The translations under genes were made by a program, and so were the position numbers. This document shows, piece by piece, positions 1 through 64,000 of a DNA stretch of 64,000 bases (positions are counted from its first letter, which is position 1; each line of letters begins with the position of its first letter). The notes under the pieces are model-generated. The model searched no databases, had not been told where the DNA came from, and saw only the letters and a list, made by a program, of their open reading frames with translations. Source of the stretch: Raillietiella orientalis (Eukaryota); contig JAYWIR010000027.1 of assembly GCA_036172245.1 (NCBI GenBank), forward strand, positions 1,488,001-1,552,000, written 5' to 3'.

Positions 1-749
1 TCACATTGTTGCTTTCAAAGATGGCAAAGGTATGCATAAAAAACATGGATGAGAAACTAATGTCTCTTGCAGGCTCCTACCTTCTTCCCCAAATTCTAGA
101 TGTTGCTGGCCAGAAGGGTACTGGCCAGTGGACTGTTGAAGCAGCTTTGCAGTTTGGTGTTCCAGTCACACTAATAGCAGAAGCAGTATTTGCACGTTAT
201 TTGTCAGCAATGAAAGATGACAGAAGCAGGGCATCTGCCATCTTGAAAGGCCCTCCGCAAAATTCCTCAGTCAAAGATTTTTCTATAGAAGATATTGGTT
301 TGGCACTGTATGCTGCTAAGCTTACCAGTTATGCACAAGGTTTCATGCTGTTGCATCAGGCATCCGAGAGCCACAACTGGCAACTCAATTATGGAAATAT
401 TGCTCTTCTCTGGAGAGGTGGCTGTATAATTCGGAGTACTTTTTTGGACAACATCAAACAAGCCTATGAAAAACAACCCAACTTAAGCAATCTGCTATTA
501 GATGACTTCTTTCAGACAGAAATGGAAAGCTGTCAGTTGTCCTGGAGAAAAACAGTGTGCATGGCGATCTCTTGTGGTATCCCTGCACCTGCTTTAAGTA
601 GCGCATTATCTTTTTATGATGGACTTCGTACCCAATCCCTGCCAGCCAATTTGATTCAAGCATTGCGTGATTATTTTGGTTCACATACATATCAATTAAT
701 CACCGATCCAGGCCACTTTGTACACACCAACTGGTGTGCAGACAATTAA
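1..749 (+). CDS. PGD: 6-phosphogluconate dehydrogenase (decarboxylating), 3' part; exons <1-29 and 73-749, intron 30-72
   Basis: Spliced translation reads HIVAFKDGK/GSYLLPQILDVAGQKGTGQWT...WRGGCIIRS...LPANLIQALRDYFGSHTY, all hallmark 6PGD C-terminal motifs. The 43-nt GTATGC...TTGCAG intron restores the frame; the ORF-track N-terminus is intron read-through. Confidence 0.97.
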   Translation, partial: TLLLSKMAKVCIKNMDEKLMSLAGSYLLPQILDVAGQKGTGQWTVEAALQFGVPVTLIAEAVFARYLSAMKDDRSRASAILKGPPQNSSVKDFSIEDIGLALYAAKLTSYAQGFMLLHQASESHNWQLNYGNIALLWRGGCIIRSTFLDNIKQAYEKQPNLSNLLLDDFFQTEMESCQLSWRKTVCMAISCGIPAPALSSALSFYDGLRTQSLPANLIQALRDYFGSHTYQLITDPGHFVHTNWCADN

Positions 750-768
750 TTACTTTAGGTTCCTTCTG

Positions 769-774
769 AATAAA
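769..774 (+). promoter_or_regulatory. Polyadenylation signal of PGD
   Basis: AATAAA about 20 nt after the TAA stop. Confidence 0.6.
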
Positions 775-2559
775 TCAGTAACGAAATTGTGCATGCTTAC
801 TGTTAGAGTATTGAAATTTTTTAAGTGGCACTTCCATATAAAAGATAAGAGGAATGTGTTCAACACTGGAAATAAGTCTCCGTAAAGACAAACCTCTTTT
901 GTAAGACCCTTCCCCCCAAATGCAAAATGTCATGCTTGGATTAACAAAAAATTAAGGGAATAAATGATGGGTGGCAAATTTGTAAGTAACATGTAAAAGT
1001 GATTGTTTGATAATAGATTCTAGTAGAATTTGAAATGAATGCATCTTGATAACTGTGTTGCTGTTCATGCAAGAGAAACAGATGGCTTCATTGACCTAAT
1101 AATAGGTTTTCATGAAGGAAATCAGACTCCAGTTTGCAAACAGTGGAACTCAAGGAAAATTAAAATTTATGCATTTATTTCTAATCTTAAGCTCATCTTT
1201 AACTTGTATTTCTATCTGAGTAAGGAGTACATTTTCTATCTGAGTAAAGAGCAGTAGATCCAGATTGTATGATGGTGCCGTTTCATTTCATTGCTGTGGT
1301 ATTATTATCTGGATCACATGTGATTTTAGAAATTTACTTTCGGAGTAGATAAAATAACTGCATGATCAAGCTCTTGATGATCGAATGTGCCATGGTGCTC
1401 CCTCTAGTGTGGCTGGCAATGCATGCTACGCGTAGGCAAAGGAAAACCATCCCTGTGGAATTTTAGATAGCACACTGAGTTTCTTACAGAAAGTGCTCTG
1501 CTGGACTTCAGATTTTGGAAACTTGGAGTTGGCAAACAGTTTCGCAAATCCACAGTAGTCTCAGCAACACTGCCTTTTGCATACTCGCAGCCATTTCGGC
1601 AACCAAATGTATAAACGATGCGGGCGTGGGCACTGGTTAACCACTCTGGGGACCCAGGGATTCAGTAGTAATGTACGTTGAATTTCCATAACAAAAAGTC
1701 GTTCCCGTGTGCTCAATTGCACGCATAAACACATTTATCCCGTAATGCTTGCAGGCATAAGTGTTTTCTCAGCGTCTAGGCAATTCCTTAGCAGATGAAA
1801 TGGATCTCATTGATGAACACTGAAACCATCAATGCGAGGTCGCTGCCACTCTGAAAAAGTGCTCCTTCAAACCTCCAGATTTTTTTTTTTTTCCGGTCAT
1901 AATGGACAAATTACGACCGGCTCAACCAACAAATGCCCATCCACAATGGTGTGTGATGGAGCTATGAAATTTGTGCGGTGCTTTACGAACTCTGAAGATT
2001 TTGTGATGTGGGGGTCGGCAAAGTTTTGAAAGCACGTTTTGCTTTGTTTCGGCTACAAAGGAGGGAGAGAGAGAGAGAAAAGAAAAGAAAAAAAAATCAA
2101 AATAAGAGAGCTTTTTAAATGACATGCATCTCCTTATTCGTGAAAGCAACCGATTACATTCTGCCCTCGTACCTCATTTGGGAGAAAGTGTGGACGAGTC
2201 GTGAGTGACCTGCGACCCGAGAAGCTCTTTCTCGATCAGAGCTGACTGCCTCCACAAACCGAGTACTTCACGTTTAAAGGCAAACGATGGAAATTCGTGT
2301 CTTCGGCAAATTCCGGTTACGGAATGACTTCCGGCCATGGAGCAGCCCGACGCTGCTGAGGACGAAGCCTTCCGTATACACAGTTGCTGTGGAGTGAAGC
2401 CACGTGTGAGAGAAACGTGTACTCTGGTACTGGTCTGCCCAAGTTTCTTCTGGATCTCCAACACACGTCACTTCAGTATAAATTTTGCCGTCCCGAAATG
2501 TCGGCCACCGATGGTGGGAAGAGATATGTGTGACAGGCTGGAAGCTGAATTCTGCTTGA

Positions 2560-4130
2560 AGTCGTGGGTTTCTCTCCGTGGGGGCGAACGGGAAACCTTC
2601 TTCCTTACTTTGTGCAGTAAGTGTCTTTCACCTGTGGAAGATGATGGCATGGAGAGGCTTTTCATTTCGAAACACGAAATGAAAAGTCCGAAAGTCCGAA
2701 CACATCACTAGTAAGGCTCCGAACCGGGAAAGTGTGTTGTCTGAAACAGACTTTGGGATAGCGAGAAGCACTCAGACTGGAATGTCCTGGGTGCAATCAT
2801 CACATCAGCTGCTGAACGTCTCGAATCACAATCGGAAAGAGATGCCCTGGAGCAGCTGCCCAAGATGTTAACTCTGAACAGGGTTGTGTGAAAATGTGAG
2901 TGACCCCACAAAACGGTATGGGGACGAATTGATGAGCTGGTGACTCATTTGATAGACTCTGAATCGGAGAAATTCGTTTTCTTCGGCACTGGTTGAGACA
3001 ACTGATATCACAAATGCAGCTCAGCTGTTAGTTTCTGTTAGAGTAGTGGACAGAGAAACGGATTACTTAAGTAGTACTCAAGTAAATTACTTAAGAGTAC
3101 TTACATGAGTTTCCTTTCAAGCTTCTATCACAGGAGAAGAAAAAAAAAATCAAAATGAAGTCTGTATTTAATTAAATTGGACTGGACATCTGTAACACTT
3201 GTGGGTGTAACTACAGGGAAGGTCCGTCAATATCCATGAAAAACAATGGTGTTAAGGTGTTCCGGGAAGAGAAATTGACCTTAGGGTCTGAAGTTCGAAA
3301 AGGTCGATTGTTCTTTCACTGCTTCAGGAACGTTCTTCATGCTTAATACCATAGCATCAGTGCGGTAATGCTGGTGTTAACTAAGTACGTAAATGCCATC
3401 AAGAATGTTGGTCTTGGCTGTCTCCGATTTGAATACTTTCTATCTGAATCCGAGACACCATATTGTGTCTCTTCCGTAAAGATAAAATGCTTAGAGAAAC
3501 CCAAGAGAAGAGACAAAGTTGTTTATGCATCTGAAAGGCAATCCGTTCCCTCAATGGAAAACGACCTTTGGTTGTGTGAAGGAGCCTTTCTTGTAGACAT
3601 CACTACCCATCTATCAGGACTGAATCAAATTTTGGGGTTCCATGCCGTCGTCCACTTTAATAGCACGGCTGATCCCCTTCTCCCTCTAAAGAAGAGTGAA
3701 ACTGTGAGAAAACTAGTTTCTCAACAACGACTAAGCAAAAAGTGCAATCAATGAATTACTTAATGGAGAATATGCAATGGAGTGCCAAGAAGATGGAGAA
3801 TTTGAAAGCAGACTTTAGGAAATTGAGGTGAAACCGCGATCACTATCCACTCCGTCGTCGGTACAACCAGAGATTCTTTATTCGATTTTTTCAAGTTGAG
3901 CCCATCTATTTTAAAGATGGAAGCTTCATTTAGCTTTTAATCTTCTCCACTTCTACAGACTGAATTTTGTAAAACCTTTGTTCCTACAGAAAGAAATCCT
4001 GCAATCAAACAACATCCGTTTTAAAATGTGCATCCTGTTTGGGCTTGCGTGCTTTTTCTCAAAGGTAATCATTGCGAGCTGAACAAATAGCTCGATGGCA
4101 ATCCCTTCGGACAATTCCGGACTGCTTTGG
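2560..4130 (+). mobile_element. Decayed hAT transposase (SPIN/Buster/GTF2IRD2-like)
   Basis: Colinear motifs across frameshifts: BED-finger-like LCSKCLS...ISKH (~2600); SALVETTDITNAAQLLVSVRVVD (~2985; cf. SLALDESTDITDTAQL.IFIRGVD); LVGVTT (~3200); FHC (~3315); YVNAIK..GL...F..FL.E....Y and LWLCEGAFLVDITTHLSGLN (3368-3630). Contains stops and frameshifts. Confidence 0.85.
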
Positions 4131-4479
4131 TTTCCCTACCCCGCCTCCATACCATAAAAGCAAGTTGGTACAAGAGAAACAGCTAGGGCACCAAGTTGCA
4201 TTTCGAATCGGCCATAATGCCGGATTAGAAACTAGAAGAGACGTACATTTTTCATCGTTCCGGCTTGGTTAGCATTTCTCTGGCTTATACATTACAGGGA
4301 AGGATAATTAAGCTATGAACTTATCTAATAAATTTGAATCACTGCTTCCTTGTTTCATTAACCATCTTTGCAACCATGTAAAGGTGGATTCCATCTAAAT
4401 GCAGATAATTTTCCCCAATCCCACAGTGGGTGGGGTAAATTTATTTCTCATTCATGCTACAAGAACTCATCCACTCAAA

Positions 4480-5110
4480 ACACGTGTAAAAACCACGGAA
4501 ACCACTTTGAAGTCAGCTTCTTGGGGTCGTTGCACTAAGGTTCTGCACTTAGGGAGAACTGGGCGGTGGGTGTGTCTGAGCAGTACCATCCATCCCTTTC
4601 AGGATGTATCGGTACGTCCAGTCCGGCACTCGTCCACAGTTCCGGATACCGGACAACCCCTTTCAGGATTTCCATAGGAGATACGGCTGCACCAACGGTC
4701 TTTATCTTCCACCATCGTATGTGAATGGCGGTGATGAACAGGGCGATGGTCGTCCTTATCATGGGATTGTAACAGGTGGCGTTTCCGCTTCCCTGGAACA
4801 TCCCGGCTAAGACTTCCATCTTCGAGATGTTCGGCAGTTCTATTACAGGGTTTGCCAGCCTTGGTGCATTGTGGGACAGGTCAAGACATGACGTCTCGTG
4901 TCCAGTCACCACATGCTCTGCAGTCCTCTTCTTCTTCCAGTGAAGTGTTTCATTCTGGACCCGCTTAGGATTCCTCCGTGATAAAACATCAGGAGGTTAT
5001 CCTGGGAGTCCGGGGGTAGGTCACTCCTCCAGAGCGTCGTTCCGATCGGTAACAGGTTGGCTGTGGCGCTACCGTAGCGAGTCGCAGCTTCCTGGAGGGC
5101 ACTGGTGTCC
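4480..5110 (-). mobile_element. Ty3/gypsy gag-protease relic
   Basis: Minus strand gives a degenerate double Zn-knuckle (DCRACGDW...PQCTKAG, ~4860-4930) followed by an aspartic-protease-like KTVGAAVS (cf. DTGAAVS, ~4690). Confidence 0.4.
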
Positions 5111-5579
5111 TTGTCACCTTCAGGTATAGATTTTCAGGTCTAGATATAAATAATGCATTCAATTCTGCACTGAGGGGAACTCATTGCGAAATCAAATTTG
5201 ATAAATCTGAAAATTTGATCGAATTTAAGAACGACTGGTTGCTATGGTATCATTCAAAACACTTATCTCTTTGCTTCCTCCTTCTTATCTTTTTGTTCCA
5301 TGCTTCATGGTTATCACTACTGTTAATAAGGAAAAATTATTTTTCTCTTCTTTCATTTCTTCAATCTCTCTCCTATTTTCATTTCTGCCATCTTGGGTAG
5401 GAAAACTAAACCATAGTTGAAATGAAACCACACATAGCTGGTCCGGCGTAATTAGAAGGCATTCATACGAAACAGAAGAAAACTAATGAAAAAAAAAAAA
5501 AAACGGAACCGTAAGTCAACGTTGCTTGGATACAAAATTGTGACCCCCAGCACACTTCTGAAACAGACACGAGGACTGC

Positions 5580-6460
5580 TCCTACCTCTGCCAGAGGCGT
5601 TCCCCAATTATGCAAAGGCCTATCAAGTAATGCGAAATTCTTTTCCACCTCTGCTACTCCAAGACCACCGCATCAGAAGGATCAAAATGATTATAATGAA
5701 GGTCGACAGCACAAAAAAAAAAAGAGGAATGCTACAGGGAATGCGTCATAATGATTTGCAAGATTCGCGAGGCTGCATAGGCCGGCGGTTCCGCCAGACT
5801 TCAGTGGGAGAAGCAGCACCGATCCACCTCGATACCATCTGCAGGTGAGGGCTTGCAAGATGATTCACAACTTGGGGCCGGCTGAAAACCTGCCGTGCCC
5901 ATTACGCGGAGCCTCACTTGGCTCGCTCTTCGAGATGCTTTCGTTTCTGGGCACATTTGAAACATTCCGTAAATCTTCACGATTTCAGTGACGTTAAGCG
6001 GAAGAGGAAAAAAAGGGGGGGAGGGAAACACAGGAAACTGAGGTTTTCTGTTTCATGTGAGATGGCACCACCAATGCCAAATCGGTCGTCACTGACAGCT
6101 TCTGCTGTCAGTAAGATGGGGTTTCTGTCCCCGACGTTTTCTTTGCTCGTGAGCGTGGGATGGTCGCGTTGAGTTCCGCACCACTCACCACGAACATGTT
6201 GCAGCAGATCTAAAATGGCGATCCACTGAGTCACTTCAATCTTAAGGGAATCAGAGGAATGAAGTTGATACTTGGAGAGGAAGGTCAAGTTTCCACTGAA
6301 TGTTTTTTTTTTTCTTTTTGTTTTTCAAAAAAAAAAAAGGAAACGCGTGACTGAGATGGAGGCACGAAGACTGAAATGCAGCATCCACACGATGATCCAC
6401 TTGTAGACGTCGAATGATTTGACTTGGTTTCGTTTCTCGCGACACGGCCCTGCTTATTTA
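5580..6460 (-). other. Possible short-exon gene or pseudogene fragment, product unknown
   Basis: Several exon-like blocks bounded by GTGAGT/GTGAGG donors and TTCAG/CTGCAG/CTGACAG acceptors, e.g. ~6296-6188 GNLTFLSKYQLHSSDSLKIEVTQWIAILDLLQHVR. No family recognised. Confidence 0.25.
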
Positions 6461-6564
6461 AAGATAGCCGAAAACCACTGACTGCCGCCGAAGAGACGCC
6501 TTCCGCAACCAACGAATACGTAAAACTGGTCACCGGGTTCCAGCTGTCTCGAGCCTTCCTTTTC

Positions 6565-7135
6565 GCTCCTTTTTTTTTTTTTTGCCCAAGGGAGCCTCTT
6601 CCTTATTCTCTCCGAAGGGACCTCCCGTTTGAAGGAGTTTCTCCTCGTTTTTCCTCTGAAAAGAACCCGGAAAGAATCCGCTCCTGGGGTTTCTTCTCTG
6701 CAGGGACCCCTGGAAAGGGAACCGTCCCCCGTTTCCTCCTCTGAAGACATGAACCCCGAACGGACGCCTCCCCATTTCTCCAAAGGGCGCTCCCCGAAGG
6801 GGGCAGCGCGCCTCTCGACACTCTGGAGAGGATCGATCCACCAGTTCCGTGGCAACGAGATGGACGGCTCCATTTGCAGAACAAAAGGGGGGGGATCTGT
6901 AAGGGCTCCTTGATTCCCGGAAGGACCCCGGAGGGTCATCAACTTCCAATCCCGGCCACGCAACGGGTGGGTCCGGTTTGCGTCTCCCAGCGGTGCCTCA
7001 GCCGAAGAGCGTCATCTTGCGAGGGGACTCGAAACCCATCTGTCGGCGTCGGTCCTTCTCCCCCGGGCGGGATTCGAACCTGCTACGCGCGGTGCCGCGC
7101 GCGGAGAGCGCAGCCTCACGGCCGCTAGCGCGAGC
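6565..7135 (-). mobile_element. tRNA-derived SINE, copy A (internally deleted before the A-tail)
   Basis: Minus strand shows a box-A-like TAGCGGCCGTGAGG, box B GGTTCGAATCC, a body near-identical to 13240-13768, and an A13 tail at ~6570-6582. Confidence 0.8.
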
Positions 7136-7224
7136 AGTTGCGGTGAAGGCACGGTGAAGAGGCAGCCTCTGCCCCCGCTCTTGTACTACTTCGGCCCAGC
7201 TTCACAATCTCCATCGTTCGGTTC

Positions 7225-10200
7225 TCACCCAGGTGCGCCGGGGAGCTTATTTCAGTAAAAAATAAACATCATGTGAGAACTATGGTTGGACCGCAATTTA
7301 ACGAGAGCCTGCCGGGTCACCGGTACGCATGCCGGTCGCATCCACCACTGCAGCAGAGGGGAGGAGGAAAAACAAAAAGAAAATGAAGAAACAAAAAATA
7401 AACGAATAAATTGGGGGGTGCAGGAAGGAATTACGTTCTGCTGGTGGCAAGTCCTTTGCATTCTCTTCAGGATGCCGGCAGGCTCTTCCTGTATTAAGAT
7501 GTCCAGATGGGACCGCCGCGCTGCCATTCTGATGAACCAGACGGCGAAATGGATGGCATCCCTGTCGCCATGTCCTCTTTCAGCGTCGCTCCAGGTGGTA
7601 ACGATCCTGCGTAGGCAGCAGAGAGCTGCAAGCGAGACTGCCGGACGAAGTGCGTCGCTGATGAAGAGGGGTTTGAGAACGTCCCTGGAGTTGCTGAAGA
7701 GGGTTCCTAAGGTCGCGGAGAAGCGTTCCCAGAGGAACCGGAGGGCAACACAATCCACAAGCAGGTGCGGGAGAGATTCAGGCTTCCCACACTTGCCACA
7801 GTTCGGGTCCACACACCCGCCTTCAGTGATGACGGCGGGCGTTGCACGGGAGAGTCCAGTGCAGCAGCAACAGCGCCGACTCCTTCCCCTTCAAGGGGAG
7901 GGTGCGGGTGTCCATAAGCACCAGGGGCCACTTCAGATGTTCCAACGGAATATCCAGTAGCTCGCCTCAGAGCGAGAGTCCACGGGGTGATGTACTCGGG
8001 GTCGCAGCTTCGGTAAGTTGGCCCGTCTTCCACTCGCCCAGTCCTTTCTCCCTACCGGACATGGTCACTGAAACCCCCCATTTAGCCGCGATGCTGCTGT
8101 CCGCATGTTCCCTGAGGGAAGGCAGCGCTGCAGCGAGGGAGGTTCTTCCTGCCCACGCGTTTTTTCCGGGATCCTCCAGGATCTCTTGGAGCGTGCAACG
8201 GATGTTGCGCATGTACAGGAATCATCGCACCTGTTCCGTGCGTTACTTTTGTCTCCACGCCCACGTGCGGACTGCCCACGTAGGCACTACCATCGTTCGC
8301 GGAGCGGCAGGAGATCCATCCCGTGTTCTTTCTCGTCAGCGTGGCCACTCTCTGAGGCTTCAATCCGCGGTGCGGCGATAGAGCGCAAGGAAGAGGACGA
8401 GTCCCGAGCTGCCAATGGCCTGCTCGACGAGGAGGTGAGCAGAGTCGCACCAGGTTGTGCTCTAAAACTTCGCCACGAGGGCACGAATCCGGAAATAGAG
8501 CTGAACCTCCCGCCTCTCCAGCGTCAGTAGGCCGCGACCGCCGTCTCGACGCGGAGCGCACAAGTCCTTCAGGCGGACTCGGGGCCTCCCTTTGCCCCAA
8601 AGGGAGATTCTTAGGAGGTCCTTCGTTCACTTCTTAATCCTTTCAGGTGGGGAGCAACAAAAAGCAGGGAGAGGAGGAGGGAGGCCAACAACGTGTTTCA
8701 CATAGCGGTCCGTTCCGACAAGAGAAACTTGCCTCCTTGGAACGGGTCGATCGCCGAATCTACCTTCTGCAGGCGGCTGGACCACGCCTCCTCCTAGAGA
8801 TAATACCCCAACGGAACACTGAGGTACTTAAAGGACCGAAACGTGGGGATCCCCAAGCGGATCCAGTCCAGACGCTCCTGCCCACGCCGCACCGACTGGC
8901 ATCACGGACGACTTTGCCCTGTTCACCTTTAGCCCTTAGGAGCCTCACTTAGGAGGTCGAAGAACTTCTCGACAGCAGAAGCCGGGGTGGACATAGCAGA
9001 AGCAGAAGCACAGAAGGTCGTCTGCGTATGCTGACACCGCAGGCTTATCAGGACAGTCGTGCGGCGGGTGCGCCAGAGTCTCCCGGTATGCTCTCAGCAC
9101 CAATTCGAAATAGGAGCTGAAGAGCAGGGGCCCAGGCTGTTGTCCTGCAGCATCCCGTGCCATACCGACACTCCGTACACGGTGCGTTCGCTGAAAGAGA
9201 CGTTGATTAGCGCATCGCGCCAGCTGGAGCGCAGGTAGGCCAGTAATGCGGCCGGGAAGCCCAAGCGTTCCAGGAGCTCCAGAAGAAGCTCCTGGTCGAC
9301 GCAGTCGAATGCCCTGTGCAAATCGGCTGCGACCGCCCGACCATCCCGCCCCTTGCCGACGGACGTTCCGTAATTCCGGCTGCCCATCCTGCCGTTTCTT
9401 GTAGGAGCGCGCGAACCAGGTGCTAGCGTGGAACAGGTTGGCGTCGATGCTTCGCCCGGGATCAGCGTAAGACTGCTCCGGGCTGATGAAGCTGTCCGCT
9501 ACCCGTCCTAGACGCACCATCGTTCGACGACAGGTGGAAACCGCTTCGGGCAGCTTTCTACAGAGTCGGCGCCGCCTCTTTCCCGGTTCCTCAGTCCACC
9601 GAGCCCACCCTAGCGGCGACGTGCCGACCGTGCTGACTCCGAAGTTCTGGCTGTTTCTTCACCCGGCAATCACTCGAATGCATCTGGATCGGCGTCCAAG
9701 ATTTTCAGGGGTTCCAGGAAAAACCCAGAGGAAGGCCGGGGCTGTGGCTTCTTGAGCGCCGGAAGCGAGCTGTTCCGTTCTCGGGAAGCGCGAAGACGGA
9801 CTCGAGGTTTCGCCCTGCGTTCGCGTCCGGTCTGGCAGCGGGACTCTCGGACGACACGCTGCCCTCCGGGGTTCCGCAGCAGGCGGACCTCTGAGGCACG
9901 GCAGCATCCTGACGATGGCGTCAAGCGAGGAGATGCAGAAGGAGAAAACGGAAGATGTTCCGGTTCGCAGAGATGACCGGCTTGCCCGGCTTGAGGAACT
10001 TCACGGTTTGGTGGTCGCGCTCCGTGGCAAATCGGAACCCGTCTCCGGGAGAGACTCTCCACTCCTTACCCGGTGGCCATTCACAGGGGAAGGAGATCAG
10101 GGAAGGAACGATACTCTGATTCCAAGCTCGCATTCCCCAGGAGATGCTCAAGCGCTGACCACCTTCCGCGGTGTTGCTTCTTGCCGAAGACTCGGAACGT

Positions 10201-11400
10201 TCCAGGTGTTTTCGCGAGGCCACGGTGTCAGCTGACAGGAGGATTCCCCGCTGCCTGTCCTCACCGCTGCTTCTTCCGGAGCGTTGTGCCCGTGCGCAGA
10301 TAGTCCTGCTCTCGAGCCGACGCCCGAAGGTTGCGGTCTCTCTCTCTCTCCTTTGGCACTCCTTTTGCCTCTCCTGCTCCTCAGGTGTCTCCTCGGCATC
10401 TCTGCGTTCTCATTTCCCACACTGCCGCTCAGTGTCCCATCGCCGCAGAGCTTGCGCATCAGAAAAAGATGCACACGAAAGTTAAAAAAAGAATTCCTCC
10501 GGACGTGGGCCGTCTTCGCTTTCTCTGGTGCGCCAGCCATTGACGTTCTCGGCTGCCCGTTCCGTGACGTCACACTCCCCCCCCCCTGCTCCGACGCGGA
10601 CTGAAATCCCGCGTGCCGAAATGCCGAAAGATTGTAAAAAATGGAATATATATGCTTGTTATGTATACAGATTAAAAAAACAAATTCATTTTTGCGTAGA
10701 TATTTATTAATTTAACTGATTTTAACATATGTATATTTATTTTTCGTAATCTTTAATACATGCATTAATAATCCAATATTCATTATGGTTATGAAACATA
10801 AATATATATATATATATTATATATTAATATGACACATTAAATGAGTATACAAATATCGAATTATGAAAAATAAAATATAACAGTGGCAGTTAAAAATAGC
10901 AAGGAAAAATAAATATGCATTTACAGTCATTTTCATAATCCTCAAGATATGTATATTAATACGTATTATTAATATAATTGATACTATGCGTGTTAATAAA
11001 TATCCATAAATATTTGTGCTAAGATAAGTTTGCAAATTAATCCATATGCAAGTGCACGTAATAAACATATGTGTTTCTTTCTTGTGATCTTTCGAGATTT
11101 CGGCGTTCGGGATTTCCAACCAGACTCCTCCTGCTCACCCTTGAAGGGGTCCTGGGATGGGCATCACAGGAGCGCTGAGAGTCGAGCACTTCCCCAAGGA
11201 GCGTTCCTGCTCGGCCGGAAGAGCCGATTCCAGCAGCGGTGGGGAAAAAAACATCCTCGCGCCTGGGAACACTGCACGGGAGGCGCGCGCCTCCCCCGCA
11301 ACAACGGCAAAGCGCCCTGGCTCGCGCGCACGCGGAGCCCAAGGCACCCCGGAAGCTTTTGCTTCTCCAGAAGGGTTTGCCCTTATGAGTCAGTATCTTA
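7225..11400 (-). mobile_element. Decayed L1/Tx1-like LINE, copy a (APE-RT-CCHC), interrupted by a MITE at its 5' end
   Basis: ENVNG (~10545) and DHQTV (~10015) endonuclease motifs; SPEQSYADPGRSIDANL, DLHRAFDCVD, GQQPGPLLF and AYADDL (~9015-9030) RT motifs; CGKCGKPESLPHLLVDC zinc knuckle (~7750-7810); T-rich 3'UTR. Multiple frameshifts. Confidence 0.9.
10592..11127. mobile_element. Mutator (MULE)-type MITE with ~110 bp imperfect TIRs and AT-rich core
   Basis: Left end GAAATCCCGcgtGCCGAAATgcCGAAAGAT matches the reverse complement of the right end GAAATCCCGaacGCCGAAATctCGAAAGAT, with similarity continuing ~110 bp. Flanked by CCCCTGCTC (10583-10591) and CTCCTGCTC (11128-11136), a candidate 9-bp TSD. 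Confidence 0.8.
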
Positions 11401-13230
11401 GGGGCACACCTACTACGCAGCAGCGAGAGACACCGACTGGGTTGGATAGATGATGTGTCACTTTCCATTCTAAGGTCCGGCGGCAACAGGCTCCCTAAGT
11501 GGTGAGCAGAGCCACACGATGCATCCTCCGGTGTGGTGCGGTAGCAGCAGCATCTCCATCGGGGTCGCGCTGGCTGCAGCGGCTTATCTGGGTAAGAAGA
11601 TTTTCGCATAGCTACCGTGCTCCCAGCCGCTCCGAACCCGCGGCACGGAGATGCGGCGAATGGTTGGAATGTTAAAGTTTGATGCCATCCCGATAAGATT
11701 TCGATTTGCATGCACGGAAGGGACGTTTGGTTGGTCTCGGGCACGCATCCGCCTTTTCCTGATACGTTTTGCGCCCGGAGGGATGGGAAGAAGGAATGTC
11801 CTGGAAAGACATGGATGGCGTTGAAGCCGCGATCCGCCGTACGTCCGAACGAATCGGTAAAGTGCCTTCCATGGAAGGAGGGGAGGGAGGGGGGATGAAA
11901 TAAAAATAAAAAGTAAGAAGGAGGAGGAAAAAATTATTGAAGTTTCAAGATCTATGATGACGAAACGTTTGCCATCTGATGAGGTGATGCGCAGGTTAAG
12001 AATGGATTCTTATCGCACTGATGGGAAAAAGTGTGCAGAAGACGATTGAAAAGTCTTCACCAAGGACCAGCATCGAACGCTACTCTACGAAATTGCAAAG
12101 AGCACGAAAGGGAGAGGGGAAAAAAATATGTTTTTTCCTTCTCCAGGTAATGGTGCTTTCTAATGTAATCCCATCGCGTGTCTGTTTGTTTGTTTCTTTC
12201 TCCCTGTTCCGTTGCGAGCCAGCTTTTCCATCGCCGCGAAGACTTGAAATCGCTCTTCGGCGCGCGTGCGTGGGATGTCGCCCGAACGGCACGCCCAGCA
12301 ACCACGTCGTGTTCGCATGTGTGTCGTCGTTGGCACACGTGCGCGTTCAGCCTCGCGTTTCATGCATTATCCGAATGGCGTGCGTTCGTTTTTTGAGTGG
12401 GGGAGCGATGGGGGGGAACAACCAGTGGGAGGAGCACATGCCCTTCGACAGACTCCGTGGCCGTCGGAACTGTTTCTGCGTTTCTGGGTCATCGCACGCT
12501 CTCTCCATCCGGGGCCGGCAGTGTGCACGCACACACTTTGAGGCACACGTTGCTCGGAATTTTGAGCTTTGCTGGCGGGCCAGAGCGGTGGGAGATGAGA
12601 CTAGTTCGCGGACAGGCGATGTTGGCAGCTCCTGCTTCAGGCAGGGGTTACCGTGAAAGGGTCAGCAGCCCCCGAACGGGTGCCAGCGGGATACGGTCCC
12701 TCTGCCGCACTCTTGCCGAATAAAAAGAGCACGGCAAGAGACCTACTGACGATGAGCTGGTAACACGTCTCCATCTCTTGCAACGCACACATTGATACGC
12801 CAAGCTCCGGGGCTGCCGGAACTCTGCGCCGGAGGCAGGTTGCCTGCGCCAGCTGTTGCGACTGTCTCTGACGCCGAAACGGGAAAGGCCGGGGTTCCAA
12901 GCGTCGAGACCACCAAAGTCACCGGACGACTTCCTCTTTCTGACCGTGCGTTCTCACAATTCCGATTCCGAACTATCACTAGGGACGGTCTGTTCTTCCT
13001 GACTGATGTCCTCGCTCGTAAGAGGAGCAGCCATTCGTGCGGAAACGTAATTGAAATCGATCTTCTGGACGTTCGTGTGGTCGAAGATGCGGTCGCGAAG
13101 TATCCATCATTCCCGGCAGAAAGTCTCCAGTGCGGCGACCGAAGCACCCCTGGGAAAGGGGTAGAGCTTTGGGGGAATCGGTTCGCTTCTCACGCTCTTG
13201 GCAAGCCATGGCGATCCGCAGGAAGATTTG
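11400..13230 (-). mobile_element. Highly decayed Ty3/gypsy RT-RNase H relic
   Basis: Weak colinear echoes: MDTSRPHLRPHERPEDRF (cf. GDYR.LN..T.PDRY), LQEMETCYQLIVSRSLAVLF (cf. GLRNAAQTFQRF...L..L.F) and LRMESDTS (cf. L.TDAS). Confidence 0.35.
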
Positions 13231-13231
13231 T

Positions 13232-13995
13232 TCCCGCACTGGCGGCCGTGAGGCTGCGCTCTCCGCGCGCGGCACCGCGCGTAGCAGGTTCGAATCCCTC
13301 CCGGAGGAGAAGGACCGACGCCGACAGATGGGTTTCGAGTCCCCTCGCAAGATGACGCTCTTCGGCTGAGGCACCGCTGGGAGACGCAAACCGGACCCAC
13401 CCGTTGCGTGGCCGGGATTGGAAGTTGATGACCCTCCGGGGTCCTTCCGGGAATCAAGGAGCCCTTACAGATTCCCCCCCTTTTGTTCTGCAAATGGAGC
13501 CGTCCATCTCGTTGCCACGGAACTGGTGGATCGATCCTCTCCAGAGTGTCGAGAGGCGCGCTGCCCCCTTCGGGGAGCGCCCTTTGGAGAAATGGGGAGG
13601 CGTCCGTTCGGGGTTCATGTCTTCAGAGGAGGAAACGGGGGACGGTTCCCTTTCCAGGGGTTCCTGCAGAGAAGAAACCCCAGGAGCGGATCCTTTCCGG
13701 GTTCTTTTCAGAGGAAAAACGAGGAGAAACTCCTTCAAACGGGAGGTCCCTCCGGAGAGAATAAGAAAGAGATGGTTCACTTCGGAGTCCCCTACCAAGC
13801 GTAAGAAGATAGGACTCCTTCCTCTGGAGCTTTCATGGATTCAAAGGGTGGTTCCTTCCCCGGGAACCCCCTAACTTGAAGAGTTCCACGCATCCCCAAG
13901 GGTAGCGTGGACAGCGTCAAAGAGCTTCGTGACCCCCCTCCTCTTTCCTAAGGATGCGGACGGTTCTTCAGTACTTGGCGAACCAAAAAAAAGGG
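13232..13995 (+). mobile_element. tRNA-derived SINE, copy B (most complete, ~760 bp)
   Basis: TGGCGGCCGTGAGG and GGTTCGAATCC Pol III boxes at 13240-13297; 5-6 internal ~40 bp repeats (13565-13790); ends CGGTTCTTCAGTACTTGGCGAACC-A8. Confidence 0.85.
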
Positions 13996-14039
13996 GACAA
14001 AAAGAGCTGAAAGGAAAGCAGGGAAAGAAGGGACAACCC

Positions 14040-16490
14040 GATTTCCACACCTGACACAGATCAGGCCCCTCCCCGGGTCTAGCGATGTCGGAGAGCGTTG
14101 CATGGGAGACCCCAGTGCAGCAGCAGGAACGCCGACTCCCCTTACTTGAGAGGAAGGGCGCGGTTGCTAGGGAGCTCTGGGAGGCCAGTCGAGATCCTCA
14201 CGGGGAATTCTCAGAGGGGCGGCTGGAAAGGGCAGACGCGCTGAAGGCGGCGGAGTTGTGAGACGGGATTCTGTTCTGGCGCTCCCTGAGGGAGTTGTGA
14301 GAGAGGGATACTCCGGAATCTTCGGTGGTGCTCCCTTCAACCTCTCCCGTCGCTAAAGAGAGACCGGGACGCGCACGCGCCTCACGTTCCAGGGATGGAG
14401 GAGTCTCGCGGTGAACCGAGAGCTCTGTTTTCGAGGAACCGTCGCCGGGGATGGAACCCACGTCCTCACGTCTGGAAGTTTTGTATCCGTGCCCGGTCTG
14501 CTCGGTTGAACTTTGGCGTCGCGCTGGGCCAGAGGCTCGCCTCTCCCTCCAGAGACCAGACTGCGCAGGTCTGCGCTCGGTCAGCTGCAGAGCAGAAAAC
14601 CCGCGTCGAGAGTCCATCGCGACCTCGATGGTGCAGCCAAGCGTGAAGTCAGAGCCTCGACGCCGTGGGAAACTTCAGGGGGCGACCAAAAGCGGCTTCG
14701 TGCGCTGGATCGCGTGGAAGTTGGAGCGCACCCCCCTCATCGAGTTGAGAGCATTCCATCCGCGAATCGACCCATTCCCCTCCCCAGTAAGGAGGGACTG
14801 CACGCCTCGAGAGGGACCCCACTCGAAGACACCAAATGGCTGCTTGCGGCACCACTCCGCTCCACGTCCGGCGACACTATGCGCCGGCGCTGCAGCAGTG
14901 ATTGAGAACTGCGGAGAGGAAGGTCCTGGGAAGTGCTCGCCTGCAAGAAGCGCTCCCGTGGGCTAGCCTCCGCCTCCGTCCGGATGCGGTGCTGCGCAGG
15001 CGGAGAAGAATGGCCTTCCTCGACGCTGCCTGCGCCTTCGGCGGCAACCCCCGAGGCGTTCGGAAGTGTTCGAGAGGGAAAGGGGACGAGAGGAGAAAAA
15101 CTCCCTGTATCCCGGACGACTGCGGACGCACAAGCGAATCTCAGACCCTTGGAGGTCGACTTTTCAGAGTCCTCCTGAAATGGGAAGGAAGATGACTTGC
15201 CCGACGGAGGCTCTTTCTGGTCTCCTCTTGACAACCAGCGCAGCCCTCGATACGAGCAGAACCCATGGGCTGAGGTGATCCTCCTGATGATTGGAATCTC
15301 CCGCAACGTCGGTCTCCAAAGCGAGCTGGCGCCAAGCTGATGCGGTCGTGCGCGAAGGATTCGTGGAAAAGACACCAGGGCTCTGCAAGAATGGGAAAAG
15401 AGGAAGGCGAAGGATGCAAAGATGTGGATTCCAATTCTTGCATGCAGTTCTTTCGGTTGTTCAGGCGGACAGAGCTGGACTGCGTGCACGTCCTCGGGAA
15501 AAGCAGCCCTCGCAAGGGACCCCCGGGTCGACCGCAATCGTGCCAAGTGGCTGCTTCCCACCGGAGCACGACCGGGCCACCTCTCACAAGGAGCACTCAC
15601 GTCCCGCTTCAGACGGATGCCCCCACTTTTGGATCGATGCATCCCGGAGCCTTCCAGAGTGGCGCGCACTCCGGAGTTGATCGCCTCGCCTGAAAGGGGC
15701 CGCAGCATCAGAGAGCGGTGAGCTGACTTCCGAGGATGCTGACCGGTGGCTGGATGAGGATCGAATGTTCCGTTGGTCTCTTCAGATGGAGACGACGGCC
15801 TCCCCATTGCTGGATGGGTGGCACACTCAACAGTTCCTCTTGAGCGCGGTGGCACTTCGCCAGCTCCGTCCTGGAATCTGCTCGGCCTTTTGGCTAAGAT
15901 CAAAGTGTAGATCTGCCCGGCTCTTGCAGTGTTCCGAAGAACGTTTGCTTGCAGTGTTCGAAGTCGCTGTTCTTCTGGACGGCTGGTATTCTTCCTCATG
16001 TTCCGTCTGTTTGTCGCTTCCTATCCCAAACGGGTAGGAATTCTGCACTCGGGAATACTCCCCGGTCTCAGCGGAGCTCTGTAAGGAGAACCCCTTTGGC
16101 TCGCAACTCCCGGAGGGCTTTGAGCCGAAGAGCCGCCTGAGGGATGCTTCCCTCCCCTCCTCCCCATGAACATGCGTTCTGGCGCTCGCATGAGAGGAAG
16201 CTGCCGCGGAGTTCCTACGCTCGCGTCTGGGGAGCCAAGGTGTGGCACTGGACGGAGAGGAAGACGGGACGACCGAAAGAACTCACCTCCTTCGACTGAC
16301 CACGTGCGACGAACCCGCGTTTGGCTTTCTCGTGAGGTCTCCCCCTACCCTTTCCCTCTTCATCCGCGGGGCGGAGGTGCGCCACCCGTAACGCTTGGCG
16401 GTGCGGGAGGCGTATTCTGGTTTCCGGAAACTGCGCGTTGAAAACGTCCACACTGGCTAAGCGAACTGACTCCAGAAAGCGTACCGTCCT
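14040..16490 (-). mobile_element. Decayed L1/Tx1-like LINE, copy b (internally deleted, 3'-truncated)
   Basis: LRTLQANV...IYTLILAKRP APE N-terminus (~15960); weak RT echoes at 14650-15000; 14085-14165 is clearly homologous to 7830-7910 of copy a. Confidence 0.7.
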
Positions 16491-16524
16491 CTCATCCGAA
16501 AAACAAACAAACAGCCGAAAGTTT

Positions 16525-19500
16525 CTTACCCGGTCACGCCGGGACGTTTATTAACATAAACTAGCTGGAAACAGTTGTTTCCAGCCAACGGCTACAGAAA
16601 ACCAGCAACGGAGATACAGCACTGGCACTCAGGCCAGGAAAGCGGAAGGACCTGAACGAATGGGGGAGGAGAGGACTACAAACAAAAAAGAAAAGTCTAA
16701 ATGGGAGGAATGGGTCAAGGAACTTTGGTGACGCTCCGCAGTCACCGGAAATGACAAAGAGGAAAAGCACCAAAAGCACTACGGAGCGAATGGGAAGAGA
16801 GGTGCGAGAACAAAAATGGAGTTAAAAGGGAATGGAAGTGGATAACTGGGTTCGTTGTTCCAAACCGTGGTTAATCCGGCGATGGGTGCCGGTGAGCTCC
16901 TCCGTTGCATTTTCGTTTAAGTGTCGCCACCCAGCTGCCGCACTGATGAAGTCGGCTGCCTTCCTGGTGACACAGCATCGCTGATCAGTGTTCTCCAGCA
17001 CGTCTCGGACCGATGGCGCGGATGTAACCAACTGTCGAAATCATCGCAGCCGTCGAAAGTCTTTGTGGTTAAAAGAACCGTCGCAGCACTTCTCGGGAGG
17101 TGTCTCCCGGTGGCAGGAGTGCTGCTGCCAACTTCCGTCAGAGTTCCTGGAGGGCACTGCAGTCCACAACAAGGTGCGGGAACAACTCTGTCGCCCCGCA
17201 CCGGGCACAGTAGGGAGAAGCCACCCCACCGGAAACTCGGTGCCGCCGCTCGTTGTAGCGCAAACCCCAGTACAAGAAGGGCAAGACGTCTTGCTTCCAT
17301 GCAAGGGGAAACACCGGACCGTCCAAACAGCAGGGAGGGACTATCAGTTCTTCGGGGGCAACACCAAGAGCTTCTCACCACCGAAGTAGTCCTTTTGCTG
17401 TAGCACGAGGAGTGGCTGCATCCGCCAGCTCTCTCGTGTCCCATTTGCCGAGGAGTTTCGTTCTTCATCCGAAAGTCCTCTGGACGCAGACGGGCCATCC
17501 CTCGTTCGCCTGTTGGCTTGCTCGCTTCCTGTTCCCATGGAAACCAAGCAGCTGATTGACTCCGGACGCGTGCACGCATAGAACCTCAATGGGGCATCCG
17601 CAAAAGGGGGAAGAAGAAGAAAAAAATTCAAAAGAATTCTGGATTCCAGTCCTTCCGGAATTTAGAGAAGATGGCGGACTCGGAACCTGTCTTTGCTTGC
17701 ATGCTTCCTCCGAATGCCCAGGAGAGAGAAGATGATGGCGTCATCCATAGCGTCCACTGCAGAGTCCTCTTTCTCGAGTGTCGCGTCTCTGCCGACGCAC
17801 ACCGACAGACAATCCCTGTCCAGTTCGCTCCGCTCCAGCGGAGGTGCATCAACTCCAGGCGGCTTCCGACAAAGTCTGAAGAGTGAACGAAAGGCCATGC
17901 CGGAAGACCTCCTTCCGAGAACACGTGCAACAGGCAACCGCAAAGCCTTCCAGATGCTCGCGCTGGCGGCATCGTGAGCGAACAGCACGCAGCGCTCATC
18001 TCTCCGCCTAAGAGATATGGTCAAAGTCCGTTGCCATTAGACGCAGGACACACACATGGTTCCACCCGCTCCGATGTATAGGCTACACCGAGGCCCCCAT
18101 CACCACTGCAAGAGCGACAAGTACAGAGTTCATCATCAGGGACTCCATTTTACAGAATTCAGGGGCTACCAGATTCATCCAGGGTAACGTGCACCTGTCA
18201 GCGTCACATGCGCTACCCTACCCAGCCAGGCAAACTCCACGTAACACACAAACAATCCAACCGAGGTCACCAAACCTAACTTACACTACCCTGACTTCAG
18301 ATACCTTACCCTGACCTACTCCGACTTAACCTGACTTACCCTGGTCCGAGGTATCCCATTTCACCCTGCCCTGCCCTGCTTTGTCTAGACCAACTCAACG
18401 CTGACCTCCCGGTGCCTTTTTCACATGTAGACTGGGGTTGCTCTGAGCCACTGAAACGCTGGAACGAAGCTGGAAGAGAGCACGATATGTTTGCTCGTTC
18501 GCTGGTTCTGACTGTCAAATTCCTTATTGAGTCGCACCTTCCCGCCTCTTAGTTTCCCAACGTCCCTCTCGTGGGTTGCAGATCCACGGAGAATGCAAAC
18601 CCTGATTTCACTGTGTCTCAGGCGTCTGCTGGTGTCTGCTCCCGGAGGCTGCTGACCGAGGCCGCGTCCCCGCCGTGCTGCACCCGGACGTCTCGGCGAA
18701 CGCTCCAGGCAAACACCCTCCTCGGGAGGGGGAGCTGCAACCGGAAGCGAAGGCTTCCCGCACTGCCCCCTGGAGCGTACATCCTGTGGAAGCTGGAGGA
18801 GGTTCGCGCGTGAGGAGGGAAGGTTCGTATCATCTGCTGTAGTGGGCGTGATGGTCGTTTGCATATAGGGGAGCGGCAGGTCCGCTACAGGACAGGCAAC
18901 GCCACCGGGACGGAGGATGTTTCCACGGCAACCGGAGGTACTCGATCCCCGCATTCTGAATTCGGACACCTGGAGCTTCCGGAGGGCTCCGGGGAGTAAA
19001 AAGGGGAAAGGAGCCAGTCGAAGCTTTCCCCCGCGCACGTCATCTTTTGACCTGCGTGGTCGCGTCAAAACCAGCGCATGGAGGTCGCGGAGCGAGAGCG
19101 GTTCGGTTCTGCCGCAGCTGGGAAGCGGATGGAAGGTCCAGCTGCCCGTCGGTGCCGCTCGCAAGGGGGGAACTTTGCCGCGCACCCTCGATCGCTGCGG
19201 ACGGCACTTACGCCCCCCTGCTCTACGAAACGCGACGCCCTGCTCGCGTGAAGGCGACGGTAGACGCCGGTCCGCATCCGGCGCGACGCCACCGCTGTGA
19301 CCGACCTCCTCTTCAAGAAACGAGGCTGCGCCACCATGCAAGAAGCGCGCGGCCGGTTCAAAAGTTCGCCGGAAACTCTCGAGAGAAAAAAGACGGACAA
19401 TACGGGAACAAAGCGTTCCCCCCTTCCACCTCCAGGGACCCAAACGCCAGGTCGCGCGATTCAACCCCGGATCGCCGGGTCTTCTGGGATGCCCAAGGAC

Positions 19501-21000
19501 GAAGATGCTCCCGGGAGCTCGAAAGTCCATAGATGTGCGCGCACCACCTCGGTAATGGTGCCCTCCCCCTCCCTCCCTCTTCCGCCTTCCCAAAGGCAGA
19601 ATGCGGCGCGACGCCACAGGGCGCCTGCGAAGACAAAGGCGATGCGTTTCGAAGGGCTTCTGCGGCCGCCGTGCCGGTTGGCGAGAGGACAGGGCGAGGA
19701 AAGGGGGTTTCGAGGGTCTCGACCGGACCGGCGCTCCCTGCGCGCCCCTTTAAGTGCTTTCTGGGTGAGAGAGCTGAGTGGCAGAATCCGCCTGGGAGCA
19801 AGCACAACACACCCCTCGCGGGCGCTCGGGGAGCGACCGGAGAAGACTCGGCGGGCGGCGCACGACCTTAACGGGCGTCCCGCTAGGGCCGCGCGGAGTT
19901 CGCGCGTGCTCGGTCTTGCCTCTGCGCGGCCTGGAGTACCCCTCCTCCTTCGGTCTTCAGGCGGCTCCGCAGGACGCGTCCCGCGGGCAACCGTGCGGTC
20001 ACCCAGCGACCCCACCGCCGACAGTCAGCGTGCTGATGAGAGCACCTCAGGACGGAAGAAAGGTTCCTCATCGCAGAGGCGCCCCGAGAAGCTTCCAGAG
20101 GAAGTCTGAAGCTCGGGGCACGCAGAGAAATGAAGGGCGCGACCGCCACTCTCCGTCACATGGACCTCCTCCACCCCTTCTTCTCGCGCACGGAACCGGA
20201 GCGAAGGACTCCGCGCGTTGTCCACCAAATGCGCGTGAAGCAGCCTAAGGCCACCGTGGTTCGACTGTGGAGGGACCGCTCGCTCCGCTTTTCGCCTCCC
20301 GAGGCCACTGCAGGCACAGCGCTCTGGACGCCGACCCGAAGCAGGCCGATTCGACGGCCGGGTAACGGCACGATGACAACCTTCTCCGCCGTCTTCCTAC
20401 CGGTGGGCAGGCTCGCAGGGCTTAGAGCGGGAACCAGCCAGCCAGCCCATCCGCCTGGTTTCTGCGGAGACGCCAATTCGAACGAGGCGTTCCGACACTC
20501 CGCAAAGCCGCCTGCGACACGGCCTCTCGAGCACCCGCGTTGCCTCTGCCGCCGACACCTTCCACTGAATCGTGGTTTCGTTTCAGTCGCCCACGTGCAG
20601 CAAATCTTTCCCTGGGGAGGCAGGAATCTCCCCCCATCTGCAAACTCCGGGAGCCCCCTCCGCTTCGCGCCCGTCTCGGTTCTTTGCTCCGGCTTGGCGT
20701 CGCACCTCTGGTCAGCGGGAACGGCCGGCGGTTTCCCGTGATTCCTTGCACGCCTCTCGGCGAAGACCCGCGAGCCCGGCGGGTCCGTGTCCTCCACCGA
20801 CGCTGGGGAGCGCCTTGCGCCGCAGAATGAAAATTGCCCGGCATCCGTTGACTGTGGACGGCGACCTCGAAGGAGGAGAAGGAGGCTGACAGCAGAGCGG
20901 ACGGTTCGTCGCCTGCCGGCATGCGGAGGAGGGATCCGGCACGATCCGCTGGCGGCAGCTAAGCGATTCGCTCATCTCGTGGGTGGATTGCGCTTAGGAA
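16525..21000 (-). mobile_element. Decayed L1/Tx1-like LINE, copy c, interrupted at ~18030-18420
   Basis: CARCGATELFPHLVVDC zinc knuckle (~17155-17210), TTADDTNL (~18830), RRPGDPGL (cf. KSPGPDGL, ~19470) and a 3' AATAAA+hairpin at 16529-16552. Confidence 0.7.
18210..18410. repeat. Degenerate pentamer tract, consensus ~(AACCT/ACCCT/GACTT)n, TTAGG/TCAGG-like on the minus strand
   Basis: In-register 5-mers: cctaa cttac actac cctga cttca gatac cttac cctga cctac tccga cttaa cctga cttac cctgg...cctgc cctgc cctgc. Confidence 0.75.
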
Positions 21001-21274
21001 ACGTGGTCCTCGTCGTTCGGTTTGAAGAAGCAAAGCAAAACAACACAGAAAAACAAGGCATGGCTGCAGCAGCACGCAAAACCAGAAAGCAGTTCGCAAG
21101 AAGAAACCAACGGTTTCGGTTGATCCCCGGCTTCGACGACCGCTACGGATGACAGCGTGTTGCTGCGACGGTCACCTGGCTTCGAGGCGACCTTGGTTAG
21201 GATGTAGATGCCTCCAGGGAGAGACTCGTCCACTGCGCTGCGATTGGACTCACCTCTGCGATAACTCCAATCGC

Positions 21275-21760
21275 TTTCGCCCGGATCCGGAGCATGTATC
21301 ATAGGAAAAAAAATAAAAAGCATTTTCGATAGAACACGTGGTTCTGCCACGTACGGTAAGCAAAGGAAGTTCTTTCCCACTTGCCAATCGGGGTCCGGTG
21401 CGGGGACGCAGGGGTTTGGGGAAAAACGGGACAAAGCGAAACGAAAAAGTTATGAAAAGGATACATGTTGGGTGGGGGGTGGGGGTCCAGGACGGGATCA
21501 CCGCATGTCCCGCGACGTCCAGTTCGTTCTCTGGAGAAAGCTCGTAAGCTGGCGTTTTCTCTTTTTTCCCATCCGTCCCAGCATAAGGAGGACCACTCCA
21601 CCATCCCGGAGCACACAAGACATTCAGTCAGCATCGGGATCTCCCTGTGTCCAAGAAGGCTGCCCTCGGGACGTTCTCGGTGGTTCGTCTGATGGCAGCA
21701 CCGAAGGGGCAAAGGAAAGGACGAAGGCAAAGCAGAGAAGCCACGAACCGAGTACCCACC
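21275..21760 (-). mobile_element. LINE 3'-end fragment, copy d
   Basis: GGGGGTCCAGGACGGGATCACCG matches 7413-7435 and 39270-39293; T-rich 3'UTR on the minus strand; terminal CCGG-AT-CCGG element at ~21281. Confidence 0.5.
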
Positions 21761-21764
21761 AGCG

Positions 21765-22265
21765 ACCCCGTTGGCACCCGCGTGGCTGCACTGACACCGA
21801 AAGCCGAGAGTTCGAATCCCACCCGGGAGAACGGAGGATCTACGCCGAGAATGAGGAGGCGTGCGACGAGGTTTACGAGTTCCCCTCTTCAGGATGACAG
21901 GTGCTAGCCTACTCAGATGCGGACGGACCGGTGGAAGCCGGAAAACAACGGATGACCCCGCTCCCTGCCCGCGACTGCAAGTTGATCCTCCTGGATCCTT
22001 CCAAGATATCGAGGAGCCCTTCAGGCTTCCCTTCGGAGACGACCCGGGACCGATGCCCCCTCCCCAGCTCAAGAGGAGAGCGGACCCTTCCTCCCTCCGG
22101 CCGGACCCTTCCTGCATTCGTAGAGTGGTTCCTCCGTGGTCATCCCTCTCCCGAAGAGTCAGCACCCACCCACCCTCGGGTGGAGTGGGCAGCGTCCAAG
22201 GCCTTCGAAAGGCACCCCCTGGAGAAACGGACGGTCCCAAAAAGGAAAAAGAAACAATACAAAGC
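21765..22265 (+). mobile_element. Diverged tRNA-derived SINE, copy D
   Basis: Head TGGCTGCACTGACACCGAAAGCCGAGAGTTCGAATCCC; body GTTGATCCTCCTGGATCCTTCCAAGATATCGAGGAGCCCTT resembles copy B 13424-13466; A-rich end at ~22240. Confidence 0.6.
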
Positions 22266-22469
22266 AACGCCCCACCCCACTTATCTCGGGGCTGTGCACA
22301 CGCCCCCGCACGGACTGCTGGAACGCGGCAGGCTTCGTCTGCGACGGGAGCGCACCGACGGAGCACCTCCGAACGCACGCGCACATCTATACCACGTGCG
22401 CCTCTCTCTATTTCTCTCTGCAGTCTCTCTACTTCTTTTGATTCAGTTGACGATTCCATTCCTTCCATC

Positions 22470-22980
22470 TACGCGCATTCACGGTAGCATGCTAAGAAAT
22501 GAGTAGGCGGACAAAAATACATTTCAAATACACTGCTGATCGTATGGACACGCGTGTGGAAAAGGCGCTTGCATATCAATGCGTACGTGAATGCGTACAC
22601 ATGCGTACACATTCCCGTGCAAGGAAACGCGCGTCCGTTCATCTCTACAATCTGCGCAGCCCCGCTCATTGCATTGATGGTTCCATCCCTGCACATTCGA
22701 ATTCTCCCCGTGCACGTTGTCCATCGCATTCACACGCGCGTTCGTCCACACCAATGAGCACGCGTGTTCAAATACATTGGCGGACTTCTACGTGAATGCT
22801 CACGTAGTAAACGCATATACGTTTTTTACGATCTCCGCCGCTACCTGGATTCCGCGGACGATTGCAAAGATCGATTCGTGCACATTGCATTCGTACGCAC
22901 TGCCGATTGTGTTCCTACGAGTGTCCAAAGGCACCGACATGCGAGCACGTGCGCACCAACACGTGTCGTAAGCGTAAATA
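22470..22980. repeat. Low-complexity alternating purine-pyrimidine tract (mirrored at 33260-33770; similar tract at 25600-25890)
   Basis: Dense ACGCGT/CGTACG/TGCACA/ATGCGTACAC motifs, including tandem ATGCGTACAC x2 at 22591-22610. Confidence 0.55.
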
Positions 22981-23162
22981 CGCGCTCCTCTCTTGCGCCC
23001 TTTCGAGCTTTCGGCACTCGTGATTTCGAGCCCAACCCGCGTGTGGGCACGCAGAACGCCCCGTGCCGACGCCGCTGGAATCGCGTCCGTCGACAGGGCC
23101 GAGTCCTTCCTTCCACAGCCTCAAAGGTACCACCGGCCTGCTCCCAGGACGGTGAGTCTGCC

Positions 23163-24833
23163 TTAGAGTCCGCATGCGGTAGCATCCATTGACGTCAGCC
23201 GCCGACTCATCCTCAGGACGACGTTCGTCGAAAGCAGGGCAGGTGCCGTCGTCAGCCACTTCTTTTTCAACCCCTCCGAGCCCTTGCGTTCCCACGGGAA
23301 CTGCGTTTCCGAATCCACCCACTCGAAGCGCTCTTCCCATGCTCTGGAGCACCTCCTCCCTCGAAAACGAACTTTCTCCCATCCCTATCAACTTCCTCTA
23401 GGGCATCGCGGTTGCCCTCCACCCGTACGAAAAATACTCCTATCCATCCCTGGCTTCCCTGGGATGGATCCTTGCCACCCCAGCTGCACATATCACGGAA
23501 AGCGATCGAGCAGAAAGAACGAACACAGAAGCAGCTTCCGAACCACACGGCGGCGTGACCACCTCACCCAAGCGCAACGCCTTGACAGCGCACCCGCCGG
23601 CTGGCGTCCACGTTCTCCGAACTGCGGTCGCCACGATTACGCGCCATCTGAATGAGCGCCGATCGAGGCATTCATCCCCTTGCGCGGGAGACCGCTTCGG
23701 GAAGGCCATGCGCCTCTGCGGCGAAACGCTGCGCGGCTGCCGGGATGCTGCTTCTCCGTGCTGCACGACGTCCAGGTTCCGGCAACGGAGCTCTGGCGAA
23801 ACGCCATCTGGACGCCACCCTGCCACGCCATAGCAGGGTCCGTAGAATCGACAAGCCATCCGGGGAATGCCTCCAGCCTCAAGCGTGGCAGAGCGCGGTC
23901 CGTCCGATAAGCAGCCGAAAGGTCAGACGCACCTCAACCCTTTGATAACGAGCCCGCAACGGCTGCAGTCGGCTTCACCGCGGAGAAGAAAAGTGCCGGG
24001 CCACGGGGATTCTGGGAGCGCCTCGACGACCGACGCCATCTTCGATGCCGGATGCCACGCTTCCTTCTCACGCTCTTCCTGACCCCCCTTGGTTCTCGCC
24101 GGGATCGGGGGACCGAGCCACGACGGTCGAGGTGCGTCTCGTCGCGCACCTCCACTCCACGATCGCGCCACTGCGCGCGCTGCAGACGAACATGCGGCGC
24201 CTCGATCAGCAGCGACCGCTCAAGCATCTCCTGAAACTCTTCCACTTGGCCTGCATCCGCGAAACCTTCCGCCCGATGCGAGGCGACGGTTCCTTTGCAG
24301 CGTTGGCGCCGCCACCAGCTCCGCTGTTCCGCGTATCCCCGGAAACGCCCATCTCCCAGTAGGCGCACCTGCTGCCAACGCGCAGCCCGCAACCGCGGCG
24401 ACTCGAATCGGCAATCTTGGCAGCTTCTTTCCCTTTGCGTGCGGTCTTCCCCCCCCCTCCTCCCCGTGGTCCAGGGACCTCTCGCGTGGCGCCACGCATG
24501 CTCGGCCACCTGCCCAAGTCCAAGTCGCGCCAGACGCGAACCGTTCGCCGCGCTGCGCTTCCTCGCAACTCGACGAGCCCACCTGCATGCGTGTCACTTT
24601 TCTCCCCCCTTTTCTTTGCTTTGCGCATCCCGAGCAGCGAGATGACTAACACTTTTCGCTCCTGCACACCTTCCGCACAACGCACCTTCCGCGTGCGAAC
24701 CGAAGCAACAACGCTGACGTGGCGCAAATTCACGTGCCGCCGACTGGATGCTGAGCCCGCGTGGCCCCCTCCAGCTCACCGGACGGTGAAACGCCCGGAG
24801 AAGCTTTCGCCAGCATGGCGCGCCTGCCGCCAT
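23163..24833 (-). pseudogene. MRPS30 (mL65/PDCD9)-like mitoribosomal protein pseudogene, left-arm copy
   Basis: Mirror of 31407-33078; see that entry. Confidence 0.55.
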
Positions 24834-24938
24834 CTTCGCTGACTCGCTGTGGGTCCTTCCCAAGGACGCCCCAGCAATGCTCGGCGGAGTCCAGTCCCCC
24901 TCCCTGCGGAAAGATACGTGCCGGCAATCTTCCTTCTT

Positions 24939-25379
24939 TTATTGCAACGAATCTTTGGTGAACGCATGCGGGTACAAGTCCGCCAGGCTGGTCACAAGCA
25001 CCGCGTCGCTCTGAGGCCCGCACAGATACACCACCATCGCGCCAGAGTTGAATTCCGACAGCGCCTGCCTGCAACTACCGCAAGGGAACGTGAATTCCTT
25101 CGACGCCCTCTTCCCTGCGACAGCAACCGCTTTGAAGGACCGGTAGCCTGCGCACACAGCCGTCACGAGCGCTGTTCTTTCGGCGCACGACACCACGGAC
25201 GAGGAGGCGTTCTCCACGTTGCAACCTTTGAAGATGCTGTCATCTTCGGTCAAGATCGCTGCCCCCACCGGGAACTTGCTGTACGGGCAGTACGCGTTTT
25301 CCATGGCTTCCATGCTCGCCGCCACGAGCTTCTGCTCCCACGGCTCCAGTTCCATCACCTTTCTCACTGCTCCACACAT
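24939..25379 (-). CDS. CDA: Cytidine deaminase (homotetrameric free-nucleoside type), 146 aa, intronless
   Basis: AYCPYSKFPVGAA, GCNVEN, CAERTA (Zn ligand and catalytic Glu), PCGSCRQ and LYPHAF; full length, with AATAAA overlapping the stop. Confidence 0.96.
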   Translation of the reverse strand: MCGAVRKVMELEPWEQKLVAASMEAMENAYCPYSKFPVGAAILTEDDSIFKGCNVENASSSVVSCAERTALVTAVCAGYRSFKAVAVAGKRASKEFTFPCGSCRQALSEFNSGAMVVYLCGPQSDAVLVTSLADLYPHAFTKDSLQ

Positions 25380-26049
25380 TGCCTCGTCTGCTCACCACGC
25401 GTTGGTCACCTACGGCAGAAAAAACAATCGCATTCTTCCTCCACCTTCTTTTCTTTTCTTTTTTGACGTGGGATTCTGCCCATCTTTCGGATAGCAGCGC
25501 GGGTGCATTCGCGCTTGCACAGGTCGTCGTCGTCGCACCGCACCCCATGCGAAAAGCGCCACTCCCTTTCCTCGGCGACCGTGAACACCTACGGCCGACC
25601 GGCCGAACATCGCGAACACTACGTGGACGCGGACGAACACTCTGCAAATGGGTCTCGACATGCAGATCCGTACACCGATTCATTGGAACACGAGCACCGT
25701 GTACCACCCGCCAAGACAGCGACGACGAAGATCTCAACGTACGTCTCTCTCCATATCTTGCATTCCTTCCTATCGATTCACACGCGCACTACATAAATCG
25801 TGAGCGTTCGTACGAACGTATACATTCGAGGTGAAAAATACTACATACGTTCCTTGTGTATGGATTCATACATTCAGAACGACTACGCGTGAAATGAATT
25901 CATCAAAAAAATAAAAATGAAAAACACGGACGACCATTCGAAACACCGGAAAAAACAAACAAACAGACAAACACCTACAAGAAGGACATGCGTTAATTTT
26001 CCCGTGTGATGATGAAAGATTAGGGATTGCATCGACGCACACGACAAGC

Positions 26050-28400
26050 ACGCGTCACGTGCTTTCGCACCTCCTCCCGATGACCTCCTCCCTCGTTCCG
26101 GACGCGGTCGTCTGCGGACTCGGGCGTGCGGCAGATCGGGTGCGACCTTCTCCTGCGCGTGCGTGTCCCCCAGTCTCTCGATTTGCTGCCCCCGAGGGTC
26201 CCGCTCGCCGGCCGGCGCTCGCCTTTCCGGCCAACCGAGCGCCCCTGACGCCGCCGTCGCTGGGCGGAACCCGCTCGAGGGTTTCCTCTGCCCCCGCGGC
26301 TGTCCCACCCCCGCCGCTGTTGCACGCCGTCTTTCCTTTGCCGCCGCCGCGACCTTTCCCTTTCGTCGACACCACTTTGCCCTCGTCCGCGCCACTTCCC
26401 AGTCGATGACCGCGTTCCGGTCGATACGCCCGCCGGGCGCCAAGGCGACCGACCGCGCTGCTGACGAGGAGACAGCGGCGTCGGGCGAGGGACCGTTGGC
26501 ATCCCGCGCGAGGCCGGGAGTGGGCGACGCGTATCGCTGCGAAGGGCGGCGCGCTCCCGACGGAAGGCGCGTTACCCATCGGAAGAACCGCCCAGCTGCT
26601 ACTTCTGCTGCGTCCCGAGAGCCCACCATCTGTCCGCGGCGACAACCATCGATACCTCGTCAGAGGGATGCAAAAGGTGGGGGAGAGAGAGCAGGGAGGA
26701 TACACACCCTTTCGGTGATGACCCCGAGGCGCAGCTGTGCCAGGCAAAGGCGAAGTGCTCCCAGCGCTCCTCCAAGACCGCAGCACGCGACCCACACCAA
26801 CTACCTGTCCCCGCGCAGGTCTTCCGGGAATTTTCGCGCCAGAGCGCCGCTGCGGTCCGCGGGGGGGGCGGTCATCCGGTACGAATTGATGTAAAGCTGA
26901 GCGCGACCTCCACCACAAGGACAGCAGGAGTGACGGCAGTAGGGCGAGTCTCGGGCGAAACGGTGGAGCTCCCCCTAGCAAGCGCCGGCAAGCGGACGAA
27001 ATCGTCGGACCTGCCCACATCCAGTCCCGTGGACCGCGGGCTTTCGCGACAGCACAAGGTCGAGCGCTGACATTGCACCCCTCACTTCCTCCGTCCGGTG
27101 TAGCCCGTGCCGAACGGGGTGGCTCACCTTCCGGCCTGTTTGCGCGGACCTCAAAGTGTCTGCGATCTCGCCGCTGGAAACGATCTGCGAGTGCGTCTCG
27201 AAGGGCGGATACCGCGCAGACACCTCGGACAGGCATCTAGTGACCGAAGGAGAGGGTTGCTTGGAGAGGACGGAGCGAATCGCCCACGAGCGGCGTGGCG
27301 CGCAGCGTCCCCCTACTGTTTTCATCTGTCGTTCCGAAGCGGTCGATGCAACCGCTACGTGCTGCCTTCTTACTCGCGTCCCCAATTCCAAGCTTCCCCG
27401 AGTGGCGCGAGAGACCGCCATCGGGTGTTCGTATCGCGCGTGCAATCACAGCATGCAAACACTGGATGGGAAAACGCGTGGCCTAAAGACCAAGCGCAAG
27501 AGCAAGCACGCGCCTGGGCTCACCTCGCTCGAGCAACAACTCGGCTGCGCACGTCCGTCCACTGCGGGCAGAGAGCGAGAACAGCAGAGGGACGTCCTAC
27601 GCCCACGAAGTCCCCGCGTCGAAACGAGAAGGGATGCCGCGCTCGCGTGTGCTCCCACTTGCGCAGCGTTACCACGCACCGGTCGCGCGCGGAATGACGA
27701 CGCTTTCCCACTTCCCGGACGACTCCCGATGTGATGTCCCTCCCCCCTACCCATTCCAGCGATGCCTCGCTGCCGCGCGCAAGGTTAAAATTCTGCGTGT
27801 CGGATTCCAAACTCGGCATCCTGAGCGGTCCACGGTGCTCTGGGACGCAGGTTCCCTTCCGCTTGGAGGGATGGGCACCACGACGAGAGATCGACTTCGT
27901 CCGTTTCTGAGCGACAGTGGTCCAGCTCGCGAAACCTCGAGGTCCCACACCAGCTCCCGGGTCCAACTTGCATCGTCTGCCAGAGTGCTGGCAAACATTC
28001 GCCAAGGTCTCTTTGCCCGGAGCCTTCTCCAATGTGTCGTCTTCGAAAGGTGCGAACCCGCTTTGGCCACCAAGCGCGCCAGAAAGAAGCAGCTGCCGTC
28101 GCACCGGCGCACCCACGTTCCGGCCTTCTCGTTCGGCGACGGCTCCGCAGGCATTGTTGCGTGTGACGTAACATCCGCCTCGTTTGCCGCCGCACACCTC
28201 TCGTCCCCCGACTTCCGGGGTGCTCGAATTCGAAGGCGGAAGAGCTTTTTCGGCTTCGCATCGTTTCGTCGGCGCAGACGGCAAAAAATGGGTTGCACTC
28301 GGGCGTCCACGAGTGTGGCTGCTGATCGGAGCCACGAAAGGTCAGGCCCGCGTCGGAGGCCGTGTGGTTACGGAGGTCTCCGCGTGTGGCACCTGGCGTT
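26050..28400 (-). mobile_element. Decayed Ty3/gypsy pol relic crossing the inner breakpoint of the left arm
   Basis: VTRCLSEVSARYPPFETHSQIVSSGE (cf. TVN..L.VD.YPLP...LFA.L.GG), FVRLPALARGSSTVS (cf. Y.RLPFG.SSAP.IF), QFVPDD (cf. Y.DD), RGHHRKGVYP and PATAASGALG (cf. L.TDAS..GLG) occur in the expected order. Confidence 0.55.
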
Positions 28401-28439
28401 GCGAGTCCGAATACTCGGCAAGAATGGACGCAAAGAGTT

Positions 28440-28870
28440 TGTGCGCGTCGTGGGTTCGAGTTGGAGACCCGCGAGATAACTGTGCTCGGCCTACTTCCGG
28501 GGGCGGCGCCCAGTAGTGGTTCAAGCTGTATGCCCCCGAAGAGGTCCCAAATTATGGAAGTCGACCTCCGGGTGCCTTCCAGGAATCAAGGAGTCGGAGT
28601 TCCCCTCCAGTTGTGCATAGAAGCAGACTCCCCTTTGGGGGGGACCCTCCATAGAGTAGGTGTGTCGTCATGTCTCTAGAGTTCCAGAGGAGCGTGCCGC
28701 TTTCTTCGGGGAGAGCTCCCTTCTGAATTTCGGAAGCGTCCCTTCGGGGTCTCTTCAGAGGAGTAAACAGGAGCGGTTCTCTTGCAGGTTCCCTTCGGAG
28801 AAGAAAACATGGAACGGACCCCTTCGGGGTCCCTCCAGAGAGAGTAAAGAAGGGAAGGATTGTCTTCCGG
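28440..28870 (+). mobile_element. Diverged SINE fragment, copy E
   Basis: GGAAGTCGACCTCCGGGTGCCTTCCAGGAATCAAGGAG plus CCTTCGGGGT...CAGAGGAG internal repeats match copies B and C; box-B-like GGTTCGAGT at ~28453. Confidence 0.65.
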
Positions 28871-28899
28871 GTTCCCGTCGTAGACAACCGGGGTTTGGA

Positions 28900-29815
28900 G
28901 GTTCCCTACTGGAGTGCTTCCGTGCTCTTCCGAGTGTGAGCGGTTGCTGCCTGCTGCCTTCATCAAACGTTCTTATTCTGCCAGGTGTCCAACAGGGCTG
29001 GGTCGGCCTATACCGAGCGTATGGGCCCTTTGACCTGCTGGTGTTCAGTGTTTTCCATGCTTGCCTCCGTTCGAAACTTGAGTAGACTTATTTGCTCACT
29101 ATTGCCAACTTCGATCCCCTCTAAGGTCTCTGGGAAACCCAGATAAAAAGACAAGGAATCTCACAGCTGCCACCTAACGAGTGCCTCCAACCCCCTGACT
29201 TGACATCTGCGGATGATGTACTTTCTCTTGATTTTTCCAGTGCAACCCGCGGTGGGGTGAATTTATTCAGCGATCTTAACACAAACCCACAAACAAATGA
29301 ACACCACCACTCTGGCGACCTGTGGGTTGCTTTCAAGTCACAGCGGCCCGCGCGGGCAACTCATTGCACCGTCCTGGGCGATTCTTAAGCAATGCAAGAG
29401 AGTCCAGGAGAGTACTCTGCCTCATGCCCGTATCCTGATGTCCCTCTTCAGAAGTCCTTGCACGATGTTCTGGGCGTTACATACGTGGACCCTCTCCAGC
29501 TTCTTCCTGATGAAAATCCTCCTCAGAAAGAATGCACAGAGAGGTTGTAACGGGGCACACCGTCTTCGCCTTCAAACAGCCCTCGTTGGATGTCCAGTTT
29601 GCGTTTTTCGTCCATTCCGATAGCATTCCATAGCAATTGCCAGGCCAGGACAAGTGTGCGGCACGTGTGAACATGTAGGTCATCTTCGGTTGACCTGCAT
29701 GCCGGGAACTAGTCGTCATCGGGGTTCCCGGTCCAGCGTCAGGGTCTCGTTCCGCGTTGAATGCCTCCATGATATGACATCAGAAGACAATCCTAGCAGT
29801 AACGAGGAACTCTGG
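28900..29815 (-). mobile_element. Ty3/gypsy integrase relic
   Basis: RHAGQPKMTYMFTRAAHLSWPG (HHCC Zn domain; cf. H.GHPG..KM...AR..VWWPG), ELPARAAVT*KQP (cf. GLP..IVSDNG) and HHPQMSSQG (cf. YHPQSNG). Confidence 0.6.
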
Positions 29816-30860
29816 AAGACTGGAACGCGGTCATCGACTGGGAAGTGGCGCGGACGAGGGCAAAGTGGTGTCGACGAAAGGGAAAGGTCGCGGCGGCGGC
29901 AAAGGAAAGACGGCGTGCAACAGCGGCGGGGGTGGGACAGCCGCGGGGGCAGAGGAAACCCTCGAGCGGGTTCCGCCCAGCGACGGCGGCGTCAGGGGCG
30001 CTCGGTTGGCCGGAAAGGCGAGCGCCGGCCGGCGAGCGGGACCCTCGGGGGCAGCAAATCGAGAGACTGGGGGACACGCACGCGCAGGAGAAGGTCGCAC
30101 CCGATCTGCCGCACGCCCGAGTCCGCAGACGACCGCGTCCGGAACGAGGGAGGAGGTCATCGGGAGGAGGTGCGAAAGCACGTGACGCGTGCTTGTCGTG
30201 TGCGTCGATGCAATCCCTAATCTTTCATCATCACACGGGAAAATTAACGCATGTCCTTCTTGTAGGTGTTTGTCTGTTTGTTTGTTTTTTCCGGTGTTTC
30301 GAATGGTCGTCCGTGTTTTTCATTTTTATTTTTTTGATGAATTCATTTCACGCGTAGTCGTTCTGAATGTATGAATCCATACACAAGGAACGTATGTAGT
30401 ATTTTTCACCTCGAATGTATACGTTCGTACGAACGCTCACGATTTATGTAGTGCGCGTGTGAATCGATAGGAAGGAATGCAAGATATGGAGAGAGACGTA
30501 CGTTGAGATCTTCGTCGTCGCTGTCTTGGCGGGTGGTACACGGTGCTCGTGTTCCAATGAATCGGTGTACGGATCTGCATGTCGAGACCCATTTGCAGAG
30601 TGTTCGTCCGCGTCCACGTAGTGTTCGCGATGTTCGGCCGGTCGGCCGTAGGTGTTCACGGTCGCCGAGGAAAGGGAGTGGCGCTTTTCGCATGGGGTGC
30701 GGTGCGACGACGACGACCTGTGCAAGCGCGAATGCACCCGCGCTGCTATCCGAAAGATGGGCAGAATCCCACGTCAAAAAAGAAAAGAAAAGAAGGTGGA
30801 GGAAGAATGCGATTGTTTTTTCTGCCGTAGGTGACCAACGCGTGGTGAGCAGACGAGGCA

Positions 30861-31301
30861 ATGTGTGGAGCAGTGAGAAAGGTGATGGAACTGGAGCCGT
30901 GGGAGCAGAAGCTCGTGGCGGCGAGCATGGAAGCCATGGAAAACGCGTACTGCCCGTACAGCAAGTTCCCGGTGGGGGCAGCGATCTTGACCGAAGATGA
31001 CAGCATCTTCAAAGGTTGCAACGTGGAGAACGCCTCCTCGTCCGTGGTGTCGTGCGCCGAAAGAACAGCGCTCGTGACGGCTGTGTGCGCAGGCTACCGG
31101 TCCTTCAAAGCGGTTGCTGTCGCAGGGAAGAGGGCGTCGAAGGAATTCACGTTCCCTTGCGGTAGTTGCAGGCAGGCGCTGTCGGAATTCAACTCTGGCG
31201 CGATGGTGGTGTATCTGTGCGGGCCTCAGAGCGACGCGGTGCTTGTGACCAGCCTGGCGGACTTGTACCCGCATGCGTTCACCAAAGATTCGTTGCAATA
31301 A
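30861..31301 (+). CDS. CDA: Cytidine deaminase, second copy (identical protein)
   Basis: Same 146 aa protein as 24939-25379; upstream acceptor-like TTTTTTCTGCCGTAG ends at 30830. Confidence 0.96.
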   Translation: MCGAVRKVMELEPWEQKLVAASMEAMENAYCPYSKFPVGAAILTEDDSIFKGCNVENASSSVVSCAERTALVTAVCAGYRSFKAVAVAGKRASKEFTFPCGSCRQALSEFNSGAMVVYLCGPQSDAVLVTSLADLYPHAFTKDSLQ

Positions 31302-31406
31302 AAGAAGGAAGATTGCCGGCACGTATCTTTCCGCAGGGAGGGGGACTGGACTCCGCCGAGCATTGCTGGGGCGTCCTTGGGAAGGACCCACAGCGAGTCA
31401 GCGAAG

Positions 31407-33078
31407 ATGGCGGCAGGCGCGCCATGCTGGCGAAAGCTTCTCCGGGCGTTTCACCGTCCGGTGAGCTGGAGGGGGCCACGCGGGCTCAGCATCCAGTCGG
31501 CGGCACGTGAATTTGCGCCACGTCAGCGTTGTTGCTTCGGTTCGCACGCGGAAGGTGCGTTGTGCGGAAGGTGTGCAGGAGCGAAAAGTGTTAGTCATCT
31601 CGCTGCTCGGGATGCGCAAAGCAAAGAAAAGGGGGGAGAAAAGTGACACGCATGCAGGTGGGCTCGTCGAGTTGCGAGGAAGCGCAGCGCGGCGAACGGT
31701 TCGCGTCTGGCGCGACTTGGACTTGGGCAGGTGGCCGAGCATGCGTGGCGCCACGCGAGAGGTCCCTGGACCACGGGGAGGAGGGGGGGGGGAAGACCGC
31801 ACGCAAAGGGAAAGAAGCTGCCAAGATTGCCGATTCGAGTCGCCGCGGTTGCGGGCTGCGCGTTGGCAGCAGGTGCGCCTACTGGGAGATGGGCGTTTCC
31901 GGGGATACGCGGAACAGCGGAGCTGGTGGCGGCGCCAACGCTGCAAAGGAACCGTCGCCTCGCATCGGGCGGAAGGTTTCGCGGATGCAGGCCAAGTGGA
32001 AGAGTTTCAGGAGATGCTTGAGCGGTCGCTGCTGATCGAGGCGCCGCATGTTCGTCTGCAGCGCGCGCAGTGGCGCGATCGTGGAGTGGAGGTGCGCGAC
32101 GAGACGCACCTCGACCGTCGTGGCTCGGTCCCCCGATCCCGGCGAGAACCAAGGGGGGTCAGGAAGAGCGTGAGAAGGAAGCGTGGCATCCGGCATCGAA
32201 GATGGCGTCGGTCGTCGAGGCGCTCCCAGAATCCCCGTGGCCCGGCACTTTTCTTCTCCGCGGTGAAGCCGACTGCAGCCGTTGCGGGCTCGTTATCAAA
32301 GGGTTGAGGTGCGTCTGACCTTTCGGCTGCTTATCGGACGGACCGCGCTCTGCCACGCTTGAGGCTGGAGGCATTCCCCGGATGGCTTGTCGATTCTACG
32401 GACCCTGCTATGGCGTGGCAGGGTGGCGTCCAGATGGCGTTTCGCCAGAGCTCCGTTGCCGGAACCTGGACGTCGTGCAGCACGGAGAAGCAGCATCCCG
32501 GCAGCCGCGCAGCGTTTCGCCGCAGAGGCGCATGGCCTTCCCGAAGCGGTCTCCCGCGCAAGGGGATGAATGCCTCGATCGGCGCTCATTCAGATGGCGC
32601 GTAATCGTGGCGACCGCAGTTCGGAGAACGTGGACGCCAGCCGGCGGGTGCGCTGTCAAGGCGTTGCGCTTGGGTGAGGTGGTCACGCCGCCGTGTGGTT
32701 CGGAAGCTGCTTCTGTGTTCGTTCTTTCTGCTCGATCGCTTTCCGTGATATGTGCAGCTGGGGTGGCAAGGATCCATCCCAGGGAAGCCAGGGATGGATA
32801 GGAGTATTTTTCGTACGGGTGGAGGGCAACCGCGATGCCCTAGAGGAAGTTGATAGGGATGGGAGAAAGTTCGTTTTCGAGGGAGGAGGTGCTCCAGAGC
32901 ATGGGAAGAGCGCTTCGAGTGGGTGGATTCGGAAACGCAGTTCCCGTGGGAACGCAAGGGCTCGGAGGGGTTGAAAAAGAAGTGGCTGACGACGGCACCT
33001 GCCCTGCTTTCGACGAACGTCGTCCTGAGGATGAGTCGGCGGCTGACGTCAATGGATGCTACCGCATGCGGACTCTAA
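31407..33078 (+). pseudogene. MRPS30 (mL65/PDCD9)-like mitoribosomal protein pseudogene, right-arm copy
   Basis: Exon 1 MAAGAPCWRKLLRAFHRP|gtgagc resembles a mitochondrial presequence. Colinear blocks in shifting frames: ERSLLIEAPHVRL (cf. DCLLQEHFYLR), TFLLRGE (cf. HFYWVRGE), FPGWLVDSTDP (cf. FVGSKTADP), WTPA..../CQG (cf. WTGAQAMYQG), DG*EYFSY (cf. DGKYFSF), EGLKKKWLTTAPALL (cf. KGFNDDVLLQIVHFLL). Comparison is to the vertebrate sequence from memory. Contains an in-frame stop and frameshifts. Confidence 0.55.
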
Positions 33079-33975
33079 GGCAGACTCACCGTCCTGGGAG
33101 CAGGCCGGTGGTACCTTTGAGGCTGTGGAAGGAAGGACTCGGCCCTGTCGACGGACGCGATTCCAGCGGCGTCGGCACGGGGCGTTCTGCGTGCCCACAC
33201 GCGGGTTGGGCTCGAAATCACGAGTGCCGAAAGCTCGAAAGGGCGCAAGAGAGGAGCGCGTATTTACGCTTACGACACGTGTTGGTGCGCACGTGCTCGC
33301 ATGTCGGTGCCTTTGGACACTCGTAGGAACACAATCGGCAGTGCGTACGAATGCAATGTGCACGAATCGATCTTTGCAATCGTCCGCGGAATCCAGGTAG
33401 CGGCGGAGATCGTAAAAAACGTATATGCGTTTACTACGTGAGCATTCACGTAGAAGTCCGCCAATGTATTTGAACACGCGTGCTCATTGGTGTGGACGAA
33501 CGCGCGTGTGAATGCGATGGACAACGTGCACGGGGAGAATTCGAATGTGCAGGGATGGAACCATCAATGCAATGAGCGGGGCTGCGCAGATTGTAGAGAT
33601 GAACGGACGCGCGTTTCCTTGCACGGGACTGTGTACGCATGTGTACGCATTCACGTACGCATTGATATGCAAGCGCCTTTTCCACACGCGTGTCCATACG
33701 ATCAGCAGTGTATTTGAAATGTATTTTTGTCCGCCTACTCATTTCTTAGCATGCTACCGTGAATGCGCGTAGATGGAAGGAATGGAATCGTCAACTGAAT
33801 CAAAAGAAGTAGAGAGACTGCAGAGAGAAATAGAGAGAGGCGCACGTGGTATAGATGTGCGCGTGCGTTCGGAGGTGCTCCGTCGGTGCGCTCCCGTCGC
33901 AGACGAAGCCTGCCGCGTTCCAGCAGTCCGTGCGGGGGCGTGTGCACAGCCCCGAGATAAGTGGGGTGGGGCGTT

Positions 33976-36900
33976 GCTTTGTATTGTTTCTTTTTCCTTT
34001 TTGGGACCGTCCGTTTCTCCAGGGGGTGCCTTTCGAAGGCCTTGGACGCTGCCCACTCCACCCGAGGGTGGGTGGGTGCTGACTCTTCGGGAGAGGGATG
34101 ACCACGGAGGAACCACTCTACGAATGCAGGAAGGGTCCGGCCGGAGGGAGGAAGGGTCCGCTCTCCTCTTGAGCTGGGGAGGGGGCATCGGTCCCGGGTC
34201 GTCTCCGAAGGGAAGCCTGAAGGGCTCCTCGATATCTTGGAAGGATCCAGGAGGATCAACTTGCAGTCGCGGGCAGGGAGCGGGGTCATCCGTTGTTTTC
34301 CGGCTTCCACCGGTCCGTCCGCATCTGAGTAGGCTAGCACCTGTCATCCTGAAGAGGGGAACTCGTAAACCTCGTCGCACGCCTCCTCATTCTCGGCGTA
34401 GATCCTCCGTTCTCCCGGGTGGGATTCGAACTCTCGGCTTTCGGTGTCAGTGCAGCCACGCGGGTGCCAACGGGGTCGCTGGTGGGTACTCGGTTCGTGG
34501 CTTCTCTGCTTTGCCTTCGTCCTTTCCTTTGCCCCTTCGGTGCTGCCATCAGACGAACCACCGAGAACGTCCCGAGGGCAGCCTTCTTGGACACAGGGAG
34601 ATCCCGATGCTGACTGAATGTCTTGTGTGCTCCGGGATGGTGGAGTGGTCCTCCTTATGCTGGGACGGATGGGAAAAAAGAGAAAACGCCAGCTTACGAG
34701 CTTTCTCCAGAGAACGAACTGGACGTCGCGGGACATGCGGTGATCCCGTCCTGGACCCCCACCCCCCACCCAACATGTATCCTTTTCATAACTTTTTCGT
34801 TTCGCTTTGTCCCGTTTTTCCCCAAACCCCTGCGTCCCCGCACCGGACCCCGATTGGCAAGTGGGAAAGAACTTCCTTTGCTTACCGTACGTGGCAGAAC
34901 CACGTGTTCTATCGAAAATGCTTTTTATTTTTTTTCCTATGATACATGCTCCGGATCCGGGCGAAAGCGATTGGAGTTATCGCAGAGGTGAGTCCAATCG
35001 CAGCGCAGTGGACGAGTCTCTCCCTGGAGGCATCTACATCCTAACCAAGGTCGCCTCGAAGCCAGGTGACCGTCGCAGCAACACGCTGTCATCCGTAGCG
35101 GTCGTCGAAGCCGGGGATCAACCGAAACCGTTGGTTTCTTCTTGCGAACTGCTTTCTGGTTTTGCGTGCTGCTGCAGCCATGCCTTGTTTTTCTGTGTTG
35201 TTTTGCTTTGCTTCTTCAAACCGAACGACGAGGACCACGTTTCCTAAGCGCAATCCACCCACGAGATGAGCGAATCGCTTAGCTGCCGCCAGCGGATCGT
35301 GCCGGATCCCTCCTCCGCATGCCGGCAGGCGACGAACCGTCCGCTCTGCTGTCAGCCTCCTTCTCCTCCTTCGAGGTCGCCGTCCACAGTCAACGGATGC
35401 CGGGCAATTTTCATTCTGCGGCGCAAGGCGCTCCCCAGCGTCGGTGAAGGACACGGACCCGCCGGGCTCGCGGGTCTTCGCCGAGAGGCGTGCAAGGAAT
35501 CACGGGAAACCGCCGGCCGTTCCCGCTGACCAGAGGTGCGACGCCAAGCCGGAGCAAAGAACCGAGACGGGCGCGAAGCGGAGGGGGCTCCCGGAGTTTG
35601 CAGATGGGGGGAGATTCCTGCCTCCCCAGGGAAAGATTTGCTGCACGTGGGCGACTGAAACGAAACCACGATTCAGTGGAAGGTGTCGGCGGCAGAGGCA
35701 ACGCGGGTGCTCGAGAGGCCGTGTCGCAGGCGGCTTTGCGGAGTGTCGGAACGCCTCGTTCGAATTGGCGTCTCCGCAGAAACCAGGCGGATGGGCTGGC
35801 TGGCTGGTTCCCGCTCTAAGCCCTGCGAGCCTGCCCACCGGTAGGAAGACGGCGGAGAAGGTTGTCATCGTGCCGTTACCCGGCCGTCGAATCGGCCTGC
35901 TTCGGGTCGGCGTCCAGAGCGCTGTGCCTGCAGTGGCCTCGGGAGGCGAAAAGCGGAGCGAGCGGTCCCTCCACAGTCGAACCACGGTGGCCTTAGGCTG
36001 CTTCACGCGCATTTGGTGGACAACGCGCGGAGTCCTTCGCTCCGGTTCCGTGCGCGAGAAGAAGGGGTGGAGGAGGTCCATGTGACGGAGAGTGGCGGTC
36101 GCGCCCTTCATTTCTCTGCGTGCCCCGAGCTTCAGACTTCCTCTGGAAGCTTCTCGGGGCGCCTCTGCGATGAGGAACCTTTCTTCCGTCCTGAGGTGCT
36201 CTCATCAGCACGCTGACTGTCGGCGGTGGGGTCGCTGGGTGACCGCACGGTTGCCCGCGGGACGCGTCCTGCGGAGCCGCCTGAAGACCGAAGGAGGAGG
36301 GGTACTCCAGGCCGCGCAGAGGCAAGACCGAGCACGCGCGAACTCCGCGCGGCCCTAGCGGGACGCCCGTTAAGGTCGTGCGCCGCCCGCCGAGTCTTCT
36401 CCGGTCGCTCCCCGAGCGCCCGCGAGGGGTGTGTTGTGCTTGCTCCCAGGCGGATTCTGCCACTCAGCTCTCTCACCCAGAAAGCACTTAAAGGGGCGCG
36501 CAGGGAGCGCCGGTCCGGTCGAGACCCTCGAAACCCCCTTTCCTCGCCCTGTCCTCTCGCCAACCGGCACGGCGGCCGCAGAAGCCCTTCGAAACGCATC
36601 GCCTTTGTCTTCGCAGGCGCCCTGTGGCGTCGCGCCGCATTCTGCCTTTGGGAAGGCGGAAGAGGGAGGGAGGGGGAGGGCACCATTACCGAGGTGGTGC
36701 GCGCACATCTATGGACTTTCGAGCTCCCGGGAGCATCTTCGTCCTTGGGCATCCCAGAAGACCCGGCGATCCGGGGTTGAATCGCGCGACCTGGCGTTTG
36801 GGTCCCTGGAGGTGGAAGGGGGGAACGCTTTGTTCCCGTATTGTCCGTCTTTTTTCTCTCGAGAGTTTCCGGCGAACTTTTGAACCGGCCGCGCGCTTCT

Positions 36901-37820
36901 TGCATGGTGGCGCAGCCTCGTTTCTTGAAGAGGAGGTCGGTCACAGCGGTGGCGTCGCGCCGGATGCGGACCGGCGTCTACCGTCGCCTTCACGCGAGCA
37001 GGGCGTCGCGTTTCGTAGAGCAGGGGGGCGTAAGTGCCGTCCGCAGCGATCGAGGGTGCGCGGCAAAGGTCCCCCCTTGCGAGCGGCACCGACGGGCAGC
37101 TGGACCTTCCATCCGCTTCCCAGCTGCGGCAGAACCGAACCGCTCTCGCTCCGCGACCTCCATGCGCTGGTTTTGACGCGACCACGCAGGTCAAAAGATG
37201 ACGTGCGCGGGGGAAAGCTTCGACTGGCTCCTTTCCCCTTTTTACTCCCCGGAGCCCTCCGGAAGCTCCAGGTGTCCGAATTCAGAATGCGGGGATCGAG
37301 TACCTCCGGTTGCCGTGGAAACATCCTCCGTCCCGGTGGCGTTGCCTGTCCTGTAGCGGACCTGCCGCTCCCCTATATGCAAACGACCATCACGCCCACT
37401 ACAGCAGATGATACGAACCTTCCCTCCTCACGCGCGAACCTCCTCCAGCTTCCACAGGATGTACGCTCCAGGGGGCAGTGCGGGAAGCCTTCGCTTCCGG
37501 TTGCAGCTCCCCCTCCCGAGGAGGGTGTTTGCCTGGAGCGTTCGCCGAGACGTCCGGGTGCAGCACGGCGGGGACGCGGCCTCGGTCAGCAGCCTCCGGG
37601 AGCAGACACCAGCAGACGCCTGAGACACAGTGAAATCAGGGTTTGCATTCTCCGTGGATCTGCAACCCACGAGAGGGACGTTGGGAAACTAAGAGGCGGG
37701 AAGGTGCGACTCAATAAGGAATTTGACAGTCAGAACCAGCGAACGAGCAAACATATCGTGCTCTCTTCCAGCTTCGTTCCAGCGTTTCAGTGGCTCAGAG
37801 CAACCCCAGTCTACATGTGA
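33976..37820. mobile_element. Mirror copies of SINE D (33976-34476, -), LINE d (34481-34966, +) and the 5' part of LINE c (35240-37820, +)
   Basis: Lies within the right arm as the exact reverse complement of left-arm elements. Confidence 0.7.
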
Positions 37821-37949
37821 AAAAGGCACCGGGAGGTCAGCGTTGAGTTGGTCTAGACAAAGCAGGGCAGGGCAGGGTGAAATGGGATACCTCGGACCAG
37901 GGTAAGTCAGGTTAAGTCGGAGTAGGTCAGGGCAAGTTAGCTCAAGTCA

Positions 37950-38045
37950 GGAGCACTCCTTATTCTCAGCGTAGATCCTCTGTTCTCCCGTGCGGGATTT
38001 GAAGCTGCGGCTCTCGGTGTCAGTGCAGCCACGTGGTCGCCAGCC
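37950..38045 (-). mobile_element. Isolated tRNA-like SINE head abutting the right-arm outer breakpoint
   Basis: Minus strand CGTGGCTGCACTGACACCGAGAGCCGCAGCTTCAAATCCCGCACGGGAGAACAGAGGATCTACGCTGAGAATAAGGAG closely matches the head at 21781-21858. Confidence 0.7.
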
Positions 38046-38059
38046 AGAGGCGTGGTTTG

Positions 38060-39060
38060 GGGTCATTCCTTAGGTCGTCTCTTCGCTTAGACTCCCGAAC
38101 AACGGGAAGATGGTGGTGCGCCGGTGCCGTGATGGGAGATAGGGTAGGGTGGGTGAGGCGTCTATCAGGTAGTGCGAAAGTCATCCTTGGGGACACTCCG
38201 GTGTGCCGGGCATTAATCTCCCGCGCCGCATGGAAAGAAGTGCACAGCCGCTGGGAAATTCCACGGGCAGGGGAATCAACTTCCAGGTTGCACTGTCAGC
38301 CGTATGTAGTTCTTTTATTTTGAAGGGGATTGCGCTCTTCGGGTTCGCGGTTTTCGGGATGACTTCACGAGGTCCAGGGCTCCGGGAATGGAGACTTCTC
38401 GTCGGTGGAAGAGTCCCTTCGGGTCGAATAGGTTCGATCCGAAAGTCCTCACCGTCCGCCCTGCAGGGAGTGACCCAGCCCCACTCCTTCTTGTCCCGCG
38501 CTTTCATGGCCATCCTGGAGGGAGGATGGCAGCCAGATGATGGTTCAACCGGCCTTCCGTGCCTAAGGCCGATCAAGGCGACCGGGTCGGGGTCTCTGTG
38601 TAGCCCGCCAGCTTTTCCTCCTCCGCAGCCGCCGCAAGGCTGGGCGGGGTCCACCGTCGACTGCACGGAACTCCCTAGAGCCGCTCCTCCCGGAGGACCT
38701 CATCAAACCTCCTCCCGTGTGCCTTCCTAGACTCGGCTGCGGGCGCGGGGGAGGGAGCGTCGGAACCTCCGCTTCTTCCTGTGTCGTTCCTCTGGCAGCC
38801 ACTTCGAAAATCTTCCGTGCCGTGGCGACGAATCCGAAAAGCGCTCCAGGGCACTTTGGCGACTCTTCCAGACAAGCCCCAAGGTCACCCAGCAACCCCG
38901 AGATCGACCCGACCTTCCCTTTTCAAAGAGATCTCGCTGCGATTCTCGTGAAATCCCTGCGTGGGCAGCGGACGGATGGAAAGGCGAAAGGACCGTTCTG
39001 AGTGGTCGACTCCGCTTGCACGCGAAGTTCGGGCGAAATAGCCCTTCCCGCGTTCTCTGG
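38060..39060 (-). mobile_element. LINE internal fragment, copy e (pre-RT and RT N-terminus)
   Basis: LHSRSPGPRE (cf. KSPGPDG) and IPFKIKELHTADSATWKLIPL (cf. LIPK......NWRPISL). Confidence 0.5.
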
Positions 39061-39064
39061 TTGA

Positions 39065-42000
39065 CGCTCGGTCACACCGGGAGGTTTATTTATAAAATAC
39101 ATGAACATGTATGTGGCAGGACGTTTTATCCTGCCAGGTTACTTATGAATACGACAAGGAACCTGCCGGGAACCGGCATGCAGGCCAGCGGGGTTCGTCG
39201 CGGCAGCACAAGGGAAGGGAAGACAAACAAAAAGAAAAAAAAAACACAAAAAATGCAGTGAAAAAAGGAAGGAGGCTCGAGAAGGGATCACCGGGTGCTG
39301 AAGGGAGTCCTCTGCATCGTTGTAAGGATGCCCGCAAGTTCCTGTTTCAAGACTCTCAGCTGGAAACGTCATCCTCATGAAGAGGACCGCAAAGTAGATG
39401 GCGCTCCTGTGGTTCTGGCCCCTCTAGAGTTTCTCCATGCAGCCACGATCCTGCGTAGGCAGCATAAGCCTGCTAACGAGGCGTCTCGTAGGTGGAGGAG
39501 CCATAAAGCGTCCCTGGAGTTGCCGACGGGGTTCCAATGGTCGCAATATAGCGTCTCCAATGGGGCCGGAGGGCAACACAGTCCACTAAGAGGTGCAGGA
39601 GGGGTTCCTGCTCCCCTCACCTTGCACGGTTCGAGTCCACATACGCCCGTGTCCAATGATGCCGGCGAGCGTTGCACGGGAGTCCCCAATGAAGCAGCAT
39701 CAATGCCGACTACTGTCACTTTTAGGGGAGGGTGTGGGTGTTCAGGTCCTGCAGGTCTTCCTCCGGAATACGCAGTAACTCGCCCCAGCACAAGAGTCCA
39801 TGAGGTCAAGCACTCGAGGTCTCATCGTTTGCTAACTGGCCCGTCATCCACTCGCCCAGGCCTTTCCTCCTTTCGGAGATTTCCACGGTAACCTCCCATC
39901 TAGCCGTAAGGCAGCAGCCCATATGCTGTCTAAGGGAGGGCAGCGCGGCGGAGAGGGAGGTTCTGCTTGCCCATGAACTCTTCGCGGGATCTTCCAGGAT
40001 CTCCCGGAGCGTGCAGTTGTTGTTGCGCGCGTACTGGAAGCGTCGCCCCTGTTCCGCTCTTGGCTCCTGGATTCTCGCCCACGTGCGCACGGTTCCCTGC
40101 AGCCAGGCACTGCTGTTCGCGGGGCGGCATGAGATCCATTCGTTTTTCCTCGCCAGCGTGGCCACTTGCCGCAGGTGCAGTCCGCCGTGGATGAGACTGC
40201 ATGGACGGCGCGCAAGGAAGGACGCGAGTCCCACGCTGCCGGTGGCTCGCTGGACGAGAAGACGTGCAGGTTGGCACCAGGTGGTGTTCCAGAGGTTTGC
40301 CACGAAGGTCAGTGTTCGAAACTGGAGCTGCAGCTCCATTCGCCCCAGCGTCAGGAGGCCGAGACTGTCTTCCCAGAGCGGAGCACACAAGTCCTTTGTC
40401 CTTTGTCCAAGCATACCAGACTGTCCTAGGCGGGCTCAGGGCCTCCCTTTGCCCCAGAAGGCGATCCCGAGAGGGTCTTCCGTCCGCTTCCTGATGTGTT
40501 CTGGCGAAGGTTTAAAGACGCTTTTTAAGGCTGGTGTGGCACGGATGGAAGCCAGAAATCGATGCCCCCGATGACAGGCCGGGGACTTTCCAGGAATCAG
40601 AATCAAGGAGCCGGTTCCCCTCCGAGTTCCCACTCAGCGCGAAAATGGTGCCGATTCCCTTCTTCCTAGGGGGGACCCTCTATAGCGCACCATGGAGCTG
40701 ATAGGTTGATGACACCTCTTCAGGGTGTGAAGAAGCGCGCTGCTCCCTTCGGGAGCGGCCCTTCAGAGAAATAGGGAGACATCCCTTCAGGGTCAACTCC
40801 AGAGGAGGAAACAGGGAGCGGATGCCTAGGAGTTTCCTCCGGAGAGGAAAATGAGGAGTGACCCCCTCCAGAGGGGGTCCCTCCGGAGAGAGCGAGGAAG
40901 AGGTGGTTCCCTTCGGGATTCCCCTCCCAAGCGTAAGAGGAACGGCCTCTTTCCTCTGGAGCCTTCCTGGATTCATAAGGTGGCCCCATAACTTGAAGAG
41001 TTGCGCTCACCCTCGGTTGGCGTGGACAGCGCCAAAGAGCCTCGCAAGCACCTAGGCGGACGGTTCTTGAGTACTCAGCGAATCAAAAAAAAAAGGAAAA
41101 CCGGAAAAAACTATAATGCTGGAGGGAAAAGACCCAAAGTAGGCCAGCAGTAGAGACCTCATGGGGAGCTCGCTACTGGCCTTAAAAAAAGGAAAAGAAG
41201 AGTAGCATCAGTAGCTGCGGCGTCTGCGCGCTTTAGCCAGACACTCGCCCGAGCACTCCGGCGGAAAGTAACGCAATCATCCGCAAGATGGTGGAGGATG
41301 TGCCGCTGCGGGGCGAGGCGACGAGAAGAAATTCGTCGGAAGGCGTCCCGCGAGCGTCCACCTGCACGGAGGCGGCCAGAGCGCCCAGCGGAGGGATCTG
41401 CAGCCGCGAGAAGGACGGACAGGAGCCACGCGCGTGTTTGTTCCCCACGCCAAGACGCGCGTAAGCTCTTCGAACGCGCACCTGAGGACTGCCCACCGCC
41501 ATCGATGCTGACCCATCCGAATACCCCGCCCATCTCGAGAGTCGCAGCTGAGCTGGGATCCAGTCCAATGAGCGGCGGCGGCAGCTCCATTCCTGCCCTC
41601 GCGCGGTGGGCAGGGTCAGCCACGCGTCTTTCCGTGGCTCCCGGATTTCGATCCACATTTCATCCACGCCCGGAGCAACCTGGTTCGACCGGTCAAACCG
41701 TGCGCGCGTCTTGGCGCTATACGCAAGCCGAGGAGGAAGGGGGGGAGGAGGGAAGAACTCGTTGAGCCGCACAAAGCTGCGGACTGGACACCCGTCTCGA
41801 GCACAAAAAAATGGACCAAGGACGAAGGAAAGTCCACCGAGAAGAAGGGGAAAAAATCCACGTACATCGAGAGCCGAGGTCCGCGCATCCCGCAGGAGTC
41901 ATCGAATTTTCCGGCTTCTTGGACTGGATCTTCCGGGTGGAACCCTAGTGCAGCTCCATCTTCCGTGCCCTGGCAACTCGGAGAGAAGATCCCCGCGCGC

Positions 42001-43880
42001 GGGGAGCTCCTCCTCTTCCTTCTCCTCCTCCTGCCTTCGCGGAAGCATCTCGAGGAGGACGGACGCTCTTCCTGTGTTCATCCCATTTCTCCTCCTCTTT
42101 TTTTTTCCCGTCCCTCCCCACATCCTCTTTGACTCGGCGACCAACCAAACCCAGTCTTCTCCACGGCCGAGCCTTCCGGTCGGCTGCCGCAGAGCCTCTT
42201 GACGGCCCGTTGCGGCGCTGGGAGGGTGGCGACAGCCCGAACATCAGCTCCCCTCGCGTTGTGAAGGCGAGTGGGAAATCATCACTGCCGGGGGGAAAGG
42301 ATCCGAGTCGGATCTCGGGAGGAAGGCGGCTAACCGATCTTCCACGCGTCTGCAAGTCGGTAGGTCGCTGTAGACGGCGGGAGCGCCAGTCGCCGCGTCT
42401 CGACGCCGGTTGCCACGCGAAACGACAGAGCAGCGGGAGAAGGGTTCCTATCCCCTGGATACCTCCCTCCCCCCCTCCTTTCCTTCCCCTTCCCTGCCGC
42501 CAGCACTCAAACTTCAGCGCCGTTCCTGGCCGCTTCTTCAACCTCCAAGATCCAAATCGGAGGACCTCGCTGAGTCCGGCTTTCGCCGCAGGCGATCATC
42601 TGGAGCCACGCGAGTCTGGGAACACCACCGACGGGCTGGAACATCCAGGACCGGATGGCCCCTCTAAGCTGGAATGCAGCAGCTCCGGAGAGGCGCCGGC
42701 GCTCCTGGTTTCACGCGGGAAGGTGTCTCTCCCGGGCACCAGAGCAGTGCCGTTAAGGAAAAAACTGCGCAGGGATGCCAAGTACAGCTCCGTCGAAGGC
42801 TTCGAGCTCGCCTGCCTCCGGAGTGTGGCGCCCGAGCCTCCTGCTCGGAGCCCACTGGCGATGTCTCCGGCTGAGCGAAAAGAATGAGCCCTCGGTCATC
42901 TTCCTTCGGATTCGCAGGCTGAAGTCATTAAGCGCCTTCTTCATTGTTTCCCAGAGGGATTCGTCTTCTTCCGATCGCGTTCCCGTGATGGGAAGGATCG
43001 ACATTGGGGTGGGGAGTCTTTCCGCGTGGTGACTTAGCCGTCCTTCCCTTTCAGAGGCAACCCGAAGGACCAGGCCAACCCCCACATTATTCCCCACAAC
43101 CCTAAGAATGGGAAATTTCCCCACCAAGACATTCCCCAGGCTCGTGGGGAAGGGGGAAGAGGGGGGGCTGGATAAAGCAGCTTCTCAGACATAAAGACTT
43201 CCCGAAGAAGAACGCGCGATAAAATTCCACGAGCCCCCTCTGGGCAGCGATCTCGTCACTCCCCGAAAGAGGGCGACGATACGCGCGCGCGGACTGGAAG
43301 AGGAAGCGCTTCTGGCGGATCGAAGGGAACGTGGAAATGGCAAGAGGAGGGGGGGGGGGGAGAAACTGACGGGTCCTTTCCCTCGGAAACCGACGACGAC
43401 TCCCGATCGAAAGCGGAGCGGCTGCTCTCGGAACACAAGCCGCTCCCCCGCTCCACATTCGGCGAAATCCCGAAACTGCCTTCCGGGAGATCCGCCCCGG
43501 GGAAAACGGCTGAAGTGATCCGAAGGTCGCACTTGCGTGCTCACTTGGGCGCGACCGGAGGCCAACGCACGCGAACGCACGCCGAGGTCAGCAGCGACAG
43601 CTCGAGGTCCAAGGGGCATCCAAAGATGCTGAAGGTTCCGCAAGGGTTCGACAGACGTCGTAAACGTCGAGCGCAGCCTCACGGTGCACGGAAACTGTCC
43701 GGCAGGGCACGGGTGCGTGGTGCACTCACGCGGGTAGGGGGCCCTTCGACTGCCGCCAGGGGCAAAACGCTGACCTCTCAGCAGAAAGGAGAGTGTGGAA
43801 TTCGAATGCGGAGCTCGCGACAACTGGGATGCTGTTGCTGCTGAGTTACCCACCCTGCTGCTAAGGGCGAAGCCACACCC
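39065..43880 (-). mobile_element. Decayed L1/Tx1-like LINE, copy f, interrupted by SINE C
   Basis: SLWETMKKALNDFS (post-endonuclease), FLRPWSIF, HHLADDCVTF (~41280), LCAPLWEDSLGL, CTLREILEDPAKSSWASRTSLSAALPSLR (homologous to 7967-8212) and a 3' AATAAA+hairpin at ~39068-39090. Confidence 0.8.
40575..41100 (+). mobile_element. 5'-truncated SINE, copy C, inserted antisense into LINE f
   Basis: Colinear with 13430-13992, including TAACTTGAAGAGTT, CGTGGACAGCG.CAAAGAGC and GCGGACGGTTCTT.AGTACT..GCGAA.C-A-tail. Confidence 0.85.
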
Positions 43881-44099
43881 TTCCGAAAGTCATGCTAAAG
43901 GGGGCAGCTTTGGCTTTATACACGACGCACATGGAAACGTGCTGGATACAACGAGATAAGGGAGTTTCTTCTCAGCACTGACGCGGCCGGCGCTGCCTGC
44001 TCACGCGACCATTCGAGTCGGATTGAAAGACCACCCAGTCATCGTCCAGAAGCGTTCATCAAGAATGCTGATTACCTACGAAACTTTGCGATAATTAAA

Positions 44100-46620
44100 A
44101 TTCACCCTTTTCATTTGTTTGTTTGTTTTCCCCTCCCGGGAAGGAATGCATATCCTCAAGGAACAAGGCGCGGCTCGAAACCGGAGTAGAAACAAGAACG
44201 CTCCTGTAATCCAAAAGGCAGCAGCAACTCAAGTAGCGCCTGGAGTGTGTGGGGAGGTGAACGGCGGAAACCTTCGTGCTGGAGTATCCTTGACTCGTGC
44301 GCCCAGCCATCCCGTGCGTCTGCTGAAGGTGTTGAAGTTCATTTCCACTTGATGCTCCCCGGTTCCAATGGCTTTGCCCTCATCACTGGAAACGATCTCC
44401 AACTGCGGGCACAAGCCAACAAGCTTTGCTTATTCCCTCCAGTGGGGAAGCTCTCTACAAGATAAATCAGCCTCCACCTGGAAACATCTCCTGAAATTAC
44501 CATGGGCAGCTGGCATCGATGCACGCTTAAGCCGAAGCTCCCCAGCTGGTTGTTCCTGTCAATTCAAGCACCAATTGCCAATCTACAGCCTCGGAAAGAA
44601 ACACCACCAGTGTGTGGCAGCCATTACTGTTGCAAAAGCGGTGGGTTGCTCCGCACTTGAGAGAGCTGCCGGCCGGCTCGTGCCTGCGATGGAATCGCCG
44701 TTACCTCGCGAAGGGCTCACAGAGCTCGGACTGAGGTGTCGGGCTGGGGAAACTCGGGTCGAATCCTCTCTTGTGGCCCAAAACAAAGACCCCCACGAGG
44801 GGTTGACTGGGAAGAGTAACGAATAGAAGGGGTGGTGACGCTGTCGCTTCTGAGACCCCGGTCACTCTGTGCTGGAGAAAACGAAATGTGAGCGACCTTT
44901 CTGCATCGGCCTTCCGAAGACGATGCTTCCGTGAGGAACAGGACAAAGGTAACGACTTGTCCCTAAAGTGGTGCCAGAGCGCGCACATTCTGGTAATCTC
45001 CCCGTATCCAACGAAACAGTAGGAAAGAGTGACGCAATCATCGATCACAATATAAACATATCGTGGGCATCGCCAATGTCCCAGACAAGACGTATAATCA
45101 ACCGCACTTGACGTATAACATTCGTGTTGACCACCTTCCTGTCGCAGATTTTATCTGACCTGGCTATTCGATGGAGTTGCAAAAAAATTCTTGGCAACAG
45201 CGTTTAACATCTGTAAATAAGATGTACGAGGGTTGCTTAGAAGAAACATGACCTCGGTTCCCCACGGCAAAGCAAAAGTGGGAATGACTAAGAAACAAAA
45301 CGTGCGACAACATATCGATCCCAGTAAGTTTTCTGGACCTCCATAGGACGTCGCCTTGCAGATCTACCGCACTGAGGAAAACTCGAAGGACGTCAATCCT
45401 CTCATCTGTGGATTCCTGCGCCATGACTTCCGCCTGCTGCAAGTGTTTCCATCAAGTCGTCCCATCTCCCTCGTCCCTATTTTCCCGTCGAAAATCGGGG
45501 CATTTCCTTCCCCTACCCTCACCCGTTGAGCGCGACCGCATTCGAATTTCGATGCCGGTCGAATGTGGACTGGTTGGGAGGCCGCTCGCGCGGGCCACGG
45601 GGCGCGAAAAGCTGACCCGGGATGTCAAGGCCAAGCTTCCTGCTCCTTTGGAAAGTTGCACGAAACCGAAGCTGCCCTGAGTCGCATTCGGCTCCCACAC
45701 TTCCTCAACGCTGACGGAGCACGCCCGGGGAGGCTGAAGAGCCACTTAGGAGCTTCGACAAAGGGCCTCCGGGAGCTGCACTCGCTTGCTGGTCACACAG
45801 GGCTGCGAACCGCAGCAAGTGAAAACCTCTTCGGCCATGGAGTCGTACGACGACATGCTTCCCGTAAGCACCCCGAAAGCCGGAAGCGAGTGTTTGTCTT
45901 TCGGTTGACCCGCGGTTAATCCGGACTATGGGCAGTGCGAACCTGCTGCCGAGCGTCACCTGCTGAAGCACAGAGCTACTCGCAAGCGATTGGTTTTCTT
46001 CTGCTTTTATAAACATTTTTTTCATGCTGGTCTTGCAGATCGAAAACACGCGACACCAACCGCTCCTTTAGCATGAAATGCTAAAGAGTCGCGGTCCTCT
46101 CCTCCTTTTCCCCTGCACAACAGCTCCTCTTCTTGTATAACGCTTGGTGATTCCAGGGGTATTACGGGGATGAAGGTGGTGAAAACTTGTTTTCGAGGCA
46201 GACAGCCTCGCGGCTTATTTAACTCACGGAAAAGTTTCACGATGGAAGGAATCCAATTACGTCACGATGCAACTCGCTGTCCCCGGACCGAGAGCTCCTT
46301 CTTCACTGCGGTGCGTGGCGACCTCTTCCTTTCAGCGAAGAAGATGACAGGGAGATAACTTCCATCTTTAAAATCTGCTTGGTTTATGTTACGAGTGTGC
46401 CTTTTTTCCCCTCTCTCTCTCTTTCTTGTCCAACGCAATGTGTGCAATAAAGCCATCCGGCCAATGATGCCCCGAAACAGGGAACAACCTCCACCCTTGA
46501 GGATCAAACGGGGAAAGGGAAAGTCCGTGCCGTTTGCACCTGTCTGGAACACCACCGAGTTTACCAACTGCCGAACGTGCACGTTCCCCAGGGAAAATTT
46601 CCAACCCGTTGCGGGTGCCA
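44100..46620 (-). mobile_element. Highly decayed Ty3/gypsy pol relic
   Basis: VVFQTGA (protease-like, ~46540), YVYIVIDDCVTLS (cf. YVYIDDILI.S, ~45030-45060) and FLQHRVTG (cf. FLGH.IS..G). Many stops. Confidence 0.4.
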
Positions 46621-46983
46621 CACTCCAATGCTAAATTTAATCGCCTTGGCTGGCAAGCAACCGATCGGGGGGGGGGGGCGTTCTTTTCCCAATGAAACAA
46701 CGGGTACTTCCCCAGTGCTTTCCGTTCGAGGCCCCCGGAAGGAGGGCTGCCGTCGACCTCCGCTGCATGAAACACCCCATTTTAAATCCCGGGCTTTCGA
46801 AACCAATACGAGGTCAACGAAACCTTCACATGCTCATGGGGCTCGTGTTCAAATGCCCGCTGAATGGCTCGCTGCATCCGTGCACTGGAAGCAACGGTTA
46901 CGAAATGCCCTGCACACTTTTCTCAATAGTGAAGCACACACAAAAAACGGACTGATCAAAGATACGATGAACCACAAGGCATA

Positions 46984-46989
46984 TTTATT
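46984..46989 (-). promoter_or_regulatory. Polyadenylation signal of GBE1
   Basis: AATAAA on the minus strand ~27 nt after the TAG stop. Confidence 0.6.
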
Positions 46990-47015
46990 TTATCATTTTG
47001 CGAAATTTCTACCAT

Positions 47016-49640
47016 CTACGAGCTACCGGGGCAAGGCCATTTCACTAGCGCCAGGGCTACCCGGTTGGGTATGTAAACCTATCAGTACCATTACAGTGGA
47101 GGCTTGTACACAAACAAACTTACATAAAGGTGGTTTCTCCTTCCTGCGTACCCCTCAGCATAAGTGAAGTAATGGATGTTGTGATCCAGTCTTCCGAAAC
47201 CACCAAACTCGGCAGCATCGGAATCCAAGGCGAGATAGTATTCTCCGGGCACATCAACACCGATTTTGTAGTCGGCAAAACTTTTGTGTGGATGGAAGTT
47301 AAATATGAACAGAACGCCTGCACGTTCAAAGGCAACGACTTTGTCATCTTCATGTTTACAACTGATGTAAGCTTGAGGACTGTGCAGCCAACCGCACCTG
47401 GCTTCCAGGTGATTCATGGCTGCATCGAAATTGTTTAAAAACTTGTATTTCAGCAGCGGATCATCGACCAAATGCCACTGACGGCGTGCATAATGATAGG
47501 ATTCCTGGTTGCCTTCTCGAGGAAAGTCAAGCCATTCAGGATGACCGAATTCATTTCCTGGAGACAAATTACATCATAAACCAAAATGCCCATAAATAGT
47601 ATGCTTGATCAACCCACCTATAAAGTTGAGATATCCTTCACCTCCCAAGGTATGAGTTAAGAAACGGATCATCTTGTGAAGAGCAATGCCTCTATCGATA
47701 ATGGAGGAAGGACCCGATAGGGTGGACATATGCGTATACATTTCCTTGTCCATTAACCAGAAAGCCAGTGTTTTATCTCCCACTAATGCCTATCAGCCTT
47801 CAACACCCAAATTTACAGCCATCTCACTTGATCATGACTTTCTGCATAGCTGATCACTTTCTCCCCATGACGGCGGTTGATCAGGGTCCATGTCACGTTA
47901 CCCATGTTCCAATCTTCATCACTGTGGTCACGTAGCAGTTGAATCCATTTATCAGGAATGGCCATGGCCAATCGATAGTCAAACCCTTGCCCTCCCTCTG
48001 AAATGGGTCTACACAAGGCTGGCATTCCTGATACATCTTCAGCAATTGTGATCATCCCTTCACTTAAGGAATGCAATAGCTGGTTTGCCAGCATCAGATA
48101 GACCAAAGAATCAGTATCTGAAGCTAGACCAAAGTATTCGTTATAATCTCCACTGAAGCCAGTTCCCAAGCCATGATGATGGTACAACATGGAGGTGACA
48201 CCATCAAAACTGCAGGAAGATCGATGGTTTCATCAATGTGATTTCCTACCGGAATCCATCGAATTTATATTCTTCTTGATACCAGCGCAGATTAGACAAC
48301 AGGAACCGCAGCACTTCCCATCTAAGAGCACTGTACCATTGACAAACATTCCACCACTCACTCAGTATAATTAAAAAGACGTGAATCCCAGATGGCATGA
48401 GTACCCCGAGCACTATCATGAAAATAGCAGCTGGAAGTACCATCAAATTCATTGAGTCCATCCAGCACATTCTTAGAAGCATGTGAATGCACCACATCTA
48501 GAAATACCAATAATCCAGACTGATGGGCTGTGTCAATCAACTCCTTCAACTCTTCAGGTGTACCATACCGACTGGAATCCGTCAGCTAGCCTTTCATTAG
48601 AAACACTTACCTTGATGCTGCAAAGAAGCTAGTAACTTGGTATCCAAAGGAACCATAATAGCAATGCTCCATGATGGCCATGAGTTGGATGGCATTGTAG
48701 CCTGGCAAAGAACAAATCAAGGACGGATGGCAAACAACTTACCCAGCTTTACAATACGAGGGATGACATTCTGGGCAAACTCCAAATAGGATGCCACTTT
48801 GAGTTCATTGGAAGCAATACCCACATGAGCTTCATAAATGCGGAGGCTGGCAGGTTTTTCGGGCTTTGGATACCTGAAAGCATATGGCTACAAAATTTAT
48901 AGAATGAAAGGCCTTTTAGTCATGTTATTTACTTTTTCAGGGTGCCAAAAAACATGGTTGTAAGTAAGTCCCTCGTGTTTGGGAGGCTTCACTACATACG
49001 TAGCCCAAGGTGATAACCTGTCCACTAACTGCCCATTAGAAGTTTCTACTACTACCTACATATTTAACATAGTTTGTTTCAATATCAAAAGTGCACTTAC
49101 CTTCACTTTCTGGCCATGTTGTAAGACAGAAGTTCCATCACTCTTGCAAGGAATCTCCAGCTCCCATTTCCCAAATTCCAGCTTCTTGTAAGGATAGGTA
49201 GTTTGTTCCCAGCCATCTTGAAAAATATTCAGAACGTTTGTTACTTTGGGAAGCTACCAAAATACACACTGAAGTCTCCTTTCAAATAAAGCTGCTTTGC
49301 GCCTGGTGCCCATTCCTTACAGTAAACTGTATTGTCTGGTAATATATGAATGCCAAATGTTTTATAGCCTTCAGAAAACTTATGCAATCCACCTTCATGT
49401 TCATTTATCTTTTGAAGCAAAATGCTGTAGACACCATATCTATTCACAGAATCACAAAAGCGTGTTGACAAAAATTCAAAACACAAGTAAATGTACCTTC
49501 TCTTGATTTCGTGTTCAAAAGTTTTTAGGTAACCATCAATGCGGAACAAGTTGTCGATTTCCGGTACTTCTACTGCGTGCACATCAAGTTCGTTCCCCAC
49601 TAAAAATACAAGCCATCTTCAGTCACTTGTAACCACTCAT
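47016..49640 (-). CDS. GBE1: 1,4-alpha-glucan branching enzyme (GH13). Exons: 49599-49497, 49439-49270, 49216-49101, 49055-48933, 48887-48743, 48701-48611, 48571-48362, 48321-48250, 48209-47828, 47789-47618, 47557-47124, 47078-47016; first coding exon uncertain
   Basis: All 11 GT-AG introns (38-60 nt) join in frame: [44 protein letters not shown] (nucleophile), IAEDVSG (acid/base), [27 protein letters not shown] and VYIPNRVAL. Confidence 0.97.
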
Positions 49641-50899
49641 TCATGCTGGAATACAGAATAACTCTACATAGATTACTTCACATTTTCGAGGAATCAAACA
49701 AGCAACACACTTTTTTTTTTGGCGAGTTATGGCTTCGAAGAATGCGTGACATGGGGCAAATCAGCACTCATCTCGTGGGGGAAGCACACGACCTTCAGAA
49801 TTGGGATGAAAATCCGCTTACCCACATGCAAAAAAATGCACGTGTGCTCGAATTTCAAAAGTCAGGGTTCAGGGCTTGGGTGCCGGTAGGGATTCACGGT
49901 GGGAGCCGGAGGAACACTGTCACGATGGAAGGTTCGTCATCATCATCCTCGCCAGTTGATGAGGGGTTTGGAATCAAACATCATCGCATTGGGAGGGGGG
50001 GGGGAGGGGGGGAGGACGGTACGAAAATGGCACGTCGGAGGAGGAGGAGGATGCGTGAGTGTGGCTGTCAGACGCAAAAATTCCCGCTTGCAAGAGAGAG
50101 AGAGAGAGAAGAAAGAAAAAAAAGGTTGGCAAAGAAAAGGTTATGCATGCAGCAGCACTTGGTGGAGGCCCCTCACCCCCCCCCCCTCCAAACAAAAACA
50201 ACGAAAAAAAAAAAAAAAAAAACCTTTCCTGAAAAAAACCTTTCCAGTTCGTTTCGTGTTTTCACTACCTTTCTCCTGGACACTCCTGGACAGTGTTGCT
50301 GCTGCAGCCATGTGTCCAAGGCTGACACTGGAATCTGGAATCGAAAATATCGAACAGTCGTGTGATTCTTCCCACCTCTGCTTGCAGCCTCCAAGTGCCG
50401 GTTGGCTTCAGTCATCCGAGCATCACCACCCATTTGGTAGGTTCTCCTCTTCCCGGCTACGTGAGTAGCTGCCTTGAAACCAGGGATCCTTTGCTTCTGA
50501 GTGAAACCGTGTGTGGTAGTCAAGTTAACAGATTGCTATCGGGCAAAAAAAAAAAAAAAAAAGGAAAAAACGTTTTTTTTCGGGTGCATTCGAAAGCTCG
50601 CCCTGCATTCAGAGCATCCATGGGATGAGTAGATGGAGATGCTGCAAATGAGGTGCAGGACATTCGAGGGAGTTCAACCTCGCCATGACACAACCTAAGG
50701 CATCAAGAGCTCCAGCGTATGGCTGATTGGAGCCCCCCTCCCCCCCCCCAAAAAAAGAGGTAAACTTTAGATATCTTTGGCAGAAGAAATGTAAATTGAA
50801 CACATTGCAACACAAAAAGTACTGCACATAGAAAAAGGGAAACACACCAAATGGGAAAACTTGTAAAAGAAAATAACTGGTTTCAGGAAAGATTGACAG

Positions 50900-52330
50900 A
50901 TTGGTCGTCATCAGAAGAGAGATGTCGGTATCGAGGAGCAACGAGGAGTTGCAATTATATCTGTCTGGGGTTATGAGGAAAAAGTCAACTTCTCCGAATG
51001 CAGCCGCTGTAACTTCCGGATAGTCTTTCATGCCGGAAGGAGATGAGCTCCGACATCTTTAACTTCTGCCTCAGTTCTCCTTGTTCGCTCTTCTTGCCGA
51101 ACACTTTCTTCACATCACGTTGTACATGAATTCTTGGGTTTCACTTGGCGCCTGTACGCTGACCAATTCATACCATCATAAGTAGTAATGCTAGCAAACG
51201 TCTGGCTGGAACCCAATAGCCCCCCCCCCCCTCAAAAAAAAAAAAGACTGGTGGTTCTGTTTTGTGAGCGCAACAAATCTATTGCGTGCAGCTGTGCTCC
51301 CTTTTAATGTATGCAACCATCTTCCAGAAATATCACCTGATAGTCACTGAATCGCTGAGTGCTGCTGTGTACTCCTTCCAGATCCCATGAATGTCTTCTT
51401 GCGCATGTCTTCAATCTTTGGGTGTGACAGGCAGGTTCCAGGTCACTGAATCCTTTTCTCTTTTAAACTATAACCGCCCCTTTTCCTATCCCCATGTCTC
51501 ATGTCTGATTCAAAGAACTCTAAACCGAAACTTCTCTGCGTCCATTTCTGACGCGCTGGAAGATGCCACCAGCTTCCCGATCACCACTAATGAGTTCTTA
51601 CCCGTTCGTTTGATTGCGTTTCAGTACCAACAGGAGTCCACGTGGAATCTTCCGATAAGGCACCAAGGACACTTTTATCCGGCTTTGAACTTGATCCGAA
51701 AAGTCATCTCATCAGCAGTGACGGCAGTAGCATCCCGACAACATTTCCCACTCATTTTTCTCTACAGTTCCTCTGCGCGTTCGATACTTCCGCCTTTCCG
51801 TACTTACGCTCTTCGGTCTGACTCTTCGTTTCCTCAGAGCAAACGTTATCACACCGTGTAATTCCGCCGGGAACTTCTCCATTAAGACAGGCAAAGTATT
51901 CATCGTTTCATCGGCATTCCATCAGGCTCTTCAGGCTTAGCTATCAAAAGCGAGCGCTCGGAAGAGCATTCACAGGAGTTCCGTTTTTCGCCCCTCGACC
52001 ATTTGAACGGTGCCCACTCAAATGCGGTCTCGTAGGACTTATATAGTTTTTGATCCTTCTCTCTCAAGGCGGAAGGGGGCGGCTGTTCCTCGTTCTCCTT
52101 CCGAGGCAATTTTCGCTGTTCTTCATCAAAGTCCTGCTTCTTCGCCACACTCCAGCCTTCCTTCTTCCGCCTTGCGTTCCTACCGCCGTCATTTCAGCCT
52201 CCGCGTCGGAAATCTCCGACGTGTGCCACTCACTGCAGGCAAGCAGACTGCAAAAGTCCTTCGGCATCGGCAACGACGCCCTCGTTCGCCAAATTACCGC
52301 AAGTTCCATCCCATGGCCCGGTAAGAAGTG
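50900..52330 (-). mobile_element. Decayed non-LTR retrotransposon relic (RTE-like)
   Basis: VAHVGDF (cf. GDFN, ~52215), LYKSYETAFEWAP (cf. FIDYEKAFDSV, ~52030) and C**DDF (YADD position, ~51705) occur in order with large deletions. Confidence 0.35.
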
Positions 52331-55300
52331 AAAGTCCCATTAGACATCCTTTACGGCTAATAACTGCCGTAAATGCCTCTTTAAGATCGCTGTTTCGCCC
52401 GAAACTTTTCGTGCGACTTTACATAGTCCGGAATGGGATTTTCAGTTCCTCATGTAAATTTATGCGAAACGCGTTAGTTCGGGCTCAGATTTTCCATCGA
52501 CAGTGATGGAACGCCGCACACCAGGTAGAGCCGAATGCCCTGGGCGGAATTCTCGGGGCGGTCGAACCCTGCCACATGAAAGCCAGGCAGTGGTTGCAGC
52601 GAGGAACGTGGCAGCCAAATTTTCGCCGTGCACTTCTTTGCCTTTTCCCGATGTCGATTATCCTGCCCGGAATCATCCGTACAGAAGAAAACTGCAGGAG
52701 TAGTGTACACGATCGTTCTGGCTGTCCCCTCCCCCCCCCCCCCCTTCCGAAAAAAAAAAGGCAAAACCGAGTACAGTCCATTGAGCATCACATGCACAGG
52801 TAGTTCAATGTTCCTACTTTCCTATGCAGTGGACTGAAGGTCGAAAAGGAAGAGATGCGAGTTACTCTCTGAAGGAATTCTAATTTCCGATTGGGCATAG
52901 AAGTTCCCTCCCCCCCCCCCCCACAAAGCCTAAGCTCTTTCATTCCACTTTTCACATATTAAGTTTCAATGGTATGTCGTTTGCTGAAATCCGTCGAAGA
53001 GTCGCCGGTTTAATACTTCCAATTTTTGTCTGGTTTTCCCAATTGTAGAGTGTTGGTCTCCACGCATCGCATCTCCACTACGTCTCCACTATCTCCACGC
53101 AGTGCAATTGGGCTGAGTTGTTACGCCAGCAGGTTTGTAACAACAGAATCTATTTTCCGTAGAGAGATTTTAGGATCACGGGCTGCATGATTCATGGTTT
53201 GGGGTTGCCTTTTGAGACGGCAAATGCGAATGCTGCTGTTAGAAGGAGGCGTGGCGCACTTCATAAGCTGTTAGATCCGGTGTGTCTTCATCCATTCTTC
53301 TAGCTCTCTGAGAATTACGTAGTTTGGAAGTTCCCCTGGGTCTCAGATTTCTCCCTCGCTTTTGATGATCATAAGTGGACGTAGACTTCAGGGACTCATG
53401 TACAGATGAAATGTTTCCCATATAAGGTACGCCACTGCTGCGCCATACCCTTGGGTCTGTAAGCTGCTGAAGTATTTCTATTTCGATGAAGGAGTCTGTG
53501 AATTGTTAATTCTTTTCGGCCACGGAACGTTCCTCTTCAAGGGGAAGACAGCACCTATTTTACACGGTGGTGTAGGTCCGGACTCTTTTTACATGTTTCC
53601 GTATTCCTAATGCAGCAACAGCCTTCCCTGTTTCAAGCACCTCCGAGCTGTTGTGCAACCATTGTGGGTGGTTGCACACAACCACCGGAAGTTTCCCTGA
53701 ATTGGACCGTTTCACACGCTCGGCCTTTTACAGAATTCACCAGATGAATGTCCGGGGATGTTCCCCTTTGAAAGGCAGCTTCCTAGTTAACATCACGTGT
53801 TCCACCAGGACGAGCCGCCCTCAACGCATCACGGGGCAGACGGTGCCGACCACACTATGCAAACGCAAAACACGTGTCGAGCCAGCGCCTTCTTCCTCCA
53901 TTCATTACATCGGACCCGCCTCAACACATATTGTTTTCAACACATAGGCGCCACACTTTTTTCAGGCAACGACTGGAGCTTCTTTATCCGGGCACCTGAC
54001 AAAGGAAACGGGGAGATTCAGTTAGCAGATATTATTGTGAAGCGTCTGCGAGATGCATCTTTGAACTGCATCTGTTGTTTGCCCCTCCGCGGAGGCGACA
54101 TCCCTGGGACCTGTCACAAAAAAGGCGTGCCGCTTTCTGTTGCCGACCTCAAACGCAAGCACCGACAAGGCTCCTCTGCACACACAGCCGAACCTGATTG
54201 GTCACCACCTCGGGGAATAAGAGCGAGGTGACCGCTCAGGCAGCTTCCGAGGCGTCAGAAAGAGGAAGAAAAACAGAAAACAAGGAGGGAAATTGCCAAA
54301 TAATTACTCCATCCACTCCGTCACTTCTTTCTTCTTCTCGCTTTGTTTCTGTTTTTTCTTCCCCCCCCCCCCCCCTCTCTTTTCGGCGTTTCCAAATCCT
54401 TCCGTGTTCCGAACTTACACTGCGAACCTTTTCGAAGGTTGAAAAACAAATGCACCCTTTGCGAGGAAGCGTGCAGGCGGACGCATTAAGGTGCATCTCG
54501 GTGTTTACGGAACACTGAAATGACCCCTCGAGCTACCAACTCCGAGCTTCATTTATGCATTGACATTTTTATGGTTACACTCCACGAATGAAAGACCAAC
54601 ACCGGTCTCTGCTGACCTTTATTTAAAGTACTGAGCAAGTGAGTGTCACCGTCTGTCGTCATGACATTTGGGGAGCCTGTCACTTCGGCGACGTGCAAAC
54701 CACCGGCCATCCGCAGAGGCCAAGTGACTTCTGATAAGAAGAGCAGAACCAGAAGCCGCAGTTGCAGCTGATATGCAAAACCCATTTATTGGGTGGGTGG
54801 GTGCACCGCATTTCTTCCTGCACGGGTTCTGCCCGTTCGCGTTGCACACGAGTGGTGTGTGACAGGGGTGACACGACGGGGGGGAAGCGTTCCGGCTTCT
54901 AATTCAAGTCACGCGGAATGCTGTTCCCTGCGCCAAGAAGCCATTTTCTTTTTCTTTTTTTTGCTTCTCCTTCTTCTTTTCCTTTTTTTACTCCGTTGCT
55001 GCTGCGTCTTCCTTTGAATTTTCGGTCAGACTGTTCCACCCTTTCGGGCATCCTGCGGTTTTCGCAGCCGCGAGGAACGAATTCGCATGCCTTCGACAGC
55101 GGGCTCGCCTCCTCTTCCCTGCTGATGGGTGGGTGGTGGTGGCGGCTCCCGGAGGAACGTCGTCGTCTGGACTTTTCTCGCTCTGACCGAAACGTGCAGT
55201 CCTTCCTCCTCCTTTTGGAGGATCCTCGTGAGCCGGGCAGCTCAGCCTCGCGTTCTCCCATGCGTTCCCGGCGGCACGGAGACGGTACTGAGGTGGTTTG

Positions 55301-55896
55301 GCCTGCCTGTTGCCGGGACGCTTTGACCATTCGCGCCAAGCCTTCTAACACAGCGAAACGGAAACGGAATCGGCAGTCGAACTTCCTTGCCACACCGAGT
55401 CGGCATGAAAATTGACCAATCAACGGTGTTCTCCATCATCCCGCAGGTAAACAACCAGAAAGCAAGCGAGAAAAGAAGCCAATGATGCGAAGCGTCCGGA
55501 AATTTTTGCATGCTCCTTGAGAAAGAAGCAGCGCCTCGGCGGCGTACCATTCATTTGACCTTGGTTACGGTTGGCGATTTTCCAACGTTCTCTCTCTCGG
55601 TTCCCCTGCTCTTGGGATCGTACGCTACGCTCGCGGAAACGTTTGCCAGGAGAGATACACACTGTCCTCTCTTTGAAACGAGCCGACGGGAACGCTCGTC
55701 TTTCCCGAGTCCGCCCGCCTGCGCCGATGCCGGGCCTCGACTTGCCCGCCGAGGGGTTTGGCTGCGCGCACACACACACACGCACGCAGCCAGCGGGGCG
55801 GATGCTGCGGCCGAGGAAACAGACGAAATTTTCTCCGGAGAGCGGAGGGGGGAAGGGGGGGGGGGGACAAGCCTGCAGATGCAGGGGGCGGAACGC

Positions 55897-55898
<2 letters not shown>

Positions 55899-55928
<30 letters not shown>
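55899..55928. repeat. (GCC)10 microsatellite
   Basis: Direct read. Confidence 0.95.
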
Positions 55929-55929
<1 letters not shown>

Positions 55930-56382
55930 GCGCCAGGACGGCACCGGAGGGCTCCGTGTCGCCTGCTCCCAGCAAGAGGTCAGCAGGAAGCTTCCCCCGC
56001 GTCCCTGGTCGTATAGGAGACGAGCGAACAAGAACGATCCAAAACAAGAAGCGCGCGTGGCGAAAGTGAAAGCCGGCAGAAACACGTAATCGGCGCTTTT
56101 CACGCAGGAAGGATTCCGATTCAAGCAGAAACGGCGGGGGGAGAGGGGGGGGGGGAGGCGAATCACTTTGCGTGAGATGTTGCCATGAGCGGATGCCCTC
56201 TCTCTCTCTCTCTGCCTTTTCGTATCCGTTTCAGATGGGGAAATCACTTCCCGGTGGGTGCATTCTGCGCTCACGGTGAAGGATGCTTGCCGGCAAGTCT
56301 GCGTCAAGTCGGAAAATTCTCATTCTCAATTATCCCGGGTTTTAAAGCAGCAGGAAGAAGAAGAAGAAAAAAAAAAAAAGAG

Positions 56383-56384
<2 letters not shown>

Positions 56385-56418
<34 letters not shown>
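56385..56418. repeat. (GA)17 microsatellite
   Basis: Direct read. Confidence 0.95.
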
Positions 56419-56423
<5 letters not shown>

Positions 56424-56785
56424 AAGAAAAAAAAGTGCAGTCTTGAGACAGGCGCAAGAAGAAGAAGAGGGGGAAGGAGCGGGAGATCTGGAGAGGAAAG
56501 AGTTCGGGACGACAACTGTTGACTTGTAATCAAGCTGGTCATTAAATGCATTGATTACACGACACATCAAAGGAACGTCACATATTTGGTAATGGCTTCC
56601 CCCCTCCCCCCCTCCATCACTCCGAGAGTGTTTACCTAAGACGGCAGGAAGCCGTGGTTGTTCACCGCCGCGCGCGTTTCCCTTTTGCTTTCTTCTTCCT
56701 TTTTTGCGGCTTCAGAGTACCGGGCTGGAGATCACGGTGATGAAGCTGGTGATGGATCGATGAGCTCCCTCGTGATCTCCCATTT

Positions 56786-56816
<31 letters not shown>

Positions 56817-59039
56817 CAGCAAAAGGGGGGGGGGGAAGGAAGGAACAAAAAACAAAACGCGCGCGCGGAGGACTCTTCCTCCACTGATACGATTCTTACT
56901 TTTTTTTTATTTTTTATTTTTTTCAGATTTTATTCTCGCAAACGGTGGATCTATCGAAGATGAAACGGAGCATCTTCCTGATTTGAAAGTCAATAAACCG
57001 AACTCGACAAACACGGTCGGAAAGCGTGTAAAAAGCAAAGCTCTTTATCGAGAAGAAGATGAAAAAAAAATAATGGCTTCAAACTCTTTATAAAAACCGA
57101 AAAACAAACTGTGGTCTCACTTTGACAAAAAAACAAACACCGTGCACGCTGCGCAGCTTGTTTTTCTTTCTTCCCCCCTCCCCCTCCCCCCACTCCGACC
57201 ACTGTACATTGCCATGCTTACCTTTCCTCGATCTCGAGAAAAGGAAAAAAAAAAGAGAACGAATTCCCTCTGGTTCTTCACTCCTTTCCATGTCCACGGC
57301 TTTCCAAGCGTTTTTTTTTTTTTTGCATCTTTCTGTTGTCTTTTTCCGTGTCGGTGAAATCCATCCCTTCCGGGGGGAGAGAAAGAGAGGGGGGGGGGAG
57401 GGGGCGCAGCAGAGAGGGCGTGCGTGCAGTCGCTCATCCCACGTGTTTGCTAGGCCTACAGGTCACGGCGGCGTTCCGGTCGTGGGCGGGCAAACAAACA
57501 CCACTTTTTCCCGGAAAGTTTCGGGAACACTGCTGCTCGACACCCGCGGATAAACAGGAGAGGGAGGTGGTGGGATTACGTGCGGGCAAAGGCTAACGCG
57601 GGGCAACGGAGGAAGAACGGAGGCTGCGGTGAGGAAACGAGGGGGGGGGGGGACGCGCGCATTGTTGAACCGCCATTTGCATTTCGCTCGCTCGACAGGA
57701 CGTAGGCGATCGGAACAGTGCCAGCACGTGCCAAAGATCTTCAGCGAAATTGGCGGGCAAAGGGGTTGTAAGAACGCTGCTGTGGGAAAATCCAACCTCC
57801 TTCCCCCCTCCTCCCCACGAAGTGTGCTTGGTATGCGCAAGCACGCCCCCACGTAATGAATCGTGCCCCTCAGCAGCGTGCTCTTCCATCTTCTCGGCGC
57901 GGCTGCAAAGACGGATGGAAAGCTTTCGTGAGCTCGTCAGATGCTCTGACGCTTCTGTTCCATTCATGCGTGTGGACACGAGTCAGGGAGGGGAAGAATC
58001 GGTGCCGTTTCCACCTTTCACATGTGGGAAGCTGTCGAGGGCCTCCTGACTTCGAGGGACTCCTGCTTTCCGGAACCCGAAGCCTTGGGGCAAAGGGCAC
58101 ACGAGCCTTCTGCTTTGCTGGCTGTAATGGTGCTGGTGGTGCCTTTTCCTTCCGTCCGCGTTACCGGCTTGGCCCGTGCCACCTGCTCACATCGTGCAGG
58201 ATGAACTTTGGAGCGGAACTGCCGGAGCTGCTTATATTCTCTTGGATGGGTGGGGGAGGGGGGAGGAACATTCGCTTTACTAGCAAAACAGCTAGTGAAA
58301 CAGAAGATGCTCTTCAGGTTGCGTGAGCGCGCTTCCTCCACGGAGTGTGGTTAGCATCTGCTAGTGATGGCGACTGGTGATGCCGACGGGAAGACACGAA
58401 TCTCTTCCATCACGACTGGCGAGCTTTTCCTGAGAGTTCCTGCTACGAGCTCTCGAAGATCTCGTTGATCCGCGTTGCCGTTCACTGAAGTGTCGCCCGT
58501 GATCTACGAGCACGGAAGGTGAATTGGCGGACACTTTCGGGTTCACCCCCCCCCGTGCAGATGGCACTGCATCCATCCCCACGTGTGCTGCTCGTTCGTC
58601 GCTATGGCGCCGCATCCACCCGCGCTGTTGTTCCTTTCGCTGCCGAACGGCTGCTTTCGCGAGCCATCGTGGATTGCACTTTTTTTCTTTTCCCTTGCGT
58701 GTTTCTTGTTTTTGTTTTCGTTTCTTCTGCTGGCTCGAGAGAACATCCCCTCACGGAATGCCTTTCCCGGCCACCCCAAAGCTGAGCACGACGCCTGCGC
58801 AGGCGAGAATTCCGAAAGGCGAAGGGGAAAAAAAAAAAAAGCCCTTCTGCGCGCGTGCCACGGCGAGCGAGAAGGACGCGGGCGTCAAAGCTTGCGGGGG
58901 TTCGACCCTGGCGTTGAAGATAGTTCCGAGCTGCTTTGCAATGTAGATTGCTGCGCTCCATTACGTGTGCGTGACTGCGTGCAGCTGGGGAGACGTTTCG
59001 TTTCGTGTTCAGGGTTTCCTATGGCGTTTCTTCTTTTCT

Positions 59040-59071
<32 letters not shown>

Positions 59072-59439
59072 ATCCCGCGTGCCGTTCGTTAGCTCTGCGA
59101 ATTCCTTTCGCAGGGAAGTTTCCTTCGCGAGGTTCTTCCCTTTCGCGATGCGTTCGCAGCAGGCGTGCGCGTTCCGTCCCCGGCGATGTCCCACGGGAAG
59201 TCCTTCGGAGGAGGAGGAGGATGGCGGGGGTTGTGGGCGCCGCACGACCCCTCCTTCTCACCAGGAAGCCGCGGGAAAGGGAGGAAGGGGGGAGTGAGGA
59301 ATTCGACCTCGTTCCCCGGGAGTTGCGGATCAGCACGGCCAGCCCGGTTTCCGGAGCAACCGAAGCGAAACAAACAACAGGAGGAAGGCAAAAAATCCGG
59401 AGGACGGAAAGCGGGCCAGGGTGAGTGGCAGTGTGACTG

Positions 59440-62100
59440 CCCTAAGAGATCACTGCTTGTTTGACGAAACCATGGAAACAGCCTACACGACCAGCGCGCT
59501 TCTTCACGCAGATGGGTCTTCCACGATGCTGGGTGGTCCGAGGGCTCCGAATGGTCAATTCTTTACGTATCCGAAGCGCCAACTCTCCCCGATCCTCCTC
59601 CCCCTCATCGCTGTCATCATTGAAGGCATGACCGCCGTTTGCATCATCTTCACCAACGACGTTGTCATGGTCACCGCCACCGTCATCCTCTCCTCCTCCT
59701 CCTCCTCCTCCTACTGCTCGCCGCAGCGGTTAACCCTTGATCCGCCTCCCGCGGGTGCAGCAGAGGTTCCGCAGCAGCCACCCCCCTGTTTCCCCCTCCT
59801 TTCTCGGACTGTGAGAAGCAGCGAGGTCTGTCCCGGGTCTTCCGGCGAGGGACGCGCGCGCGCAGCGAGTCCCGCCGAATACTGCGTCACAGATACAGTC
59901 GCCTCCGCGCGGTTTCCGCCCCCGCCTTCCTCTACCGGCTTCGGGGGTGCCGCGTGAGCTCGGCGGTCGTCGACGCGGCAGGCGGAAGCCACCGCCGCCG
60001 CCGCCTCTCTCGTCCGCAAGAGGAGCCACCCGCGACGTTGTCACCGCCGTCCTCCTCGCAGCTCGACCTCCTCCTGGCCCCCTGCCTGCCGCGTCTCTGC
60101 GCGCGTTCCTCGGACGGCGTGGGCGCCACTGCGGACGGTGGTGGTCGACGCACCACCGTCCGCGTGCTCCTCCAGCCCGAAGGGCACGAAGGCTCCCTCA
60201 AGGCCGCCGACGGTACGCGCATGCCCTCTTCCATCGTGTCGGGCCCGGTCACGCCGACCTCTCCTTCCCCCCCAGGGAGCTCTCGCGCGACTCATCGTTT
60301 CCTCCCCCTCCTCCCCTTCTCGCACCCGTGCCGCTCGTGCGTGCACGCAGTTCCCACACTCTTCAGGTGTGGGAACTCGCGGCTCCTCCGTGGAGAGGCG
60401 GCGCTCCTCTACCCGCGCTGGCCCCCTCCCGATGTCCCCCTCCGGGGTCTTCAGTCCAAGAGAGGCGATCCCGGCTTTACTTCTGCTGGCCGAGGGGCCT
60501 TCCGCTGGCTTCTCCGATCGGTCGCTCCCTGGGAGCCGTCAGAGAAGGAATCGACTGCGGAACCCGACGATGGAGACGGCGGAAGGGCCCGCGGGGACCG
60601 GCCGCAGCGCCGCTTCCGGTGGCGCCCTTCGGGAGGGAACTCCTGCCTTATCGCTCCTGGAAGCAGATAGGCATCTGGCAGGCGGTGGAGATGAGGAGGA
60701 AGAGATTAGGGTCCTGGGAGATGCTGCGGGCGGGGAGGAGGCGGTCGGAGACACCGCGGGCGCTCGCGAGTCGGAGTACGGGGGAGAGGGGAGGGAGGAG
60801 TGCCAATCGCGCAGGAGGGAAGGGGGCGGAAGCAGCCAATCAGGAGGGGAGGAAGTGGAGAGGCGGCGGCCCTACCCGCCGACAGTTCTCTTGCTTGCCT
60901 TGAGGACTACACCCCGGTCTCCTTGCCTTCCTCAGACCCCGCAGACGCAGCAGTGGCGCCGCCGTGGTCGCTGGCGACCAGGCAAAGCTCCACGGAGGCG
61001 CCGCGCTGCCTGCAAAGCGCGCGCGGTGGCGGAAAGCCAGCAGCGCTCCTTCGCTTCCCCGGGACCGTACCGCCAGCCGAAGCGACACGTACCCGTAGAC
61101 CGGATGACTAGACTCGTGGGCCAGAGCCTAGGCGGGGGGGGCTCGGTCCCCACACGTGGCGAAAAGCCTGAAACAAATTCCGATGGACAAAAGCCCACGA
61201 GATCCGAGCTGCGCCTGCGCGCGCGGGCTGCTGCAAAGAAAGCGACCGAGCCTGCACGCCGCGGAAAAGCGCACGCAGACTCAGAAAAAAAAAAAAAAAA
61301 AAAAAGCAAAAACACACACACACACACACGACAAAGCAAAGCCAAAAAAAGAACGGAAGAAAAACAAAAACAAACAGACGCACAAAAACTCCAAAAACGC
61401 ACGTGCGCGAGGCGAAACGAAGTGTTCGGGATGCAACCATGGAAACCGGGAGCTGGCGCTCGCCGGCCGGTTCGCAGGTGATCTCCGTTCCCTTCGCCCT
61501 CCCAGAGCGCGCCCCCAGTCCACACCGGCCGCATCCCGCTGCTCCTGTTCGTCCCGGGAGGGAGGCGGATCTCCCCTCCCGACGAACCCTCGCGACCAGG
61601 AAGATCACCGTTGCCGGGACAGCCGGCTCCCTGCTTGTCCCGGAGCGCTCTCCTCTCGCGCTCCTTCCAGATGAGTAATCTGCCAATATGTCACAGCTAG
61701 CACACACGTGTTCCGTGTCACACACCGGTGCGGTACGAAAAAGCAGGAAGAAGGGCAGGGTACCTGGCTGCTCTCTGGTGAAGATCATCCTCTTCTTTGT
61801 GCTGGAATTCCTCAAGCGGAGGTGGAACAAACCTTTCCCCCCCCCCCCCCCTTTTTCCGCTCAGGAAAGGGAAACCTGCCCAGCGGCACGGAAAGTGGGC
61901 AGATCGACGAGCGCTCGGAAGCTGGTTGGATCGGTGCCTCATCTGAGAACACGCGCACACACGGGACGAACCTCCGAAACGCAGCCCATCCCCACCGCTC
62001 CCCCCCCCCCAAGAAGCGTGGATGGTTGCGAGAGCCGGCTGGCGAGCTGCTCTTGACCTCCAGAACAAACAGCCAAGAGATCTCTTGGACCGATTTTCCA
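59440..62100 (-). other. Possible spliced gene with low-complexity acidic/charged exons, product unknown
   Basis: Candidate exon 61810-61764 joins 61679 onward to give EFQHKEEDDLHQRAARLLIWKERERRALRDKQ. An open minus-strand block at ~59713-59445 reads GGGGEDDGGGDHDNVVGEDDANGGHAFNDDSDEGEEDRGELALRIRKEL. No domain recognised. Confidence 0.25.
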
Positions 62101-64000
62101 CCTGCGGCGGAATCCCGCTGGCGCAGCGAGAGCACACGCGTGCAGCGTAGTACGCTACGCGCGTGACGGTGCGCAGAGCTCGCCGCGGTGCAATGCATCA
62201 TCGTCGCCCGAGGCGATCATCGCGACACACAACACGTCAACTCTTGCGGTCTGCTGCGGTCGTCGGTGCTGTGTTTTGCACGGGCGCTTTGGAAGTGTCG
62301 TGCGATTCGCGCTCGGGGGAACGTTTGGCGGTGTGACACGGAGCCACGCGTGCGAACGACGTGCACGCACGCAACACACGTTCCCGTGCGGAACGTGCGC
62401 AGGCAGAAGGGACAGGCGAGGGGTTGACAGTTTCCCTTATTCCGGGAAGTTAACAGCTCCCTCCGTCACACTCGTCGTACTGCTACGCACACGATGAGGT
62501 TTCCATTGAGATCGAGTTTTTTCCTTCCTCTCTCCTCTTTCTCTCTCCTTTCAAGGGCGTCCCCCGAACGGTTGATGCTCCCCGTGGTTGTTCCTAGAGA
62601 GTTTTGCTTCTGTACCACCACCACCACCACCGCTTTCCCTCAACTTCTTTTCCAGAAAAACGTGTGCCCGCCCCCTCCTCCCGTCCCCACAAAAAAAGTG
62701 TTTCGAGGAGCTGGTCGCACCTGCTAATTTTCATTGAGCTCTCTTGTCGTTCCTTTGACCTTTTTTTTTTTTTGTTCCCTGATGAATCCTGGTGGTGGTT
62801 CAAGCCCACAGGAAACGAGGTACACACACACACACACAAAAGACCGTCATAATATGTACATGTTGGGAAGATTCGCCAGAGGTGTACAAACGAATTTTTG
62901 CATTTCAGCAAGGAGGAACCAGCCGTTTCCGAACAATGGAGTCTTCAAAGATAAGTTTCCATGGAGATGATCCACGTCAAGCCCGCCGTCAAAAATAGCC
63001 AGAAAGCCGCGGAGGAAGAGCATTAAATCTTCGCGCCAATCCAAGCTGATGATTACGATCAAAGCTCTGCGAGATCCGCGCTGCGATCTCCCGAAATAAT
63101 CCAATGATTTTTTTCGTGCTCTCCGATTACGACGTTGACGGACTGCGATGATGTTCTTCCCTTTGAGATCGCGGCGAACAGCGTCCGTTTGTTTTGTTTT
63201 TTTTTTTTTTTTGTTTTTTTTTTGTTTTTTTTGTTTTTTCCCATCCCCGAACCGTCACCTCGGTGCCCCGATCTAACAAACAATCGTTGGAAAGCGAGAG
63301 CGATGAAACCTTTTCCTTCTAATTTAGAGAGGGGGGGGGGGGAGAGTGATGCGCGTTAGCGCTCCCCCCCCTCTCCCTCCTTTTCTTCTCCGGATCCTCC
63401 CTCCCCTCCAGGCTGAGAGCGTCATTAAAGCAACCTGCGCGTTTCCGCAACAACAAGCGTTTTTTTTTTTTTTTTTTTTCCTTCTTCCTCTCGTTGGAGT
63501 GAAGGGAGGGGAGAGAGGGGAGGGGGGAGGGGGGAAGGGAGAGAGCACAAAATGCCCGGCTTGCACTCAGCAAGATTGCAGGAAGAGAAAATGACTGGAG
63601 GAGCACCCGTGAAGAGGGGGGGGGGGGGGGGGAAGGATGTTGCTGCAGGAACGCGCGCGTCACTTCGCTTGCACTTTCTTCGACGAGCCGCAGCCCCGAA
63701 GCGATCTGCAGGAAGGGGGACAGCTGTTGCTGCAGAACGGGGGGAGTACTCCGGGAAACAAGGAACAGAGGGGGAGGGGATCTGGTCTTCAGCCCGGGGA
63801 GTTCGAAGGACGCGGGCGCGAGCGCGCACGTGAGACAGAGAGGGGGAAGAGGCAGATGGGGGCCAAGCGCGCGGCTGGCGTTTCCCAGCAACCGCTTTGC
63901 ACAAAGCGGACGAGTCAGCAACGGAGGAAAGAAAACGAAAAAATAAAAAAAACCTCGGCCGCTGCGAGTGCTGCAGGAAAGGGGAAGTCGGAAAGCGCGC

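Follow-up and report, generated by a model that had tools for sequence, protein, structure and literature searches.

A near-identical inverted duplication of the cytidine deaminase gene in Raillietiella orientalis, possibly older than its arm identity implies

A pair of nearly identical inverted arms lies within the window, the 64,000 nucleotide stretch of Raillietiella orientalis DNA analysed here, and raises the question of whether they were copied recently or are an older duplication that has since been homogenised. These are the two options put forward in the preliminary description of the locus and they are the right ones; the scars at the edges of the palindrome lean toward the older, homogenised duplication. 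Self-BLAST and global alignment place the left arm at 18309–26418 (+; 8,110 bp) and its reverse complement, the right arm, at 29822–37932 (−; 8,111 bp). Between them there are exactly three substitutions (19172 A/C, 20794 C/T, and 22612 T/G) and a single indel, one additional C in a C-run (24448/31792), just as first described, for an identity of 99.95% and a divergence of 0.05%. The four differences are evenly scattered, but the arm is free of them over its first 863 bp and its last 1,970 bp, giving the palindrome abrupt edges. With arms over 8 kb that are more than 99% identical and inverted around a spacer, the locus is a palindrome by the thresholds of PMC8327919. GC content is 0.607 in the arm, 0.599 in the spacer, and 0.578 and 0.601 in the flanks, which is no clear signal of GC-biased conversion. 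The window contains no N, and neither an Rfam family nor a tRNA gene was found in it.

Each arm carries one cytidine deaminase (CDA) gene, at 24939–25379 (−; an intronless ORF of 146 aa) and at 30861–31301 (+), with identical proteins. The copies point outward, away from each other, as had been proposed, and represent the sole intact CDA of the genome. The earlier claim that CDA is the only recognisable intact ORF of the arms also holds; when 105 stop-to-stop frames of 110 aa or more (14.2–30 kb and 37.9–42 kb) were compared with Pfam, no family other than CDA (PF00383) exceeded its curated threshold. The protein matches PDB 1MQ0 over its full length (E 4e-34). Intact C65-A-E67-R and P-C100-G-S-C103 motifs, which correspond to the three zinc cysteines and catalytic glutamate (CAER, PCGxC) in one domain of about 140 aa, suggest that it belongs to the homotetrameric class (PDB 1MQ0, 1ZAB, 1JTK). 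Of 39 columns in which 96 or more of 120 homologues agree, 37 have the majority residue in this protein, the exceptions being D47 and Y136; position 60 is Ser, against Tyr or Phe in 107 of the 120. The closest identities are only about 54% and the top matches are a mixture of animals and bacteria. Horizontal transfer of CDA has been considered as a candidate reading, from the intronless ORF and from its GC3 of 0.76 against 0.38 in a 6PGD exon at 21–749. This exon is about 56–64% identical to many animal groups and, like CDA, indicates a divergent animal without pointing to one group. The literature searches listed no paper on a CDA palindrome.

The inner junction identifies the arm that is the copy. 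The single-copy spacer (26419–29821; 3,403 bp) contains a dispersed repeat of about 580 bp (28345–28921) that is 84–89% like family copies on many contigs, and ends in the decayed 3' part of another dispersed repeat (29229–29821, −), which is provisionally called LINE-like and has no Pfam match. For all six family copies compared, identity with the window is 69–76% after the junction and 35–43% before it, where the copies agree among themselves at 71–98%. The right arm, not the left, is the derived copy, since its inner end interrupts this decayed repeat. The left arm would be the ancestral one; each of its junctions occurs once in the genome, and neither breaks a recognised repeat. The remainder of the repeat cut at 29821 is in neither flank (local scores 32–43; shuffles up to 46), which amounts to a deletion next to the right arm; an earlier 5' truncation of the repeat at the same base may be the alternative. 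The inverted microhomology at this junction is 3 bp (GTC) behind one mismatch, and is short enough to occur by chance.

The same junction bears on another rival, in which a foldback-like or giant transposon captured CDA and the arms are its long terminal inverted repeats. Only the geometry, in a region rich in retroelement relics, speaks for such an element. Against it, the repeat broken by the inner end was there beforehand, and the outer ends show no evident target-site duplication. Nowhere else in the genome is there a copy of the arm ends, of the CDA gene, or of the left of the spacer, and no transposase or integrase family was found by Pfam in the arms or spacer among the 105 frames. Genome searches returned this single locus and no dispersed copies with the same ends, and the transposon is thus largely refuted and highly improbable.

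The arm ends given in the preliminary description stand, yet two features beyond them had been missed. Homology continues outward for 19 nt, from 18290–18308 (+) in a degenerate 10-bp array to 37933–37951 (−), with 15 of 19 positions identical in register against 13 of 19 in the next best register. The 21% divergence of this fringe is drawn from 19 nt only, defined post hoc and inside a degenerate array, which weakens it as evidence. The genome shows no enrichment of the array motif (16 matches, 13 for the control), and the outer flanks beyond the fringe contain no old homology (score 28; shuffles 32 ± 4). The second feature is an 87-nt SINE-like piece at 37956–38042 (−), cut 1–2 nt before the fringe and 84% identical to 21772–21858. 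The latter is part of a decayed SINE-like relic (21772–22036, +; mirrored in the right arm) with a motif that we take to be like a tRNA box B.

The 87-nt piece and its arm copy are sisters. They have in common a deletion and a 5-nt insertion, and they group together against 15 family copies (FastTree 0.93; SH-aLRT 93/UFBoot 96), these being the part of the family that best matches the arm copy. They differ at 14 of 87 sites (16%), ten by transitions, with about four changes on the arm side and nine on the flank side since the split. The piece has no further genome match at E values up to 1. A sister piece with this divergence and with changes on both sides indicates that an old local inverted copy once existed here.

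Edge divergences of 16% and 21%, set against 0.05% between the arms, suggest that the palindrome is older than its arm identity implies if, as we infer, the 87-nt piece and the whole arm come from the same event. The favoured explanation, with a probability of about 0.5, is an old template-switch inverted duplication whose arms have since been homogenised through gene conversion between them. In the distant past, synthesis during repair or replication would have switched templates, so that the LINE-like relic, at its end (29821), was joined to 18290–26422 in inverted form. The 87-nt piece would have been acquired at the other junction as an insertion templated by 21772–21858, with synthesis resuming in the right flank and the rest of the LINE-like relic being lost. 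Gene conversion would afterwards hold arm identity at 99.95%, with the fringe and the 87-nt piece, unable to pair in register, drifting to 16–21% divergence. In this way the sole CDA gene would be held as two copies evolving together. The inner end has no datable fringe, which counts against an old and converted palindrome.

The fringe and 87-nt piece comparisons lowered the standing of a simple young duplication. A version of it is nonetheless a serious, if tentative, possibility: a recent fold-back or template switch that began at the 3-bp inner microhomology, copied 8.1 kb, and landed on the homeologous array. This presumes that the right flank already contained a short inverted copy of old date, made up of the SINE piece and array; the doubling of CDA would then be a recent event and possibly a polymorphic one. 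The abrupt edges, the four evenly scattered differences, and the many 99% local duplicates in the 564 kb examined are in keeping with it. One homology junction combined with one microhomology junction is a pattern described in PMC10766186. Human fold-back duplications are reported with a median spacer of 3,428 bp and microhomologies of 2–8 bp (PMC3907307), to which the 3,403 bp spacer and 3-bp microhomology fit; this match speaks equally for the favoured explanation. Against the young reading, an earlier inverted duplication must still have arisen locally at this very place, and the new junction must land within about 20 nt of the end of that older copy.

Those human fold-backs, inverted duplications with a disomic spacer, resemble this locus in their single-copy spacer of a few kb, here 3.4 kb, as well as in the adjacent deletion and, if not due to chance, the 3-bp inverted microhomology. 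They are described as de novo, mostly Mb-scale, and mostly terminal (PMC3907307), whereas the CDA palindrome is interstitial, has 8 kb arms, and bears old diverged junction pieces. Likewise, FoSTeS/MMBIR and ODIRA rearrangements (described in PMC11293582 and PMC10766186) have microhomology at one junction and a templated piece or homeology at the other, but no triplicated segment is present here. The 16% divergence of the junction piece points to age and not to a fresh template-switch event.

Three further inverted pairs came to light in the genome, each with arms of 10 kb or more that are at least 99.6% identical. The CDA palindrome is a known kind of structure and not exceptional in this genome. 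One of these pairs (C1) has graded edges, differing at about 8% of positions in roughly the outer 450 bp and at about 0.1% in the core, and in the second C27 palindrome the differences are clustered between identical runs of 2–3 kb. These are conversion-like patterns and favour the conversion reading, although the abrupt edges of the CDA palindrome, unlike those of the C1 pair, count against it. The notion that palindromes pervade the genome was lowered: probing of sites for inverted identical pairs gave 4 of 30 at first, then none among the 100 listed of 224 (C1–C15 only) and none of 17. Sites were compared by eye, one of two pairs found there was only 1.2 kb, and the density estimate is based on the focal contig and these probes.

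Several such pairs in one assembly could also have a common technical cause, namely amplification chimeras or haplotype mis-joining, and the 0.05% could be an allelic difference. MDA chimeras are reported in PMC9984789 typically to have short inverted overlaps and distances below 10 kb. Adineta vaga and Folsomia candida assemblies provide a parallel, each with several gene-bearing inverted duplicates (PMC7953838, PMC8494291), and the palindromes of the 2013 A. vaga draft were later judged likely assembly and scaffolding artefacts (PMC8494291). An artefact here would need two new junctions, of which the second must bridge 11.5 kb or more. Neither flank occurs elsewhere in the genome, and the contig extends about 1.5 Mb either side with no N across the 564 kb examined. 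In addition, copying errors cannot make a diverged fringe and a sister piece, and the graded and clustered differences of the other pairs look biological. An artefact is accordingly regarded as quite unlikely.

The parallel with sex-chromosome palindromes drawn at the outset holds for arm size and identity, but nothing at the locus ties it to a sex chromosome. Mammalian X and Y palindromes share arms of at least 8 kb, identity above 99%, a spacer, and a gene in the arms, and multi-kb conversion tracts of the kind reported for them could erase differences (PMC8327919, PMC3723533, PMC8981503). In place of a testis gene family the arms here carry a housekeeping salvage enzyme, and they have no clear GC excess.

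The duplication takes in only 1,039 bp of the DNA upstream of the CDA ATG. A pyrimidine run with AG (25410–25430, −), 30 nt before the ATG, is a possible cis- or trans-splice acceptor. The promoter or a first exon could therefore be in the single-copy spacer, and the suggested rise in CDA dosage is unproven. The closest of the four arm differences is some 490 bp beyond the CDA stop codon, which would leave transcripts of the two copies distinguishable by long 3' ends alone. The proposal of a hairpin siRNA source is weak in its original form, since transcription of CDA proceeds outward, so that its RNAs cannot traverse the spacer, and the repeats with the best conservation (28345–28921 and 29229–29821) sit in the unpaired spacer. 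The arms contain one patch only of old relics (about 21170–22200), 68–83% like family copies over at least 70 nt. Within it, only one stretch is a candidate for an inward promoter, a decayed 5' end of LINE-like type that represents the first 100 nt or so of a young family (21174–21273, +; 81–83%; mirrored at 34968–35067, −), which faces the palindrome centre.

A wider picture can be drawn, though it is doubtful as a whole. Old inverted duplicates might make up a few percent of the genome, in GC-rich, retroelement-laden regions of several contigs, and be kept near-identical by intrachromosomal conversion in the manner of Y palindromes outside any known sex chromosome. CDA would then be held in two co-evolving copies, possibly tuned by an inward transcript that starts at the LINE-like relic and folds into a stem as long as 5 kb. 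The doubling of CDA is itself minor unless expression data say otherwise. Good documentation of large palindromes kept by conversion comes mainly from sex chromosomes, and some of those claimed in invertebrates have not survived better assemblies. A built-in age marker, the 16% of the junction piece against the 0.05% of the arms, and several companion palindromes would make the rate of conversion, the length of its tracts, and its edge effects testable in an invertebrate.

The palindrome of the preliminary description was confirmed by self-comparison and alignment. Its arms, at 18309-26418 and 29822-37932, differ by three substitutions and one indel in a C run, the spacer is 3,403 bp, and N is absent from the sequence. 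The window lies in the middle of contig C27, which is 3.0 Mb in an assembly of 210 Mb and 491 contigs, and all four junction regions are single-locus in the genome. Judged from CDA and an exon of 6-phosphogluconate dehydrogenase, the host resembles a divergent animal. An inverted segmental duplication, an already known kind of structure, the palindrome exists in the assembly and probably in the animal too. An assembly artefact, for which an A. vaga case in a section of PMC8494291 is a precedent, is improbable, as it would have to create two new junctions and could not produce the diverged sequences at the outer junction, a fringe and an 87-nt piece.

Beyond the outer ends first given, arm homology extends outward by another 19 nt (15/19 identical), forming the fringe at 18290-18308 and 37933-37951. 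Adjoining this is the 87-nt piece (37956-38042), which matches 21772-21858 within the arm; a search of the genome found no other match to it. Both are relics of one SINE-like family and are sisters relative to 15 other family copies (support 0.93; second tree 93/96), with a deletion and a 5-nt insertion in common. Of their 87 sites, 14 differ, 10 through transitions, and both lineages carry changes. The flank copy ends 1-2 nt short of the fringe, and its arm counterpart lies 3.5 kb inside the duplicated segment. By analogy with the templated insertions tabulated in an excerpt of PMC11293582, a short junction piece copied from inside the segment is the expected trace of iterative template switching. 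If the piece arose with the arm, the duplication would have an age of approximately 0.18 substitutions per site against an arm difference of 0.0005, and gene conversion would be required. If instead the piece predates the arm, it and the degenerate array of the fringe would have served a young event as a landing site. The sequence indicates that an old local inverted copy existed at the locus under either order.

The favoured reading is an old template-switch duplication with arms since homogenised by gene conversion between the arms, and the palindrome is probably under concerted evolution. Against this, the arm edges are abrupt, the fringe, which was delimited only in retrospect, is short, and the GC content of the arms is not clearly raised. 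One recent long conversion tract could, however, yield the abrupt edges, tracts of >9 kb having been inferred for a human palindrome in the relevant portion of PMC3723533.

Where the right arm meets the spacer, a dispersed LINE-like repeat starts at the arm edge. On the spacer side the window has 69-76% identity to six family copies, whereas on the arm side it has only 35-43% identity to the same copies, which are 71-98% alike among themselves there. A search of both flanks found the missing part in neither. Because the repeat is broken at the junction and its remainder is in neither flank, we infer the right arm to be derived, with sequence lost beside it. The repeat could have been truncated at that base beforehand, though this would be a coincidence. 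The microhomology is 3 bp, and the palindrome is alike in this and in spacer length to the human fold-back duplications, with a median spacer of 3,428 bp and microhomology of 2-8 bp in the extract of PMC3907307.

Each arm has an intronless cytidine deaminase (CDA) ORF of 146 aa (24939-25379 and 30861-31301), of the tetrameric type and with intact zinc and catalytic motifs. The genome has no CDA match besides these (two among five candidates). CDA had been described as the only recognisable intact ORF in the arms, and none of the 105 frames with a length of 110 aa or more matched another Pfam family above its cut-off. Position 60 in CDA 24939-25379 is Ser, which is found in 6/120 homologues, with Tyr/Phe in 107/120; this might alter sugar binding. 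GC3 is 0.76 in CDA versus 0.38 in the 6-phosphogluconate dehydrogenase exon. The last portion of the latter gene is at 1-749, and exons resembling glycogen branching enzyme are at 47091-48190 (PF02806 on one, the name being inferred); both are in DNA of ~40-47% GC flanking a 60% GC repeat-rich block.

Doubled CDA dosage would depend on the position of the transcription start. The duplication takes in just 1,039 bp upstream of the ATG. A pyrimidine run with AG, 30 nt before the ATG, suggests an upstream exon or trans-splice site. With their outward direction, CDA transcripts cannot produce a hairpin; any hairpin would need an inward promoter. The sole candidate (21174-21273) is a 5'-end relic of a young LINE-like family, centre-facing in both arms and 81-83% identical to the family over 100 nt. 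The first ORF of this family has weak zinc-knuckle matches, below the cut-off. Transcription from this candidate promoter would yield RNA with a stem reaching up to ~5.2 kb, in antisense orientation to one of the CDA copies and in sense orientation to its counterpart. Because its loop contains the best-conserved repeats, the putative hairpin RNA would be far better directed against CDA than against the repeat families. Elsewhere, LINE relics at 7305-9515 and 39057-40400 resemble copies with endonuclease, RT and zf-RVT matches. Young copies of a zinc-knuckle element are 99.3-99.7% identical, which suggests that it was recently active.

Within the 564 kb of C27 examined there is a second palindrome (C27:1238138-1252010 and 1253601-1267483), with 13.9 kb arms, a 1.6 kb spacer and 99.67% identity. 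The arms of the two palindromes make up 7.8% of this stretch, where direct local duplicates are also present. An uncut repeat crosses the left inner junction of the second palindrome, and its arm differences are clustered; in one cluster the right arm retains the state present in a family copy. Small inverted pairs are found at 6596-7132 and 13235-13771 in the window (537 bp, 98.3%) and at C27:1670615-1676480 (527 bp, 99.1%). Their spacers are 4.8-6.1 kb and they lie within repeat relics, other copies of which are only ~65-70% alike. These may reflect the process behind the large pairs on a smaller scale.

Contig C1 has a 24 kb inverted pair with its members separated by over 400 kb (11515058-11545015 and 11953173-11982598), differing by ~0.1% in the core and ~8% in the outer ~450 bp. 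The latter is inside a relic, other copies of which are only 66-71% alike, and a further 4.4 kb at 92.8% extends past the inner end. An old duplicate whose core had been homogenised should have this shape. Contig C46 has an inverted pair (1152001-1162000 and 1192501-1202500) with arms of at least 10 kb, a lower bound as the ends were not reached, differing by two substitutions and one 35-bp indel; the arms are 64% GC around a 38% GC stretch. An identical inverted pair of 1.2 kb is present on C44. Spaced-pattern probes listed 147 sites (30, 100 of 224, and 17), and comparison by eye placed four of these in identical inverted pairs, those of C46 and C44, or roughly 1-7% of sites. The focal palindrome is one of a class in the genome. 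That old inverted duplicates on several contigs are held near-identical by intrachromosomal gene conversion is a tentative reading of this class, with a probability of roughly 0.2.
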